Source: a virus. Taken from it: DNA of 40,630 nucleotides. Below, one piece after another: positions 1 to 40,630 of the stretch. The stretch lies in the IMG/VR virus record IMGVR_UViG_3300045988_173266; one strand, given 5' to 3'. The position numbers and the translations under genes were made by a program. The notes under the pieces are model-generated. The model was not told the origin of the DNA and ran no database searches. It saw only the letters and a program-made list of their open reading frames with translations. How positions within the stretch are numbered: position 1 is the first letter of the stretch; each line of letters opens with the position of its first letter.

Positions 1-119
1 GTTATAATATCAATCAATAGGGGCGTTTTTCTTATGATTTTTCGTGGTGTTTTACAACTTTCAAAAAAATTTTCAAAAAATTTCTAAAAATTACTGAAAA
101 ACGATTGACAAATCACAAA
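1..119. repeat. Terminal direct repeat copy 1, identical to 40512..40630; marks circular closure or terminal redundancy of a 40,511-bp unit
   Basis: Base-by-base comparison: 1..119 equals 40512..40630 with no mismatch. Confidence 0.95.
61..104 (+). promoter_or_regulatory. Four phased A-tracts (about 11-bp spacing) directly upstream of a -35 box; intrinsic bend or UP-element-like region
   Basis: A7 at 63-69, A6 at 75-80, A5 at 86-90, A5 at 97-101, each preceded by T-rich bases. Confidence 0.6.
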
Positions 120-133
120 TGATATTATACAAT
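105..133 (+). promoter_or_regulatory. Sigma70-type early promoter P2 (TTGACA-17-TACAAT)
   Basis: TTGACA at 105-110, 17-nt spacer, TACAAT at 128-133. Confidence 0.6.
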
Positions 134-163
134 AGGTTCATCAGTCATTGATGAGCCTTTTTT
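134..163 (+). terminator. Leader hairpin 1 with T6 tail; intrinsic-terminator-like, or a TCATCA-N5-TGATGA operator palindrome
   Basis: GGTTCATCA (135-143) pairs with TGATGAGCC (149-157) with one G-T wobble, 5-nt loop, then TTTTTT at 158-163. Confidence 0.55.
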
Positions 164-181
164 AATGCCGATAGGCAATAG

Positions 182-214
182 TAGACTCACCTTGATTGGT
201 GGGTCTATTTTTTT
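182..214 (+). terminator. Leader hairpin 2 with T7 tail; intrinsic-terminator-like
   Basis: TAGACTCACC (182-191) pairs with GGTGGGTCTA (198-207) with one wobble, 6-nt loop, then T7 at 208-214. Confidence 0.6.
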
Positions 215-237
215 ATTCTAAAAAGGAGGTATACGAT

Positions 238-420
238 ATGGCAAAAGCAAAGGCGAATAAAAAAATCGAGCGTTTCGGTAAAGTCAATATCGGCGTTTGG
301 GTCGGTAAAGAGACTTATGAAAATCTCGTTGAAATCGCGGAGCAAGAAGAGTTGACTTTAAGCGACGTAACGAGAATCGCTCTTAAAGAGTATGTCGCAA
401 AAAAAAGAAATAAGGAGTAG
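238..420 (+). CDS. Ribbon-helix-helix (CopG/Arc-like) DNA-binding protein
   Basis: AAAGGAGG 8 nt upstream of ATG 238. Short basic N-terminus (FGKVNIGVWV, beta strand) followed by two helices (ETYENLVEIAEQEELTLSDVTRIALKEYV). The ORF-track start at 196 lies inside leader terminator 2. Confidence 0.6.
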   Translation: MAKAKANKKIERFGKVNIGVWVGKETYENLVEIAEQEELTLSDVTRIALKEYVAKKRNKE

Positions 421-422
421 TT

Positions 423-623
423 ATGGACAAGCAGATTAAAACATCGGAGCAAATTCAAGCCGAAATTGAGAGGCTGAAAAGTAGTCCGTATGTCAAACTC
501 GCAAAGAAAGCGGAGAATGATATGTTACGGCAAAGGCTCTATCAATTACGAAGTCTTGAAAAGAAAGGCAAGCAAATAGCCGAAACACTCGGCTTAAAAA
601 TCGAAGAAGGAGGTAAAGGTTAA
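423..623 (+). CDS. Hypothetical small helical protein
   Basis: 66-aa ORF tightly packed between neighbours with ATGA-type coupling at its 3' end. Confidence 0.5.
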   Translation: MDKQIKTSEQIQAEIERLKSSPYVKLAKKAENDMLRQRLYQLRSLEKKGKQIAETLGLKIEEGGKG

Positions 624-1066
624 TGCGATTAAGAGAGATTCGCAAGGCGAAGGGTAGGCAGCAAAAAGAACTTGCCGAAAAAATCGGCACGGACGAGCCG
701 ATGATGAGCAAGTTCGAGAATTATAAGTGTCTTCCAATTCCGTCGATGATGAGGAAACTTCTTAAAGAGTTAGGTTGTAGTCGAGTCGAAGAAATATACG
801 AACCACACGAAGTATATCTTCAACTTGCAAGTGTAAATGCTACCGTGGCGAAAGAGAAAAAGGTCTCGGAGATTTATAAACTTACGGCAACTCTTCCGAA
901 AGAAGCGAAAGAACTTTTCGATAAGGCACTTAAACCGTTGGGGTATCGAAGTATCACGGATTGGGTCAAGCAATGCTTTGAACGGCTTGAAGATACATAT
1001 CGAGAATTACAAGCAAGAGAAAAGACTCCACTCACGCCGGCAAGCAAAGAAGTGAAGTCTCATTAA
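623..1066 (+). CDS. XRE-family helix-turn-helix transcriptional regulator
   Basis: N-terminus MRLREIRKAKGRQQKELAEKIGTDEPMMSKFENYK fits the XRE/Cro-CI HTH pattern. Confidence 0.75.
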   Translation: MRLREIRKAKGRQQKELAEKIGTDEPMMSKFENYKCLPIPSMMRKLLKELGCSRVEEIYEPHEVYLQLASVNATVAKEKKVSEIYKLTATLPKEAKELFDKALKPLGYRSITDWVKQCFERLEDTYRELQAREKTPLTPASKEVKSH

Positions 1067-1128
1067 AAGCAAAGGTATATGCTTTTCAAATAATATACCA
1101 AAAATATTATTTTTTGTCAAGGAGATTT

Positions 1129-1416
1129 ATGACAATGTTGGATTATTACAAAAACGAATTAGATATTGCGGAAATGCGAGTTGCGCTCGCGAGAGACGGT
1201 TACGAAAAGAAAGTCAACGAATTAGCGGTCGCACTTAAAGACGTGTCAGTTGAAGAAGCCGAAAAACTTATCGACGATGTTAAGTTCGCAAAGGAGACTC
1301 TTTCGGGTCTTGAACAAAGCAGAGATTGGGCAAAAGTGCGTTATCAAGAAGAATACGACAAGCCCGAAAATGCTCAAAAGAGGGCAAAAGAAGTTTTATT
1401 CGGAGGTAATGAATAA
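1129..1416 (+). CDS. Hypothetical protein (start 1129 or 1135)
   Basis: AAGGAGA at 1119-1125. Coiled-coil-like acidic sequence. Stop overlaps the next start. Confidence 0.5.
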   Translation: MTMLDYYKNELDIAEMRVALARDGYEKKVNELAVALKDVSVEEAEKLIDDVKFAKETLSGLEQSRDWAKVRYQEEYDKPENAQKRAKEVLFGGNE

Positions 1417-2078
1417 TGGCGGACAAGTTAAAGAAAGTTGCAAGAGCGCACACAAGATATTATCTCGAAGACGGAACTCTTGTTCCGGGGTCAACAACTG
1501 TAACGGGTTTATTGAACAAACCCGCGCTTGTAAAGTGGGCGAACAATCTCGGACTTCAAGGCATTGACTCGACGAAGTACGTTGACAAAGCCGCTTCAAT
1601 CGGAACTCTTATTCACGCACTTGTTGAAGGGCATATAACAGGCAAAAAAGTAAATACGGAAGAATATTCCGCACTTGAAATCGAAATGGCTCAAAACGGC
1701 TTTTATAAATATCTCGATTGGGAGAAACAACATAAAGTCGAGCCGATTTTTAACGAGAAAGCACTCGTTTCCGAAAAGTTCAAATACGGCGGAACGCTCG
1801 ACTTTTACTGTAAGGTGGACGGCAAATATACTCTCGTTGACTTTAAGAGTGGCAAAGGTATCTTTAATGAACACTTCTTGCAAGTATCGTCGTATGCAAA
1901 TCTTCTCAAAGAGAACAAGCACAAAGTTGAACAAATAATGATTCTCAATATAGGAAGAAACGAAGACGAGCCGTTCCAACACAAGGAAATCAAGCCGACA
2001 ACAATCAAAAAATACTTTGATATGTTCAAGGCTCTCTTAAAAGTCTACTACATAAAGAAAGATTTGGAGTGGAAGTAA
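1416..2078 (+). CDS. PD-(D/E)XK family nuclease (phage recombination exonuclease, Cas4/RecB-like fold)
   Basis: Motif GTLDFYCKV...YTLVDFKSGK (D...D/ExK) plus QVSSYANLL. Lies directly upstream of an annealase gene. Confidence 0.7.
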   Translation: MADKLKKVARAHTRYYLEDGTLVPGSTTVTGLLNKPALVKWANNLGLQGIDSTKYVDKAASIGTLIHALVEGHITGKKVNTEEYSALEIEMAQNGFYKYLDWEKQHKVEPIFNEKALVSEKFKYGGTLDFYCKVDGKYTLVDFKSGKGIFNEHFLQVSSYANLLKENKHKVEQIMILNIGRNEDEPFQHKEIKPTTIKKYFDMFKALLKVYYIKKDLEWK

Positions 2079-2079
2079 T

Positions 2080-2751
2080 ATGGGAAATCTTGACCTTTAC
2101 GAAAAAGTTCGCGAAGTACCCGAGAAAGCGCAAAAGAAAATAGAGGGTGGACGCTTGAAGGGAATGACCGATATAAATCCGATGTGGCGAATTAAAACCC
2201 TTACCGAGCAATTTGGCGTATGTGGGGTCGGTTGGAAAGCGAATATAGTGAGAACTTGGCTTGACGGTGGGGTAAATAACGAAGTTACCGCAAACGTGGA
2301 AATCGAATTATTTATCAAAGTTGACGGTGCGTGGAGCGAAGCAATACCCGGAATAGGCGGAAGCAAGTTTGTGTCAAAGGAATCAGGCGGACTTTATACC
2401 GATGACGAGTGCTATAAGAAAGCCTACACCGACGCCCTTTCCGTTGCTTGCAAGTCGTTAGGAATAGGTGCAGACGTGTATTGGGATAAAGATAGTACAA
2501 AATACTCTCCGAAACAAGGTGAAACGTCCGCTGGCAAAAAGGCTCAAAGTAGTACAAGTACAACAAGTAGCAAAAAATCGAAATGGGCGCAAGTAAACGA
2601 AATTATCAAAGATTCCGATATAACGCTTGATATGGTCAGCGATTGGCTTGCAAAAAAGAAATATCCGACGAAAATAAATAATCTTTCGGAGGAACAGTTT
2701 GCTTCTTTGATAGCCTCATTGAAAAAGCAAATAGGAGCGAAAGATGAGTAA
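2080..2751 (+). CDS. Single-strand annealing protein, Rad52/Sak-like
   Basis: Conserved-looking N-terminal core (MTDINPMWRIKTLTEQFGVCGVGW ... YKKAYTDALSVACKSLGIGADVYW) with a low-complexity S/T/K tail. Synteny with exonuclease and SSB. Confidence 0.6.
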   Translation: MGNLDLYEKVREVPEKAQKKIEGGRLKGMTDINPMWRIKTLTEQFGVCGVGWKANIVRTWLDGGVNNEVTANVEIELFIKVDGAWSEAIPGIGGSKFVSKESGGLYTDDECYKKAYTDALSVACKSLGIGADVYWDKDSTKYSPKQGETSAGKKAQSSTSTTSSKKSKWAQVNEIIKDSDITLDMVSDWLAKKKYPTKINNLSEEQFASLIASLKKQIGAKDE

Positions 2752-3289
2752 GTTTATAGCCGAGCGAGTATATCGTATGACAGACGAAAACAACAATTTA
2801 ATCGTGTGTTATGTGGTTCGCGGCGAGAATAAAAAATCTGCCTTATTGTCCTTGGAAGAAAATCAAGGTTCGGAGAAAAAGTTGGAGGTTGAAACAAAGA
2901 TACATAAATCTCAACGCAGTCTTGAACAAAATCGTCTTCTATGGGCATTGCTCGGGAAAATGGCGAATGCTTTATCTGGTAACAAACGAAAAGTGTCTAC
3001 CGAAGAGTGTTATTGTGTAATGCTTGAAGAAGCAAACGTTTCATACGATTATCTTCTCGCGTTGCCGGAAGCCGAACCGTTACTCAAAAAAACTTTTAGA
3101 GTCGTTCGTAAGGTTGACGAAAGGGTTGTAAACGGGAAGAAGTTGAATATGTATCAATACTTTATCGGCTCTTCAAAATTCAACACGCAAGAGATGACTG
3201 AACTTATTGAGGCAACACTCGATAAACTTGCCGAACTCGGTATCGTGGATAGCGAGATAGAACTTGCAAGAGAGGAATATGGTCGATGA
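2744..3289 (+). CDS. NinB/Orf-like recombination mediator
   Basis: SQRSLEQNRLLWALLGKMA resembles the lambda Orf (NinB) motif RSLDQNRKLWACLGDVS. Confidence 0.6.
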   Translation: MSKFIAERVYRMTDENNNLIVCYVVRGENKKSALLSLEENQGSEKKLEVETKIHKSQRSLEQNRLLWALLGKMANALSGNKRKVSTEECYCVMLEEANVSYDYLLALPEAEPLLKKTFRVVRKVDERVVNGKKLNMYQYFIGSSKFNTQEMTELIEATLDKLAELGIVDSEIELAREEYGR

Positions 3290-3609
3290 AATCAAAGCGA
3301 AGTAAAGCAACGGATATACCGCAAAAGGTAAAACAAGCGGTATGGGAACGAGACGGGGGACGGTGTGTGGTATGCGGTTGTTGTAGAAACATAATGCCAA
3401 ACGCACACTTCATCTCCCGCTCGAAAGGCGGACTCGGCATTGAAGAGAATATAGTTACTCTTTGTACAGAGTTCACGGAAAATAAGTGTCATAGAAAATA
3501 CGACTTCGGAACACGCGAAGAAAGAGAAGAAATCGGCGCGAAAATCGAAGCCTACTTAAAATCAAAATATCCGAATTGGGATAAAGAAAAATTAACTTTT
3601 AGGAGATGA
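3286..3609 (+). CDS. HNH endonuclease
   Basis: CVVCG ... NAHFISRSKGGLGIEENIVTLC ... CH. His-Asn-His with Cys pairs. Confidence 0.75.
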   Translation: MKSKRSKATDIPQKVKQAVWERDGGRCVVCGCCRNIMPNAHFISRSKGGLGIEENIVTLCTEFTENKCHRKYDFGTREEREEIGAKIEAYLKSKYPNWDKEKLTFRR

Positions 3610-3613
3610 AAAT

Positions 3614-3895
3614 ATGAAAACTCAAAACACCAAAAAATTCAAAAAAGGATTCCACATCACAATTAAAAATCTCGACAATAACGAAACTATTGTAGATTCG
3701 GACACGAGGGCAATTATCGGCGCGTTTCATAACGGAGACCACATACGAGGAATCGGATTAACGTCTTGCAATACGGAAATTCTTACAAATACCATTGATA
3801 CTGCTGAAAAATGCGTAAACGATATGAAGAAAAAGATGATAGAAAGTGTACCGGCGGAAGTTTTACTTGCGATGTTACTCGGAGGAGAAAGATGA
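3614..3895 (+). CDS. Hypothetical protein
   Basis: 93-aa ORF; its stop overlaps the ssb start (ATGA). Confidence 0.45.
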   Translation: MKTQNTKKFKKGFHITIKNLDNNETIVDSDTRAIIGAFHNGDHIRGIGLTSCNTEILTNTIDTAEKCVNDMKKKMIESVPAEVLLAMLLGGER

Positions 3896-4284
3896 ATAAA
3901 CTCGTTATCATCGGAAACCTTACGCGAGACCCGGAACTTGCCGAAACCGCAAGCGGAATCAGTTACGCAAAATTTGCAGTCGCTGTTACGAGAAATTATT
4001 CAAACTCGGACGGCGAAAGAGAAACGGATTTTTTCGATATTACGGTATGGAGAGAACGCGCGGAACTTTGCGCGAAGTATCTCCGTAAAGGTAATAAAGT
4101 AGGAATCGTCGGGAGTATTCAATTCAGGACTTATGAAGACGATAATGGAAGTAAACATAAAATTGCGGAAGTCAAAGTCGATGAAGTTGAGTTTTTAACG
4201 CCGAAATCGCAAAGCGATGAAAAGCCAACAAAAAAGGAAAGACCGAAACTCGAAGAAGTTGACGATGACAATCTTCCGTTTTAA
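3892..4284 (+). CDS. ssb: Single-stranded DNA-binding protein
   Basis: MNKLVIIGNLTRDPEL OB-fold N-terminus and acidic C-terminal tip DDDNLPF. GGAGG upstream of ATG 3892. The ORF-track 5' extension from 3811 is not used. Confidence 0.9.
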   Translation: MNKLVIIGNLTRDPELAETASGISYAKFAVAVTRNYSNSDGERETDFFDITVWRERAELCAKYLRKGNKVGIVGSIQFRTYEDDNGSKHKIAEVKVDEVEFLTPKSQSDEKPTKKERPKLEEVDDDNLPF

Positions 4285-4293
4285 GGAGAGATT

Positions 4294-4965
4294 ATGGCAG
4301 AAAGAAGAATGTTCGCGAAAGCGATAATTGATAGCGACGCTTTTCTCGATATGCCTCTTTCAACGCAAGCACTATACTTTCATCTTTCGATGAGAGCCGA
4401 TGACGAGGGTTTTGTCGGTAATCCGAAAAAGATTCAAAGAATGATAGGAGCAAGCGACGATGACTGTCGAATCCTTGTGTCGAAGCGTTTTATACTGACT
4501 TTCCAAAGCGGAATAATCGTTATTAAGCATTGGAAAATTCACAACTACATACAAGCCGACCGATTCAAAGAGACTACTTATACCGAAGAAAAAGCAACAT
4601 TAACGCTTGATTCAAAGAAGGCGTATACGGAATGTATACATAATGCTTCCGATTCGGAGACACAGGTTAGTATAGGTAAGGATAGTATAGAGTTAGGTAA
4701 GGATAATATAGAGAGTGCGAGAAACGCACTCACTCCACCGAAACGGTTTTCAAGACCTTCGATAGAAGAGATTGAAAGTTATTGCAAGGAACGAAACAAC
4801 AAAGTCAATGCTCAACGCTTTTATGATTTTTATGAATCGAAAGGCTGGAAAGTCGGTAGCCAACCGATGAAAGATTGGAAGGCTTGCGTGAGAACTTGGG
4901 AAGCAAGAGAAGAAACGCCGAGAAAGGCGGCGGATTCTTCAAAGTATAATCGGGAGGACGAGTGA
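4294..4965 (+). CDS. Phage replication initiator / replisome-organizer (DnaD-like) protein
   Basis: RRMFAKAIIDSDAFLDMPLSTQALYFHLSMRADDEGFV N-terminal domain. C-terminal YDFYESKGWKVGSQPMKDWKACVRTWE motif typical of phage replication proteins. Followed by a DnaC-like loader. Confidence 0.7.
   Translation: MAERRMFAKAIIDSDAFLDMPLSTQALYFHLSMRADDEGFVGNPKKIQRMIGASDDDCRILVSKRFILTFQSGIIVIKHWKIHNYIQADRFKETTYTEEKATLTLDSKKAYTECIHNASDSETQVSIGKDSIELGKDNIESARNALTPPKRFSRPSIEEIESYCKERNNKVNAQRFYDFYESKGWKVGSQPMKDWKACVRTWEAREETPRKAADSSKYNREDE
4673..4713. repeat. Two 20-bp direct repeats at 21-bp period inside the replication initiator gene (candidate ori iterons)
   Basis: taggtaaggatagtatagag (4673-4692) and taggtaaggataatatagag (4694-4713), one mismatch. 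A related gttagtatag motif lies just upstream. Confidence 0.5.
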
Positions 4966-5840
4966 TGTTTGGTAAAACGCTTGAACAATTAAAACAAGCC
5001 TTTGCAAGCGGAGAAGAGATTCTTAAAGAAGACGAGTATCTTGGAAACGACGGACTTCCTTATTGCAAGGCTTGCAAGACCGCAAGATTCTTTACTTCCG
5101 ACGATAAACAGTTTGCTATGCGTGGGGCGTGTAAATGCCTTACCGAAAAATATCGGAAAGAAAAGGCGGAAAAAGAAGCAAAAGAAAGGCTTGAAAAATT
5201 CAACGCTCGTAAGAAGTTATCGCTTATCGGAGAACGATACAAGAACATTATGTTCAAAGACGCAATGATAACCGATAACAACCAAAAGGCTTATATCAAG
5301 TGTAAGAATTACGTCGTAAACGCCGATAAAGTTTTAGATAGCAATATCGGACTTTATATCTACGGAGACAATTCTTCGGGAAAAACATTTTTGACGGCTT
5401 GCATTTGTAATGAGTTGGTATGGAAAGGGTATCGGTGCATTTATACGAATCTCGCTTCCATTCTCAATGAAATTCGGAGTTCCTATGACGGAAACGGTAT
5501 GGGCGAGTGTGAAATGTTGGATAGACTTCAAAATTACGCTTTCGCCTTCATAGACGATTTTGGCAAGGAGTTCCTTGGAAGGGAATTTAATGCGGGGAGT
5601 GCAAAGTGGGCAGAAGAAAAATTGTTTGAAATTCTTAATGCGAGATACAATTCGCAACGACCGACAATATTCTCGTCTAACTACTCAATCTCGGAACTTG
5701 CTTCTGTTCTTAATCTCGATAAAGCAATCGTAGAAAGGGTAAACGAGATGTCAACGAGAGTTATAAAACTCGAAGGCGACGATTTTCGTAAGGACGCAAG
5801 AGAGGCAAAAAGCGATATAGCGAAATCTCTTGGGATATAG
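4962..5840 (+). CDS. DnaC/IstB-like AAA+ helicase loader
   Basis: Walker A GDNSSGKT, Walker B FAFIDDFG. Follows the replication initiator with overlapping stop/start. Confidence 0.8.
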   Translation: MMFGKTLEQLKQAFASGEEILKEDEYLGNDGLPYCKACKTARFFTSDDKQFAMRGACKCLTEKYRKEKAEKEAKERLEKFNARKKLSLIGERYKNIMFKDAMITDNNQKAYIKCKNYVVNADKVLDSNIGLYIYGDNSSGKTFLTACICNELVWKGYRCIYTNLASILNEIRSSYDGNGMGECEMLDRLQNYAFAFIDDFGKEFLGREFNAGSAKWAEEKLFEILNARYNSQRPTIFSSNYSISELASVLNLDKAIVERVNEMSTRVIKLEGDDFRKDAREAKSDIAKSLGI

Positions 5841-5848
5841 GTGGCGGT

Positions 5849-7427
5849 ATGGGAAACACAATGAGAGATATGGGATTGCAGCGCTCGATATTCGACGGTG
5901 TAATACCTCTCAAAATTACGAAGCCGATACGACTTATAGAACTTTTTGCGGGAATCGGGGCGCAAGCGAAAGCACTTGAAAATCTCGGCGTAAACTTTGA
6001 GCATTATCGGATATGCGAGTTTGATAAGTACGCGGTTGCAAGTTATAACGCAGTTCACGGAACAAGTTTTACAACGAGCGATATTACTCAAATTCACTCC
6101 GAAGACCTTGGTATTGTCGAGACCGATAAGTATGAATACATAATGACATACTCGTTTCCTTGCACCGACCTTTCAAAGGCAGGTAAACAACAAGGAATGA
6201 GTCGAGAAAGCGGAACGCGTAGCGGTTTGTTGTGGGAAGTGGAAAGGCTACTTATTGAAATTACGAAGAAGGGGGGGGCGATTGCCTCAAATTCTTTTAA
6301 TGGAAAACGTGCCTGATGTACTTTCCGAGAAGAATCGCAAGGACTTCTTTTCGTGGTGTGAATTTCTCGAATCATTAGGATATACAAGTAAATACGCAAT
6401 ACTTAACGCGAAAGACTTCGGCGTTCCACAAAATCGAGAAAGATGTTTTATGTTAAGTTGGCTCGGAGAAGATTACTATTACGATTTTCCGAATAAACAA
6501 CCGCTTGCAGTTAGGTTGAAAGATGTTTTAGAACCTTCGGTTGATGAAAAGTATTATTTATCCGAAAAGACCATTAAATACTTTATCCAACATACGCAAG
6601 AAAGCATTGAGAAAGGGAATGGATTTCGCTTTGAACCCACAGACGGAAACGTTGTTGGGAAAACTATTACAACGAGAGCCGGAAGTAGAATGGACGACAA
6701 TTTTATCAAGTGTGAACATATCGCCCAACTTGAAGGCGATTTTGAAATGGCTAATAGGGTTTATTCCCCGGAAGGTCTGTGTCCGACGATACGGACAATG
6801 CAGGGTGGCGGATTAGAACCGAAAATTCTCGAAGATTTTTATAAGTCTCGGCAGCCGAGAGAATATAAGGAAGTTGCGCCGACTTTGCGTAGTGAAAGAG
6901 AAGGATTAAAAGTAATTGAGCCTATGGCATTAGACGAGCAAAACGGTTATCTTCGGAAAGACGGAATAGTCGGAACGCTGACAACCGACGGAAGCAGTCC
7001 GAAGCATAATAATCGGGTTGTAGAGCCGATAGTATGGGACGGGTTCAATCAATCCATAAGGAAGGATAGTTCGTGCGTAGGCACACTTACAAGAAACTGT
7101 GGGGCAGACTTAAAGCGAAACGGTCAAGGAATTATAGAAACAACAAAACAGTATAGCCGACCACACGGCTTTAATAAGGGCGGAGTAAACGAAAGTGAAG
7201 TTTTCCCCGCGGTAAGATGTTCTTCAACCGAAGACGGGAATAATGGAATTATAGACGGAATCCGCGTTCGGAAACTCACGCCAAAAGAGTGTTGGAGACT
7301 TATGGGTTTTGACGATGAAAGTTTTTCTCGTGCAAAGAAGAGAGTGAGTAATTCTCAACTTTACAAACAAGCGGGAAATTCAATCGTTGTCGATGTCCTT
7401 ATGGCAATATTCAAAAATTTATTTTAG
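5849..7427 (+). pseudogene. DNA (cytosine-5) methyltransferase interrupted by a frameshift in a G8 tract (ORFs 5849..6316 and 6255..7427)
   Basis: Motif I LFAGIGA and motif IV SFPCTDLS are in ORF1. Motif VI LLMENVP, VIII QNRERCF and X GNSIVVDVL are in ORF2. Removing one G from 6271-6278 reads ...EITKKGGRLPQILLMENVPDV in one frame. Confidence 0.85.
6271..6278 (+). repeat. G8 homopolymer at the methyltransferase frameshift point
   Basis: gaagaaGGGGGGGGcgatt read directly. Confidence 0.95.
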
Positions 7428-7436
7428 GAGTTGAAT

Positions 7437-8162
7437 ATGAACAAAGTAAACGAAATGGCGTTAAGGCTTAACGCATTAAAATTAGAGTACCCGGTAAAAA
7501 TACCCGAACATATCATTAGAGAGGCGATTGAAAATAATATTGTAATTGTTTTCGGTTCTTCCGATGACCTTATTGAGTTTAGAGGAGCGATTGATGATGA
7601 GCGCGGAGCATACGAGGGTGGAGAATACCTTGTAACTTATGGCGGTGTTAGGTGTGATGAACAACCGGGAATGAAGAATCTTAAAGCAATATGGCACGAT
7701 GAAGGTAATCCTTGTTTTACATACGAAACAAAGATAGCGCACAAAACTTTTGACGTATGGGAAGACGGCGAAAAGTATTGTGTAGGGATAGTGTTTGACC
7801 TTAAAGACGTTGAAACGAAAATCGAAAAGTTTTTAAGGTTTGTAAAGGAAAACCCCGACATTCCTATTATTCCTATGGTTGATAGTAACATCGTTTGTGA
7901 TGACGGTTGTTGCTCGTGGCTTGGTTCGTTCGGAGATTGCCGTGTTGACTCGTATGTTTGCTTAACCTATTACGGCGAAGAAAGGTTTTTCACAAGAGAT
8001 AGCGATGAAGATGTTCTAAAAGAATATTTTGAAGAGCAAATTGCTGACGAATTAGGGGCAGATGATATTTACGAAGGAATTGAGAAACTCGCTCGCGAAA
8101 AAATAGAAAATCTTCCGTGGGTAAAAGCAATAATTGTAGATATTGACTTGCCGGAGGTATGA
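7437..8162 (+). CDS. Hypothetical acidic protein
   Basis: AGGAG 6 nt upstream of ATG 7437. D/E-rich C-terminal half and a Cys cluster CDDGCCSWLGSFGDC. Confidence 0.5.
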   Translation: MNKVNEMALRLNALKLEYPVKIPEHIIREAIENNIVIVFGSSDDLIEFRGAIDDERGAYEGGEYLVTYGGVRCDEQPGMKNLKAIWHDEGNPCFTYETKIAHKTFDVWEDGEKYCVGIVFDLKDVETKIEKFLRFVKENPDIPIIPMVDSNIVCDDGCCSWLGSFGDCRVDSYVCLTYYGEERFFTRDSDEDVLKEYFEEQIADELGADDIYEGIEKLAREKIENLPWVKAIIVDIDLPEV

Positions 8163-8163
8163 A

Positions 8164-8409
8164 ATGAAACTGCATAATCTAAAAATAAAGGCGGAATATG
8201 CAAACGAAAAACTGAAAGGTAATAAGCCTTTCGAGATACGGTTCAACGATAGAGGTTTCAAGGTTGGCGACGTTATTAAATATTCTTGCATTGATAGTCA
8301 AATCGTAGACGAAAAGATACGAAACAAATTATACTACATCGCATACATAACGAATTATGAACAAAAAGAAGGTTACATTGTATTTTGCGATAAAGAGGTG
8401 GAACAATGA
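8164..8409 (+). CDS. ASCH/PUA-like small protein (DUF3850-type)
   Basis: MKLHNLKIKAEYANEKLKGNKPFEIRFNDRGFKVGD matches the remembered DUF3850 N-terminal pattern (HELKI.P.YF..V..G.K.FEIR.NDR.F.VGD). Confidence 0.55.
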   Translation: MKLHNLKIKAEYANEKLKGNKPFEIRFNDRGFKVGDVIKYSCIDSQIVDEKIRNKLYYIAYITNYEQKEGYIVFCDKEVEQ

Positions 8410-8729
8410 TAGATTTTTATAACATAAGTGAGCCGTATATTGAAGATTCTTCTGCTTACGCAAAAGGTAAACGCGAAACTGTTTTGAATACGATAAAACC
8501 TATATGCGAAGCCTTTGAAATAACCGATTACGATTATATTTGTAACGAGAAGCAAGAACGGCTTGTTGTTGAAGGAACGCAAATCGGTTGTGCTTGCAAT
8601 TCAATCGGCGCGACCGTTCGCGAACTTATTGCGTATTTGTTCGTTGTATATGCTTCCGATAAGTTGCGTGCATTTAAGGCTCAAACAGTTAAAAACTTAA
8701 AGGAATATTGGATAAAAGACAATACTTAA
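8406..8729 (+). CDS. Hypothetical protein
   Basis: 107-aa ORF with overlapping start/stop coupling. Confidence 0.45.
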   Translation: MIDFYNISEPYIEDSSAYAKGKRETVLNTIKPICEAFEITDYDYICNEKQERLVVEGTQIGCACNSIGATVRELIAYLFVVYASDKLRAFKAQTVKNLKEYWIKDNT

Positions 8730-8742
8730 TTCGGAGGACAAA

Positions 8743-9507
8743 ATGAAAAATGAAATAGCCTTGCGCCCGTCGTATTGGGCGAGCGTATCAGGTGGGAAAG
8801 ACAGTTTATTTATGCTTAATCTCATTTTACATAACCTTGATAAATACCCGCTTGACGGCGTTGTGCATTTTGAACTTGAAATTGATTATCCGTTTATAAA
8901 AAACGTCATTGATTATATGCAGTCAGAATGCGAGCGATTCGGAATAAGGTTTGTACGTATAAAACCCCACGAATCGTGGAGCGAACTTTACGAAAGGTAC
9001 GGTTTTCCGACAAGGGTTGCGCGGTGGTGTAATGATAAGTACAAACTAACGGCGAAAAAGCAGTTGCAAGAATTTATGAAAAAACAAGGCTTTTATACTG
9101 TTTTTTACATAGGTTACTGCACCGATGAGGAAAAACGTTTTGCAAAGCGTGTAGATTTGCAAAAAGTCGAACGTTATCCACTCGTCGAAGAAAGAATCGA
9201 AGAAGAAACGGTTTGGGCGTGGGCAAAAACGCAACCGATATTCAACCGTTATTATGAAACGCAAAAGCGTTGCGGGTGTATGTATTGCCCTATGGCAAGT
9301 TTTATAAATTTCGCGTATCTTTGCAAGTATTATCCCGAAAATTTTGCCTTTATGATAGACAAAATGCGGGAAACGGAAGCCGTTCGGGAAAAGGAACTCG
9401 GCAGGGCGTTTTCGTGTATTTCGTCAACGCCGAAATACAATGCCGAATACCTTGAAAAAATTATAAAGACAAAATGGATAAAAAAATTAGAGGAGTTGGA
9501 GTTATGA
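8743..9507 (+). CDS. PAPS reductase / N-type ATP pyrophosphatase family protein
   Basis: PP-loop SGGKDS near the N-terminus and a C-terminal CGCMYCP cysteine motif. Confidence 0.7.
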   Translation: MKNEIALRPSYWASVSGGKDSLFMLNLILHNLDKYPLDGVVHFELEIDYPFIKNVIDYMQSECERFGIRFVRIKPHESWSELYERYGFPTRVARWCNDKYKLTAKKQLQEFMKKQGFYTVFYIGYCTDEEKRFAKRVDLQKVERYPLVEERIEEETVWAWAKTQPIFNRYYETQKRCGCMYCPMASFINFAYLCKYYPENFAFMIDKMRETEAVREKELGRAFSCISSTPKYNAEYLEKIIKTKWIKKLEELEL

Positions 9508-9764
9508 AAACAATTCGGAAAATTATCATTCCTATACTCTTAACGATTTTAACGGCGGTACAGTTTTTATGCTTGATAAAAGGCGTAGTCGTTATAAATT
9601 GGTTCGGAGTGTGTGGTTACTTAAACGCTATAATCGGATTCGGCGTTATAACGGCTTTTAGTTGGTGGGTTTGTATAGGTCTCATAAAAATGGATAGAGA
9701 GAACTTGCAACCGACCAAAGAAACAATGAAATACAGGAGACGGAAAAATGGCAAAGAAGATTGA
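9504..9764 (+). CDS. Small membrane protein (2 predicted TM helices)
   Basis: GGAG upstream of ATG 9504. Hydrophobic stretches IIIPILLTILTAVQFLCLI and GFGVITAFSWWVCIGLI. Confidence 0.5.
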   Translation: MKTIRKIIIPILLTILTAVQFLCLIKGVVVINWFGVCGYLNAIIGFGVITAFSWWVCIGLIKMDRENLQPTKETMKYRRRKNGKED

Positions 9765-10101
9765 TATATTCGATTTATTGCCGCAAGAGGCGATTGAACG
9801 TATAGACGATATCGGCTATGAGTTATTGAAAGAAAACGGCTACGAAACGGAAGGAGCGAAGACTTCAAAGCAAAGACAATATGAGTTAAAGAAGGCTCTT
9901 GCGAGAGACGGGAGACAACTCATATATTTCTCGATGATAGAGAAAGAAACGGGTAATATAATCTTTTGGTTTGAACTTCGTAAAGGAAACGACGTCATCG
10001 CAAGAAGTAAGGTCTTAAAGTTCTTGCCCGACAAAGGAGGGAAGAATGGAGAAGGAAAAAGTCAAGAGCGACCTTCGGAAACTCCGAAAGATAACGCATA
10101 G
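9748..10101 (+). CDS. Hypothetical protein
   Basis: 117-aa ORF; the 3' end overlaps the next gene by 56 nt. Confidence 0.4.
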   Translation: MAKKIDIFDLLPQEAIERIDDIGYELLKENGYETEGAKTSKQRQYELKKALARDGRQLIYFSMIEKETGNIIFWFELRKGNDVIARSKVLKFLPDKGGKNGEGKSQERPSETPKDNA

Positions 10102-10438
10102 CATAACCGTTGCTATGGAGTGTAAGCAAAATCACGAACGGCGACTTGAATATCTTCGTGGTAAAATTGCAACAAAAGACAATACCGAAGAGATACGAAA
10201 ACTTGAAGAGGTTCTCGGCTCGCTTCATATCGAAGAAAATATTAAGAAAGCGACGGCTCTCGAAGCAACCTATATGGAAGCGATAGACAAGTTGGAAGGT
10301 TTTGATAAAACAATCATTATCGACGGCTACATAAATGGAAAGCCATATTGGAAGATAGGGCGAGACATAGGATATACCGAAGTCGGAATCCGTAAGAGAG
10401 TTGAAAAAGCAATCGAAAAGTTGGCAAGTCTTCTATAA
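10046..10438 (+). CDS. Late transcription regulator, sigma-70 region-4 / ArpU-RinA-like
   Basis: C-terminal HTH-like KPYWKIGRDIGYTEVGIRKRVEKAIEKLA. Last gene of the early/middle block, immediately upstream of the packaging genes. Confidence 0.55.
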   Translation: MEKEKVKSDLRKLRKITHSITVAMECKQNHERRLEYLRGKIATKDNTEEIRKLEEVLGSLHIEENIKKATALEATYMEAIDKLEGFDKTIIIDGYINGKPYWKIGRDIGYTEVGIRKRVEKAIEKLASLL

Positions 10439-10445
10439 AAAAATT

Positions 10446-10486
10446 CGATATCGGGCAAAAGTGTATCGCCCGGTATCGTTTTTTTT
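10446..10486 (+). terminator. Rho-independent terminator ending the early/middle operon
   Basis: CGATATCGGGC (10446-56) pairs with GCCCGGTATCG (10468-78) with one G-T wobble, then T8 at 10479-86. Confidence 0.75.
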
Positions 10487-10570
10487 ATGCAATAATCTAT
10501 GATGAAGAGGAGAAACGGCGTTCTTGTGGTCGGGCGGCGGATAGGTTATGAGACTATCTCTCCTCAATAT

Positions 10571-10645
10571 CGCGGAGTGGAGAAGCAGAATCTCGCTTGT
10601 CTCATAAACAAGAGGTCGGCGGTGCAATTCCGTCCTCCGCAACCA
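10571..10645 (+). tRNA. tRNA-Met (anticodon CAT), initiator-like, CCA encoded
   Basis: Hand-folded cloverleaf: acceptor CGCGGAG/CTCCGCA with a C1-A72 mismatch; D stem GAGA/TCTC (A11-T24); anticodon arm CTTGT-CTCATAA-ACAAG; T arm GGCGG-TGCAATT-CCGTC. Layout parallels E. coli tRNA-fMet. The D loop lacks GG and the T loop is non-canonical. Confidence 0.65.
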
Positions 10646-10646
10646 T

Positions 10647-10721
10647 AGCAGAGTAGCCAAAAGGAATGGCGAACGGCTTTGACCCGTTTATATGTTAGTT
10701 CGAGTCTAACCTCTGCTGCCA
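10647..10721 (+). tRNA. tRNA-Gln (anticodon TTG), CCA encoded
   Basis: Acceptor AGCAGAG/CTCTGCT; D arm GCCA-AAAGGAA-TGGC; anticodon arm AACGG-CTTTGAC-CCGTT; T arm GTTAG-TTCGAGT-CTAAC; discriminator G then CCA. Confidence 0.85.
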
Positions 10722-10822
10722 AAACCCATTAAGTTCTTCGTAAGAAGTTGCGAAAAACTTCGGAGAGTTGATAAGTAGCGTAAAATGGTTGTAACTCTCA
10801 AAAACATTTTTAGGAGTGTATT

Positions 10823-11083
10823 ATGGACGATTGTTGTGAAAGACAAGTAGAACTTACGGCAAAGGAAAGAGTTCAATATGAACTTGAAGAACTTAAAGAG
10901 AGAATTGTAAAACTCTCGGCTTTTCTTTATAGTGAAAAGGCTATTGCGGAGGATATTTCGTATGAGATGAGAAACGCAATGAGAGACCAACTGCGGTATA
11001 TGTCGGACTACGCTATATGCTTGCAACATCGGCTTGCGATTTGGGGTAAGACCGATGAAGAGTTAAATCCGAGGCACATCTGA
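10823..11083 (+). CDS. Hypothetical protein
   Basis: AGGAG upstream. 86-aa helical protein. Confidence 0.5.
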   Translation: MDDCCERQVELTAKERVQYELEELKERIVKLSAFLYSEKAIAEDISYEMRNAMRDQLRYMSDYAICLQHRLAIWGKTDEELNPRHI

Positions 11084-11346
11084 TGACGAATCAAGAGTTT
11101 ATTGCATTTTGTAAAAAGGCGGTTTGCGATTATACCAACGAGCATTTGGATAAAAGCGAGGGTAAAAGAATTAACGGAGATGATGTCTATGTTGTTTGGT
11201 CTTGCAAAACTCTCCAAAACAACAAAGCATTATTAAGTACCACCATTAGCGACGGAATGTATTATGAGTTGACTTATAACGGCGATAAAAAAGAGTGTTA
11301 TTTTGACGCCTACAAGAAGTTTGAAAATCGTTGCATTTCTTTATAG
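11083..11346 (+). CDS. Conserved-looking small phage protein
   Basis: 87-aa ORF, start overlaps the previous stop. VYVVWSCKTLQNNKALL...YELTYNGDKKECYFDAYKK looks like a globular domain. Confidence 0.5.
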   Translation: MTNQEFIAFCKKAVCDYTNEHLDKSEGKRINGDDVYVVWSCKTLQNNKALLSTTISDGMYYELTYNGDKKECYFDAYKKFENRCISL

Positions 11347-11355
11347 GGGTAAGTT

Positions 11356-11919
11356 ATGGCACAAGGCAAGAAGTATAACGACGATATAAAGGAAAAAGCC
11401 TTTGCCCTTCTTGCTTGCAATAACAACGCTATGGACGTAGCGAAGCAACTCGGACTCAAATATACAACCGTTAAGACTTGGGAAAAAAAGTATTTAGAGC
11501 AAAGCAAAGATTTAGCCGAGAGGAGGGCGAAAGGCGGAGATAGTTACGAAGTTACGAAGTCGGAGAGTGAATTTGACCTTGAAAGACTTCGTAATGAAAA
11601 CAAAAAGAAGTTCGTAAACGACGCTTGGAGACTAATCGACAAGACGAAAACACTTCTCGAAAGGCGTTTGGATAGGGCGATAGAGAGCGAAGATGAACTC
11701 GATAGACTCGTTGAAGAAATATGTAGGCTCGACAATAAAGACCTTACGAACGAGCAGAGAAAGGCTCTTTATTCAAGGATAAAGTCTCTTAAACTTGAAC
11801 AAGCGAAAGAGTTGGCGGTTGTCTTGGGAACGCTTTACGACAAACAAGCACTCGCAAACAAGGAGGCGACGGCAATCGTCGAAGGTAATATAACGGTTAA
11901 GAAATTCGAGGACTTCTAA
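11356..11919 (+). CDS. Terminase small subunit (putative)
   Basis: N-terminal HTH-like AMDVAKQLGLKYTTVKTWEKKY with a coiled-coil tail. Immediately upstream of and overlapping the terminase large subunit. Confidence 0.6.
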   Translation: MAQGKKYNDDIKEKAFALLACNNNAMDVAKQLGLKYTTVKTWEKKYLEQSKDLAERRAKGGDSYEVTKSESEFDLERLRNENKKKFVNDAWRLIDKTKTLLERRLDRAIESEDELDRLVEEICRLDNKDLTNEQRKALYSRIKSLKLEQAKELAVVLGTLYDKQALANKEATAIVEGNITVKKFEDF

Positions 11920-13733
11920 TGCTGACTATAAAAGACATTATTGAAAAGCGTAAGCGAATATGGGAAGAACGGCACGATATAGAGTATGACAAGCAACTTG
12001 TTAGGGCGAGCGTGATTAAAATACTCTCTACGCCGTCGTTATCTTCGGAAGTAATTGCGAGACCGTATTTGCTTATAGAAGTCGCTTTCTATATCGTAGA
12101 TAAAGAGAGAAAGACTGTGCCTTTTTTTCTTAACGACGTGCAAAAGGACTTTATTGCGCAGTTAGAGACGAAAGGAACGAGTAAGCCTTTCTTCGTTTTG
12201 AAAGGAAGACAACAAGGCTTTACGAGTCTTATAACGGCAATTCAGTTATCGTTTTCAATCGTAAGGAAGAACTTTGCGGGATTTACTATGGCTGACCGTG
12301 CTGACAATACCGCCGCCATATTTAACGATAAAGCAAGAGTTGTGTATGAAAGACTCCCGGAAGAACTGAAACCTTCCGAGAAGTTCAATTCAAGAAATGA
12401 GTTATTCTTCGATAAACTCAATTCGTCTTGGCGTATAGCAACCGCGACGGAGCAAGTGGGGCGTTCTCGAACGCTTAACTTCGTGCATTATTCGGAAGTT
12501 GCGTTCTACGAGTGCGACCTATCGGCTATTCAAGCGGGTATAGGCGAGGCAATAACTGCCGACGCTATCGTTGTTTACGAGACTACTGCGAACGGGTTCA
12601 ATCAAGCGAAAGACCTTTGGGATTCAGGTGCTTGCCATAACCTTTTCTATGGTTGGTGGCGAACGAAAGAATATCGTATAAAGGATTTGAGTTATCTCGA
12701 TACGAAAGACTCTTGGCTTATGGAGAGAAAAAAACTCTTGGAGTCAATTGGGTTAGACAAAGAGCAAATTGCTTGGTATTGCAAAAAATACGATTCGTAC
12801 CTTGATAAAAATACGATTAAGCAAGAATATCCGATAACGCCTACGGAAGCATTTGTTTCGAGTGGCGAGTGTGTGTTCGATAAAGAATCAATCAATAATC
12901 AAATAATCCGTGCTTCGTCCTTGCAAGCGGTTAAAAAAGGCTATTTTGTCTACGACAAGGAAGCAATTCCGATTAAAGACGAGAATGGTGCAATAAAGGA
13001 TTTTGATTGGAAAATAAAAAATATCCGATTCGTAGAAAGCACGGACGGATATATCACGATTCACGAAGAGCCGAGAAAGAGATACAACAAAGACGGAGAA
13101 GTGATAGGTCTTGCACCTTACGCAATCGGCGGAGATACCGCCGGAACGGGTAAAGACTTTTTTACGGCAAAGGTTATATGTTCTCTCGACGATAAAGCCG
13201 TGGCAACCTTGCATAAACAGTACATAGACGAAGACCTTTACGCCGAGCAAATGTATTGTCTCGGTATCTACTATCACGAAGCACTTATCGGAATCGAGAT
13301 AAACTATTCAAGGCAACCGACGAGAATACTCCAAAAGAAGTACGGCTACACAAGCCTCTATATGCGAGAACGGTTTGATAGCGTGGCGGATAAAACCGTT
13401 ATGGACTACGGGTTCGAGACAACATCGAGAACGAAACCGATAATCATAGGCGAACTTATAACGCTTATGAGAAACGACCCAACGATTGAGCCTGACGTGC
13501 CTACGCTGAAAGAGATGACGACTTTCACAAGAAAAGACAACGGCAAAATGGAAGCGTTGGACGGTTGCCACGACGATTTGGTTATGGCTTGCGCTATCGG
13601 GCATTTTGTAGCAAAGAAGCAACCGAGAGAGTGGCTTGAAGTTAAGATAAACGAAAATGAGTTTATTGAAGAGAATTTCTCGTCCGAAGAAATCGAAGGA
13701 AATACGGGTTATATGCAATGGGAGGATTTTTAA
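11919..13733 (+). CDS. terL: Terminase large subunit
   Basis: 604 aa. ATPase region LKGRQQGFTSL. C-terminal RNaseH-like nuclease motif GCHDDLVMACAI. Positioned before the portal. Confidence 0.85.
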   Translation: MLTIKDIIEKRKRIWEERHDIEYDKQLVRASVIKILSTPSLSSEVIARPYLLIEVAFYIVDKERKTVPFFLNDVQKDFIAQLETKGTSKPFFVLKGRQQGFTSLITAIQLSFSIVRKNFAGFTMADRADNTAAIFNDKARVVYERLPEELKPSEKFNSRNELFFDKLNSSWRIATATEQVGRSRTLNFVHYSEVAFYECDLSAIQAGIGEAITADAIVVYETTANGFNQAKDLWDSGACHNLFYGWWRTKEYRIKDLSYLDTKDSWLMERKKLLESIGLDKEQIAWYCKKYDSYLDKNTIKQEYPITPTEAFVSSGECVFDKESINNQIIRASSLQAVKKGYFVYDKEAIPIKDENGAIKDFDWKIKNIRFVESTDGYITIHEEPRKRYNKDGEVIGLAPYAIGGDTAGTGKDFFTAKVICSLDDKAVATLHKQYIDEDLYAEQMYCLGIYYHEALIGIEINYSRQPTRILQKKYGYTSLYMRERFDSVADKTVMDYGFETTSRTKPIIIGELITLMRNDPTIEPDVPTLKEMTTFTRKDNGKMEALDGCHDDLVMACAIGHFVAKKQPREWLEVKINENEFIEENFSSEEIEGNTGYMQWEDF

Positions 13734-13912
13734 TGTTCAATAGAAAACGAATAAAACAACTCGAAAGTAGGGTCGACTCGTTGGAAAAGAAGATTGACGA
13801 ACTGCAAAAGCGTACAGTATCTCAAAAGACTATGGAAGAAGACCAACCGCCCACTGTGAGTGTAATTATGGACGAGTGGTTGAACGGTAAGGAGGAAGAC
13901 AATGGATATTAA
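13733..13912 (+). CDS. Small coiled-coil protein
   Basis: GGAGG upstream of ATG 13733. 59 aa. Confidence 0.45.
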   Translation: MFNRKRIKQLESRVDSLEKKIDELQKRTVSQKTMEEDQPPTVSVIMDEWLNGKEEDNGY

Positions 13913-15875
13913 AGAAAGATATGCGACCGATTCCGAGACTACATCGCTATGGGACGATTATCAAAACGGACTCGCTTATCAGTCTTCCGTCGGCTTATCG
14001 AAAAAGATTCCGAAGTTCGTTAAGTTCTATGAAGGAGACCAATGGGCAGCACCGACAAAGAACACGAAAAATCTTCCGAGACCCGTGGTAAATATCATTA
14101 AGATGATTTGCCGAAACAAGAAGAGTGCGATTCTTTCAACTCCTGTCAGGATAATTTACCGCGCGGAAGACGAAATGGCGAACGTAGAACGCTTCAACAA
14201 CTTTGCCGACTACATACAAAAAGAAATCGGTCAAGAATCGCTTGATAAAAAGGCGATAAACGACGGCGTAATAAAAGGCTCTTACTTTTACCATTACTAT
14301 TGGGATTCGGAGGCGAAAGGTAAGAACGGAGCAAAAGAAGGCGGTTTAAGGTGTGAGATAATCGACCCTTTAAGCATTTTTTTCTCCGACCCTACACAAC
14401 TTGACGAGCAAAAGCAAGAATGGATATTGATTGCCTCGCGTGAAAACGTTAAGTCGGTTAGAGCGAAATGCGATAGAGACGTAGACATCGAGAGTATCGT
14501 TTCCGATGAATCGGACAACAAGTACGGGATTGTAGAACAAGACGGCGACAAATTATGTACGGTACTTACGAGATACTTCCGCAAGGACGGCGAAGTGTAT
14601 TGCGAAAAGGCAACGAAAAGCGTTGTAATCAATAAACCGTTCGCTATTACTCCCGACCTTGAAGGTGCGGCAAAGGAACTCGGGTTTGCAGAAGAGGACG
14701 CTCCGAATAACGCCACGCCCGATAAACCCGAAGCGGAATCGCTTATCCCCGATACTACGAAGGCGTACCTATATCCTATTGTCGTAGGGAACTACGAAGT
14801 AAAGGAGAGATGTATTTACGGACTCGGAGAAGTTGAAGGACTTATACCGAACCAAAAGGCGATAAACTTCAATATTGCTATGGCTCTTCTTAACAACCAA
14901 GAGACTGCGTGGGGAAAGTATATTGTCGCGCCGAACGCTCTCAAAGGGCAAGTGATAACGAATGAACCGGGGCAAGTCATAGTTGACTATACGGGTACGG
15001 GACAAGGCATACGGAAGATGTCAGAGCAAGCGATTCAAAGTCAACCGTTACAACTTATAGATACACTTACGCAACTTACAAGAGTTGTTACGGGGTCTAC
15101 GGAAGTAATGACGGGAGAAACTCTCGGCGCGGGTATGTCCGGAGCGGCAATCGCACAATTACAGTCGCAAGCGACACAACCTATCGAAGAACTCAAAGAT
15201 TCGTTCTGGCTCGTCAAAGAAAAACAAGGTAAGGTTCTTGCGCAATTTTTCAAACTCTATTACACGGAGAAGGAATTTACCTATACGGAAACGCTTCCGA
15301 ATGACGAGAGTCAACCTATGCAAGGGATAGCGGATAACGAAGAAGTCCAAATGTCGGACGTATTCAATAGCGAAGAGTATAGACGAACCGATTTTTCAGT
15401 CGTTGTAGAGGCGACTTCGGGAACGAAGGCTTCGGCAGCGGGAGATATAAACGCTCTTGACGTTCTTCTTGCGAAGGGGTTAATTTCGATGAAAACCTAT
15501 CTAAAAGCCTATCCGAAAGACGCTTTGTCGAATAGAACGGAGATTCTAAAAGGAATCGAGGAAGACGAGAAGAATCAAGTAGCCGAACTAACGCAAAAAC
15601 TACAACAGTCGGAGCAACAAAACATTGAACTTGCAAAGGTTGTAGAGCAACAAAAAGAAACGGTTGATAAGGTTGTTGCGGTCATCAAAGAAAATAACGA
15701 ATTAAAAACCTATATCGCAAACCTTTATACCGAGGCTTCGGGGAAGATAACCGAGGCGAACAAGCAAATCCAACTCGGCAACGCAAAACTTGCGGAGACC
15801 ACGAAGGACGCAACGGATATGGCACAAACCATATACAACGGATTACAAGGAGGCGGCGGAAATGTTATGCCCTAA
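13902..15875 (+). CDS. Portal protein
   Basis: 657-aa ORF directly after the large terminase, with a long C-terminal coiled coil. AAGGAGG upstream. Confidence 0.75.
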   Translation: MDIKERYATDSETTSLWDDYQNGLAYQSSVGLSKKIPKFVKFYEGDQWAAPTKNTKNLPRPVVNIIKMICRNKKSAILSTPVRIIYRAEDEMANVERFNNFADYIQKEIGQESLDKKAINDGVIKGSYFYHYYWDSEAKGKNGAKEGGLRCEIIDPLSIFFSDPTQLDEQKQEWILIASRENVKSVRAKCDRDVDIESIVSDESDNKYGIVEQDGDKLCTVLTRYFRKDGEVYCEKATKSVVINKPFAITPDLEGAAKELGFAEEDAPNNATPDKPEAESLIPDTTKAYLYPIVVGNYEVKERCIYGLGEVEGLIPNQKAINFNIAMALLNNQETAWGKYIVAPNALKGQVITNEPGQVIVDYTGTGQGIRKMSEQAIQSQPLQLIDTLTQLTRVVTGSTEVMTGETLGAGMSGAAIAQLQSQATQPIEELKDSFWLVKEKQGKVLAQFFKLYYTEKEFTYTETLPNDESQPMQGIADNEEVQMSDVFNSEEYRRTDFSVVVEATSGTKASAAGDINALDVLLAKGLISMKTYLKAYPKDALSNRTEILKGIEEDEKNQVAELTQKLQQSEQQNIELAKVVEQQKETVDKVVAVIKENNELKTYIANLYTEASGKITEANKQIQLGNAKLAETTKDATDMAQTIYNGLQGGGGNVMP

Positions 15876-15990
15876 ATGCAAAGTCGAAATGAGAGTTGAA
15901 AGGATAAAAGGCTCGACGGTTTACGTTTGCCGAAAGCCGTCTTGTCCGAATTATAAAAAAGTTGTAAAGACTCAAACCGATAGCAAGTAG
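15862..15990 (+). CDS. Small zinc-ribbon protein (42 aa)
   Basis: CPKC...CRKPSCPNY four-Cys pattern. GGAGG upstream. Confidence 0.45.
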   Translation: MLCPKCKVEMRVERIKGSTVYVCRKPSCPNYKKVVKTQTDSK

Positions 15991-16053
15991 GTTAAACCTA
16001 TTACTATACAATAATATCACGCAGGAACGCGCAAAAATCCAAAGGAGACTTCT

Positions 16054-16863
16054 ATGTCGGAAGAAAATAAAAAATCAGCGGAAGAAACCGTAGCAACTAC
16101 GGAGGTCGATGAACACGCTGACATCGGCAAAAATACGGAGGGCGAGAACGACGTTGAATTTACCGATTCCGAAAGCGGTGAGCAAGGAAAAGCCGAGCCG
16201 AAGGAAGAATCGAAAACCCAAACGAAGGAACAAAACTCCGAAAACGCTCGTCGTAGGCGTGAGGCAGAACGCCAAGCCGAACTTAAAAAAGTAGAGGCGG
16301 AGACGAGAGAAAAAGCCATTATCGAAGTCCTTAACGGAAAGAATCCTTTTACGAATGAGCCGATGAAAGACCACGCCGACGTAGAAGAATATCTTTTGAT
16401 GAAGGAAATCGAAAAGAACGGCGGAGACCCATTGTCCGATTTTTCCAAATACCAAAAGGAAAAAGAAAGGAAGAAAGCCGAAGAAGTTGCGAAAGAAACG
16501 GAAGAAAAGGAATGGTACGAAAAAGATTTTAATGATTTTTCAACCAAACACCCGGAGGTAAATGTTCATTCGCTTATCTCAAACGAACAATTCCAAAAAT
16601 TCGCAGACGGAAAAGTCGGTAAGCAACCTTTATCAGACATATACGATGACTTTATAAGTTTTGTGAGCGAATACGAAAAGAAAGCCAAACAAATGGTAAA
16701 ACAAACGCTTGCAAACAAGAAAGCGTCGCCGGGGTCGTTGTCAAGCACGAATCCGAACGATAGTGGCTATTACACGAGAGAGCAAGTTCAAGCGATGACC
16801 CAAGAGGAAGTCCATAAGAACTATGACAAGATTCGTGCGAGTATGTCGAAATGGAAATATTAA
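16054..16863 (+). CDS. Scaffolding protein (putative)
   Basis: Highly acidic/charged, helical 269-aa protein between portal and major capsid. Confidence 0.6.
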   Translation: MSEENKKSAEETVATTEVDEHADIGKNTEGENDVEFTDSESGEQGKAEPKEESKTQTKEQNSENARRRREAERQAELKKVEAETREKAIIEVLNGKNPFTNEPMKDHADVEEYLLMKEIEKNGGDPLSDFSKYQKEKERKKAEEVAKETEEKEWYEKDFNDFSTKHPEVNVHSLISNEQFQKFADGKVGKQPLSDIYDDFISFVSEYEKKAKQMVKQTLANKKASPGSLSSTNPNDSGYYTREQVQAMTQEEVHKNYDKIRASMSKWKY

Positions 16864-16884
16864 ATAGGAGGATAAACAAACATT

Positions 16885-17748
16885 ATGGCATATCAAAACT
16901 TTATCCCCTCCGTTTGGAACGAAGGGATTGAAAGAGAACTCGAAAGACTTTGCGTGTTTGTAGAAGACTGCAACCGCAAGTACGAAGGACAAGTTAAAAA
17001 GAAAGGCGAATCGGTAACGATTCTCGGCGTAGGAAAACCTACCATTAAGACCCTTTCCAAGGCAAATCGTAATAACGATATCGACGCTCCCGAAGAAGTC
17101 GAAGATACTTCCGTTATTATGTACATCAATCAAATCCGCTACTTCAACTATATGGTTGGCGATATCGACAAGGCTCAATCCGTAGGCGGGGTAATGGACG
17201 CGCTCGAAGCGGAAACTTCGGAGGGTCTTGCGGACGAGGTTGATAAGTACGTCGCGGGTTTTGCCGTTGACGACTCGGTTCAAAAACTGTTTGCCTCGCC
17301 TGTCAAGGTCGTTGCGGGAACGGCGAGTACGGGCGAAAAGAACGTGCTTCATATTCTTGACGAGGCAATTCAAAAACTCTATGAGAATGACGTTAAGTCC
17401 ACTACGAAAGTGGTTGTTACCGTTTCTCCGAGATTCTACACGCTTTTCAAGAGAGAGTATGTAGACAAAGACACCGATAATTCCGAAATTCTTAAAAACG
17501 GCAGAGTGGGTAAATACGGTAGCGTTATCGTCAAGATGTCGAACAACGTTTGCAAAACGGATAGCGGCGCGACCGACAACATTATGATAAGGACTCAAAG
17601 AGCGCTTGCATTTGCAAAGCCTTTGACCCACACCGAGCCTTATCGTCCCGAAAAGAAGTTTGCCGACGCGGTAAAGGGTTACATTCTTTTCGACGCAAAA
17701 GTCGTAAGACCGAAAGAAGTTATCAATATCAACGTTAAATACGCGTAA
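16885..17748 (+). CDS. Major capsid protein (HK97-fold, P22-coat-like N-terminus)
   Basis: MAYQNFIPSVWNEGIERELE N-terminus typical of coat proteins. Position after the scaffold, strong SD, and a terminator shortly downstream. Confidence 0.75.
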   Translation: MAYQNFIPSVWNEGIERELERLCVFVEDCNRKYEGQVKKKGESVTILGVGKPTIKTLSKANRNNDIDAPEEVEDTSVIMYINQIRYFNYMVGDIDKAQSVGGVMDALEAETSEGLADEVDKYVAGFAVDDSVQKLFASPVKVVAGTASTGEKNVLHILDEAIQKLYENDVKSTTKVVVTVSPRFYTLFKREYVDKDTDNSEILKNGRVGKYGSVIVKMSNNVCKTDSGATDNIMIRTQRALAFAKPLTHTEPYRPEKKFADAVKGYILFDAKVVRPKEVININVKYA

Positions 17749-17764
17749 AAGGAGGACATAGACA

Positions 17765-18088
17765 ATGGAAGTTACTATGAGAAATAACATCGCAACCCCT
17801 ACGCTTACCGCTCTCACGGCGAATACCGAAAAGGCTCTCGATTGGAGCGAGAACGACGCGAAAATGATTCTCGTCATAAGCAATAGCGGAGATTCCGCAG
17901 TTTCTCTCACGGTTAAGGCGGGCAACGGTATTCAGGGTGTAGCAGACCTTACGCTTTCCGCTCCGAGGGGGATTAGCCTTGTGAAGTTGGAAAGCGGAAG
18001 ATTCAAATTTGTTTCCGGTGCGAACAAAGGTAAAATCGTCGTTAAGTCGGCGGGAACTCCGAGTGTCGGCGTAGCCGCTCTCGTATAA
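17765..18088 (+). CDS. Hypothetical virion protein (possible capsid accessory protein)
   Basis: 107-aa beta-rich ORF immediately after the capsid gene and before a strong terminator. Confidence 0.45.
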   Translation: MEVTMRNNIATPTLTALTANTEKALDWSENDAKMILVISNSGDSAVSLTVKAGNGIQGVADLTLSAPRGISLVKLESGRFKFVSGANKGKIVVKSAGTPSVGVAALV

Positions 18089-18096
18089 GCAAAACA

Positions 18097-18129
18097 AGAG
18101 CCTATCTAACAGTAGGTAGGCTCTTTTAT
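18097..18129 (+). terminator. Rho-independent terminator after the capsid operon
   Basis: AGAGCCTATCTA pairs with TAGGTAGGCTCT (one wobble), 4-nt loop, then TTTTAT. Confidence 0.75.
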
Positions 18130-18170
18130 GCAATTTTAGGAAATGGGAAGTTCGATTCTTCCAAATTGCC
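18130..18170 (+). ncRNA. tRNA acceptor/T-arm minihelix-like element
   Basis: GCAATTT (18130-36) pairs perfectly with AAATTGC (18163-69). This encloses GGAAG-TTCGATT-CTTCC (18146-62), a consensus T arm. Only a 9-nt linker replaces the D and anticodon arms. Confidence 0.45.
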
Positions 18171-18182
18171 AAAGGAGAGATT

Positions 18183-18818
18183 ATGAAATACGGAGATATA
18201 AAAATCGAATCGTTGAAATTGATGTTTGTCAATGTGGGCGATGATATTACGATAGATAAACTTGAAACATACGAGCAAGACGATACCTATAACGCTTATC
18301 TTGTGAATATGCCCGGAAGTATAAATCGTTGTTTTTCCGCTCTTGAAAGCAAAGGCGTTCTTCCGTCTAAATCAAAGACCTTGACGGCTTTGGAAGGGGT
18401 TGCAAGCGGTGCTTTTATTCGTTTCGACCTTCCGTCGATAATTGATAATTACTGTGATATAGACCGTGTAGTGAGCGAAACTGCCGACGGCGAGTATTGC
18501 GGAGATTGTGATTATCAAATAGAAGGGGACACTCTCGTTTTGGAACGTTTCGATGACGAAGATATAACCTATACTGTGCTTTATCGTCCGACGATTCCGA
18601 GAGTTGAATCCCTTTCCGATAACGAGTGGGAAGTGCCTATACCGGAAAACATTGTTTCGCTTATCCCGTATTTCGTAAAAGGCGACTTATATCGAGACGA
18701 TGAGCCGAACGAAGCGAGCGAGGCGCGGAATTGGTTTGAATCGGGTATCGAAGAAATTCTTTTAAGGAAAACGAACAAGGTAAGCAGAATTAAGACTGTT
18801 TACTCGCAAACGGTGTAA
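18183..18818 (+). CDS. Hypothetical structural protein (possible head-tail adaptor)
   Basis: 211-aa ORF with AAAGGAGAG SD in the structural block. Confidence 0.45.
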   Translation: MKYGDIKIESLKLMFVNVGDDITIDKLETYEQDDTYNAYLVNMPGSINRCFSALESKGVLPSKSKTLTALEGVASGAFIRFDLPSIIDNYCDIDRVVSETADGEYCGDCDYQIEGDTLVLERFDDEDITYTVLYRPTIPRVESLSDNEWEVPIPENIVSLIPYFVKGDLYRDDEPNEASEARNWFESGIEEILLRKTNKVSRIKTVYSQTV

Positions 18819-18820
18819 GT

Positions 18821-21355
18821 ATGAGAGCAAGTACGAATATATCATTAAAGACTCGAAGAACTCTTCAACTTTCCGATTTTAAGGGCGTAGATTTTTCGTC
18901 TTCGGCTTTGAGCGTTCGTAGAGACCGTGCCTCGAATATGCGAAACTTCATAAACGAATATGGAGTAAACAAAAAAAGAAACGGTTGGAACGAACTTATT
19001 AAAATCAAATACGGCGGGCAATCTCAAAGAATAAACGGAATTTTTGAGTACGTGAACGGAAGTCGTAGAGAAGTTTTAGTCCACGCCGGACGAAGATTTT
19101 ATCGACTCGTTAAGAACGGCGGAAGATATTCCGTAGTAGATATAACTTTGACCTCGACATACACCCCGTCGAAAGTTGATACCGCCAAAATCAAAGACCA
19201 AAGAAGTCAGGCTTTTTTCAATAAGGGTAGAGCATATATAATCGGCTGCGGAGATTATCTTGTATACGGAACTTGGAACGAGGGTACAAGTTACGAATTG
19301 CGTAGAGTGGCGAATAACACAGATACATATATTCCAACTACGACAATATCTATTGATAACGATAGCGTGTCCGATGATACGAGGGGAAGTCTCGATGACG
19401 TAAACTGCCTTTCGTCTCGTAGAATAAACCAACTTCTCGGAACTCTCGAAACGAATAAAACTTGGACTCTCGATTCGGGAGGTATTGATGACGGAACGAC
19501 CGTGGATATAAAATTGGAAACTATGTCAAACGGGGCGGCGGTTACAAAACAAATCTCCAACACGGGAAGCGATAAAACAAAGTTATATGACGGCTCAACG
19601 CAAGTCGGAACGATAGATTTTGAAAATGGGAAAATAACGTTCTCAATTGCTACGACACCGCAAATAGAAAATAGAGATAATATTTTCGTTACGTTTGAAC
19701 ACTCGGTTGAAGGTTATATTGACAGGATAGCAAATTGTAATTTTGGGGTATTGTTTGGCGTTAGCGGAAATACCGATAGACTATTTCTTGCGGGCAACGC
19801 TGAATATCCGAATATAGATTTCCATTCGGAAGCAGACGATTACACTTACTTCGGAGACTTAAACACATCGTCAATGGGTAGCGATTCAGTACCGATAAGC
19901 GGGTACGGTCGGCTTTCGGATAGTACACTCGTTGTATACAAATCCGAAACGAGTCAAGAAGCGAGTATTTTTTATCGGACGGGAACTTATAAGGAATCTT
20001 ACGATTCAAGTGGAAACCTTGACAGTATTCGTGGCGTGTTTCCGACTTCCGCCGGAAGTATAGGCGAAGGAGTTATAAGTAGATATGCTTGTGCGAACTT
20101 TGCGGGAGACAACATAATACTTTCGAGAAACGGCGTTTTCGGAATAGTTCTTGCGGATAACGTTGCGACGACCGAAAGATATACGAGAGAACGCTCTCGG
20201 TCAATCAATGAGAAGTTAAAGACACACGCCGATTTATCGGAGGCGGTCGGAATTGTATATCAAAATCGTTATTACCTTGCCGTGGATAACGTGGTTTATA
20301 TAGCCGATTCGAGATATAAATACACCTCGAACGACGACATCGACAATTCGTATAACTATGAGTGGTGGTATTGGGATAATTGCCCCGTGAGAGTATGGGC
20401 AAATATCGACAATGTTTTATATTTCGGGAGCGCGGACGGACAAATTTGCGTGTTTGATAATGAATATACCGATAGGACTTATCAAGATAGCACTTCCGGG
20501 GATTTAACTTTCGATATAGCGGACAACAAGGTTATTTACAACAAAAATATCGGCATAGAACTTTCCGAAGGCGATAGAATGACTATTTCAACGACGGGAT
20601 TTTACGCACTTATCGCAAATAATGCTGTTGTAGAAAACGACCGAATCATTTCCGACGAAGAAAAAATTATATCTTTTCACGACGGAATGGAGGTCTATGC
20701 CGATATGGTGGGGGAGAGCGGTCTTGTAATAAACACAAAGTATTACGTTCGAGATGTAGATAACGGAAGTTGCTCGTATACTCTTGAAGATGAGAGTGGG
20801 AACAAAGTTTCTATCGCAAGCGGCGGATTTAATCTTTATAAGGCTATTTCAAATATAGAGTTATATCTTGCGAACGTAACCGAAGATTCTTTTCAACTCA
20901 AAGACTACAAAGTCGGCAACGTTTTAATTCTTGCGAATTATAATTCAACTCTTCCGACGAATCCGCTCGCGCGGTTTACCCACACGAGAAACGTGGTTGC
21001 CGAATGGTATACTCCTATATTCGACCTCGGAACGAACGAGTCAAGCAAAACTCTTCTCAAAATGGTTATTTCGACCGAGCCGGAAGTCAATGGAAAACTC
21101 TCGTTTGGATATGAGACGAGAAACGTAAACAAACTCATCAATGCAAAAGGAATAAACGTATTCTCGTTTGATAATTTCTCGTTTGAAAACTTTTCGTTTG
21201 ACACGGGGTTTGCAAACAGTTATTCCGTAAAGTGCAATGAGCGTAACTTTAACTTCATTATATTCCGATTTATATCCGATAACGATAGCAACTGCATAGT
21301 GAATACTTTCACTATCATTTATAAAATCAACAAATCTAATATAGGAGTGAGATGA
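18821..21355 (+). CDS. Large tail/virion structural protein
   Basis: 844-aa beta-rich ORF between the head genes and fibre genes. Confidence 0.5.
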   Translation: MRASTNISLKTRRTLQLSDFKGVDFSSSALSVRRDRASNMRNFINEYGVNKKRNGWNELIKIKYGGQSQRINGIFEYVNGSRREVLVHAGRRFYRLVKNGGRYSVVDITLTSTYTPSKVDTAKIKDQRSQAFFNKGRAYIIGCGDYLVYGTWNEGTSYELRRVANNTDTYIPTTTISIDNDSVSDDTRGSLDDVNCLSSRRINQLLGTLETNKTWTLDSGGIDDGTTVDIKLETMSNGAAVTKQISNTGSDKTKLYDGSTQVGTIDFENGKITFSIATTPQIENRDNIFVTFEHSVEGYIDRIANCNFGVLFGVSGNTDRLFLAGNAEYPNIDFHSEADDYTYFGDLNTSSMGSDSVPISGYGRLSDSTLVVYKSETSQEASIFYRTGTYKESYDSSGNLDSIRGVFPTSAGSIGEGVISRYACANFAGDNIILSRNGVFGIVLADNVATTERYTRERSRSINEKLKTHADLSEAVGIVYQNRYYLAVDNVVYIADSRYKYTSNDDIDNSYNYEWWYWDNCPVRVWANIDNVLYFGSADGQICVFDNEYTDRTYQDSTSGDLTFDIADNKVIYNKNIGIELSEGDRMTISTTGFYALIANNAVVENDRIISDEEKIISFHDGMEVYADMVGESGLVINTKYYVRDVDNGSCSYTLEDESGNKVSIASGGFNLYKAISNIELYLANVTEDSFQLKDYKVGNVLILANYNSTLPTNPLARFTHTRNVVAEWYTPIFDLGTNESSKTLLKMVISTEPEVNGKLSFGYETRNVNKLINAKGINVFSFDNFSFENFSFDTGFANSYSVKCNERNFNFIIFRFISDNDSNCIVNTFTIIYKINKSNIGVR

Positions 21356-21356
21356 T

Positions 21357-23189
21357 ATGGCAAAAGTCCAAAAAATCAATGCCGAAGTAAAATCGGCAAT
21401 ACAAAGAAAATCCGCTTATTCCTTGCCGAACAATCCTACGGATTCGGGGTACAAAGCCGACGATATTCGTAGAGCGTTTTATAAACCGATTATAGACATC
21501 ACAAACTCTGCTCTAACCGAGATAGATAGAGTAGTTGAGGAATTAAACGGAGTTCTTGGATATTCCGAAAAATCACTCGATTCTATCGGAACTGTATCGG
21601 GCGTTTACTATCACGGCTCGGACGGAATGGTGTATAAATTCCAAGACGGCAAATTTTTTATTTCAAGTTACGAGGGGAATGCAGTCGATATAACGATACC
21701 TTGCTCTGTACTCTATCAAGGCGTGTATTACCCCGTTACGGTAATAGGTCTTGAAGCCTTTAAGGGTAAGGATATTAAAAGCGTAGAAATCCCGTCTTCG
21801 ATAACGAGTATTTACTCAAAAGCGTTTTATGGTTGCAATGCCTTAACTGTCGTAAAGTTTTTGGGATATACTCGAAACATCGAAGCAAATGCTTTTACTT
21901 CGGGAAAGATTGCTTTTTCAGTTCCGAAGGAATATTTGGGAGATTATACGTCGTCGCTTGCAAGTTATAAGAAAACGCTCGTAGGCTTTGATACGATAAT
22001 CAATAATGCGAACGACATCGTTATTTTGTATCGAGACAAACTTGCAAAGGTAACAAATACAAGCGAATATGAGAGGCTTTATTCTATCGGAAAGACTGGG
22101 GCGAACGTTACGAAAGATATTTCGCCAACGCCTCTTGAAGGGAAAATTCCTATATATCTTGCAGACGGAACTTTGCAAGTCGGAAGTCCGAAAGCAGATA
22201 AAGACTCTACGCCGAAAAAGTACATTGAAGATAGACTCGCGGCTATGGGGGCAAAAATAAGTGTTGCAATAGACCCGACCACTTATATCGTTACGGTGGC
22301 TTTGAAAAACGAAAAAGGCGAAGTTTTAAGTTCTGGGACGATAGACCTTCCGCTTGAAAGTATGATTCTCGGCGCGAGTTATGCTAACGGTGTTCTCACG
22401 CTCAACATCAAGACTGCTGACGGTTCAATGGATAACAATCCTATTGAAGTCAACATTTCCGACCTTATAAGCGGACTTGTGAGCGAAAGTACGTTTGATT
22501 CCGAGGTGGGTAGACTTGACGGAAGAATAGACGACACAAATCAAGACGTAACTGCGCTCGGAAAAGAAGTTGACCAAAAAGAGATTTACGGATTCGCCGC
22601 TTTCCACGCCGAAGAGTCGGAAACGGCGAGAAATTACACGAAGGGCGGCGGAACAGATAAGAAGTTTAGAGAACTTGAAGCGACGAATGGAACGCGCATA
22701 TCTTTGTCGGTCGATAAAGACTACAAAATGACGATAAAACTTTTGAATAAAGAAGGCGTTGTTTTAAGCGAAGGTATGGTAGATTTACCTATCGAGAGCC
22801 TCATAACGAAAGCAAGTTATTCAAAAGGAAAACTTACACTTACCTTTCAAAGCGGGGATAAAACGGAAATTGATATTTCATCGCTTGTAAGCGGTCTTGT
22901 CCCCGAAACGAGAAAGATAAACGGAAAAACACTTGCAAACGATATAACCTTATCCGCTGGCGATGTAGGTGCGTATGGGAAAAACGAAACTTGGAATCGG
23001 ACGGAAACGACGAATCTTATCGGAAACGCAAAGCAAGAGTTGCAAGTTGAAATAGAAGAACATCAAGTCGTTGGCTACGCCGTGATGTCCGACGAGGCTG
23101 AAAAGTCGCGCGGTTATATTAAAGGTGGAGCGATAGATAGACAATTTAAGAAAATTATCGAGAGAATAATCGCTCTCGAAAGTAAATAA
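21357..23189 (+). CDS. Tail fibre / receptor-binding protein with BspA-type leucine-rich repeats and an internally duplicated C-terminal module
   Basis: LRR_5-like ITIPCSVLYQGVYYPVTVIGLEAFKGKDIKSVEIPSSITSIYSKAFYGCNALTVV. Two about 140-aa repeats (KISVAIDPTTYIVTVALKNEKGEVLSSGTIDLPLES... and RISLSVDKDYKMTIKLLNKEGVVLSEGMVDLPIES...). Confidence 0.7.
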   Translation: MAKVQKINAEVKSAIQRKSAYSLPNNPTDSGYKADDIRRAFYKPIIDITNSALTEIDRVVEELNGVLGYSEKSLDSIGTVSGVYYHGSDGMVYKFQDGKFFISSYEGNAVDITIPCSVLYQGVYYPVTVIGLEAFKGKDIKSVEIPSSITSIYSKAFYGCNALTVVKFLGYTRNIEANAFTSGKIAFSVPKEYLGDYTSSLASYKKTLVGFDTIINNANDIVILYRDKLAKVTNTSEYERLYSIGKTGANVTKDISPTPLEGKIPIYLADGTLQVGSPKADKDSTPKKYIEDRLAAMGAKISVAIDPTTYIVTVALKNEKGEVLSSGTIDLPLESMILGASYANGVLTLNIKTADGSMDNNPIEVNISDLISGLVSESTFDSEVGRLDGRIDDTNQDVTALGKEVDQKEIYGFAAFHAEESETARNYTKGGGTDKKFRELEATNGTRISLSVDKDYKMTIKLLNKEGVVLSEGMVDLPIESLITKASYSKGKLTLTFQSGDKTEIDISSLVSGLVPETRKINGKTLANDITLSAGDVGAYGKNETWNRTETTNLIGNAKQELQVEIEEHQVVGYAVMSDEAEKSRGYIKGGAIDRQFKKIIERIIALESK

Positions 23190-23200
23190 GGAGGCTTAAA

Positions 23201-24301
23201 ATGCTTTTAGAAAAAACAAAAATTTACGGAGTGGACGGCGTAGGACAATCCTCGCCAACTCTTACGAGAACAGATTCGGCGGTGGGGTTAGGCTACACGG
23301 TCGGTCAAAGCGAAATTAAGAGCGACTTTGATAGATGTTACCCTTGGTGCGAGATGAAAGAAGTTACGGACAAGTTCGGAAACGTTTTCATTCGTGTGCC
23401 AAAGTTCTATACGAAAATCACAAAGAATACGAACGGAACTTATAAACATCAAATATCGGGTTGTAGGTACGACGGATTCGGAACTTTGTTCGTAGACGGC
23501 AAAGGAAACGAACTCGACTACGTTCTTATCGGCAAGTACGAAGGGAGTTATGACTCTACAAACTCTCGAATGATGTCGAAGAGCGGACAAACGGTTAAAG
23601 TTTCTATTACACTTCCGAATTATCGGACGGCTTGTAAGGCGGTGGGAGCGGGTTATCAGCAGTATGATTTTTTAATCGACGCTATCATTAAAGAATTGTT
23701 TATGATTGAGTTTGCAACCACGAACTCTCAATCAATTATGCAAGGATTTACAAACGGCGAGAATACTGCCGCTCTTATAACGGGGCATACCGACAATATC
23801 AAAACTCCTTCGGGTTCGTATAATAATAACCACGACCTTGAAACCGACCCTTGGACGGACGCTACTTGTAATACGGACGGCAAACACGCTTGCAAGTATA
23901 GAGGAATCGAAAATCCTTGGGGTAATACTTGGACTTGGTGCGACGGGATAAACTTCAAAGGCAAGAAAGTTTACGTTTGTGAATCCCCGGAAGATTATGC
24001 TTCCGATAAATACGACGCTCCATATTCGTATATGGGAGACAGAAAAGAAGGCGAGGGGTATACGAAAGTTATTACTCCGTTTGACAAAAATCCGCTGCTT
24101 GGATTTACGACGGAGACGGGTGCAGGGAGTACGACTTATTATTCCGATTACTACTATTACAACGCAAACGGTACCGTGCTGCTTTGCGGTGGGTATTGGC
24201 GCAACGGTGTCAATGCCGGTTTGTGGTTTTGGGATGGTAGCCGTTCTTCGTCCCACGCCTACGGCAGCATCGGCGGTCGCCTTTGTTATAAACCTCTTTA
24301 A
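23201..24301 (+). CDS. DGR variable protein: tail-fibre tip with C-type-lectin / FGE-sulfatase-like fold
   Basis: C-terminus CGGYWRNGVNAGLWFWDGSRSSSHAYGSIGGRLCYKPL overlaps the VR, 17 nt before the stop. Sits in the fibre gene block. Confidence 0.85.
   Translation: MLLEKTKIYGVDGVGQSSPTLTRTDSAVGLGYTVGQSEIKSDFDRCYPWCEMKEVTDKFGNVFIRVPKFYTKITKNTNGTYKHQISGCRYDGFGTLFVDGKGNELDYVLIGKYEGSYDSTNSRMMSKSGQTVKVSITLPNYRTACKAVGAGYQQYDFLIDAIIKELFMIEFATTNSQSIMQGFTNGENTAALITGHTDNIKTPSGSYNNNHDLETDPWTDATCNTDGKHACKYRGIENPWGNTWTWCDGINFKGKKVYVCESPEDYASDKYDAPYSYMGDRKEGEGYTKVITPFDKNPLLGFTTETGAGSTTYYSDYYYYNANGTVLLCGGYWRNGVNAGLWFWDGSRSSSHAYGSIGGRLCYKPL
24174..24284 (+). repeat. DGR variable repeat (VR)
   Basis: 111 bp aligning without gaps to 24365..24475 (offset 191). 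In 24205..24284, all 10 mismatches lie opposite TR adenines. Confidence 0.9.
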
Positions 24302-24312
24302 GAGAGGGATTA

Positions 24313-24334
24313 AAAGGGAGATACTTCTCCCTTT
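24313..24334 (+). promoter_or_regulatory. 9-bp stem / 4-nt loop hairpin downstream of VR (candidate DGR target-recognition cruciform, or a weak terminator)
   Basis: AAAGGGAGA-TACT-TCTCCCTTT, perfect stem. Confidence 0.5.
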
Positions 24335-24364
24335 GGACTAAAAATATAGGGTAGCGTGTGCCGC

Positions 24365-24475
24365 CCGTGCTGAGTTGCGGTGGGCTTTGGAACTGCGGTG
24401 TCAATGCCGGTTTGTGGAATTGGAATGGTAACAATTCTTCGTCCAACGCCAACGGCAACATCGGCGGTCGCATTT
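24365..24475 (+). repeat. DGR template repeat (TR), non-coding
   Basis: AAY-rich when read in the VR frame (W-N-W-N-G-N-N-S-S-S-N-A-N-G-N-I). Lies between the target gene and the RT. The GC-rich catcggcggtcgc 3' element is shared with VR. Confidence 0.9.
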
Positions 24476-24590
24476 TAATCAAACATTTATTCATTGCACA
24501 CGCAATCCTTGCCCCTTGGCAAAAAATAATCCGAAAAGAGGACGGTTTAGTAGGTTTTTCTCGAAAATCCGTGAGGAGATTAAAAGGTAT

Positions 24591-25682
24591 ATGAAGAGAG
24601 TCGGCTATTTATATGAGAAGATGTGCGATTTAAGTCTTATTCGCTACGCTATAAGAAAAGCGGCGCAAGGTAAAACTTATAAGCATTACATAAGAAAAGT
24701 TTTACAAAATGAAGAGGCTTACGCTTTAAGGATTCAAGAAATGCTTGTAAACGAAAGCGTAAAATTGAGTCCGAATCGTCAAATTACAATATACGACCGC
24801 TCTTGTAGCAAGGAAAGAATTATAACAGTTCCGAAGTTCTTTCCCGACCAAATACTCCATTGGGTAGTAATGCTCGTAATTGAGCCGATAATAACGAAAG
24901 GAATGTATCGGTTTAACTGCGGAAGCGTTCCTACCCGTGGAGGTATGGAAGCCAAAAGATACGTTGAACGCGCGTTAAATGATAAGAAGATAAGATATGT
25001 GGCAAAATTAGATATTTCAAAGTTTTTTAATAGCGTAAAACCGGAGTATTTAATGGCAATGTTCAGGAACAAAATCAAAGACGAGAAAGTATTAAGACTA
25101 ATCAATGCGATTCTTGAAAACGGTGGAGATTGCCTACCTATCGGTTATTATACTTCTCAATGGTTTTCAAACTTCTTTCTCGAAGGATTCGACCACTACG
25201 TTAAGGAGGAATTGAAAATAAAAAAGTACGTTCGTTACGTTGATGATATGGTTCTCCTCGATACGAACAAAAGAAAACTCCACAAGGCTATCGCGAGAAT
25301 GGATGAGTATCTCCATAAGATAGGGTTGAAACTAAAAAGAAACTATCAAGTATGGAAGGTTGGTAGCCGACCGATTGACTTTGTTGGGTTTAGATTTTAT
25401 CAAGACAAAACGGTATTAAGGAAGAAAATCTTTTTTCGACTTTGCCGCCGAGTAAGGAATGTTAGAAAGAGCGGATATATAACCGTTCATCAAGCACAAG
25501 GGATATTGTCCTTGCTCGGCTGGCTATCGCATATAAACGCTTGGAAGTTTTACAAGGAGAAGATATATCCCTACGCTCCGAAGTCAAGACTTAAAAATAT
25601 TGTGAGTAATCACGCAAAAAAATTATTGGAGGCAATAGAAAATGAAAAGATTCAAAAAGGCACTTTGGTTGCAATCTGCTAA
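24591..25682 (+). CDS. DGR reverse transcriptase
   Basis: N-terminus MKRVGYLYEKMCDLSLIRYAIRKAAQGK. IGYYTSQ (I/LGxxxSQ DGR hallmark). Catalytic YVDD in VRYVDDMVLL. Start chosen at ATG 24591 rather than the ORF-track 24516. Confidence 0.9.
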   Translation: MKRVGYLYEKMCDLSLIRYAIRKAAQGKTYKHYIRKVLQNEEAYALRIQEMLVNESVKLSPNRQITIYDRSCSKERIITVPKFFPDQILHWVVMLVIEPIITKGMYRFNCGSVPTRGGMEAKRYVERALNDKKIRYVAKLDISKFFNSVKPEYLMAMFRNKIKDEKVLRLINAILENGGDCLPIGYYTSQWFSNFFLEGFDHYVKEELKIKKYVRYVDDMVLLDTNKRKLHKAIARMDEYLHKIGLKLKRNYQVWKVGSRPIDFVGFRFYQDKTVLRKKIFFRLCRRVRNVRKSGYITVHQAQGILSLLGWLSHINAWKFYKEKIYPYAPKSRLKNIVSNHAKKLLEAIENEKIQKGTLVAIC

Positions 25683-25821
25683 CGCTCAAATCGAGGAGAA
25701 GGTTCTTTCCGAGAGAGAAGTGAATGACGCTTTGGACGGTTGGGTAAACGACCTTGACGGCAAAACGGAAGAAGAACTTACGGCTATGGGCGTAGAGGTA
25801 AGAGAAGAATGGTTGCAATAA
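25642..25821 (+). CDS. Unannotated 59-aa ORF overlapping the RT 3' end
   Basis: GGAGG 9 nt upstream of ATG 25642. Translated by hand as MKRFKKALWLQSANAQIEEKVLSEREVNDALDGWVNDLDGKTEEELTAMGVEVREEWLQ. Below the 60-aa ORF-track cut-off. Confidence 0.35.
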   Translation: MKRFKKALWLQSANAQIEEKVLSEREVNDALDGWVNDLDGKTEEELTAMGVEVREEWLQ

Positions 25822-25955
25822 CCGTCGAAAATATTTGCGATATTTGCGAAAAGGAAGGTTGCGCCGAGCCTTGTGGAAAGTGGTACGACTGCTTCGAGGG
25901 CAAACCCGTAACCTTCGGATTTGTAGATGAAGGAGACGAAGATGAAAAAATTTAA
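25809..25955 (+). CDS. Unannotated 48-aa Cys-rich ORF
   Basis: Hand translation MVAITVENICDICEKEGCAEPCGKWYDCFEGKPVTFGFVDEGDEDEKI. Five Cys including CDIC. Overlaps neighbours in operon style. Confidence 0.3.
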   Translation: MVAITVENICDICEKEGCAEPCGKWYDCFEGKPVTFGFVDEGDEDEKI

Positions 25956-26421
25956 GATATTTCTTGCGATTCTTATAGGCTTTATTCTCGGCGCGATGAC
26001 GGCGGTCGGAGTGTATTTCTTGACTGTTGGGGAAGTTGCGTGGAAAGAGTATGCCGAAACAAAACTTATTCCTAACGCCGTACTTGCTTTAACCGCTATC
26101 GGCGGACTTGCAACCGCCTCATTGCCGATTATAGCGAAAATTCAATGTGCAGTCGATAATTTCAACAAGGCTACGAAAGATGTAAACGAAACGGCTGAAA
26201 ACGGGCGTAAAACCGAAGGGGCGTTAAACGAGCAAGATAGACGGATTTCGGAAGAATTTGCTACCATAAACGAAAGAATCGCTTCCGTTGAAAAAGATAC
26301 GAAAGCAACCAAAGAAATGTGTCGGATAGGCTTTTGTAATATGGGAGAATTAGTCCAAAGCGGTTATGCTTCCGAAATAGCAAAAGTGGGGGCGGACAAT
26401 GAAGAAAAAACCGAATTATAA
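25942..26421 (+). CDS. Membrane protein (2 TM plus coiled coil); holin or ejection-protein candidate
   Basis: AAGGAGA upstream of ATG 25942. TM segments IFLAILIGFILGAMTAVGVYFL and AVLALTAIGGLATASLPII. Confidence 0.55.
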   Translation: MKKFKIFLAILIGFILGAMTAVGVYFLTVGEVAWKEYAETKLIPNAVLALTAIGGLATASLPIIAKIQCAVDNFNKATKDVNETAENGRKTEGALNEQDRRISEEFATINERIASVEKDTKATKEMCRIGFCNMGELVQSGYASEIAKVGADNEEKTEL

Positions 26422-26836
26422 ATTAAGACTTGTTTTTCTCTACATAGGCAGTTTCTTGGTATCAATCGCTCCGCTCGTTATATGTCTTGCGTTTAATTGG
26501 GGCGATTATACCAAAACTCCCGGAGATACTGTTAAATTGTCGCTCGGCGGAATCATACTTGCAACGCTTGTTTTTATGAAGGTTATAGGCAAATTAAAAA
26601 TGCCGAGGCGAATTGTATCGTTCGGTATCGTTTTTGTTATGGCATACTTATTACAAGCAGTATTGCAAGATATACTCCTGCTTACGGGAATGGCGCTACT
26701 CGGAGAATTTATAGATTATATGTTTTTTCAAAAAGCAATCAAAAAGACCAAAGAAGATATGTTTCTCGGGAAAACTGCCGATGTTACGACCGCGCAAGTA
26801 GAGGAAGTAATAAAAAAATACATAGGTAGGGCTTGA
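26399..26836 (+). CDS. Integral membrane protein (about 4 TM)
   Basis: Hydrophobic segments throughout the 145-aa ORF. Confidence 0.55.
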   Translation: MKKKPNYKLRLVFLYIGSFLVSIAPLVICLAFNWGDYTKTPGDTVKLSLGGIILATLVFMKVIGKLKMPRRIVSFGIVFVMAYLLQAVLQDILLLTGMALLGEFIDYMFFQKAIKKTKEDMFLGKTADVTTAQVEEVIKKYIGRA

Positions 26837-26838
26837 TT

Positions 26839-27729
26839 ATGGGTGAAAAAGTAAGAGATTTTTTCAAACAAAATATCGGCTATTTCATAATTTTCTTCGT
26901 GTGTGCCGTGTATATTTTAACTGCATTTTTGCGGATTGATAAGACGGGTAAGACCATATCGCAGATTATTGCGGACGGCTCTTTGTGCTTTTTTCTCGGC
27001 GTATTCATCAATCGCACTTTTGACTTGCAAGGTATGATGAGCGGCGATAGAGAAGAGGGTGTAAGAGCCACTATTGCCGAACACTCGAAAATCGTAATGA
27101 AAATTTCTCCGCATATAGAAGAACTCGACAAATGGTGTGAAGAGGAAAATGCAAAGAACTACAAAACGCAACGGACGAAAATTCTTGCTCGCGTAGGATT
27201 GAAGTATTCTTCTTGTTTCGATGAAGACGGCGTGGCGATTCCGTTTACGGTGGATAAAGAGAAGATGAAGGATAGGGCGTTGCGAATAACCGAACTTAAA
27301 AAACTTCGCGGTTATCATAAAGCGGTCAACTTAAAACTTACCGCATTGTCGGGAGGAGAACTCACAAGCGAAGGAGGCAAGCAGCAAGACCCGTTTTATT
27401 TTGGAAGGACGAAGGCTCAATATGAGACTCAAAGGGGTTTAGCCGACGTTATTTCAAAGTTTGGCACGGCAATTATATTCGGCGTATACGGAGTGGAACT
27501 TATCAAGGATTTCAGTTATGCAAATCTTATTTGGACGACTTTGCAAGTCGCGATATTTCTTGTAATGGGCGTGATAAAAATGTATCGCTCTTATCTATTC
27601 GTAACAGACGAATATAAAGGAAGAATTTGGAAGAAAATTGACAACCTTCAAAAGTTCGATAATTACATAAATAATCTTCCAAAAGAAAATATAAACACCT
27701 TGGAGGTGGAAAATGAAAAAGACGAATAG
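26839..27729 (+). CDS. Membrane protein (N- and C-terminal TM segments)
   Basis: ATG 26839 (the ORF track begins at TTG 26833). TM segments IGYFIIFFVCAVYILTAFL, LCFFLGVFI and C-terminal IWTTLQVAIFLVMGVI. Confidence 0.55.
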   Translation: MGEKVRDFFKQNIGYFIIFFVCAVYILTAFLRIDKTGKTISQIIADGSLCFFLGVFINRTFDLQGMMSGDREEGVRATIAEHSKIVMKISPHIEELDKWCEEENAKNYKTQRTKILARVGLKYSSCFDEDGVAIPFTVDKEKMKDRALRITELKKLRGYHKAVNLKLTALSGGELTSEGGKQQDPFYFGRTKAQYETQRGLADVISKFGTAIIFGVYGVELIKDFSYANLIWTTLQVAIFLVMGVIKMYRSYLFVTDEYKGRIWKKIDNLQKFDNYINNLPKENINTLEVENEKDE

Positions 27730-29758
27730 GCTTAAATATTGGGAGGACGAACTCAAAAAATACGGAGATGTAGGCGGTGTAGGAGTGGTAAAACCGTCGA
27801 ATCCGCCCTCATTGACGCCCCCCGGAAACTCTAAAAACACGGACAGTAAGAATCCGCTCGATATTTATAACGATTATATAAAAGAATCGAATACGCCTTC
27901 CGCCCCTGACTTGGCGGTAAATCCGAAACTGCCCTCATCTATTCCGACAAATCCTTTTGATAAAGACAAAGGGTTTGCTCCGGTTGATAAAAATCAATTT
28001 TTCGATAGTAGAGTCGTCGGAACTGTGGGAGGCGGATTTTCAGGCGGTAAAAAAGGTGGCGTAACTGACGAGGGGGAGATTATAGGCAATCCGAATCTCG
28101 AAAAGTTTCCAACGATAAAAGACGGCTCAAATCGTGGCGGGGTCGGAGATTATAACCCTAAAAATTCCGAACCTACGTCTCCGACAATACCGACTGCGCC
28201 AAAGACGAATCCGAGTACGATGCCTACGATACCAACTCCGCCGAATCCGTCTACAAGCACTTCGATGACGAATCCGTCGAGCAGTACAACCGAAACTACG
28301 CCGAGTAACAAATTTTCGGCTAAATATCAAGGGACTGACTTTTTGGAATGGTATAGAGCGAATTACGGACAAGAATACGACCCTTCGACGATATTGTCGC
28401 GTAAAAGCGGAATGTCCGACGTTGATTGGGATATCGGTAACAGTCTTTATGATACATATCGAAAAGACCAACAACGCAAAAGCGATTATGAATCGAGAGT
28501 TTCGGCTTTGGATAAGAGCAAAATGCAGTCTCAACAAAATGCAAGTATCACTCTCGATAAATTAAAAAAGTATCTTCCTACGCAAATAAAAGCGCAAGGA
28601 TTAGGCGGACTTGGTGTAAGCGAATCGAGTTTGCTCAATGCATACAATAGTTATTCTTCGGATATGGGCGCGATAGAGAATGATTATCAGGATAGAAAAT
28701 CAAGTCTCGAAGAAGCCTATGCACAAGATAATCTTCAATCTTGGCAGACCTCCAAAGATACCGTATCGGGGATTTTTGACGGATATAAAACTCAATTTGA
28801 GAATAATCAAAAACAAGCATATCAAGACGCTTATAATACGGTGTCTCAAAGTTCAGAAAAAGATGAGAGCGCAATTCTTAAATATATCGAGCAGTTTAGA
28901 AACCGCCTCTCCGATAGTGATTTCCTTACCTTAACGCAACAAGCGAAACAAGTGGCACAAGCAAACAAGCAAGCCTACGATAAAGAACAAGTGGCTAAAA
29001 CCGAGCAATCGCAAAATTCAGCATTTGAAAATGCGCGGACGGCGATTGCAAGCGCGACTTATTATACGCAAGATGATTTTGATAGATTCCTTGAACAATA
29101 TCGCGGGCAAGTAACCGAGTCTCAATTTAACGCTCTTAAATTACAAGCAGAAGGAAAACTTCGCGATAACCTTACGGCTAAAACCGAATCCGATAGACAA
29201 AATGCGTTCGTTGTGGCACAAGCGATAGTCGAATACCTTATCGCCGGGGAAGACTACAAAAGGGCAAAAGCATATCTCGATTCCAACAAAGATACTCTTG
29301 GTGAGCAAGTATATAATTCGTATATGACGAACATTGAGTCTAAATTGAAAAAGGCTGACGAGGGTAAGATAAAAGATTATTTCAAAATCAATAAACTCTC
29401 AAACGGCAATGATATTAAGGCTTTGCGCGATGTTAGTACACGATATAATGTTCAGCCGGCGGACTCGAAAAACCTTGAATTTCAACTCGAATCCGGTGAC
29501 AATATCTATGGGGTAAAACTTGGAGATACGGTTGCGAGTGCCGAACAAGCCGATGTTAAGAAATATATGTACTCCGCATACGGAAGAAAACCGCAAGCGG
29601 GCGACTTGTGTTATTACGCCGGACAAATCGTTATAGTTTGTCAAAATGGCAATTTAAGATACTTAAAGGACGCGCCAAACTTCCTCGGAACGTGGAATTG
29701 GTGGGGCGTTAAGCACTTGGAGGAACTTGTAAACTCGGTAAATGTAGATTATGATTAA
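27713..29758 (+). CDS. Large virion-associated protein with a P/T/S-rich linker and Q-rich coiled coil
   Basis: 681-aa ORF with GGAGG SD. Low-complexity EPTSPTIPTAPKTNPSTMPTIPTPPNPSTSTSMTNPSSSTTETTPS. Confidence 0.5.
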   Translation: MKKTNRLKYWEDELKKYGDVGGVGVVKPSNPPSLTPPGNSKNTDSKNPLDIYNDYIKESNTPSAPDLAVNPKLPSSIPTNPFDKDKGFAPVDKNQFFDSRVVGTVGGGFSGGKKGGVTDEGEIIGNPNLEKFPTIKDGSNRGGVGDYNPKNSEPTSPTIPTAPKTNPSTMPTIPTPPNPSTSTSMTNPSSSTTETTPSNKFSAKYQGTDFLEWYRANYGQEYDPSTILSRKSGMSDVDWDIGNSLYDTYRKDQQRKSDYESRVSALDKSKMQSQQNASITLDKLKKYLPTQIKAQGLGGLGVSESSLLNAYNSYSSDMGAIENDYQDRKSSLEEAYAQDNLQSWQTSKDTVSGIFDGYKTQFENNQKQAYQDAYNTVSQSSEKDESAILKYIEQFRNRLSDSDFLTLTQQAKQVAQANKQAYDKEQVAKTEQSQNSAFENARTAIASATYYTQDDFDRFLEQYRGQVTESQFNALKLQAEGKLRDNLTAKTESDRQNAFVVAQAIVEYLIAGEDYKRAKAYLDSNKDTLGEQVYNSYMTNIESKLKKADEGKIKDYFKINKLSNGNDIKALRDVSTRYNVQPADSKNLEFQLESGDNIYGVKLGDTVASAEQADVKKYMYSAYGRKPQAGDLCYYAGQIVIVCQNGNLRYLKDAPNFLGTWNWWGVKHLEELVNSVNVDYD

Positions 29759-29770
29759 AGGAGCGTAAAT

Positions 29771-32700
29771 ATGGCATATACTCTAACTCCTGCCGAAAGA
29801 CGAGCAAGAGCGCAATCTCTCCGTGAGAATCGTGAAAACCGCAAACTTTATTATGATTATTTAGAAAAAAAAGCGGCGTTAGAGCGTGAACAACAAATTC
29901 AAAGAAATGCTGAACTGCAAGCGGAACAAGAAAAGGCGAATCAGTCTTTTCTTGTTCGAGGTTTGTCTACTGTTGGAGATATCGTTGCAAATGTTCTTAC
30001 AGGGGCGGTAAAAGGTCTTGAAGGTATCGTAGACCTCGGAATCGGTTTGGTTGGCGGTATAGGCGGAATTTTTGACGGGGATTTTCAAGAAAGAGCAAAA
30101 AACGCTATCGCTTACGATTGGACGGGCGAAACTTTCGGAAACGCTCTTCAAGAGGCGTTAAAATATTCTTATACCACTAACGGCGGTATAATTGAAAACG
30201 TAGCAAGCGGAATCGGACAAATGCTTCCGTCCGTTGTTGTTTCGATTGCAACGGCGGGAGCGGGCGCGCCCGCTGCGGTAGCACAAGCCGCCTCGCTTGC
30301 CACTTTGGGCGTTAGTGCTGCCGGTACTTCTACCGAAGAAGCGTTTCAAGAAGGTGCGGATTATTGGGCGGGTCTCGGTTACGGCACGGCTTCGGGTCTT
30401 GTAGAAGTCGGAACGGAAAAGATGTTCGGTGGGGCGACGAAGGCTCTTACCGGTGCGGGTATTCTCGACGGCGTAACAAGGTCGGTTGCCGATACGGGCA
30501 TAAAGAGAATTGCAAAGAACGCACTTGAAGAGGGTTTTGAAGAAGTCGTTTCCGAACTCGCAAATCCTGCGTTGAAATCTATCTATAAAGGCTCGGAGGC
30601 TTTCAATGATTACGGCAATTTAGATTATTGGAAAGGAGTCGGAGAGGCTGGTCTCGTCGGCTCTTTAACCGCGCTTGCGTATAGCGGTACGGTCGGTTAT
30701 GGATTATCCAAAGTCGGTGTTGGGTACGTTGGGAAAGAAGCCGATATTGCGGATTCTTTATCGGAAATTGCTACACTCAAAGAGAAAGCAAATAATCTTC
30801 AAGCAAACGGCGAACTTATCGGCGTGAACGAACAAAAGATAGCCGATACCACCAAAAAGAATTATCAAAACATCGAGAAGGTTCTTCAAGGCGTTTCGGA
30901 GGATAAACGCTCGAAACTTATTGAAAAATTCAATCTCGATAAAGCGTTCAATACTGACGGCTCTATGAGCGGTCAGTTGTCGTCGTGGTTTAATTCCGTC
31001 GGAGAATCCGCCGAAGTGTCGGACGGCTCTCAAAATGAACTTGCAAGTCTTAAAAAAGACTCGTATTCGTTTAATCTCCGAGGACAAGAACAAACTATCG
31101 CTTCCGACCTTGACGCCATATCGGAAAATCTTGCTAATAAGTATATGGCTGCCAAACAAGAGAAAGGGAATAATATTACCATTGAGCAAGCGAGAGAGCA
31201 AGTCGGTAAAGTAAAGGTATTCGACGGCGAGATGTCCGATAACGCAAAGCAAAGCCGTAATAAATTCAATAAGGCTCTCAATTATCTCAACAAGGAATCG
31301 GGGGCAAATCTCTCATTTGTTGTAACCGAAAGCAACGACGCTTTCAACGGATTAGTCATCGACGATAGGACGATGTATATCGGAGAAGACCAATTTGAAA
31401 AAGGAACGTGGGCGGAAACTTTGGTTCACGAATATACCCACTTATCCGAGGGGTCGGAAGAGTACGCCAAGTTGGTAGACTTCTTGTCGTCCGATAACGT
31501 TTTGGTGGACGACGGCAACGGCGGAAAGGTCGAACTTTGGAAGAAAGGGCAAGAATCTGTATTTGACAAAAATTACGGTTTCGATAGAGAGAAAATCCAA
31601 GAAATCCACGACAAAATCGCCAACGCACAAGAATTGACCGCAGATGAACAGAAATATTTTAAGGACTTTATGTCGGAAGTTGGAGCGCACGAAACGCAAT
31701 ATCTTCTCGGTAATGAAGAATTTATCGACCGAATCGTAGCGAGAGACTCGTCTTTTGCGAAAAAGTTTTTACAAAAGATTGAGAATTTGAGAAAAGCCTT
31801 TGAAAGAGTCGGAGACAAAGAAGCGAGAAAAGCCTACAAACAAATTCACGAAGCCGAGAAACTTTATTTGAAAGCGGCGGCAAAAGCGGGAGATATGAAA
31901 CTTGTAAAATTCATTCTTTCTCGTAACCCTGACCTTGAAAAAGAAATTGACGTTTCCGCCGAAATCAAGTATAATAAGAAGGCAAAATATCTCAACATAA
32001 GCAAACAAGAATATGCGATTATCAGTTCTCGCATAATGGAAGACAATTCAAGCGTTATGGCGAAAGGTGGAGAGATTGCAAGATACAACACCGCAAGAAG
32101 CGCGAATTACTTCTATGTATATGAAAACTTTTCCGAAGGGAACTTTGGTGTATTAAAGCAAATCGCTTTAACCGATGATAAAATAAAATACATAAACGCT
32201 ATCGAAGCGAAAATAGGAGAATCAAATGGAGAATCAGTTATCCGAAGCACAAGCGAACTTAATAGAGTGCTTGAAGTTCTTAAAAATAAGTCAAGAAACG
32301 ATAGTCGGAATAATGCTTATGATTCCGAAAGACGAGCAGATAGCAGAAATGGCGAATTATCTATCGGACAATCCGAAAGCAAGCGAATCGGAAATACTGA
32401 AAAAGACGACGGAAATAAGAGAGTAAAATATTCTCTTAAAATCGGAAACGAAAACTTAACCGTAGACGGCGAAGAAAGAAAAAATCTTGTTGCACTTCAT
32501 AATCTCTCCGAGGAAAAACTTATGAAAGTTTTGGAACTCGGAGGGTTTCCTATGCCTTCGATTGCTATAACTCGTGCAGATTTAGGACACGAACAATTCG
32601 GAGATATTACGGTTATATTCGGTAGGGAGACGATAGACCCGAAAGCCGATTCAAGAAATAAGGTTTATTCGAGAGACGGATATACTCCAACCGTACCGAA

Positions 32701-35700
32701 AATAGACTACAAAGTCAATGAAAAAGTATTATCGAAAATATCGAAGAAATACTACGAACTCTCCAAGAAATTTGGTTATGATACGACTCGCCCGTTGTAT
32801 AAGTATGTAAACGATATGGAGAGGGTGTTAGAGGATAATGCGGGAGAGTTCGCAACAATCTCGCAAGTTTACGATGACACCGATATTATGCAATTATATC
32901 TCCTCGATTCGGGGAAGGAGAAAATTCAACCCGTCTATAAGGAAATAACGGAATCCTTACCAAAAGAACGGGTTGAATATCTAAACTCTTTAATCAATCA
33001 TTTAGGGAAAGAAGCCGTTTTGGAGATTACGCCGAAAGACGGGGAATCTCTATTTACACATAGGCACAATTACGCTGAAAAATATCGAGATAAAATTGCA
33101 GAGTTTTTGGTTGACGGGAAAATTTATAAGAATACGAGCGAAGTTTTTGAAGATTTTAAGGATATCGACCTTTTAAGGCTTGTAATCTCCGCGCGGAATT
33201 TTATCAATAATGGTGCAACGACTACAAAAAGCGAATTTGATTCTTCGGCTACGAATAAGGCTATTCGTGAAGCGACTCCGCAAAAAGAATATCACGCGTG
33301 GGTAGATTCTTTATTTGAGGGGATTCAAGAAAAAACGGGTATAAGAAACGATAAGGATATTTTTACTCCGTCCGGGAATAGGCGTAGTTTTGAAGCAACG
33401 CACGACAGTTATACTCTTGATAATATTATTAAAGCGATGAAACGCGCGCCGATAAAAGGCGACGGAGGTTTTGTTGGGTTAAACGTTAATGCTTTGGCTG
33501 CCAAATTGTCAAGAGAGTTCAAAAGCGTTGCGGAAATTCGTAAAAACGCCGATTCGCTTAAAACATTTAACCAAGAGATTCAAAACAATTTTATAGATAC
33601 TGCAAGGGAAATGATAAGTGAAATCGAACGCCTTTTCGTCCCGCAAGCGGACAATAGTATACAAAGTTGGACAATGCTCGACGGAGCGTCTACGCTTATC
33701 GGAGAAATTGCTGATAACGGCTTTACCACCGAAAAGCAAATAGCCGACTATATGGCGCGAGAATATAAGAATACTTCTTACAGATACTCGAAAGAAGTAG
33801 GCGATAAAATCCTTGCGTTATTCGATTATGTTCGTCAAATGACGGATACGGATTATTTTGAATCAAAGCCTCGTAGGGCAGTAGAGTTTAAGGAAATCCG
33901 CGATGTGCTTATTCCGGAAAATGCGAGCGAAAAACTTATCAAGGCTCTTGATGAACAAGGAATTGAACATATTACTTATACAGAAAAAAATACTCGTTCG
34001 GATATTATCAATAAACTCGATAATATTAGATTCTCTCTAAAAGAGGACTCCGACGGCAGAAAACTTTCGGAAGGGCAAAAGGAATACTTCAAAAATAGCA
34101 AGGTTATTGATGAAGACGGCAACTTAATGGTTGTATATCACGGTACGCCGAAGCCGAATTTTTCAGTTTTCAAACTTGGAGACGGTGCTTTGGGTAATGG
34201 TATATACTTTGCCGAGAGCAAAGAATACTCAAAAGGGTTTTCTTTTGGTTCAAATCCGTATGAAGTATATTTGAATATTACAAATCCATACGAAGTAAAC
34301 TACCCTATCAGCGACAGTATAACAGAGAAACTTATTGCAAAAGGTTATGACGGAATACATCATAAGCAGAACGGCTTTTGGGTAGCCTTTTCCCCGGAAC
34401 AAATAAAACTTGTAGATAATCTCACTCCTACCAAGAATGAAGATATTCGTTTTGACTTAAAGGAAGACGATTTATCTAAAAAGTATCGTTACGAATTATC
34501 GGACGGGCAAATCAAAAAACTCATTGCGGATAAAACGATGAGAAAGGTATACTCGAAAGTTGAGTCCGAAAAGATAATCAATACAATTCTTTCCGAATCT
34601 CTCGGTGTGGGCGAGAAATACGGTTCGCTTACGGGTAGGGCAAAATCGGAAGTTATCGAAATGCTTTGGCGCGGACTTAATACTGCCGAACCGGGCAAGC
34701 AGATGAAAGTTGCTCTCGATGTGGCGGAATACATAATACAAAATTCCGTTTTGGAAAACCTTTACGAAGATTCCGAAAACTCGATTTACATTGATACGAT
34801 AAATGCCTTAAAGCCTTATCTTCATTCGCTTGACCTTTCCGCATTGAAAGGCGAGATAAAATATAAGTTCGACAATGATAATAGTGCATATTTGTTGTGG
34901 GGCAAAAGAAAGGGCGAAAGAGGCTTAACCGCCGACCAAGTTAAAATGGAACTCGGCGAGCGTGGATTCTTTATCGACTCGGATAATGAAGCGGATATAT
35001 TCTTCAGTATGGATAGCGCGTATCGTGAAGCGGTTTCCGCAATGAAGAAAAAGAGCAAAGAATTGCTTTCGTCGGCTCTTTCCGGAGAAGAGAGGGAAAC
35101 TCTTAAAAACAAAATTGCGAGAGAAGTTCTGCTTGCTTTCGATAAAAACGGCAAGCCCTCGAAATTCTCGAAGATACTCGAACAGTACCATAAAGAAGCG
35201 TTGACGTGGAAAAGGCTTTATTACGACGAGCGCACAAGGAACACCGTCATCAATCGTCTTCTCGATAAAGTTCAGAAAATCAAAGAATGGAAGTCGGGAA
35301 TATTCCTTAATGCTTCACAATATAATGCGGATATTTTCAAAAAATCTATCGATAAATTGGCGAATATCAAATTCCGTGGCGACCTGAATCAGAGCGGCAC
35401 GAGAGATATTATTGCGGGGCTTAAAGAGTGGTATTCGCAAAAAAATTCGATTCTTAATGACGTGTACGATTCGGATATTGCGGAAATGCTCGATGATATC
35501 GCGACGGGCGAGGGGAAACTTACCACCCAGGAACTCCGAAATCTCTCGAACGTGGTAGACCATTTTAAACATTTCGTAGAAACTTATAACAAGGTCTATC
35601 GTAACGGAAAGTATGTAGAGGCTCAACCCATTGCGGAAAAATATGTTTCCGTGATGAAACGGAATAAGTCGGTGACAGTCGGTTGGCTTAAAAAATATTT

Positions 35701-38389
35701 TGAAAAGTATCTCACGACGTTCGGCGACCCGATGACGGTTGCGCGATATTTCGATAAATACGAAAACGGATTTTATTCGGAGATGTTGGCGACCTTGCGT
35801 GAAAGCGCGACTAACGCTCAAATCGACGAGATGAATATCCGCGAGCCTATCGAGGACTTCATTAAAAAGAATAAGAAATACTTTAAAGAAGCCGAGAAAA
35901 AGACCGTAAAATACCAAGGGCAAGATATTCCGTTATTGCAAGCGATATATATTTATATGGCGATGAACGACGCGGACACTATTCCGTCGTTTGCAAAGTC
36001 GGGTTTTGTCTTTAACGACGGGGATTCGGATATAAGAATTGACGGTTTCGCAAAAAATGAAGACATTGAAGTTGCGGAAATGCAGGCAATGGCAAAGGAA
36101 ATACAATCTTCGCTCGAAAGTCAGTTTTCTGCGGCGGATAAAGAATATATCGGAATCGCAAGAAAAATCTTTAACGAGGTTTGCAGGCAGAAATATATTG
36201 ACACGAGCAACAACCTTAAAGGTTATGCCAATGTAAAAGAGGGCGATTATGTTCCTATCCGTAGGGCGAACATCGCTAAAAATATTGATACAAGCAATGT
36301 TGAATACGAGGTCAAAAGCGCGAGCAACCCTTCTTTCACAAAGGACAGAGTAAAAGGCGCAAAAGGCGAACTCCGTATAGACGGAATAGATACGGTGGTA
36401 GACAGGCATATCCGCGCGATTGCTTTATATGCCAATCTTGCTCCCGCGCTTGAAGAGTATAACAGACTATTCAACCTGAATACGGAAGAAGACAATAATA
36501 AACCCGTCAGCGTGGCTACCGAAAGCCGTAACGTGTGGGCGCAAGGCGACGAATATTTCAAGAAACTCATAAACGATATTAAGGGAATCCCCGCCGCAAA
36601 AGGCGACGGAATCAAGGCTATGGCGTTTATAAGAAGCGGCTATGCAAAGTTCCAACTCGGCGCAAATCCGAAAGTGTGGGTAACGCAGTTATCGTCGTTC
36701 TTCGCTTCGGGAAGTATTTTGGATTACACTTCTATCGTCAAAGGTATCGGAATAAAAACAAACGACGTTGACACCTACTGCGAACTTGCAAAATTGCGTA
36801 ATAACGATAATACCGCCGCTATGGCGCAAGGCGTTCTCGAAAAGGTAGATAAGGTCGGCAACGTGCTTATGAAGCCTATCGGAACGGTCGATAGATTCGT
36901 TATTGAAAAACTTTTCGGCGCGTGTCAGGTACAGGTTCAAAAGGACTACGGCTTGAAAATCGGTACGGAGGAGAATAAGGTCAAAGCGGGCGAACTGCTG
37001 AAACGCGTAATTCTCGAAACGCAACAGAATTCTATGGCTACGGAAAGGTCTTCGGCTATGCGTTCGGGTAGCGAGTTTATGAGAACGATAACGATGTTTT
37101 CCGCCGACTCAATGAAGGTCATAGGAAGAGTTGTAGATTCTATCGGAGAATTAAGCGCGTTAAAATCAAAGAAAAAAATTCTTACCGACGCAAACGAAAT
37201 CGCGAACATAAATAAACAGATAGAGCAGGCGACAAAGAAAGTTGCGAAATCCACGACTTCGCTTATAACTTCGGCTGTGTTTATGGCTCTCGTGGCGCAG
37301 TTGTTCAGAACACTTTACAACAAAGACGATGAAGACGATAATGTGGTCGCAAATATGACGACCGACGCTATCGGAAACCTTTTCGGCGGCTTACCGATTT
37401 TCAAGGATATTTATTCTCGCCTTGTAGAAGGATATGATATTGACGGTTACGCATATTCTGCGATAAACGATATGCTTGATAGCGCGGAAAACATTTTCAA
37501 GATGTGCGGGAACATTGTTTCCGGCGAGGCAACTTCGCAAGAGGTTGCAAAAAATATCAAGAATATGGTTTATGCGGCGGGGCAAATTTTCGGGCTGCCG
37601 GCACGAAATGTTTATAATGTCGCCTACGGATTAACGAAAAGAGTAAGTCTGTCTACCGCATACAAAATCGACACGGCTTTCTACAATAAGAAGTATACTT
37701 CCGATTTGAACAAGGCTATCGCGAGTGGCGATGACGATATGATTGCAACAATCGTCGAACTTATGACGAATGAACGGGTCGGGAGCATAGGCGATTCCGC
37801 CGTAAGTCAGGAACTCAATTCTCTTGTTACGAAAGGTTATGACGTAATCCCGCGAAGCGTCGGAAAAGAGATAACCTATAACGGCGAAGAAATAAGTTTA
37901 ACAAGCGGTCAGAGAAAACAGTTCAAGGAAGTATATTCTGTGGCGAATAAGGCGGTTGCAAGCCTTGTAAAATTATCTCAATACAAATCCGCGACCGACG
38001 ATGTAAAAGCAAAAGCGATTAAGTATATTTACAACGTATATTACAATCTTGCTCTCCAAGACTTGCTTGGAGAAGACCTTGAAACGAAAACAGTCTTATT
38101 CGCGGAAGCAATCGACGTAGAGAAACTCGCTATCATTGTCGCGACGGCTAATTCCTTAACCGCCGACCTCGATAAGAAAGGAAATGCGATAAGCGGAACT
38201 CGTAAGAGGAAAATTCAAGCCTATGTAAATTCGCTTAAACTTTCCGCCGCTCAAAAGTATATGGTTATGGGCTATCTCGGATTCAGTAATCTGAATGGCG
38301 AATCGCAAGTCAAAGCGTACATCAACCGCCTCAATCTCACGAAGTCAGAGAAAGAGAAACTTCTCAAATATAGCGGGTACGGGAAATGA
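29771..38389 (+). CDS. Giant (2872 aa) polyvalent-type virion protein with Gly/Ala-rich hydrophobic N-terminal region, zincin-like HExxH domain and ART-like domain
   Basis: Uninterrupted frame. HEYTH at nt 31427..31441 (aa 553-557). VVYHGTPKPNF...GNGIYFAESKEY...YEVYLNITNPYEV around nt 34100..34420. Hydrophobic AGAGAPAAVAQAASLATLGVSAAG and a C-terminal TM. Confidence 0.8.
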   Translation: MAYTLTPAERRARAQSLRENRENRKLYYDYLEKKAALEREQQIQRNAELQAEQEKANQSFLVRGLSTVGDIVANVLTGAVKGLEGIVDLGIGLVGGIGGIFDGDFQERAKNAIAYDWTGETFGNALQEALKYSYTTNGGIIENVASGIGQMLPSVVVSIATAGAGAPAAVAQAASLATLGVSAAGTSTEEAFQEGADYWAGLGYGTASGLVEVGTEKMFGGATKALTGAGILDGVTRSVADTGIKRIAKNALEEGFEEVVSELANPALKSIYKGSEAFNDYGNLDYWKGVGEAGLVGSLTALAYSGTVGYGLSKVGVGYVGKEADIADSLSEIATLKEKANNLQANGELIGVNEQKIADTTKKNYQNIEKVLQGVSEDKRSKLIEKFNLDKAFNTDGSMSGQLSSWFNSVGESAEVSDGSQNELASLKKDSYSFNLRGQEQTIASDLDAISENLANKYMAAKQEKGNNITIEQAREQVGKVKVFDGEMSDNAKQSRNKFNKALNYLNKESGANLSFVVTESNDAFNGLVIDDRTMYIGEDQFEKGTWAETLVHEYTHLSEGSEEYAKLVDFLSSDNVLVDDGNGGKVELWKKGQESVFDKNYGFDREKIQEIHDKIANAQELTADEQKYFKDFMSEVGAHETQYLLGNEEFIDRIVARDSSFAKKFLQKIENLRKAFERVGDKEARKAYKQIHEAEKLYLKAAAKAGDMKLVKFILSRNPDLEKEIDVSAEIKYNKKAKYLNISKQEYAIISSRIMEDNSSVMAKGGEIARYNTARSANYFYVYENFSEGNFGVLKQIALTDDKIKYINAIEAKIGESNGESVIRSTSELNRVLEVLKNKSRNDSRNNAYDSERRADSRNGELSIGQSESKRIGNTEKDDGNKRVKYSLKIGNENLTVDGEERKNLVALHNLSEEKLMKVLELGGFPMPSIAITRADLGHEQFGDITVIFGRETIDPKADSRNKVYSRDGYTPTVPKIDYKVNEKVLSKISKKYYELSKKFGYDTTRPLYKYVNDMERVLEDNAGEFATISQVYDDTDIMQLYLLDSGKEKIQPVYKEITESLPKERVEYLNSLINHLGKEAVLEITPKDGESLFTHRHNYAEKYRDKIAEFLVDGKIYKNTSEVFEDFKDIDLLRLVISARNFINNGATTTKSEFDSSATNKAIREATPQKEYHAWVDSLFEGIQEKTGIRNDKDIFTPSGNRRSFEATHDSYTLDNIIKAMKRAPIKGDGGFVGLNVNALAAKLSREFKSVAEIRKNADSLKTFNQEIQNNFIDTAREMISEIERLFVPQADNSIQSWTMLDGASTLIGEIADNGFTTEKQIADYMAREYKNTSYRYSKEVGDKILALFDYVRQMTDTDYFESKPRRAVEFKEIRDVLIPENASEKLIKALDEQGIEHITYTEKNTRSDIINKLDNIRFSLKEDSDGRKLSEGQKEYFKNSKVIDEDGNLMVVYHGTPKPNFSVFKLGDGALGNGIYFAESKEYSKGFSFGSNPYEVYLNITNPYEVNYPISDSITEKLIAKGYDGIHHKQNGFWVAFSPEQIKLVDNLTPTKNEDIRFDLKEDDLSKKYRYELSDGQIKKLIADKTMRKVYSKVESEKIINTILSESLGVGEKYGSLTGRAKSEVIEMLWRGLNTAEPGKQMKVALDVAEYIIQNSVLENLYEDSENSIYIDTINALKPYLHSLDLSALKGEIKYKFDNDNSAYLLWGKRKGERGLTADQVKMELGERGFFIDSDNEADIFFSMDSAYREAVSAMKKKSKELLSSALSGEERETLKNKIAREVLLAFDKNGKPSKFSKILEQYHKEALTWKRLYYDERTRNTVINRLLDKVQKIKEWKSGIFLNASQYNADIFKKSIDKLANIKFRGDLNQSGTRDIIAGLKEWYSQKNSILNDVYDSDIAEMLDDIATGEGKLTTQELRNLSNVVDHFKHFVETYNKVYRNGKYVEAQPIAEKYVSVMKRNKSVTVGWLKKYFEKYLTTFGDPMTVARYFDKYENGFYSEMLATLRESATNAQIDEMNIREPIEDFIKKNKKYFKEAEKKTVKYQGQDIPLLQAIYIYMAMNDADTIPSFAKSGFVFNDGDSDIRIDGFAKNEDIEVAEMQAMAKEIQSSLESQFSAADKEYIGIARKIFNEVCRQKYIDTSNNLKGYANVKEGDYVPIRRANIAKNIDTSNVEYEVKSASNPSFTKDRVKGAKGELRIDGIDTVVDRHIRAIALYANLAPALEEYNRLFNLNTEEDNNKPVSVATESRNVWAQGDEYFKKLINDIKGIPAAKGDGIKAMAFIRSGYAKFQLGANPKVWVTQLSSFFASGSILDYTSIVKGIGIKTNDVDTYCELAKLRNNDNTAAMAQGVLEKVDKVGNVLMKPIGTVDRFVIEKLFGACQVQVQKDYGLKIGTEENKVKAGELLKRVILETQQNSMATERSSAMRSGSEFMRTITMFSADSMKVIGRVVDSIGELSALKSKKKILTDANEIANINKQIEQATKKVAKSTTSLITSAVFMALVAQLFRTLYNKDDEDDNVVANMTTDAIGNLFGGLPIFKDIYSRLVEGYDIDGYAYSAINDMLDSAENIFKMCGNIVSGEATSQEVAKNIKNMVYAAGQIFGLPARNVYNVAYGLTKRVSLSTAYKIDTAFYNKKYTSDLNKAIASGDDDMIATIVELMTNERVGSIGDSAVSQELNSLVTKGYDVIPRSVGKEITYNGEEISLTSGQRKQFKEVYSVANKAVASLVKLSQYKSATDDVKAKAIKYIYNVYYNLALQDLLGEDLETKTVLFAEAIDVEKLAIIVATANSLTADLDKKGNAISGTRKRKIQAYVNSLKLSAAQKYMVMGYLGFSNLNGESQVKAYINRLNLTKSEKEKLLKYSGYGK
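32226..32426 (+). CDS. Candidate overprinted 66-aa ORF in an alternative frame inside the giant gene
   Basis: AGGAGA at 32215-20, 5 nt before ATG 32226. The translation looks like a folded helical protein, while the main frame is S/R/N/D low complexity over the same nucleotides. Confidence 0.3.
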   Translation: MENQLSEAQANLIECLKFLKISQETIVGIMLMIPKDEQIAEMANYLSDNPKASESEILKKTTEIRE

Positions 38390-38688
38390 AAAGGTTGTGG
38401 TTAAAATGTAAAGCCTTTATAAGGTGGATTTTGAAGCAACTTAAAGACAAGATGAATATCCTTATTTTCATTATCGTGTTTTTGGTGTTATCGTCGGAAG
38501 TGTGGATTCCGTATCTTTTGGCGATAATAACCGAGAATAAGTGGTGGTGGGGAATAGGTTCGGCTTGTTGGGCGTTTTGGCTCGCGCCGTTTACACCGTT
38601 TCTTCCGCTATGTCTTGCAATAACTTTCGGCGTTCGGAAAATCGTAGACAAAATTCGAGATAAACATAACAAAAAAGACGGGGAGTGA
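38386..38688 (+). CDS. Small membrane protein (about 3 TM); holin-like candidate
   Basis: ATGA overlap with the giant gene. ILIFIIVFLVLSSEVWIPYLLAII, WWWGIGSACWAFWLAPF, FLPLCLAITFGV. Confidence 0.55.
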   Translation: MKRLWLKCKAFIRWILKQLKDKMNILIFIIVFLVLSSEVWIPYLLAIITENKWWWGIGSACWAFWLAPFTPFLPLCLAITFGVRKIVDKIRDKHNKKDGE

Positions 38689-38702
38689 TTCCTCGTCTTT
38701 TT
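38671..38702. terminator. Bidirectional rho-independent terminator between convergent genes
   Basis: A6, then AAGACGGGGA / TCCTCGTCTT stem (one wobble) with a 5-nt loop, then T5. Serves the + operon and the minus-strand lipoprotein gene. Confidence 0.75.
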
Positions 38703-38707
38703 ATGCG

Positions 38708-39259
38708 TTATGCGAACTTCCCTTTGCGTACAAAAACAGTTCCTGTTATTGACTTGATACCGATATTTTCTGGGTTTGAATCGGGAAAATAAATTTGAAA
38801 ACTATCGCTCCTATACTCAATGGTAAATGAGCAATGAGAATAACCTTGATAATCAAGATTTGAAGTTGGAGAGTCTGACATATATGCTTGCCACAATGTT
38901 TCAGGTTGTACTGAAAACGTTATGGTTACATTATTGAAGTAGCAATCTTGCTTGCGAGACGTCTCAATATGCCCTATGCAGTACATTTTGTAGTATGTAA
39001 AGTTGTCGTTTGTCTTGTCCGATAAATAAGCATTACAATCGGTATAATACATATTGATTGCTATATAATCAGCGTAGTTTTCTTTTGTAATGGGGATAGA
39101 TTCATATTCTATATTATCATCTTGGCTGCTGCACGCGGTTAAGAATATACACGAGAAAATGAAAATTAAAAATGCTATACAAGTGATAAGTCTTTTTATT
39201 GTGGATAACTTAAAATTTTCGGGGGGGGGGGTAGACTTTTTAATGGAATTAACAAACAT
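38708..39259 (-). CDS. Lipoprotein (moron; superinfection-exclusion candidate)
   Basis: Signal peptide with lipobox: KRLITCIAFLIFIFSCIFLTAC then SSQDD. AGGAGG 7 nt upstream. The only minus-strand gene in the window. Confidence 0.7.
   Translation of the reverse strand: MFVNSIKKSTPPPENFKLSTIKRLITCIAFLIFIFSCIFLTACSSQDDNIEYESIPITKENYADYIAINMYYTDCNAYLSDKTNDNFTYYKMYCIGHIETSRKQDCYFNNVTITFSVQPETLWQAYMSDSPTSNLDYQGYSHCSFTIEYRSDSFQIYFPDSNPENIGIKSITGTVFVRKGKFA
39221..39231. repeat. G11 (C11 on the coding strand) homopolymer in codons 11-14 of the lipoprotein gene
   Basis: ttttcGGGGGGGGGGGtagac read directly; encodes T-P-P-P. Confidence 0.95.
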
Positions 39260-39286
39260 AAAACACGCCTCCTAATCGTCAAAAAT

Positions 39287-39315
39287 ATTATATCATATAT
39301 AGTGATTTTTCGCAA
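39287..39315 (-). promoter_or_regulatory. Promoter of the lipoprotein gene (TTGCGA-17-TGaTATAAT, extended -10)
   Basis: Reverse complement of 39310-15 is TTGCGA and of 39287-92 is TATAAT, with a 17-nt spacer ending in TGA. Confidence 0.6.
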
Positions 39316-39333
39316 GTAATTTCGAGTAAAGTG

Positions 39334-39362
39334 TTGAAAAATGTTGAACAGTATGGTATAAT
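39334..39362 (+). promoter_or_regulatory. Promoter of the DDE transposase gene (TTGAAA-17-TGgTATAAT, extended -10)
   Basis: TTGAAA at 39334-39, 17-nt spacer, TATAAT at 39357-62 preceded by TGG. Confidence 0.65.
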
Positions 39363-39395
39363 ATAAGTAGGAAAAAACGGAGGGGAAAACCAACG

Positions 39396-40421
39396 ATGAA
39401 AGGTATGAGATTTACGGCAAAAGAAAAAGAACGCGCTCTCAAAATGTGGCTAAATGAAAGCACCGACATAACGTTAGTTGCACATCGAATGAAGTGTACC
39501 GAGAGAACTCTTTGGCATTGGAAATCTCTCTATGACGGAACGCTTGCGAGTCTTGAAAATAAGTCATCGAGACCGCATACGCCTAATCCGAAATCTCACA
39601 CTAAAAAAGAAATTGAAAATATTAAAAAAATTTTTAATGAACACCCGGATATAAGTTACGCGGAAGCGTTCGGAAAGTTGCGAACGGATTGTGCATATTC
39701 AAGAACTTACTTCGGATTTTGGAGATTCGTCGTCAAAAGCGGAATCCGTCCGCATAAAGATGTTGTTGAAAAATATATTGAGAAACCTTATAATACGCCC
39801 GAAATGTTCGCAATCAAAATGCAAATGGACGTGAAGGTTGTTCCGAAAGAATGTAAGATAGGCGAATATAAAGACGAGAAGGACTTTCAGTATACAATAA
39901 TAGACGAGGCGACAAGAGAAAGATTTATCTATCCTTATAAAGAGCAAAGCACATACTCCACCGCTGACTTCTTAAAGAGAGCGTTTGTATATTTCGGTTA
40001 TCTTCCTGCAATAGTCCAAACGGATAACGGAACGGAATTTACTCCGCCAAAAAATGCGAAAGAAACGACGATTAACGCCGTAGATAGATTTTTGATTAAA
40101 TACGGAATTAAACATAAACTTATAAAACCGCGTACGCCGAGACACAATGGAAAGGTAGAGCGTTCTCATAGAACCGACCAAGAATGTTTTTATGACCATT
40201 TGCAATATTCTACTTACGAAGAACTGAAAGAGAAAATGGCAGAATGGCTTAATAGATATAACAATCGTCCGCACTCGTCTTTGCGGAATAGGGCAGGGAA
40301 AAGAGTTTGGTTGACTCCGCTGCAAAAGAGGGCGGAACTAATGGAAGATTATCTTAAAAGCGGTTTTAAGGACGAAAACGATAAGGAGATTAAAATCCGA
40401 TTCCTCAAAAAATCTGCTTAA
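39396..40421 (+). CDS. DDE (rve, retroviral-integrase-fold) transposase/integrase with N-terminal HTH; IS481/IS3-like
   Basis: HTH-like N-terminus. Catalytic D in MQMDVK, D in VQTDNGTEFT, E in NGKVERSHR. YNNRPHSSL tail. Confidence 0.8.
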   Translation: MKGMRFTAKEKERALKMWLNESTDITLVAHRMKCTERTLWHWKSLYDGTLASLENKSSRPHTPNPKSHTKKEIENIKKIFNEHPDISYAEAFGKLRTDCAYSRTYFGFWRFVVKSGIRPHKDVVEKYIEKPYNTPEMFAIKMQMDVKVVPKECKIGEYKDEKDFQYTIIDEATRERFIYPYKEQSTYSTADFLKRAFVYFGYLPAIVQTDNGTEFTPPKNAKETTINAVDRFLIKYGIKHKLIKPRTPRHNGKVERSHRTDQECFYDHLQYSTYEELKEKMAEWLNRYNNRPHSSLRNRAGKRVWLTPLQKRAELMEDYLKSGFKDENDKEIKIRFLKKSA

Positions 40422-40443
40422 ACTATCGACATAATATATAGAA

Positions 40444-40468
40444 ACTCCACGCAAGCGGAGTCTTTTCT
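40444..40468 (+). terminator. Weak intrinsic terminator after the transposase gene
   Basis: ACTCC(A)C-GCAA-G(C)GGAGT hairpin followed by CTTTTCT. Confidence 0.4.
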
Positions 40469-40490
40469 CATACGCCTCTATTAGATGTGT

Positions 40491-40519
40491 TTGACTTCTT
40501 TATCGAAAAGAGTTATAAT
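40491..40519 (+). promoter_or_regulatory. Sigma70-type promoter P1 (TTGACT-17-TATAAT) spanning the repeat junction
   Basis: TTGACT at 40491-96, 17-nt spacer, TATAAT at 40514-19 (same bases as 3-8). Confidence 0.6.
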
Positions 40520-40630
40520 ATCAATCAATAGGGGCGTTTTTCTTATGATTTTTCGTGGTGTTTTACAACTTTCAAAAAAATTTTCAAAAAATTTCTAAAA
40601 ATTACTGAAAAACGATTGACAAATCACAAA
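40512..40630. repeat. Terminal direct repeat copy 2 (identical to 1..119)
   Basis: Exact identity to 1..119. Confidence 0.95.

Follow-up and report, generated by a model that had tools for sequence, protein, structure and literature searches.

An apparently complete, Avd-less diversity-generating retroelement on a P22-portal-type phage or prophage of gut Clostridia

Introduction

The prototype of the diversity-generating retroelements (DGRs), that of Bordetella phage BPP-1 (mtd-avd-TR-brt), requires the accessory protein Avd for its activity. More compact DGRs, in which target gene, template repeat (TR), and reverse transcriptase (RT) stand together without an accessory gene, are common in gut phages. 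Avd is encoded by ∼74% of DGRs and is not universal, and Avd-less elements are a recognized class (PMC5758913); "Architecture A" alone accounts for 29% of all DGRs catalogued, and avd is absent throughout one RT lineage (Wu et al. 2018, PMC5758913). Faecalibacterium phage FP_Epona carries a published DGR of this kind, with an Mtd-like target protein and no Avd found, and the targets of phage DGRs also include capsid decoration proteins (PMC5883640). In synthetic DGR systems, recombineering proteins push the cDNA into any homologous DNA, a behavior that the authors contrast with natural DGRs (bioRxiv 10.64898/2026.07.21.739853).

Here we describe a locus in a 40,630-nt viral sequence (IMG/VR record IMGVR_UViG_3300045988_173266), the whole of which we refer to as the window. 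With a probability of roughly 0.9, the locus is a complete DGR on a ∼40.5-kb phage or prophage of gut Clostridia with a P22-type portal, relatives of which are found in Christensenellaceae and Pumilibacter genomes. The parts lie in the order target gene with variable repeat (VR), TR, structured spacer RNA, and RT, without an accessory gene. An earlier note on this DNA, made from the sequence alone, had proposed a DGR, and that interpretation is supported by adenine-specific mismatches between the repeats, by the affinity of the RT, by variation across assemblies that is confined to adenine-templated codons, and by a target fold that matches solved DGR variable proteins.

Results

A repeat finder recovers the gap-free pair of 111-nt direct repeats that the earlier note had delimited, with the VR at 24174..24284 and the TR at 24365..24475, both on the plus strand, offset by 191 nt and 84% identical. 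The VR forms the 3' end of a protein-coding gene and ends, as had been claimed, 17 nt from the end of that gene when measured to the last base of the stop codon (TAA, 24299-24301). The TR is non-coding, lies near the RT in the 289-nt gap that separates the 366-aa target ORF from it, and is conserved among relatives while their VRs differ. No second VR was found elsewhere in the genome at ≥62% identity on either strand, and a DNA search of GenBank phages returned no match to the locus.

Tabulating the mismatches by TR base, a check that the earlier note had proposed, shows the differences to be adenine specific. The 18 mismatches over 111 nt fall at 13 A, 2 G, 2 T, and 1 C of the TR, a bias with a hypergeometric P of 3.9e-8 over the whole repeat and 2.7e-8 in 24205-24284. 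For the latter stretch it had been stated that ten of the 18 TR adenines differ and that all ten mismatches lie opposite adenines; both counts are reproduced, but the mismatch at 24281 belongs to a fixed boundary and is not a mutagenized site. The reported changes from N to F, D, S, R, H, Y, and S are correct at residues 343, 345, 347, 348, 352, 354, and 356. The five non-adenine mismatches all lie in 24174-24204 (VR positions 24183, 24194, 24195, 24203, and 24204) and arise because the window TR has lost five adenines that all relatives keep. Compared instead with the ancestral-type TR of the relatives, the window VR has 15 mismatches, 15 of 15 at adenine sites (P = 5.7e-12).

The same signal pervades the related loci, where 918 of 960 mismatches in 64 unique VR/TR pairs are at TR adenines and 47 of the 64 pairs have every mismatch at an adenine. 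We also considered a shorter VR beginning at 24205, which is ruled out by seven close relatives (L002, L003, L046, and L102-L105) with all-adenine mismatches across the full 111-nt repeat; most other relatives show all-adenine mismatches over 100 to 125 nt.

At its 3' end the VR carries a GC-rich CGGCGGTCGC (24271-24280) that is common to VR and TR, and beyond it the two repeats diverge in a like manner in all family-level related loci compared (L001-L032 and L046). The first difference, C at 24281 in the VR against A at 24472 in the TR, is identical in every related locus aligned and is therefore a fixed VR/TR boundary difference rather than a diversified site. On the basis of this divergence in relatives we delimit an IMH-like 3' boundary at 24271..24301 (plus strand), comprising CGGCGGTCGC and the VR-specific sequence from the fixed C onward, whose role we infer by analogy with BPP-1. 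Just 3' of the target stop codon lies a hairpin (24313..24334, plus strand) with a 9-bp stem, a 4-nt loop (TACT), and no T-run, which folds as DNA at -8.4 kcal/mol (z-score -2.94). Relatives retain a hairpin at the corresponding site, in which A:T has been replaced by G:C, a compensatory substitution, and the hairpin is present after the VR only. It is not called by a terminator scan, and promoter and terminator scans around the cassette gave results at chance level.

Hypervariation across assemblies falls on the codons that the TR predicts. Among 14 near-identical target proteins from other assemblies, members of a 90%-identity cluster, 4 to 10 different residues occur at each of 13 adenine-templated codons (residues 328, 332, 334, 335, 338, 343, 345, 347, 348, 352, 354, 356, and 357), while all other VR codons are invariant. 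These 13 columns are exactly the 12 AAY codons and the one ATC codon of the ancestral-type TR. Elsewhere in the target protein the cluster members carry merely scattered substitutions. In eight near-identical genomes the VRs differ at adenine sites only and the TRs are conserved. Shared ancestry or patchy rewriting among these eight VRs was considered and set aside, as no pair shares more than 7 derived states, which is not a significant excess over 28 pairs; the VRs look like independent rewrites. A metagenome-assembled contig that is 100% identical to the window breaks off a single codon short of the first variable one, where its assembly would be expected to stop if VR heterogeneity interrupted it.

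The RT (24591..25682, plus strand) is a 363-aa protein with the IGYYTSQ and YVDD motifs that had been noted in it, and it matches Pfam RVT_1 (2.7e-14) and phrog_1423 (2.3e-90). Its best PDB match by sequence is the Bordetella bRT (8ub7_A, E = 3.4e-28), whose IGSLTSQ and YMDD align with the two motifs; a group II intron RT follows at 6.7e-12, and retron RTs are also well behind. The RT is 32 to 39% identical to those of its phage relatives, with that of Lactobacillus phage LBR48 the closest, and the phage relatives examined (Arawn and FP_Epona) occupy target-TR-RT cassettes like that of the window. One might instead suppose that a retron, group II intron, or defense RT sits beside a repeat that arose when the gene's 3' end was duplicated by coincidence, and the RT does have weak partial NCBIfam matches to group II (99.2 bits) and retron St85 (71.2 bits) models, in a library that holds no DGR-specific model. 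These scores are far under the respective cut-offs of 300 and 235 bits, as are the scores of all group II, retron, and Drt models under theirs, whereas bRT leads the solved structures by 16 orders of magnitude. The adenine-only mismatch pattern (P of ∼1e-8 to 1e-12) speaks against a coincidental duplication as well, hypervariation at exactly the templated codons would be unexpected of a retron, group II, or defense RT, and Rfam reports neither intron RNA domains nor a retron msr/msd at the locus. Such an RT is vanishingly improbable here, and the idea is effectively refuted already.

What Rfam does report at the locus, and the only thing, is an RT-18 motif (RF03021; 24510..24586, plus strand; 52.2 bits, where the gathering score is 41.3), which marks a structured RNA in the spacer that separates TR from RT. 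In 9 related loci the motif also exceeds its gathering score and directly precedes the RT; 11 of the 16 pairs in its consensus fold show compensatory changes, and its UAGUAG and CGAAA loops are conserved. Single-sequence folding of TR plus spacer gives a z-score of -0.13, and the evidence for structure is carried by the covariance model and the covariation. RT-18, an orphan Rfam motif, is now tied to the TR-RT spacer of Avd-less DGRs.

Pfam searches across ∼40 ORFs found no Avd or other accessory gene, although Avd is poorly conserved and a divergent one may escape such a search. The two ORFs that follow the RT, of 59 and 48 aa, are acidic or rich in Cys, whereas Avd is basic, and neither has a PHROG match; the 59-aa ORF also has no Pfam match. 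Since no Avd was found here and BPP-1 needs one, the mechanism cannot be identical to that of BPP-1, and the element probably functions independently of Avd.

The target gene (23201..24301, plus strand) is the last gene of the tail module and encodes a 366-aa Mtd-like variable protein that matches phrog_5302 "tail protein" at 3.7e-64. It has no Pfam or NCBIfam match and neither sequence nor profile searches find a PDB match, so that fold comparison alone is informative. Its AlphaFold model (pLDDT 84.8, pTM 0.89) is matched in Foldseek by three solved DGR variable proteins, TaqVP (5vf4, 3.9e-11), Mtd (1yu0-4, ∼3e-4), and TvpA (2y3c, 4.8e-3), which make up the top nine PDB chains, with FGE-like enzymes next. 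The C-type-lectin-fold target foreseen in the earlier note thus agrees with the model, in which the predicted C-type-lectin/FGE-like fold has the VR in its C-terminal part.

The position of the gene, its PHROG match, and its structural matches to annotated tail fibers suggest that the target is itself a tail fiber protein, and rewriting of its codons presumably changes receptor binding. Alternatively, the diversified protein could be a C-type-lectin-fold protein of another kind, either a different component of the virion or one directed at the host; its function labels are transferred from PHROG and BFVD annotations, family and PDB sequence searches are silent, and capsid decoration proteins are, as noted above, among known phage DGR targets. 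We consider this improbable, given that the gene directly follows, at the end of the structural module, one for a 610-aa protein that has PHROG matches to tail fibers and contains BspA-type leucine-rich repeats, and that in BFVD it matches C-terminal modules from "tail collar fiber" proteins, the same module ending annotated tail fibers of 450 to 1060 aa in other phages (TM-score to the query up to 0.89). In overall size and fold, moreover, the target resembles Mtd, the fiber-tip protein of BPP-1.

The TR of the window has itself changed. It differs from that of close relatives at exactly five positions, each an A in the relatives (P = 5e-4), and these changes (24374 A>G, 24385-6 AA>CT, and 24394-5 AA>TG; plus strand) are packed into the 22 nt of 24374..24395, where local background divergence is ∼1 to 3%. 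Five of the 25 adenines of the 104-nt TR core are thereby lost and 20 remain; the whole 111 nt keeps 21 of 26. The window VR keeps adenines where the TR now reads T, T, and G, and a complete rewrite of the VR has therefore not taken place since that change. Should the element fire again at full length, residue 332 could only be Leu and residue 335 only Cys, and residue 328 would have just NGT codons available. Exact-pattern scans of IMG/VR and JGI metagenome contigs gave 0 matches to the eroded TR or to VRs templated by it. An assembly chimera was rejected as the origin of this TR on the grounds that VR and TR share only 8 nt 5' of the changed patch, that the same sequence occurs in an independent k127 assembly, and that a similar case exists in a cultured isolate genome.

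Adenine loss recurs among relatives, with 2 adenines lost in L104, 7 in L080, 12 in L086, and 17 of 24 in L079 (counted against L090); relatives with far more advanced erosion retain 7 to 17 adenines against the usual 22 to 28. L079 is a prophage of cultured Pumilibacter muris. In both L080 and L086, VR and TR agree at the sites of erosion, yet the VR varies at the remaining adenines, and TR erosion therefore does not stop activity.

These observations bear on whether the window holds a copy of a once-active DGR lineage that is now dormant or decaying, its TR losing adenines and its VR frozen. The exact VR allele of the window is found on at least 24 contigs of 20 to 50 kb, one of which has zero differences from the window over a 6.1-kb stretch, and there is therefore no sign of ongoing diversification in the window lineage. 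The five lost adenines, the 5' part of the VR that has not been retemplated since, and the far more eroded TRs of relatives point the same way. Against this, the locus retains an intact RT ORF with intact catalytic motifs, as well as an intact spacer RNA, IMH-like element, and hairpin, most TR adenines remain, L080 and L086 still vary despite more eroded templates, and the many identical contigs may stem from related samples of one study. We regard dormancy as unlikely, though less so than a target other than a tail fiber.

Discussion

A working model for the complete DGR that we favor can be drawn by analogy with BPP-1, from which the priming and homing chemistry in particular is borrowed. 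An RNA spanning TR and spacer would be produced, and with the RT-18-type spacer structure as its guide the RT would copy the TR into cDNA with random bases opposite adenines and faithfully otherwise. The cDNA would then replace the VR up to a 3' limit defined by the GC-rich IMH-like element together with the hairpin close by. In this way 13 codons (12 AAY and one ATC) would be rewritten where the 366-aa Mtd-like tail protein forms its C-terminal C-type-lectin-fold domain.

The element is one more well-formed DGR in a very large known set, and it offers a clean natural record of 13 diversified codons that is useful for annotation and as a candidate Avd-independent system for study. Experiments are feasible because related prophages occur in the cultured hosts Pumilibacter muris (CLA-AA-M08) and P. 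intestinalis (CLA-AA-M10).

The sole mildly novel aspect of the element is the recurrent loss of TR adenines in related prophages. We put at even odds the proposal that the TR of this Avd-less lineage is not invariant and that adenine-mutagenized patches from cDNA or VR alleles are occasionally written back into it. As each write-back would permanently remove adenines, the process would be a one-way ratchet that narrows and then ends diversification, with the window at an early stage (5 adenines in a 22-nt patch) and the relatives at later ones. If true, TR erosion, on record until now for engineered DGRs alone, would have an equivalent in nature. The repeated, adenine-specific, patch-wise erosion bears on how templates are protected or lost in natural DGRs and on the decay of engineered ones.

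Among known systems, synthetic DGRs in E. coli provide the parallel for this erosion, since their TRs lose adenines with the same footprint as in the window, L104, L080, L086, and L079 (bioRxiv 10.64898/2026.07.21.739853). The erosion described here differs in having occurred in natural prophages, where its source may be cDNA or a VR allele.

For the target, the best structural match is TaqVP of Thermus aquaticus, likewise a DGR variable protein with a C-type-lectin fold; it differs in being a cellular, non-phage protein that is only 15 to 16% identical to the target, and the match is of moderate TM-score (0.49).

The BPP-1 DGR resembles the window element in having its VR at the 3' end of a tail protein of ∼370 to 380 aa with a C-type-lectin-fold tip, in its adenine-specific TR/VR differences, in a GC-rich putative boundary element and a hairpin downstream of the VR, and in the structured spacer RNA between TR and RT, and its bRT is the best solved homolog, with the IGxxxSQ and YxDD motifs aligned. 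The window element differs in the apparent absence of avd, in having VR and TR only 191 nt apart from start to start, in a spacer RNA of the RT-18 rather than the RT-10 family (PMC5737381), and in a target without detectable sequence similarity to Mtd.

Closest in layout are the Avd-less Architecture A DGRs of Faecalibacterium phage FP_Epona and Butyrivibrio phage Arawn, which share the order of target, TR, and RT with no accessory gene. The window phage differs from both in its backbone, with a P22-type portal and a giant polyvalent protein, and in its host group (Christensenellaceae and relatives), and its RT-18 spacer RNA contrasts with the RT-4 of FP_Epona. The element is thus a further case of the compact Avd-less arrangement already described for gut Firmicutes phages.

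The repeat pair and the reverse transcriptase

Two 111-nt stretches of the window (24174-24284 and 24365-24475; offset, 191 nt) form a direct repeat that aligns without gaps at 84% identity. The first copy, the variable repeat (VR), lies inside the 366-aa ORF at 23201-24301 and ends 17 nt short of the final base of the ORF's TAA stop codon, while the second, the template repeat (TR), lies within the 289-nt gap preceding the 363-aa reverse transcriptase (RT) ORF at 24591-25682. Over the full repeat, 13 of 18 mismatches fall opposite a TR adenine (hypergeometric P = 3.9e-8), and within 24205-24284 all 10 do so, hitting 10 of the 18 adenines of that stretch (P = 2.7e-8). An earlier note, made from the sequence alone, had proposed a diversity-generating retroelement (DGR) acting on a tail-fibre tip, and we reproduce its counts for this stretch, its list of amino acid replacements in the VR, and its placement of the VR end relative to the stop codon. 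The tenth of its adenine mismatches (24281 versus 24472) is a real C/A difference but does not mark a diversified site. A GC-rich CGGCGGTCGC (24271-24280) is common to VR and TR, and beyond it all family-level relatives aligned show the same VR/TR divergence, of which C 24281 versus A 24472 is the first base. Since this difference is the same in all related loci aligned, it is a fixed boundary difference, best read as the marker of a fixed 3' boundary (IMH versus IMH*). Beyond the stop codon lies a hairpin (24313-24334; 9-bp stem, 4-nt loop; -8.4 kcal/mol; z-score, -2.94) that is conserved among relatives, with a compensatory A:T to G:C change; it has no T-run and was not called by a terminator scan.

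The RT matches Pfam RVT_1 (2.7e-14) and phrog_1423 (2.3e-90), and in a PDB sequence search its closest solved structure is bRT, the Bordetella phage DGR enzyme (8ub7_A; E = 3.4e-28), followed by a group II intron RT (6.7e-12) and retron RTs (1e-9 or weaker). Its motifs IGYYTSQ and YVDD align with IGSLTSQ and YMDD of bRT, and it scores far under the cutoffs of the group II, retron, and Drt models of NCBIfam, a collection that holds no DGR model. A tblastn search of GenBank phages with the RT returned 144 records, with Lactobacillus phage LBR48 (39%), Butyrivibrio phage Arawn (36%), and Faecalibacterium phage FP_Epona (32%) among the top matches, together with crAss-like phages, an archaeal virus, and Bordetella phages. 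As in the window, the target gene of Arawn and FP_Epona is followed by an intergenic TR and then by the RT, with no intervening gene.

The spacer between TR and RT contains the RT-18 motif (RF03021) at 24510-24586 (Rfam, 52.2 bits; gathering score, 41.3). Nine related loci (L004, L008, L011, L014, L018, L023, L030, L033, and L035) likewise have RT-18 directly upstream of the RT, whereas FP_Epona has RT-4 at this position and one other relative has RT-17. A consensus fold of 12 spacers shows compensatory changes in 11 of 16 pairs, with unpaired UAGUAG and CGAAA conserved. RT-10 was shown at the corresponding position of BPP-1 by the authors of the RT motifs, who speculated that further DGRs might rely on other members of the RT motif set (PMC5737381). 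In these related DGRs, which lack the accessory protein Avd, the TR-to-RT spacer is consistently occupied by RT-18, an orphan Rfam motif.

Pfam scans of ~40 ORFs across the window genome found no Avd-like family, and the element has the defining features of a DGR save Avd. Avd is missing from about a quarter of DGRs, 29% of the DGRs in a curated set have Architecture A (TR-RT without an accessory gene), and in one RT lineage avd is absent altogether (PMC5758913); Avd-less DGRs with Mtd-like targets have been described in Faecalibacterium phages (PMC5883640), and DGRs are very common among gut phages. That the element belongs to an already known kind of DGR is well supported, and as a further case of that kind it is of modest interest.

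The target protein and its genome context

Sequence searches of Pfam, NCBIfam, and the PDB found no match for the 366-aa target protein, but it matches phrog_5302, "tail protein" (3.7e-64). We modeled it with AlphaFold from 58 homologues (pLDDT, 84.8; pTM, 0.89), and the best PDB fold matches of the model are three solved DGR variable proteins, TaqVP (5vf4; 3.9e-11), Mtd (1yu0-1yu4; ~3e-4), and TvpA (2y3c; 4.8e-3), with FGE-like enzymes next. Against viral models, it matches C-terminal modules of 450- to 1,060-aa proteins that carry tail collar fibre or tail fibre annotations (TM-score up to 0.89).

Nucleotides 1-119 recur exactly at 40512-40630 (an assembler overlap), so the window represents a circular assembly of ~40,511 bp. 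A near-identical copy is embedded in a 199,758-bp contig, which indicates a temperate phage; relatives were found in Clostridia MAGs, mainly Christensenellaceae, and in cultured Pumilibacter muris and P. intestinalis. All listed genes are on the + strand: an HTH regulator, SSB, a DnaC-like loader, and methyltransferases; adjacent tRNA-Met (CAT) and tRNA-Gln (TTG) genes (10571-10721) upstream of the terminase genes; terminase, P22-type portal, and major head protein; an 844-aa tail protein and a 610-aa one with BspA-type leucine-rich repeats; the DGR cassette, followed by small membrane proteins; a 2,872-aa polyvalent protein (29771-38389) with PBECR5 nuclease-like and ART-PolyVal ADP-ribosyltransferase domains, of which a relative has a 3,154-aa version; and, at the genome end, a 341-aa rve-family protein (39396-40421), which combines an rve integrase core with a transposase HTH and could either integrate the phage or belong to an inserted IS element. 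Two overlapping ORFs both match DNA methyltransferase families, 5849-6316 the N-terminal part of a C-5 cytosine methylase model and 6255-7427 a methyltransferase PHROG, and could represent one gene that was split or frameshifted.

Diversification of the VR across the lineage

We gathered ~100 related loci from IMG/VR, GTDB genomes, and exact-protein look-ups. Across 64 unique VR/TR pairs (~100 to 125 nt), 918 of 960 mismatches (95.6%) lie at TR adenines, and in 47 pairs every mismatch does. The 90%-identity cluster of the target protein comprises 111 sequences, and in an alignment of 14 members, residues 1-324 average 1.17 residue types per column, while 13 columns (328, 332, 334, 335, 338, 343, 345, 347, 348, 352, 354, 356, and 357) hold 4 to 10. 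These columns coincide exactly with the 12 AAY codons and the one ATC codon of the TR, and all remaining VR codons are invariant. In eight near-identical genomes the TRs are conserved and all VR differences are at adenine sites, of which 12 to 19 of 25 are changed; derived bases are shared pairwise at chance level, and the VRs therefore look like independent rewrites. The earlier note had suggested looking for variation restricted to A-templated VR positions, and between assemblies this is what both the 13 codons and the eight genomes display. Taken together, these comparisons clearly point to a lineage that diversifies its VR.

In the Clostridia bacterium MAG HGM11445, the contig (L047; CAAGAM010000026.1) encodes a protein 100% identical to that of the window and stops at residue 327, one codon ahead of the first variable codon, as would be expected were VR heterogeneity disrupting assembly. 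A Christensenella MAG contig (CAJUGI010000002.1) carries the target locus twice (L083 and L084) at a distance of ~33 kb, and the two copies are identical in VR and in TR, suggesting a duplicated or tandem prophage.

All cassette parts are intact in the window. The exact 366-aa protein (P0121), including its VR allele, occurs on at least 24 public contigs of 20 to 50 kb, and one independent assembly has zero differences from the window across 6.1 kb; the allele is thus either stable and widespread or repeatedly sampled.

Adenine loss from the template repeat

Five VR/TR mismatches in the window, all within 24174-24204, are not at adenines. A VR beginning only at 24205 was considered and rejected: in seven close relatives (L002, L003, L046, and L102-L105) mismatches are all at adenines across the full 111 nt, and most other relatives show the same across 100 to 125 nt. 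Nor are the five mismatches noise. Compared with the TRs of every close relative and outgroup, the window TR differs at five positions only (24374 A>G, 24385-6 AA>CT, and 24394-5 AA>TG), and since each is adenine in relatives and outgroups, the window state is derived. Against an ancestral-type TR, all 15 window VR mismatches fall at adenines (P = 5.7e-12). At 24195 and 24203-4, opposite TR bases that are now T, T, and G, the VR retains adenines, so that the TR change postdates the last writing of that part of the VR. Exact-pattern scans of IMG/VR and JGI metagenome contigs found no VRs templated by the eroded TR.

Other loci with intact RT ORFs have also lost TR adenines, counted as the difference in total adenines from a sister TR: two each in L104 and L011, one each in L019 and L023, and, with L090 as the reference, 7 in L080 (in the 5' half), 12 in L086, and 17 in L079, a prophage of a cultured P. 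muris strain with 7 TR adenines left against the usual 22 to 28. At the eroded sites, VR and TR are identical in L080 and L086, yet they still differ at the adenines left, while L079, like the window, has VR adenines where the TR has none.

The five window changes span no more than 22 nt and include two adjacent doublets and three transversions; the remainder of the TR is unchanged, and neighboring noncoding sequence has 0 to 2 changes per 100 nt. A single patch-wise event fits this pattern better than five point mutations. Selection alone, with TR changes tolerated just at adenine sites, would also confine losses to adenines, but this explanation is weakened by the clustering of the changes, the adjacent doublets, and the absence of synonymous changes from the affected TRs. 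Because the patches are internal and short, and 18 of 18 adenines are intact in the 3' 80 nt of the window TR, canonical homing from the 3' boundary is an unlikely route to patch-wise loss; we infer that short-patch recombination with mutagenised cDNA or another VR allele is more likely. The loss of TR adenines in short, adenine-specific patches looks, from these alignments, like natural TR erosion, of which a nonexhaustive literature search found no report, and we consider it worth follow-up. In engineered DGRs in E. coli, TR adenine is reported to be continuously erased, an erosion that its authors set against natural systems (bioRxiv 10.64898/2026.07.21.739853); the window and its relatives share TR adenine loss with those constructs but are themselves natural.

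Follow-up and report, generated by a model that had tools for sequence, protein, structure and literature searches.

A giant polyvalent-type protein with exchangeable predicted enzymatic modules between two conserved scaffolds, encoded in the late operon of a podovirus-like phage

Giant gene and its genome context

The window, the whole 40,630-nt stretch of viral DNA that was analyzed, represents a complete phage genome with genes for TerL, the portal, and the major head protein. No match was found when 22.6 kb of the window were compared at the DNA level with 50,697 phage records. Among cultured phages, it is the Page group of Bacillus podophages to which the phage is closest, and both the portal and an 844-aa protein are related to their Bacillus podophage counterparts. 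Genes for a tail tube, sheath, or chaperone were not found.

One gene accounts for 8,619 of the 40,630 nt (21.2%) of the window (Table 1). The first-pass annotation, made from the letters and the ORF list, had described it as a single unbroken frame of 2,872 aa occupying about 21% of the genome, and the ORF list and translation bore this out. All motifs quoted there were recovered in place, including the HExxH site (HEYTH, aa 553–557). The Gly/Ala-rich hydrophobic N-terminus that it mentioned corresponds to a Gly+Ala content of 24%–28% over the first 400 aa, with hydrophobic stretches at aa 75–103 and 144–174, and its C-terminal hydrophobic segments correspond to aa 2491–2516 and 2774–2793. 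The gene is preceded by an AGGAG ribosome-binding site (29,759–29,763), begins 12 nt past the stop of the upstream gene, and has its own stop codon overlapped by the downstream gene, which starts at 38,386; it is translationally coupled within the late operon. No promoter-like site stronger than 9/12 was found directly upstream. The sole adjacent small gene encodes a 100-aa protein with two transmembrane (TM) segments matching no family, and no immunity-like gene was identified beside the giant gene.

The membrane-protein genes previously noticed upstream were confirmed as three genes preceding the 681-aa gene, with products of two, four, and three predicted TM segments. The 681-aa product, hereafter the partner, has a Pro/Thr/Ser-rich N-terminus and a helical C-terminus. 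In at least 22 related loci, genes for the four-TM (145 aa) and three-TM (298 aa) proteins immediately precede the giant gene; about half of these loci also gave a match to the partner. Two loci (L006 and L007) have in the partner's position a 490- to 587-aa protein with weak similarity to it.

The giant gene always falls within a virion-morphogenesis operon (>40 related loci), the prophages being podophage-like and resident in gut Clostridia. In at least 17 related loci it precedes the head and tail genes, and in the two of these for which gene calls were available it directly follows the portal and partner genes. In at least 22 other loci it follows the tail genes and the two conserved membrane proteins. 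In one prophage (L004) it is the last phage gene before the host spoIIA genes.

Table 1 Features of the giant gene and its upstream neighbors
Feature	Coordinates (nt)	Strand	Residues (aa)	Description
Co-conserved upstream genes	26399..29758	+		145-aa (4 TM), 298-aa (3 TM), and 681-aa (partner) products; TM prediction, related loci
Giant polyvalent protein gene	29771..38389	+	1-2872	ATG start, uninterrupted frame; ORF list and translation
N-terminal scaffold	29771..31963	+	1-731	In all of the best 120 homologues; near-invariant residues
Gluzincin-like metallopeptidase domain (putative)	31238..31750	+	~490-660	HEYTH at 31427-31441; third-ligand candidate E636 at 31676-31678
Boundary motif 1	31964..31981	+	732-737	EIKYNKK; end of N-terminal scaffold
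Module X	31982..32422	+	738-884	Small domain, then Arg/Asn/Ser/Asp-rich linker
Boundary motif 2	32423..32440	+	885-890	RVKYSLK
PBECR5 domain	32429..33094	+	887-1108	Pfam PF18814; predicted metal-independent endoRNase, BECR fold
Extension travelling with PBECR5	33095..34024	+	1109-1418	
Boundary motif 3	34025..34042	+	1419-1424	NIRFSLK
ART-PolyVal domain	34109..34420	+	1447-1550	Pfam PF18760; predicted ADP-ribosyltransferase, triad H1457, Y1479, D1527
Boundary motif 4	34445..34462	+	1559-1564	DIRFDLK
C-terminal scaffold	34463..38386	+	1565-2872	Nearly all alpha-helical
Most conserved core of C-terminal scaffold	36158-37180	+	~2130-2470	
Hydrophobic helix of C-terminal scaffold	37241-37318	+	2491-2516	

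N-terminal scaffold and zincin-like domain

In the AF2 model the N-terminal scaffold consists of a charged helical leader, Gly/Ala-rich amphipathic or hydrophobic helices (aa ~60–330), a helical spacer, and the zincin. The HExxH site had been read as zincin-like in the first pass, and its surroundings agree with this: H553, E554, H557, and the downstream E636 are the sole invariant columns among 21 sequences with identity down to 20%. The domain is modeled with pLDDT ~90 as a helix, three strands, the HExxH helix, and the E636 helix, the last two spanning residues 547–558 and 624–646. The best Foldseek match in the PDB was selecase, a minimal metallopeptidase (minigluzincin; 4qhf, probability 0.95, TMt 0.46), with an E-value of only 0.44 because the query is long. 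No Pfam peptidase family matched the query zincin at E≤10, either with the whole protein or with six pieces of it. Aspzincin_M35 was weakly matched in 12 of the 21 family members, and relatives gave just sub-threshold matches to Aspzincin_M35, DUF6782, SprT-like, and M78. Since no significant match to a Pfam metallopeptidase was obtained, the domain was filed as zincin-like, outside any named family. Judged by its invariant residues and modeled fold, the HExxH region is a credible gluzincin-type metallopeptidase.

Cargo modules

The region between the scaffolds contains three modules. Module X, present in 93 of the best 120 homologues, could not be assigned to a family in Pfam, including the six-piece search at E≤10. 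The next module, left unnamed in the first-pass annotation and revealed by profile searches, is PBECR5, with a profile score of 199.5 bits against a gathering score of 25 (E 1e-58). Across 63 distinct copies the catalytic H910 never varies, and conservation extends to S930, T972, P973, and T974. The sole PHROGs match of the protein, phrog_22978 (function unknown), spans aa 833–1428, and tblastn matches in Acinetobacter phage Ab9 and Bacteroides phage BF1-TP2 cover aa 904–1421.

The ART-PolyVal signature noticed in the first pass was confirmed at 48.7 bits, above the Pfam gathering score of 31.2. The motifs read in this region lie at aa 1454 (VVYHGT, nt 34,130), aa 1475 (GNGIYFAE), aa 1497 (YEVYLNITNPYEV), and aa 1524 (KGYDGIHH). 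The active-site triad, given at first as H-Y-E, is H-Y-D (H1457-Y1479-D1527) and is conserved in 270 copies (173 distinct) from 170 of the 297 family proteins. In ART-PolyVal domains, which belong to the Tox-ART-HYD2 clade, the active site is formed by His of strand 1, Tyr of strand 2, and Asp of strand 5 (Iyer 2017, PMC5512222).

Outside PBECR5 and ART-PolyVal, the Pfam search of six pieces at E≤10 returned noise alone. The NCBIfam search of the protein returned nothing, and phmmer searches of PDB sequences gave 0 hits for the full-length protein and for the PBECR5 and ART modules run singly. No experimental papers on PBECR5 or ART-PolyVal were found in the literature search. The cassette is predicted from sequence to combine a host-attacking RNase and an ADP-ribosyltransferase adjoining the putative zinc protease.

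Boundary motif

A short motif, D-[IV]-[RK]-[YF]-S-L-K, occurs at all four module edges. It is found 1.89 times per family protein, compared to 0.16 in shuffles, and 62% of the ART copies are preceded by one at a distance of no more than 60 aa. One relative (P0009) has an extra module inserted directly after motif 3 and closed by a further motif copy. The copy at aa 732 falls within a low-confidence stretch of the model (pLDDT <50 from aa 728), as expected of a linker. The copies differ in their codons, which indicates that selection acts at the protein level; for the same reason a DNA recombination joint was ruled out as the origin of the motif. Proteins with an intact zincin contain 2.41 motifs each versus 0.75–0.95 in the others, a comparison confounded by relatedness.

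C-terminal scaffold

The long remainder of the protein had been described as helical linkers, with about 2,000 residues lacking a nameable motif. It comprises two strongly conserved scaffolds and the PBECR5 module. The C-terminal scaffold matches at least 1,407 clusters (50% identity) at E≤1e-3, almost always as the C-terminus of 2,000- to 3,900-aa proteins, and its core holds invariant polar residues. The AF2 model has a pLDDT of 77 and a pTM of 0.64. Foldseek searches of the PDB found no solved structural analogue (best E 0.076, TM 0.05), and 73 viral models in BFVD matched at E≤1e-3. Similar predicted structures recur in many viral polyvalent proteins, and the corresponding phages come from metagenomes of the gut and of other environments. 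The scaffold was not detected in cultured phages by tblastn, which found there relatives of the cargo modules only; the scaffold matches were unannotated faecal contigs alone.

Relatives and cassette exchange

Every one of the best 120 homologues retains both flanks, and the region of aa 700–1550 is variable. Relatives with 90%–99% identical flanks bear extra or different modules, and the lengths of close relatives range from 2,577 to 3,240 aa through such cassette changes. Thirteen distant relatives carry ART-PolyVal, PBECR3, PBECR5, LPD3, LPD23, MuF_C, PARP, and DUF3990 domains. The family shows three properties of polyvalent proteins, namely a mosaic, fast-changing architecture among orthologues, at least two unrelated effector-type domains (PBECR5, ART-PolyVal, and the zincin-like domain), and a virion-gene setting in portal-terminase phages or prophages, here with TerL, portal, and major head protein genes and with related loci alike. 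The polyvalent-type reading of the first pass is upheld by two predicted enzymes above Pfam thresholds, a credible zincin, and domain mosaicism among orthologues. The giant protein belongs to this already described class, and its large scaffold family had not been previously studied.

Proposed role and alternatives

We consider it rather probable that the giant gene encodes a polyvalent effector which is expressed late, is likely packaged in a podovirus-type capsid, and is expelled with the DNA, two carriers flanking exchangeable cargo. The carriers would be the N-terminal Gly/Ala amphipathic helices with the gluzincin and the 1,300-residue all-helical C-terminal scaffold. The cargo between them would be the PBECR5 endoRNase module and the H-Y-D ART, each bracketed by the boundary motif. 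The scaffolds may place the protein in the head or portal channel, possibly together with the partner and the small membrane proteins, and the protein would be ejected at infection. The resident zincin could then cleave the boundary motifs and free the RNase and ART, which would act on host RNA and proteins so that defence is disabled or the cell is taken over. The gene context of the >40 related loci is consistent with an internal virion or ejected protein. Packaged and injected precedents include N4 vRNAP, P1 DarB/DdrB, and T4 Alt (Iyer 2017, PMC5512222; PMC9503650).

A 2,872-aa protein would need unfolding or cleavage for the podovirus tail channel. N4 vRNAP passes a channel of this kind, which makes such passage plausible.

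An extension of the polyvalent-effector reading, which we put forward tentatively and hold to be possible at best, is that the protein is a self-processing polyprotein. The gluzincin would cut the motif junctions after ejection and free interchangeable effectors, and the C-terminal scaffold would represent a widespread unrecognised injection-carrier fold capable of loading arbitrary cargo into podovirus heads and threading the tail.

Alternatively, the protein could be primarily a structural part of the ejection machine, which, together with the membrane proteins and the partner, would form a DNA conduit across the Gram-positive envelope; the enzymes would then be dispensable additions that hardly affect infection. 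It is the scaffolds rather than the enzymes that are conserved and apparently indispensable, the multi-pass 145-aa and 298-aa proteins co-occur with the gene in the at least 22 loci mentioned above, and hydrophobic helices are present at aa 75–174 and 2491–2516. The layout also parallels that of T7 gp14-gp15-gp16, of which gp16 also bears an enzyme domain. However, neither the PDB sequence search (0 hits) nor Foldseek revealed similarity of the scaffolds to ejection or internal core proteins of solved structure. Moreover, the catalytic residues of the cargo are kept across hundreds of copies and the cassettes turn over quickly, which argues for selection on the enzymes. We find this role unlikely as a full account, and it overlaps with the polyvalent-effector reading more than it excludes it.

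Still less probable is an unpackaged protein acting in the producing cell or lysogen, for example, by shutting off the host late in infection or by serving the prophage as a toxin in exclusion or in competition between bacteria. HYD2-type ARTs are shared with polymorphic toxin systems and have been suggested as possible lysogeny toxins (PMC9503650), and the gene in L004 occupies the prophage end, a frequent moron position. However, the coupling of the gene within the late structural operon, with no promoter-like site above 9/12 directly upstream, argues against this role, and at least 17 loci place it upstream of the head genes, away from the prophage end. Neither a secretion signal nor a toxin-delivery domain was found in Pfam searches, and no immunity-like gene was identified beside it.

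We regard as highly improbable a tape-measure or tail-length protein with incidental enzyme inserts: the Gly/Ala hydrophobic N-terminus and long helical body look similar and one weak Pre_tape_measure match (Pfam, E 0.18) was obtained, but neither this nor any other tape-measure or Pfam family recurred in the N-terminal scaffolds of 16 homologues, the structural module is of podovirus type and no tube, sheath, or chaperone genes were found, the length variation among relatives ill suits a ruler, and the giant gene follows the portal in many loci, L006 and L007 included. This identity was dropped, and the Pfam searches of the query and the 16 N-terminal homologues did not point to the enzyme-free, tape-measure or purely structural family that the first-pass annotation had named as its counter-case.

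Equally remote is a virion RNA polymerase for early genes (of the N4 vRNAP or crAss-like gp66 type) concealed in the C-terminal scaffold: the size, virion operon, and combination of zincin and ART mirror those of N4-like vRNAP polyvalent proteins (Iyer 2017, PMC5512222) and the core has invariant polar residues, but the model is near all-alpha and shows neither a double-psi beta-barrel nor a palm-like sheet, Foldseek returned no solved structure, polymerases included, and no RNA polymerase family was matched in Pfam or NCBIfam. A lysozyme-like domain hidden in this scaffold likewise lacks fold support in the AF2 model and Foldseek searches.

Comparison with known systems

The protein resembles the phage-type polyvalent proteins described previously (PMC5512222) in being a giant single polypeptide in a podovirus virion-gene setting that unites a zincin with an H-Y-D ART and a PBECR RNase, in the extensive mosaicism of its orthologues, and in its predicted delivery with DNA. 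For example, the N4-like vRNAP of Roseovarius Plymouth podovirus 1 is a polyvalent protein with MPTase and ART domains (PMC5512222). Unlike the N4-like vRNAP polyvalent proteins, the protein studied here has no RNA polymerase module. It also differs from the proteins of Iyer in its two-scaffold carrier, absent from Pfam, PHROGs, and PDB, in its zincin, unmatched by the Pfam polyvalent MPTase model, and in the module-edge motif, no description of which was found in PMC5512222.

Similarly to T7 gp16 and related internal core or ejection proteins of podoviruses, among them the phiKMV-like internal virion proteins with their lysozyme domains, it is a large helical late-operon protein with enzymatic domains, encoded beside smaller hydrophobic proteins. 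However, no sequence or fold similarity to these proteins was detected, its cargo (RNase and ART) would be cytoplasm-directed rather than peptidoglycan-directed, and the hosts are Clostridia of Gram-positive type.

P1 DarB/DdrB and T4 Alt follow the logic proposed here, with head-preloaded enzymes acting before phage gene expression, and P1 DdrB includes a zincin to which its processing has been attributed (Iyer 2017, PMC5512222). T4 Alt, however, is a single-function R-S-E ART, DarB is a methyltransferase/helicase, and neither has scaffolds or a modular cassette.

The MuF-fused polymorphic toxins of temperate phages, in which an N-terminal MuF head domain is followed by a variable toxin at the C-terminus, likewise combine a conserved head-associated carrier with variable toxin-like cargo. 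In one common locus type the giant gene is located right after the portal, the classical MuF position, and some relatives of the giant protein carry MuF_C. On the other hand, MuF (PF04233) was not detected, the cargo is internal rather than C-terminal, and the present carrier has about ten times the size.

In Bacillus phage Page, one of the nearest cultured structural relatives, gp20 (1,679 aa, hypothetical) is found where the giant gene stands here, closing the tail block ahead of the small membrane/holin genes. Homology of gp20 to either scaffold was undetected by BLASTP, profile HMM, and hhalign, and the local alignment of NYMPMFRH with DYVPIRRA was not significant; gp20 is an analogue by position alone.

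A prediction from 2017 made polyvalent proteins a main route by which phages and conjugative elements pre-empt host defence (Iyer 2017, PMC5512222). In gut Clostridia, among them Christensenellaceae and Oscillospiraceae, thousands of prophages of about 40 kb share the carrier described here and differ in cargo. To our knowledge, packaging of polyvalent proteins has been documented for a few classical cases only. Since the cargo is swapped on a shared carrier, sometimes between flanks with 90%–99% identity, these prophages represent a natural experiment in which three questions become testable: the pairing of cargo with defence, zincin release at the motif, and the role of the C-terminal scaffold. 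Recognition of the scaffold and motif would also help to annotate many giant genes that gut viromes list as "hypothetical".

Structure of the giant protein

The giant gene, previously noted as one frame occupying 21% of the genome, was recovered by ORF listing and translation as a single unbroken frame of 2872 aa with an ATG start, which accounts for 21.2% of the 40,630 bases. A ribosome-binding site, AGGAG, is present at 29759-29763, 12 nt past the stop of the upstream gene, and the downstream gene starts at 38386, within the stop region of the giant gene. All motifs quoted in the first-pass annotation were found in place, including HEYTH (aa 553-557, nt 31427-31441) and four strings of the ADP-ribosyltransferase (ART) module (aa 1454 to 1531). 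The reported Gly/Ala-rich hydrophobic N-terminus was evident (24-28% Gly+Ala in the first 400 residues; hydrophobic stretches at aa 75-103 and 144-174), as were the C-terminal hydrophobic segments (aa 2491-2516 and 2774-2793).

Alignment of the best 120 of 541 homologues, all 2577-3276 aa long, showed that aa 1-700 and 1550-2872 are aligned in every one of them, while the middle varies. We refer to the flanks as the N-terminal (aa 1-731) and C-terminal (aa 1565-2872) scaffolds and to the middle as the cassette. Even relatives with 90-99% identical flanks have different middles: the homologue P0009 carries an additional module of ~230 residues past aa 1427, and in P0020 the PBECR5 module is replaced by DUF3990 and three ART copies. 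Among 13 distant giants, ART-PolyVal (7), PBECR3 (4), PBECR5 (3), LPD3, LPD23, MuF_C, PARP, and DUF3990 were found. Such variation is the defining mosaicism of polyvalent proteins.

Enzymatic domains

Curated peptidase families gave no Pfam match to the giant protein, even at E<=10 on split segments. Across 21 homologous segments, with identity down to 20%, the only invariant columns were H553, E554, H557, and E636, the predicted gluzincin ligand set. In the AlphaFold2 model of aa 1-760 (pLDDT ~90 across aa 440-650), helix 490-510 is followed by strands 515-519, 527-530, and 534-538, the HExxH helix 547-558, and helix 624-646 with E636, which is the order of a zincin core as modelled. The best Foldseek match among 350,542 PDB chains was the minimal metallopeptidase selecase (4qhf; prob 0.95, TMt 0.46, 94 columns, 20% identity, E only 0.44 with the long query), and a PDB profile search aligned peptidyl-Lys metalloendopeptidase at the HExxH helix. 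Aspzincin_M35 gave weak recurrent matches in 12/21 and 7/16 members; DUF6782, SprT-like, and M78 were weakly matched in single members each. The domain is zincin-like and probably active, a predicted peptidase outside every curated family; the zincin proposed earlier is thus retained on its ligand set, model, and selecase match, but not as a member of a Pfam peptidase family. Degenerate versions of the motif (EExxH, YExxH, etc.) occur in a minority of relatives.

The cassette encodes two enzymatic domains recognized by Pfam: PBECR5 (PF18814; aa 887-1108, E 1e-58, 199.5 bits) and the ART-PolyVal module named in the first-pass annotation (PF18760; aa 1447-1550, 48.7 bits; gathering score, 31.2). 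Among 63 distinct copies of PBECR5, H910 never varies, and S930, T972, and T974 also show conservation, a pattern that would fit the His + Thr/Ser active site described for PBECR RNases. The active site of ART-PolyVal is H-Y-D (Iyer 2017), which corrects the H-Y-E initially given; the triad H1457, Y1479, and D1527 is conserved over 270 ART copies, present in 170 of 297 family proteins at 1-4 per protein. The sole PHROGs match of the giant protein was phrog_22978 (aa 833-1428, function unknown). Since it spans both PBECR5 and a 300-residue extension, the two move as one unit, which was also found in Acinetobacter phage Ab9 and Bacteroides phage BF1-TP2. A literature search found no experimental paper on PBECR5 or ART-PolyVal.

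Scaffolds and boundary motif

An exhaustive HMMER search with aa 1601-2800 revealed 1407 clusters (50% identity) at E<=1e-3, of which 507 reached E<=1e-30; almost all are 2000-3900 aa long and matched C-terminally. Invariant polar residues of the C-terminal scaffold cluster at aa ~2130-2470 (Y2160, P2162, H2213, Y2220, N2299, K2301, Q2306, S2309, R2343, D2374, and C2385). Its AlphaFold2 model is nearly all helix (pLDDT 77, pTM 0.64) and had no counterpart in the PDB (best E 0.076, TM 0.05). In BFVD, 73 predicted viral structures matched it at E<=1e-3 (TM 0.4-0.6, >1000 columns, identity only 12-17%). Because many of them carry names referring only to cargo ('PolyVal ADP-ribosyltransferase', 'Nuclease', 'MuF C-terminal domain', 'Large polyvalent protein-associated domain', 'N-acetyltransferase'), the C-terminal scaffold is a carrier module that is widespread in polyvalent proteins of phages and has gone unannotated. 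It was found in no cultured phage by tblastn of the giant protein. The N-terminal Gly/Ala-rich region contains numerous almost invariant Gly and acidic residues and matched no family, tape-measure families included; judging by its distribution, the N-terminal end may also be exchangeable.

The hexapeptide [IV][KR][FY][SDN][LK]K appears four times, at aa 732, 885, 1419, and 1559, where it coincides exactly with the borders of the N-terminal scaffold, module X (aa 738-884), the PBECR5 module, ART, and the C-terminal scaffold. In 252 family proteins it averaged 1.89 per protein against 0.16 in shuffles, with the logo D-[IV]-[RK]-[YF]-S-L-K-[DE]; it lies within 60 residues upstream of 62% of ART copies, and the extra module of P0009 has one copy on either side. 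The copies are encoded by different codons, so conservation acts at the protein level, and a recombination joint was ruled out. The first copy falls in a low-confidence part of the model, as expected for a predicted linker. Proteins with an intact HExxH...E zincin contain 2.41 motifs versus 0.75-0.95 in the others, a difference confounded by relatedness. Iyer 2017 proposed zincin processing only in general terms, and no description of the motif was found there; the motif may serve as a cleavage site.

Gene context and proposed role

The giant gene is preceded by genes for 164-, 145-, and 298-aa multi-pass membrane proteins, which had no family match, and a 681-aa protein with an N-terminus rich in Pro/Thr/Ser. 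In 22 or more related loci, genes for the 145- and 298-aa proteins (m145, m298; 30-70% identity) immediately precede the giant gene; these proteins may be ejection or assembly partners. Comparison of window proteins with 63 related loci by tblastn revealed two arrangements. In the first (at least 22 loci, including L004, L008-L018, L031, and L042-L044), tail genes are followed by m145, m298, sometimes the 681-aa partner, the giant gene, and the late-operon end. In the second (at least 17 loci, including L006, L007, L020-L023, L027, L030, and L034-L038), the giant gene precedes the head and tail genes, where minor head proteins such as MuF are classically encoded; two loci with gene calls have the order TerL, portal, 490-587-aa partner, giant gene, scaffold-like gene, and capsid gene. 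A 661-aa protein of this arrangement is a portal homologue, and the protein beside it weakly resembles the 681-aa partner. In these portal-side loci, the N-terminal scaffold was mostly undetected by tblastn. In either arrangement, the giant gene is located within the virion-morphogenesis operon.

Several unrelated effector domains in one protein, a phage context with portal and terminase, and mosaicism among orthologues together bear out the earlier polyvalent-type call. We consider it fairly probable that this is a late-made, capsid-packaged multi-effector protein co-ejected with the DNA, with packaging, ejection, cleavage, and targets all inferred. It would be made late and packaged into the capsid, with the scaffolds mediating incorporation and exit; after ejection together with DNA, the zincin may release the RNase and ART at the boundary motifs. 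A mainly structural ejectosome component carrying enzymes as passengers is a less likely reading that overlaps with the preferred one. An unpackaged toxin acting in the cell or lysogen is unlikely, and a tape measure protein or a hidden virion RNA polymerase is very improbable. The protein passed the profile tests for ART-PolyVal and PBECR5 and failed those for all other families considered: a curated peptidase family, tape measures, T7 gp16-like core proteins, and N4-like vRNAPs.

The polyvalent-protein class itself is already known and would not surprise a specialist. New here are the two uncharacterised scaffolds, the family size and host range, cassette exchange among near-identical phages, and the boundary motif. 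The lineage is a good natural system to test the still unproven polyvalent-protein model.

Phage genome and accessory genes

Features of the phage genome
Feature	Position	Strand	Description
DNA methyltransferase	6255-7427	+	390 aa; phrog_116, E 2e-45; early region
Small terminase-like gene			
TerL	11919-13733
Portal	13902-15875
Major head protein	16885-17748
Diversity-generating retroelement	23201-25682		VR 24174-24284, TR 24365-24475, RT 24516/24591-25682
164-, 145-, 298-aa membrane proteins	25927-27729	+	three overlapping genes; 2, 4, 3 TM
Giant gene	29771-38389	+	2872 aa
100-aa protein	38386-38688	+	two TM segments; start overlaps giant gene's stop
183-aa protein	38708-39259	-	signal peptide, lipobox-like LTAC|S
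rve (DDE) recombinase	39396-40421	+	341 aa; IS481-like; last gene of genome

The giant protein recurs in identical form on two contigs (40,629 and 40,664 bp); the window therefore represents a virtually complete phage genome. The early/replication block encodes SSB, a NinB-like protein, a DnaC-like loader, and the methyltransferase, a second, conventional anti-restriction measure beside the giant protein. Other virion-region products are 211-aa and 844-aa proteins, a 610-aa LRR-containing fibre protein, and a 366-aa tail protein. The only cultured relatives of the portal (30% identity, E ~1e-62) and the 844-aa protein (24% identity to a 'virion structural protein') were the B. megaterium podophages Page, Pony, and Palmer, with genomes of roughly 40 kb. 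Since these are podophages and no genes for a tail tube, a sheath, or a tape-measure chaperone turned up in the window, the phage is podovirus-like. In Bacillus phage Page (L003, NC_022764.1), the 1679-aa hypothetical protein Page_20 (19786-24825) occupies the same slot as the giant gene, past tail genes and before holins; its similarity to the giant protein was not detected, and different podophages seem to fill this slot with giant proteins that are not homologous.

In a related MAG, the prophage adjoins the host spoIIAA-spoIIAB-sigF genes; therefore, the lineage is temperate and its host spore-forming. When species-representative genomes were scanned, the C-terminal scaffold turned up in 58 loci; almost all of these belong to MAGs of gut Clostridia (Christensenellaceae, Oscillospiraceae, Acutalibacteraceae, Lachnospiraceae, and 'Eubacteriales') recovered from humans and other mammals. 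The nearest relatives of the 341-aa recombinase were IS481-family transposases (171 bits, under the NCBIfam cut-off of 224). Its gene is kept in terminal position in four related loci (L009, L010, L014, and L025) and is replaced by a serine recombinase in L008; it may be the phage integrase rather than an inserted IS.

The retroelement comprises a 111-nt variable repeat in the 3' end of the 366-aa tail protein gene (phrog_5302), a template repeat 84% identical to it, located between this gene and the reverse transcriptase, and the reverse transcriptase itself (RVT_1; phrog_1423, E 1e-90). Along most of the repeat, the mismatched positions are adenines in the template; those at its 5' edge depart from this rule. 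The variable repeat was the same in three assemblies of this phage, and the target-RT pair was found again in related loci.

The 100-aa protein is holin-like in size and topology, and several relatives retain it behind the giant gene; no endolysin gene was recognized in the window. On the minus strand, the late region has a single sizeable gene, which encodes the 183-aa protein. Family searches gave no match for this protein; it may be a prophage-expressed lipoprotein, e.g., for superinfection exclusion.
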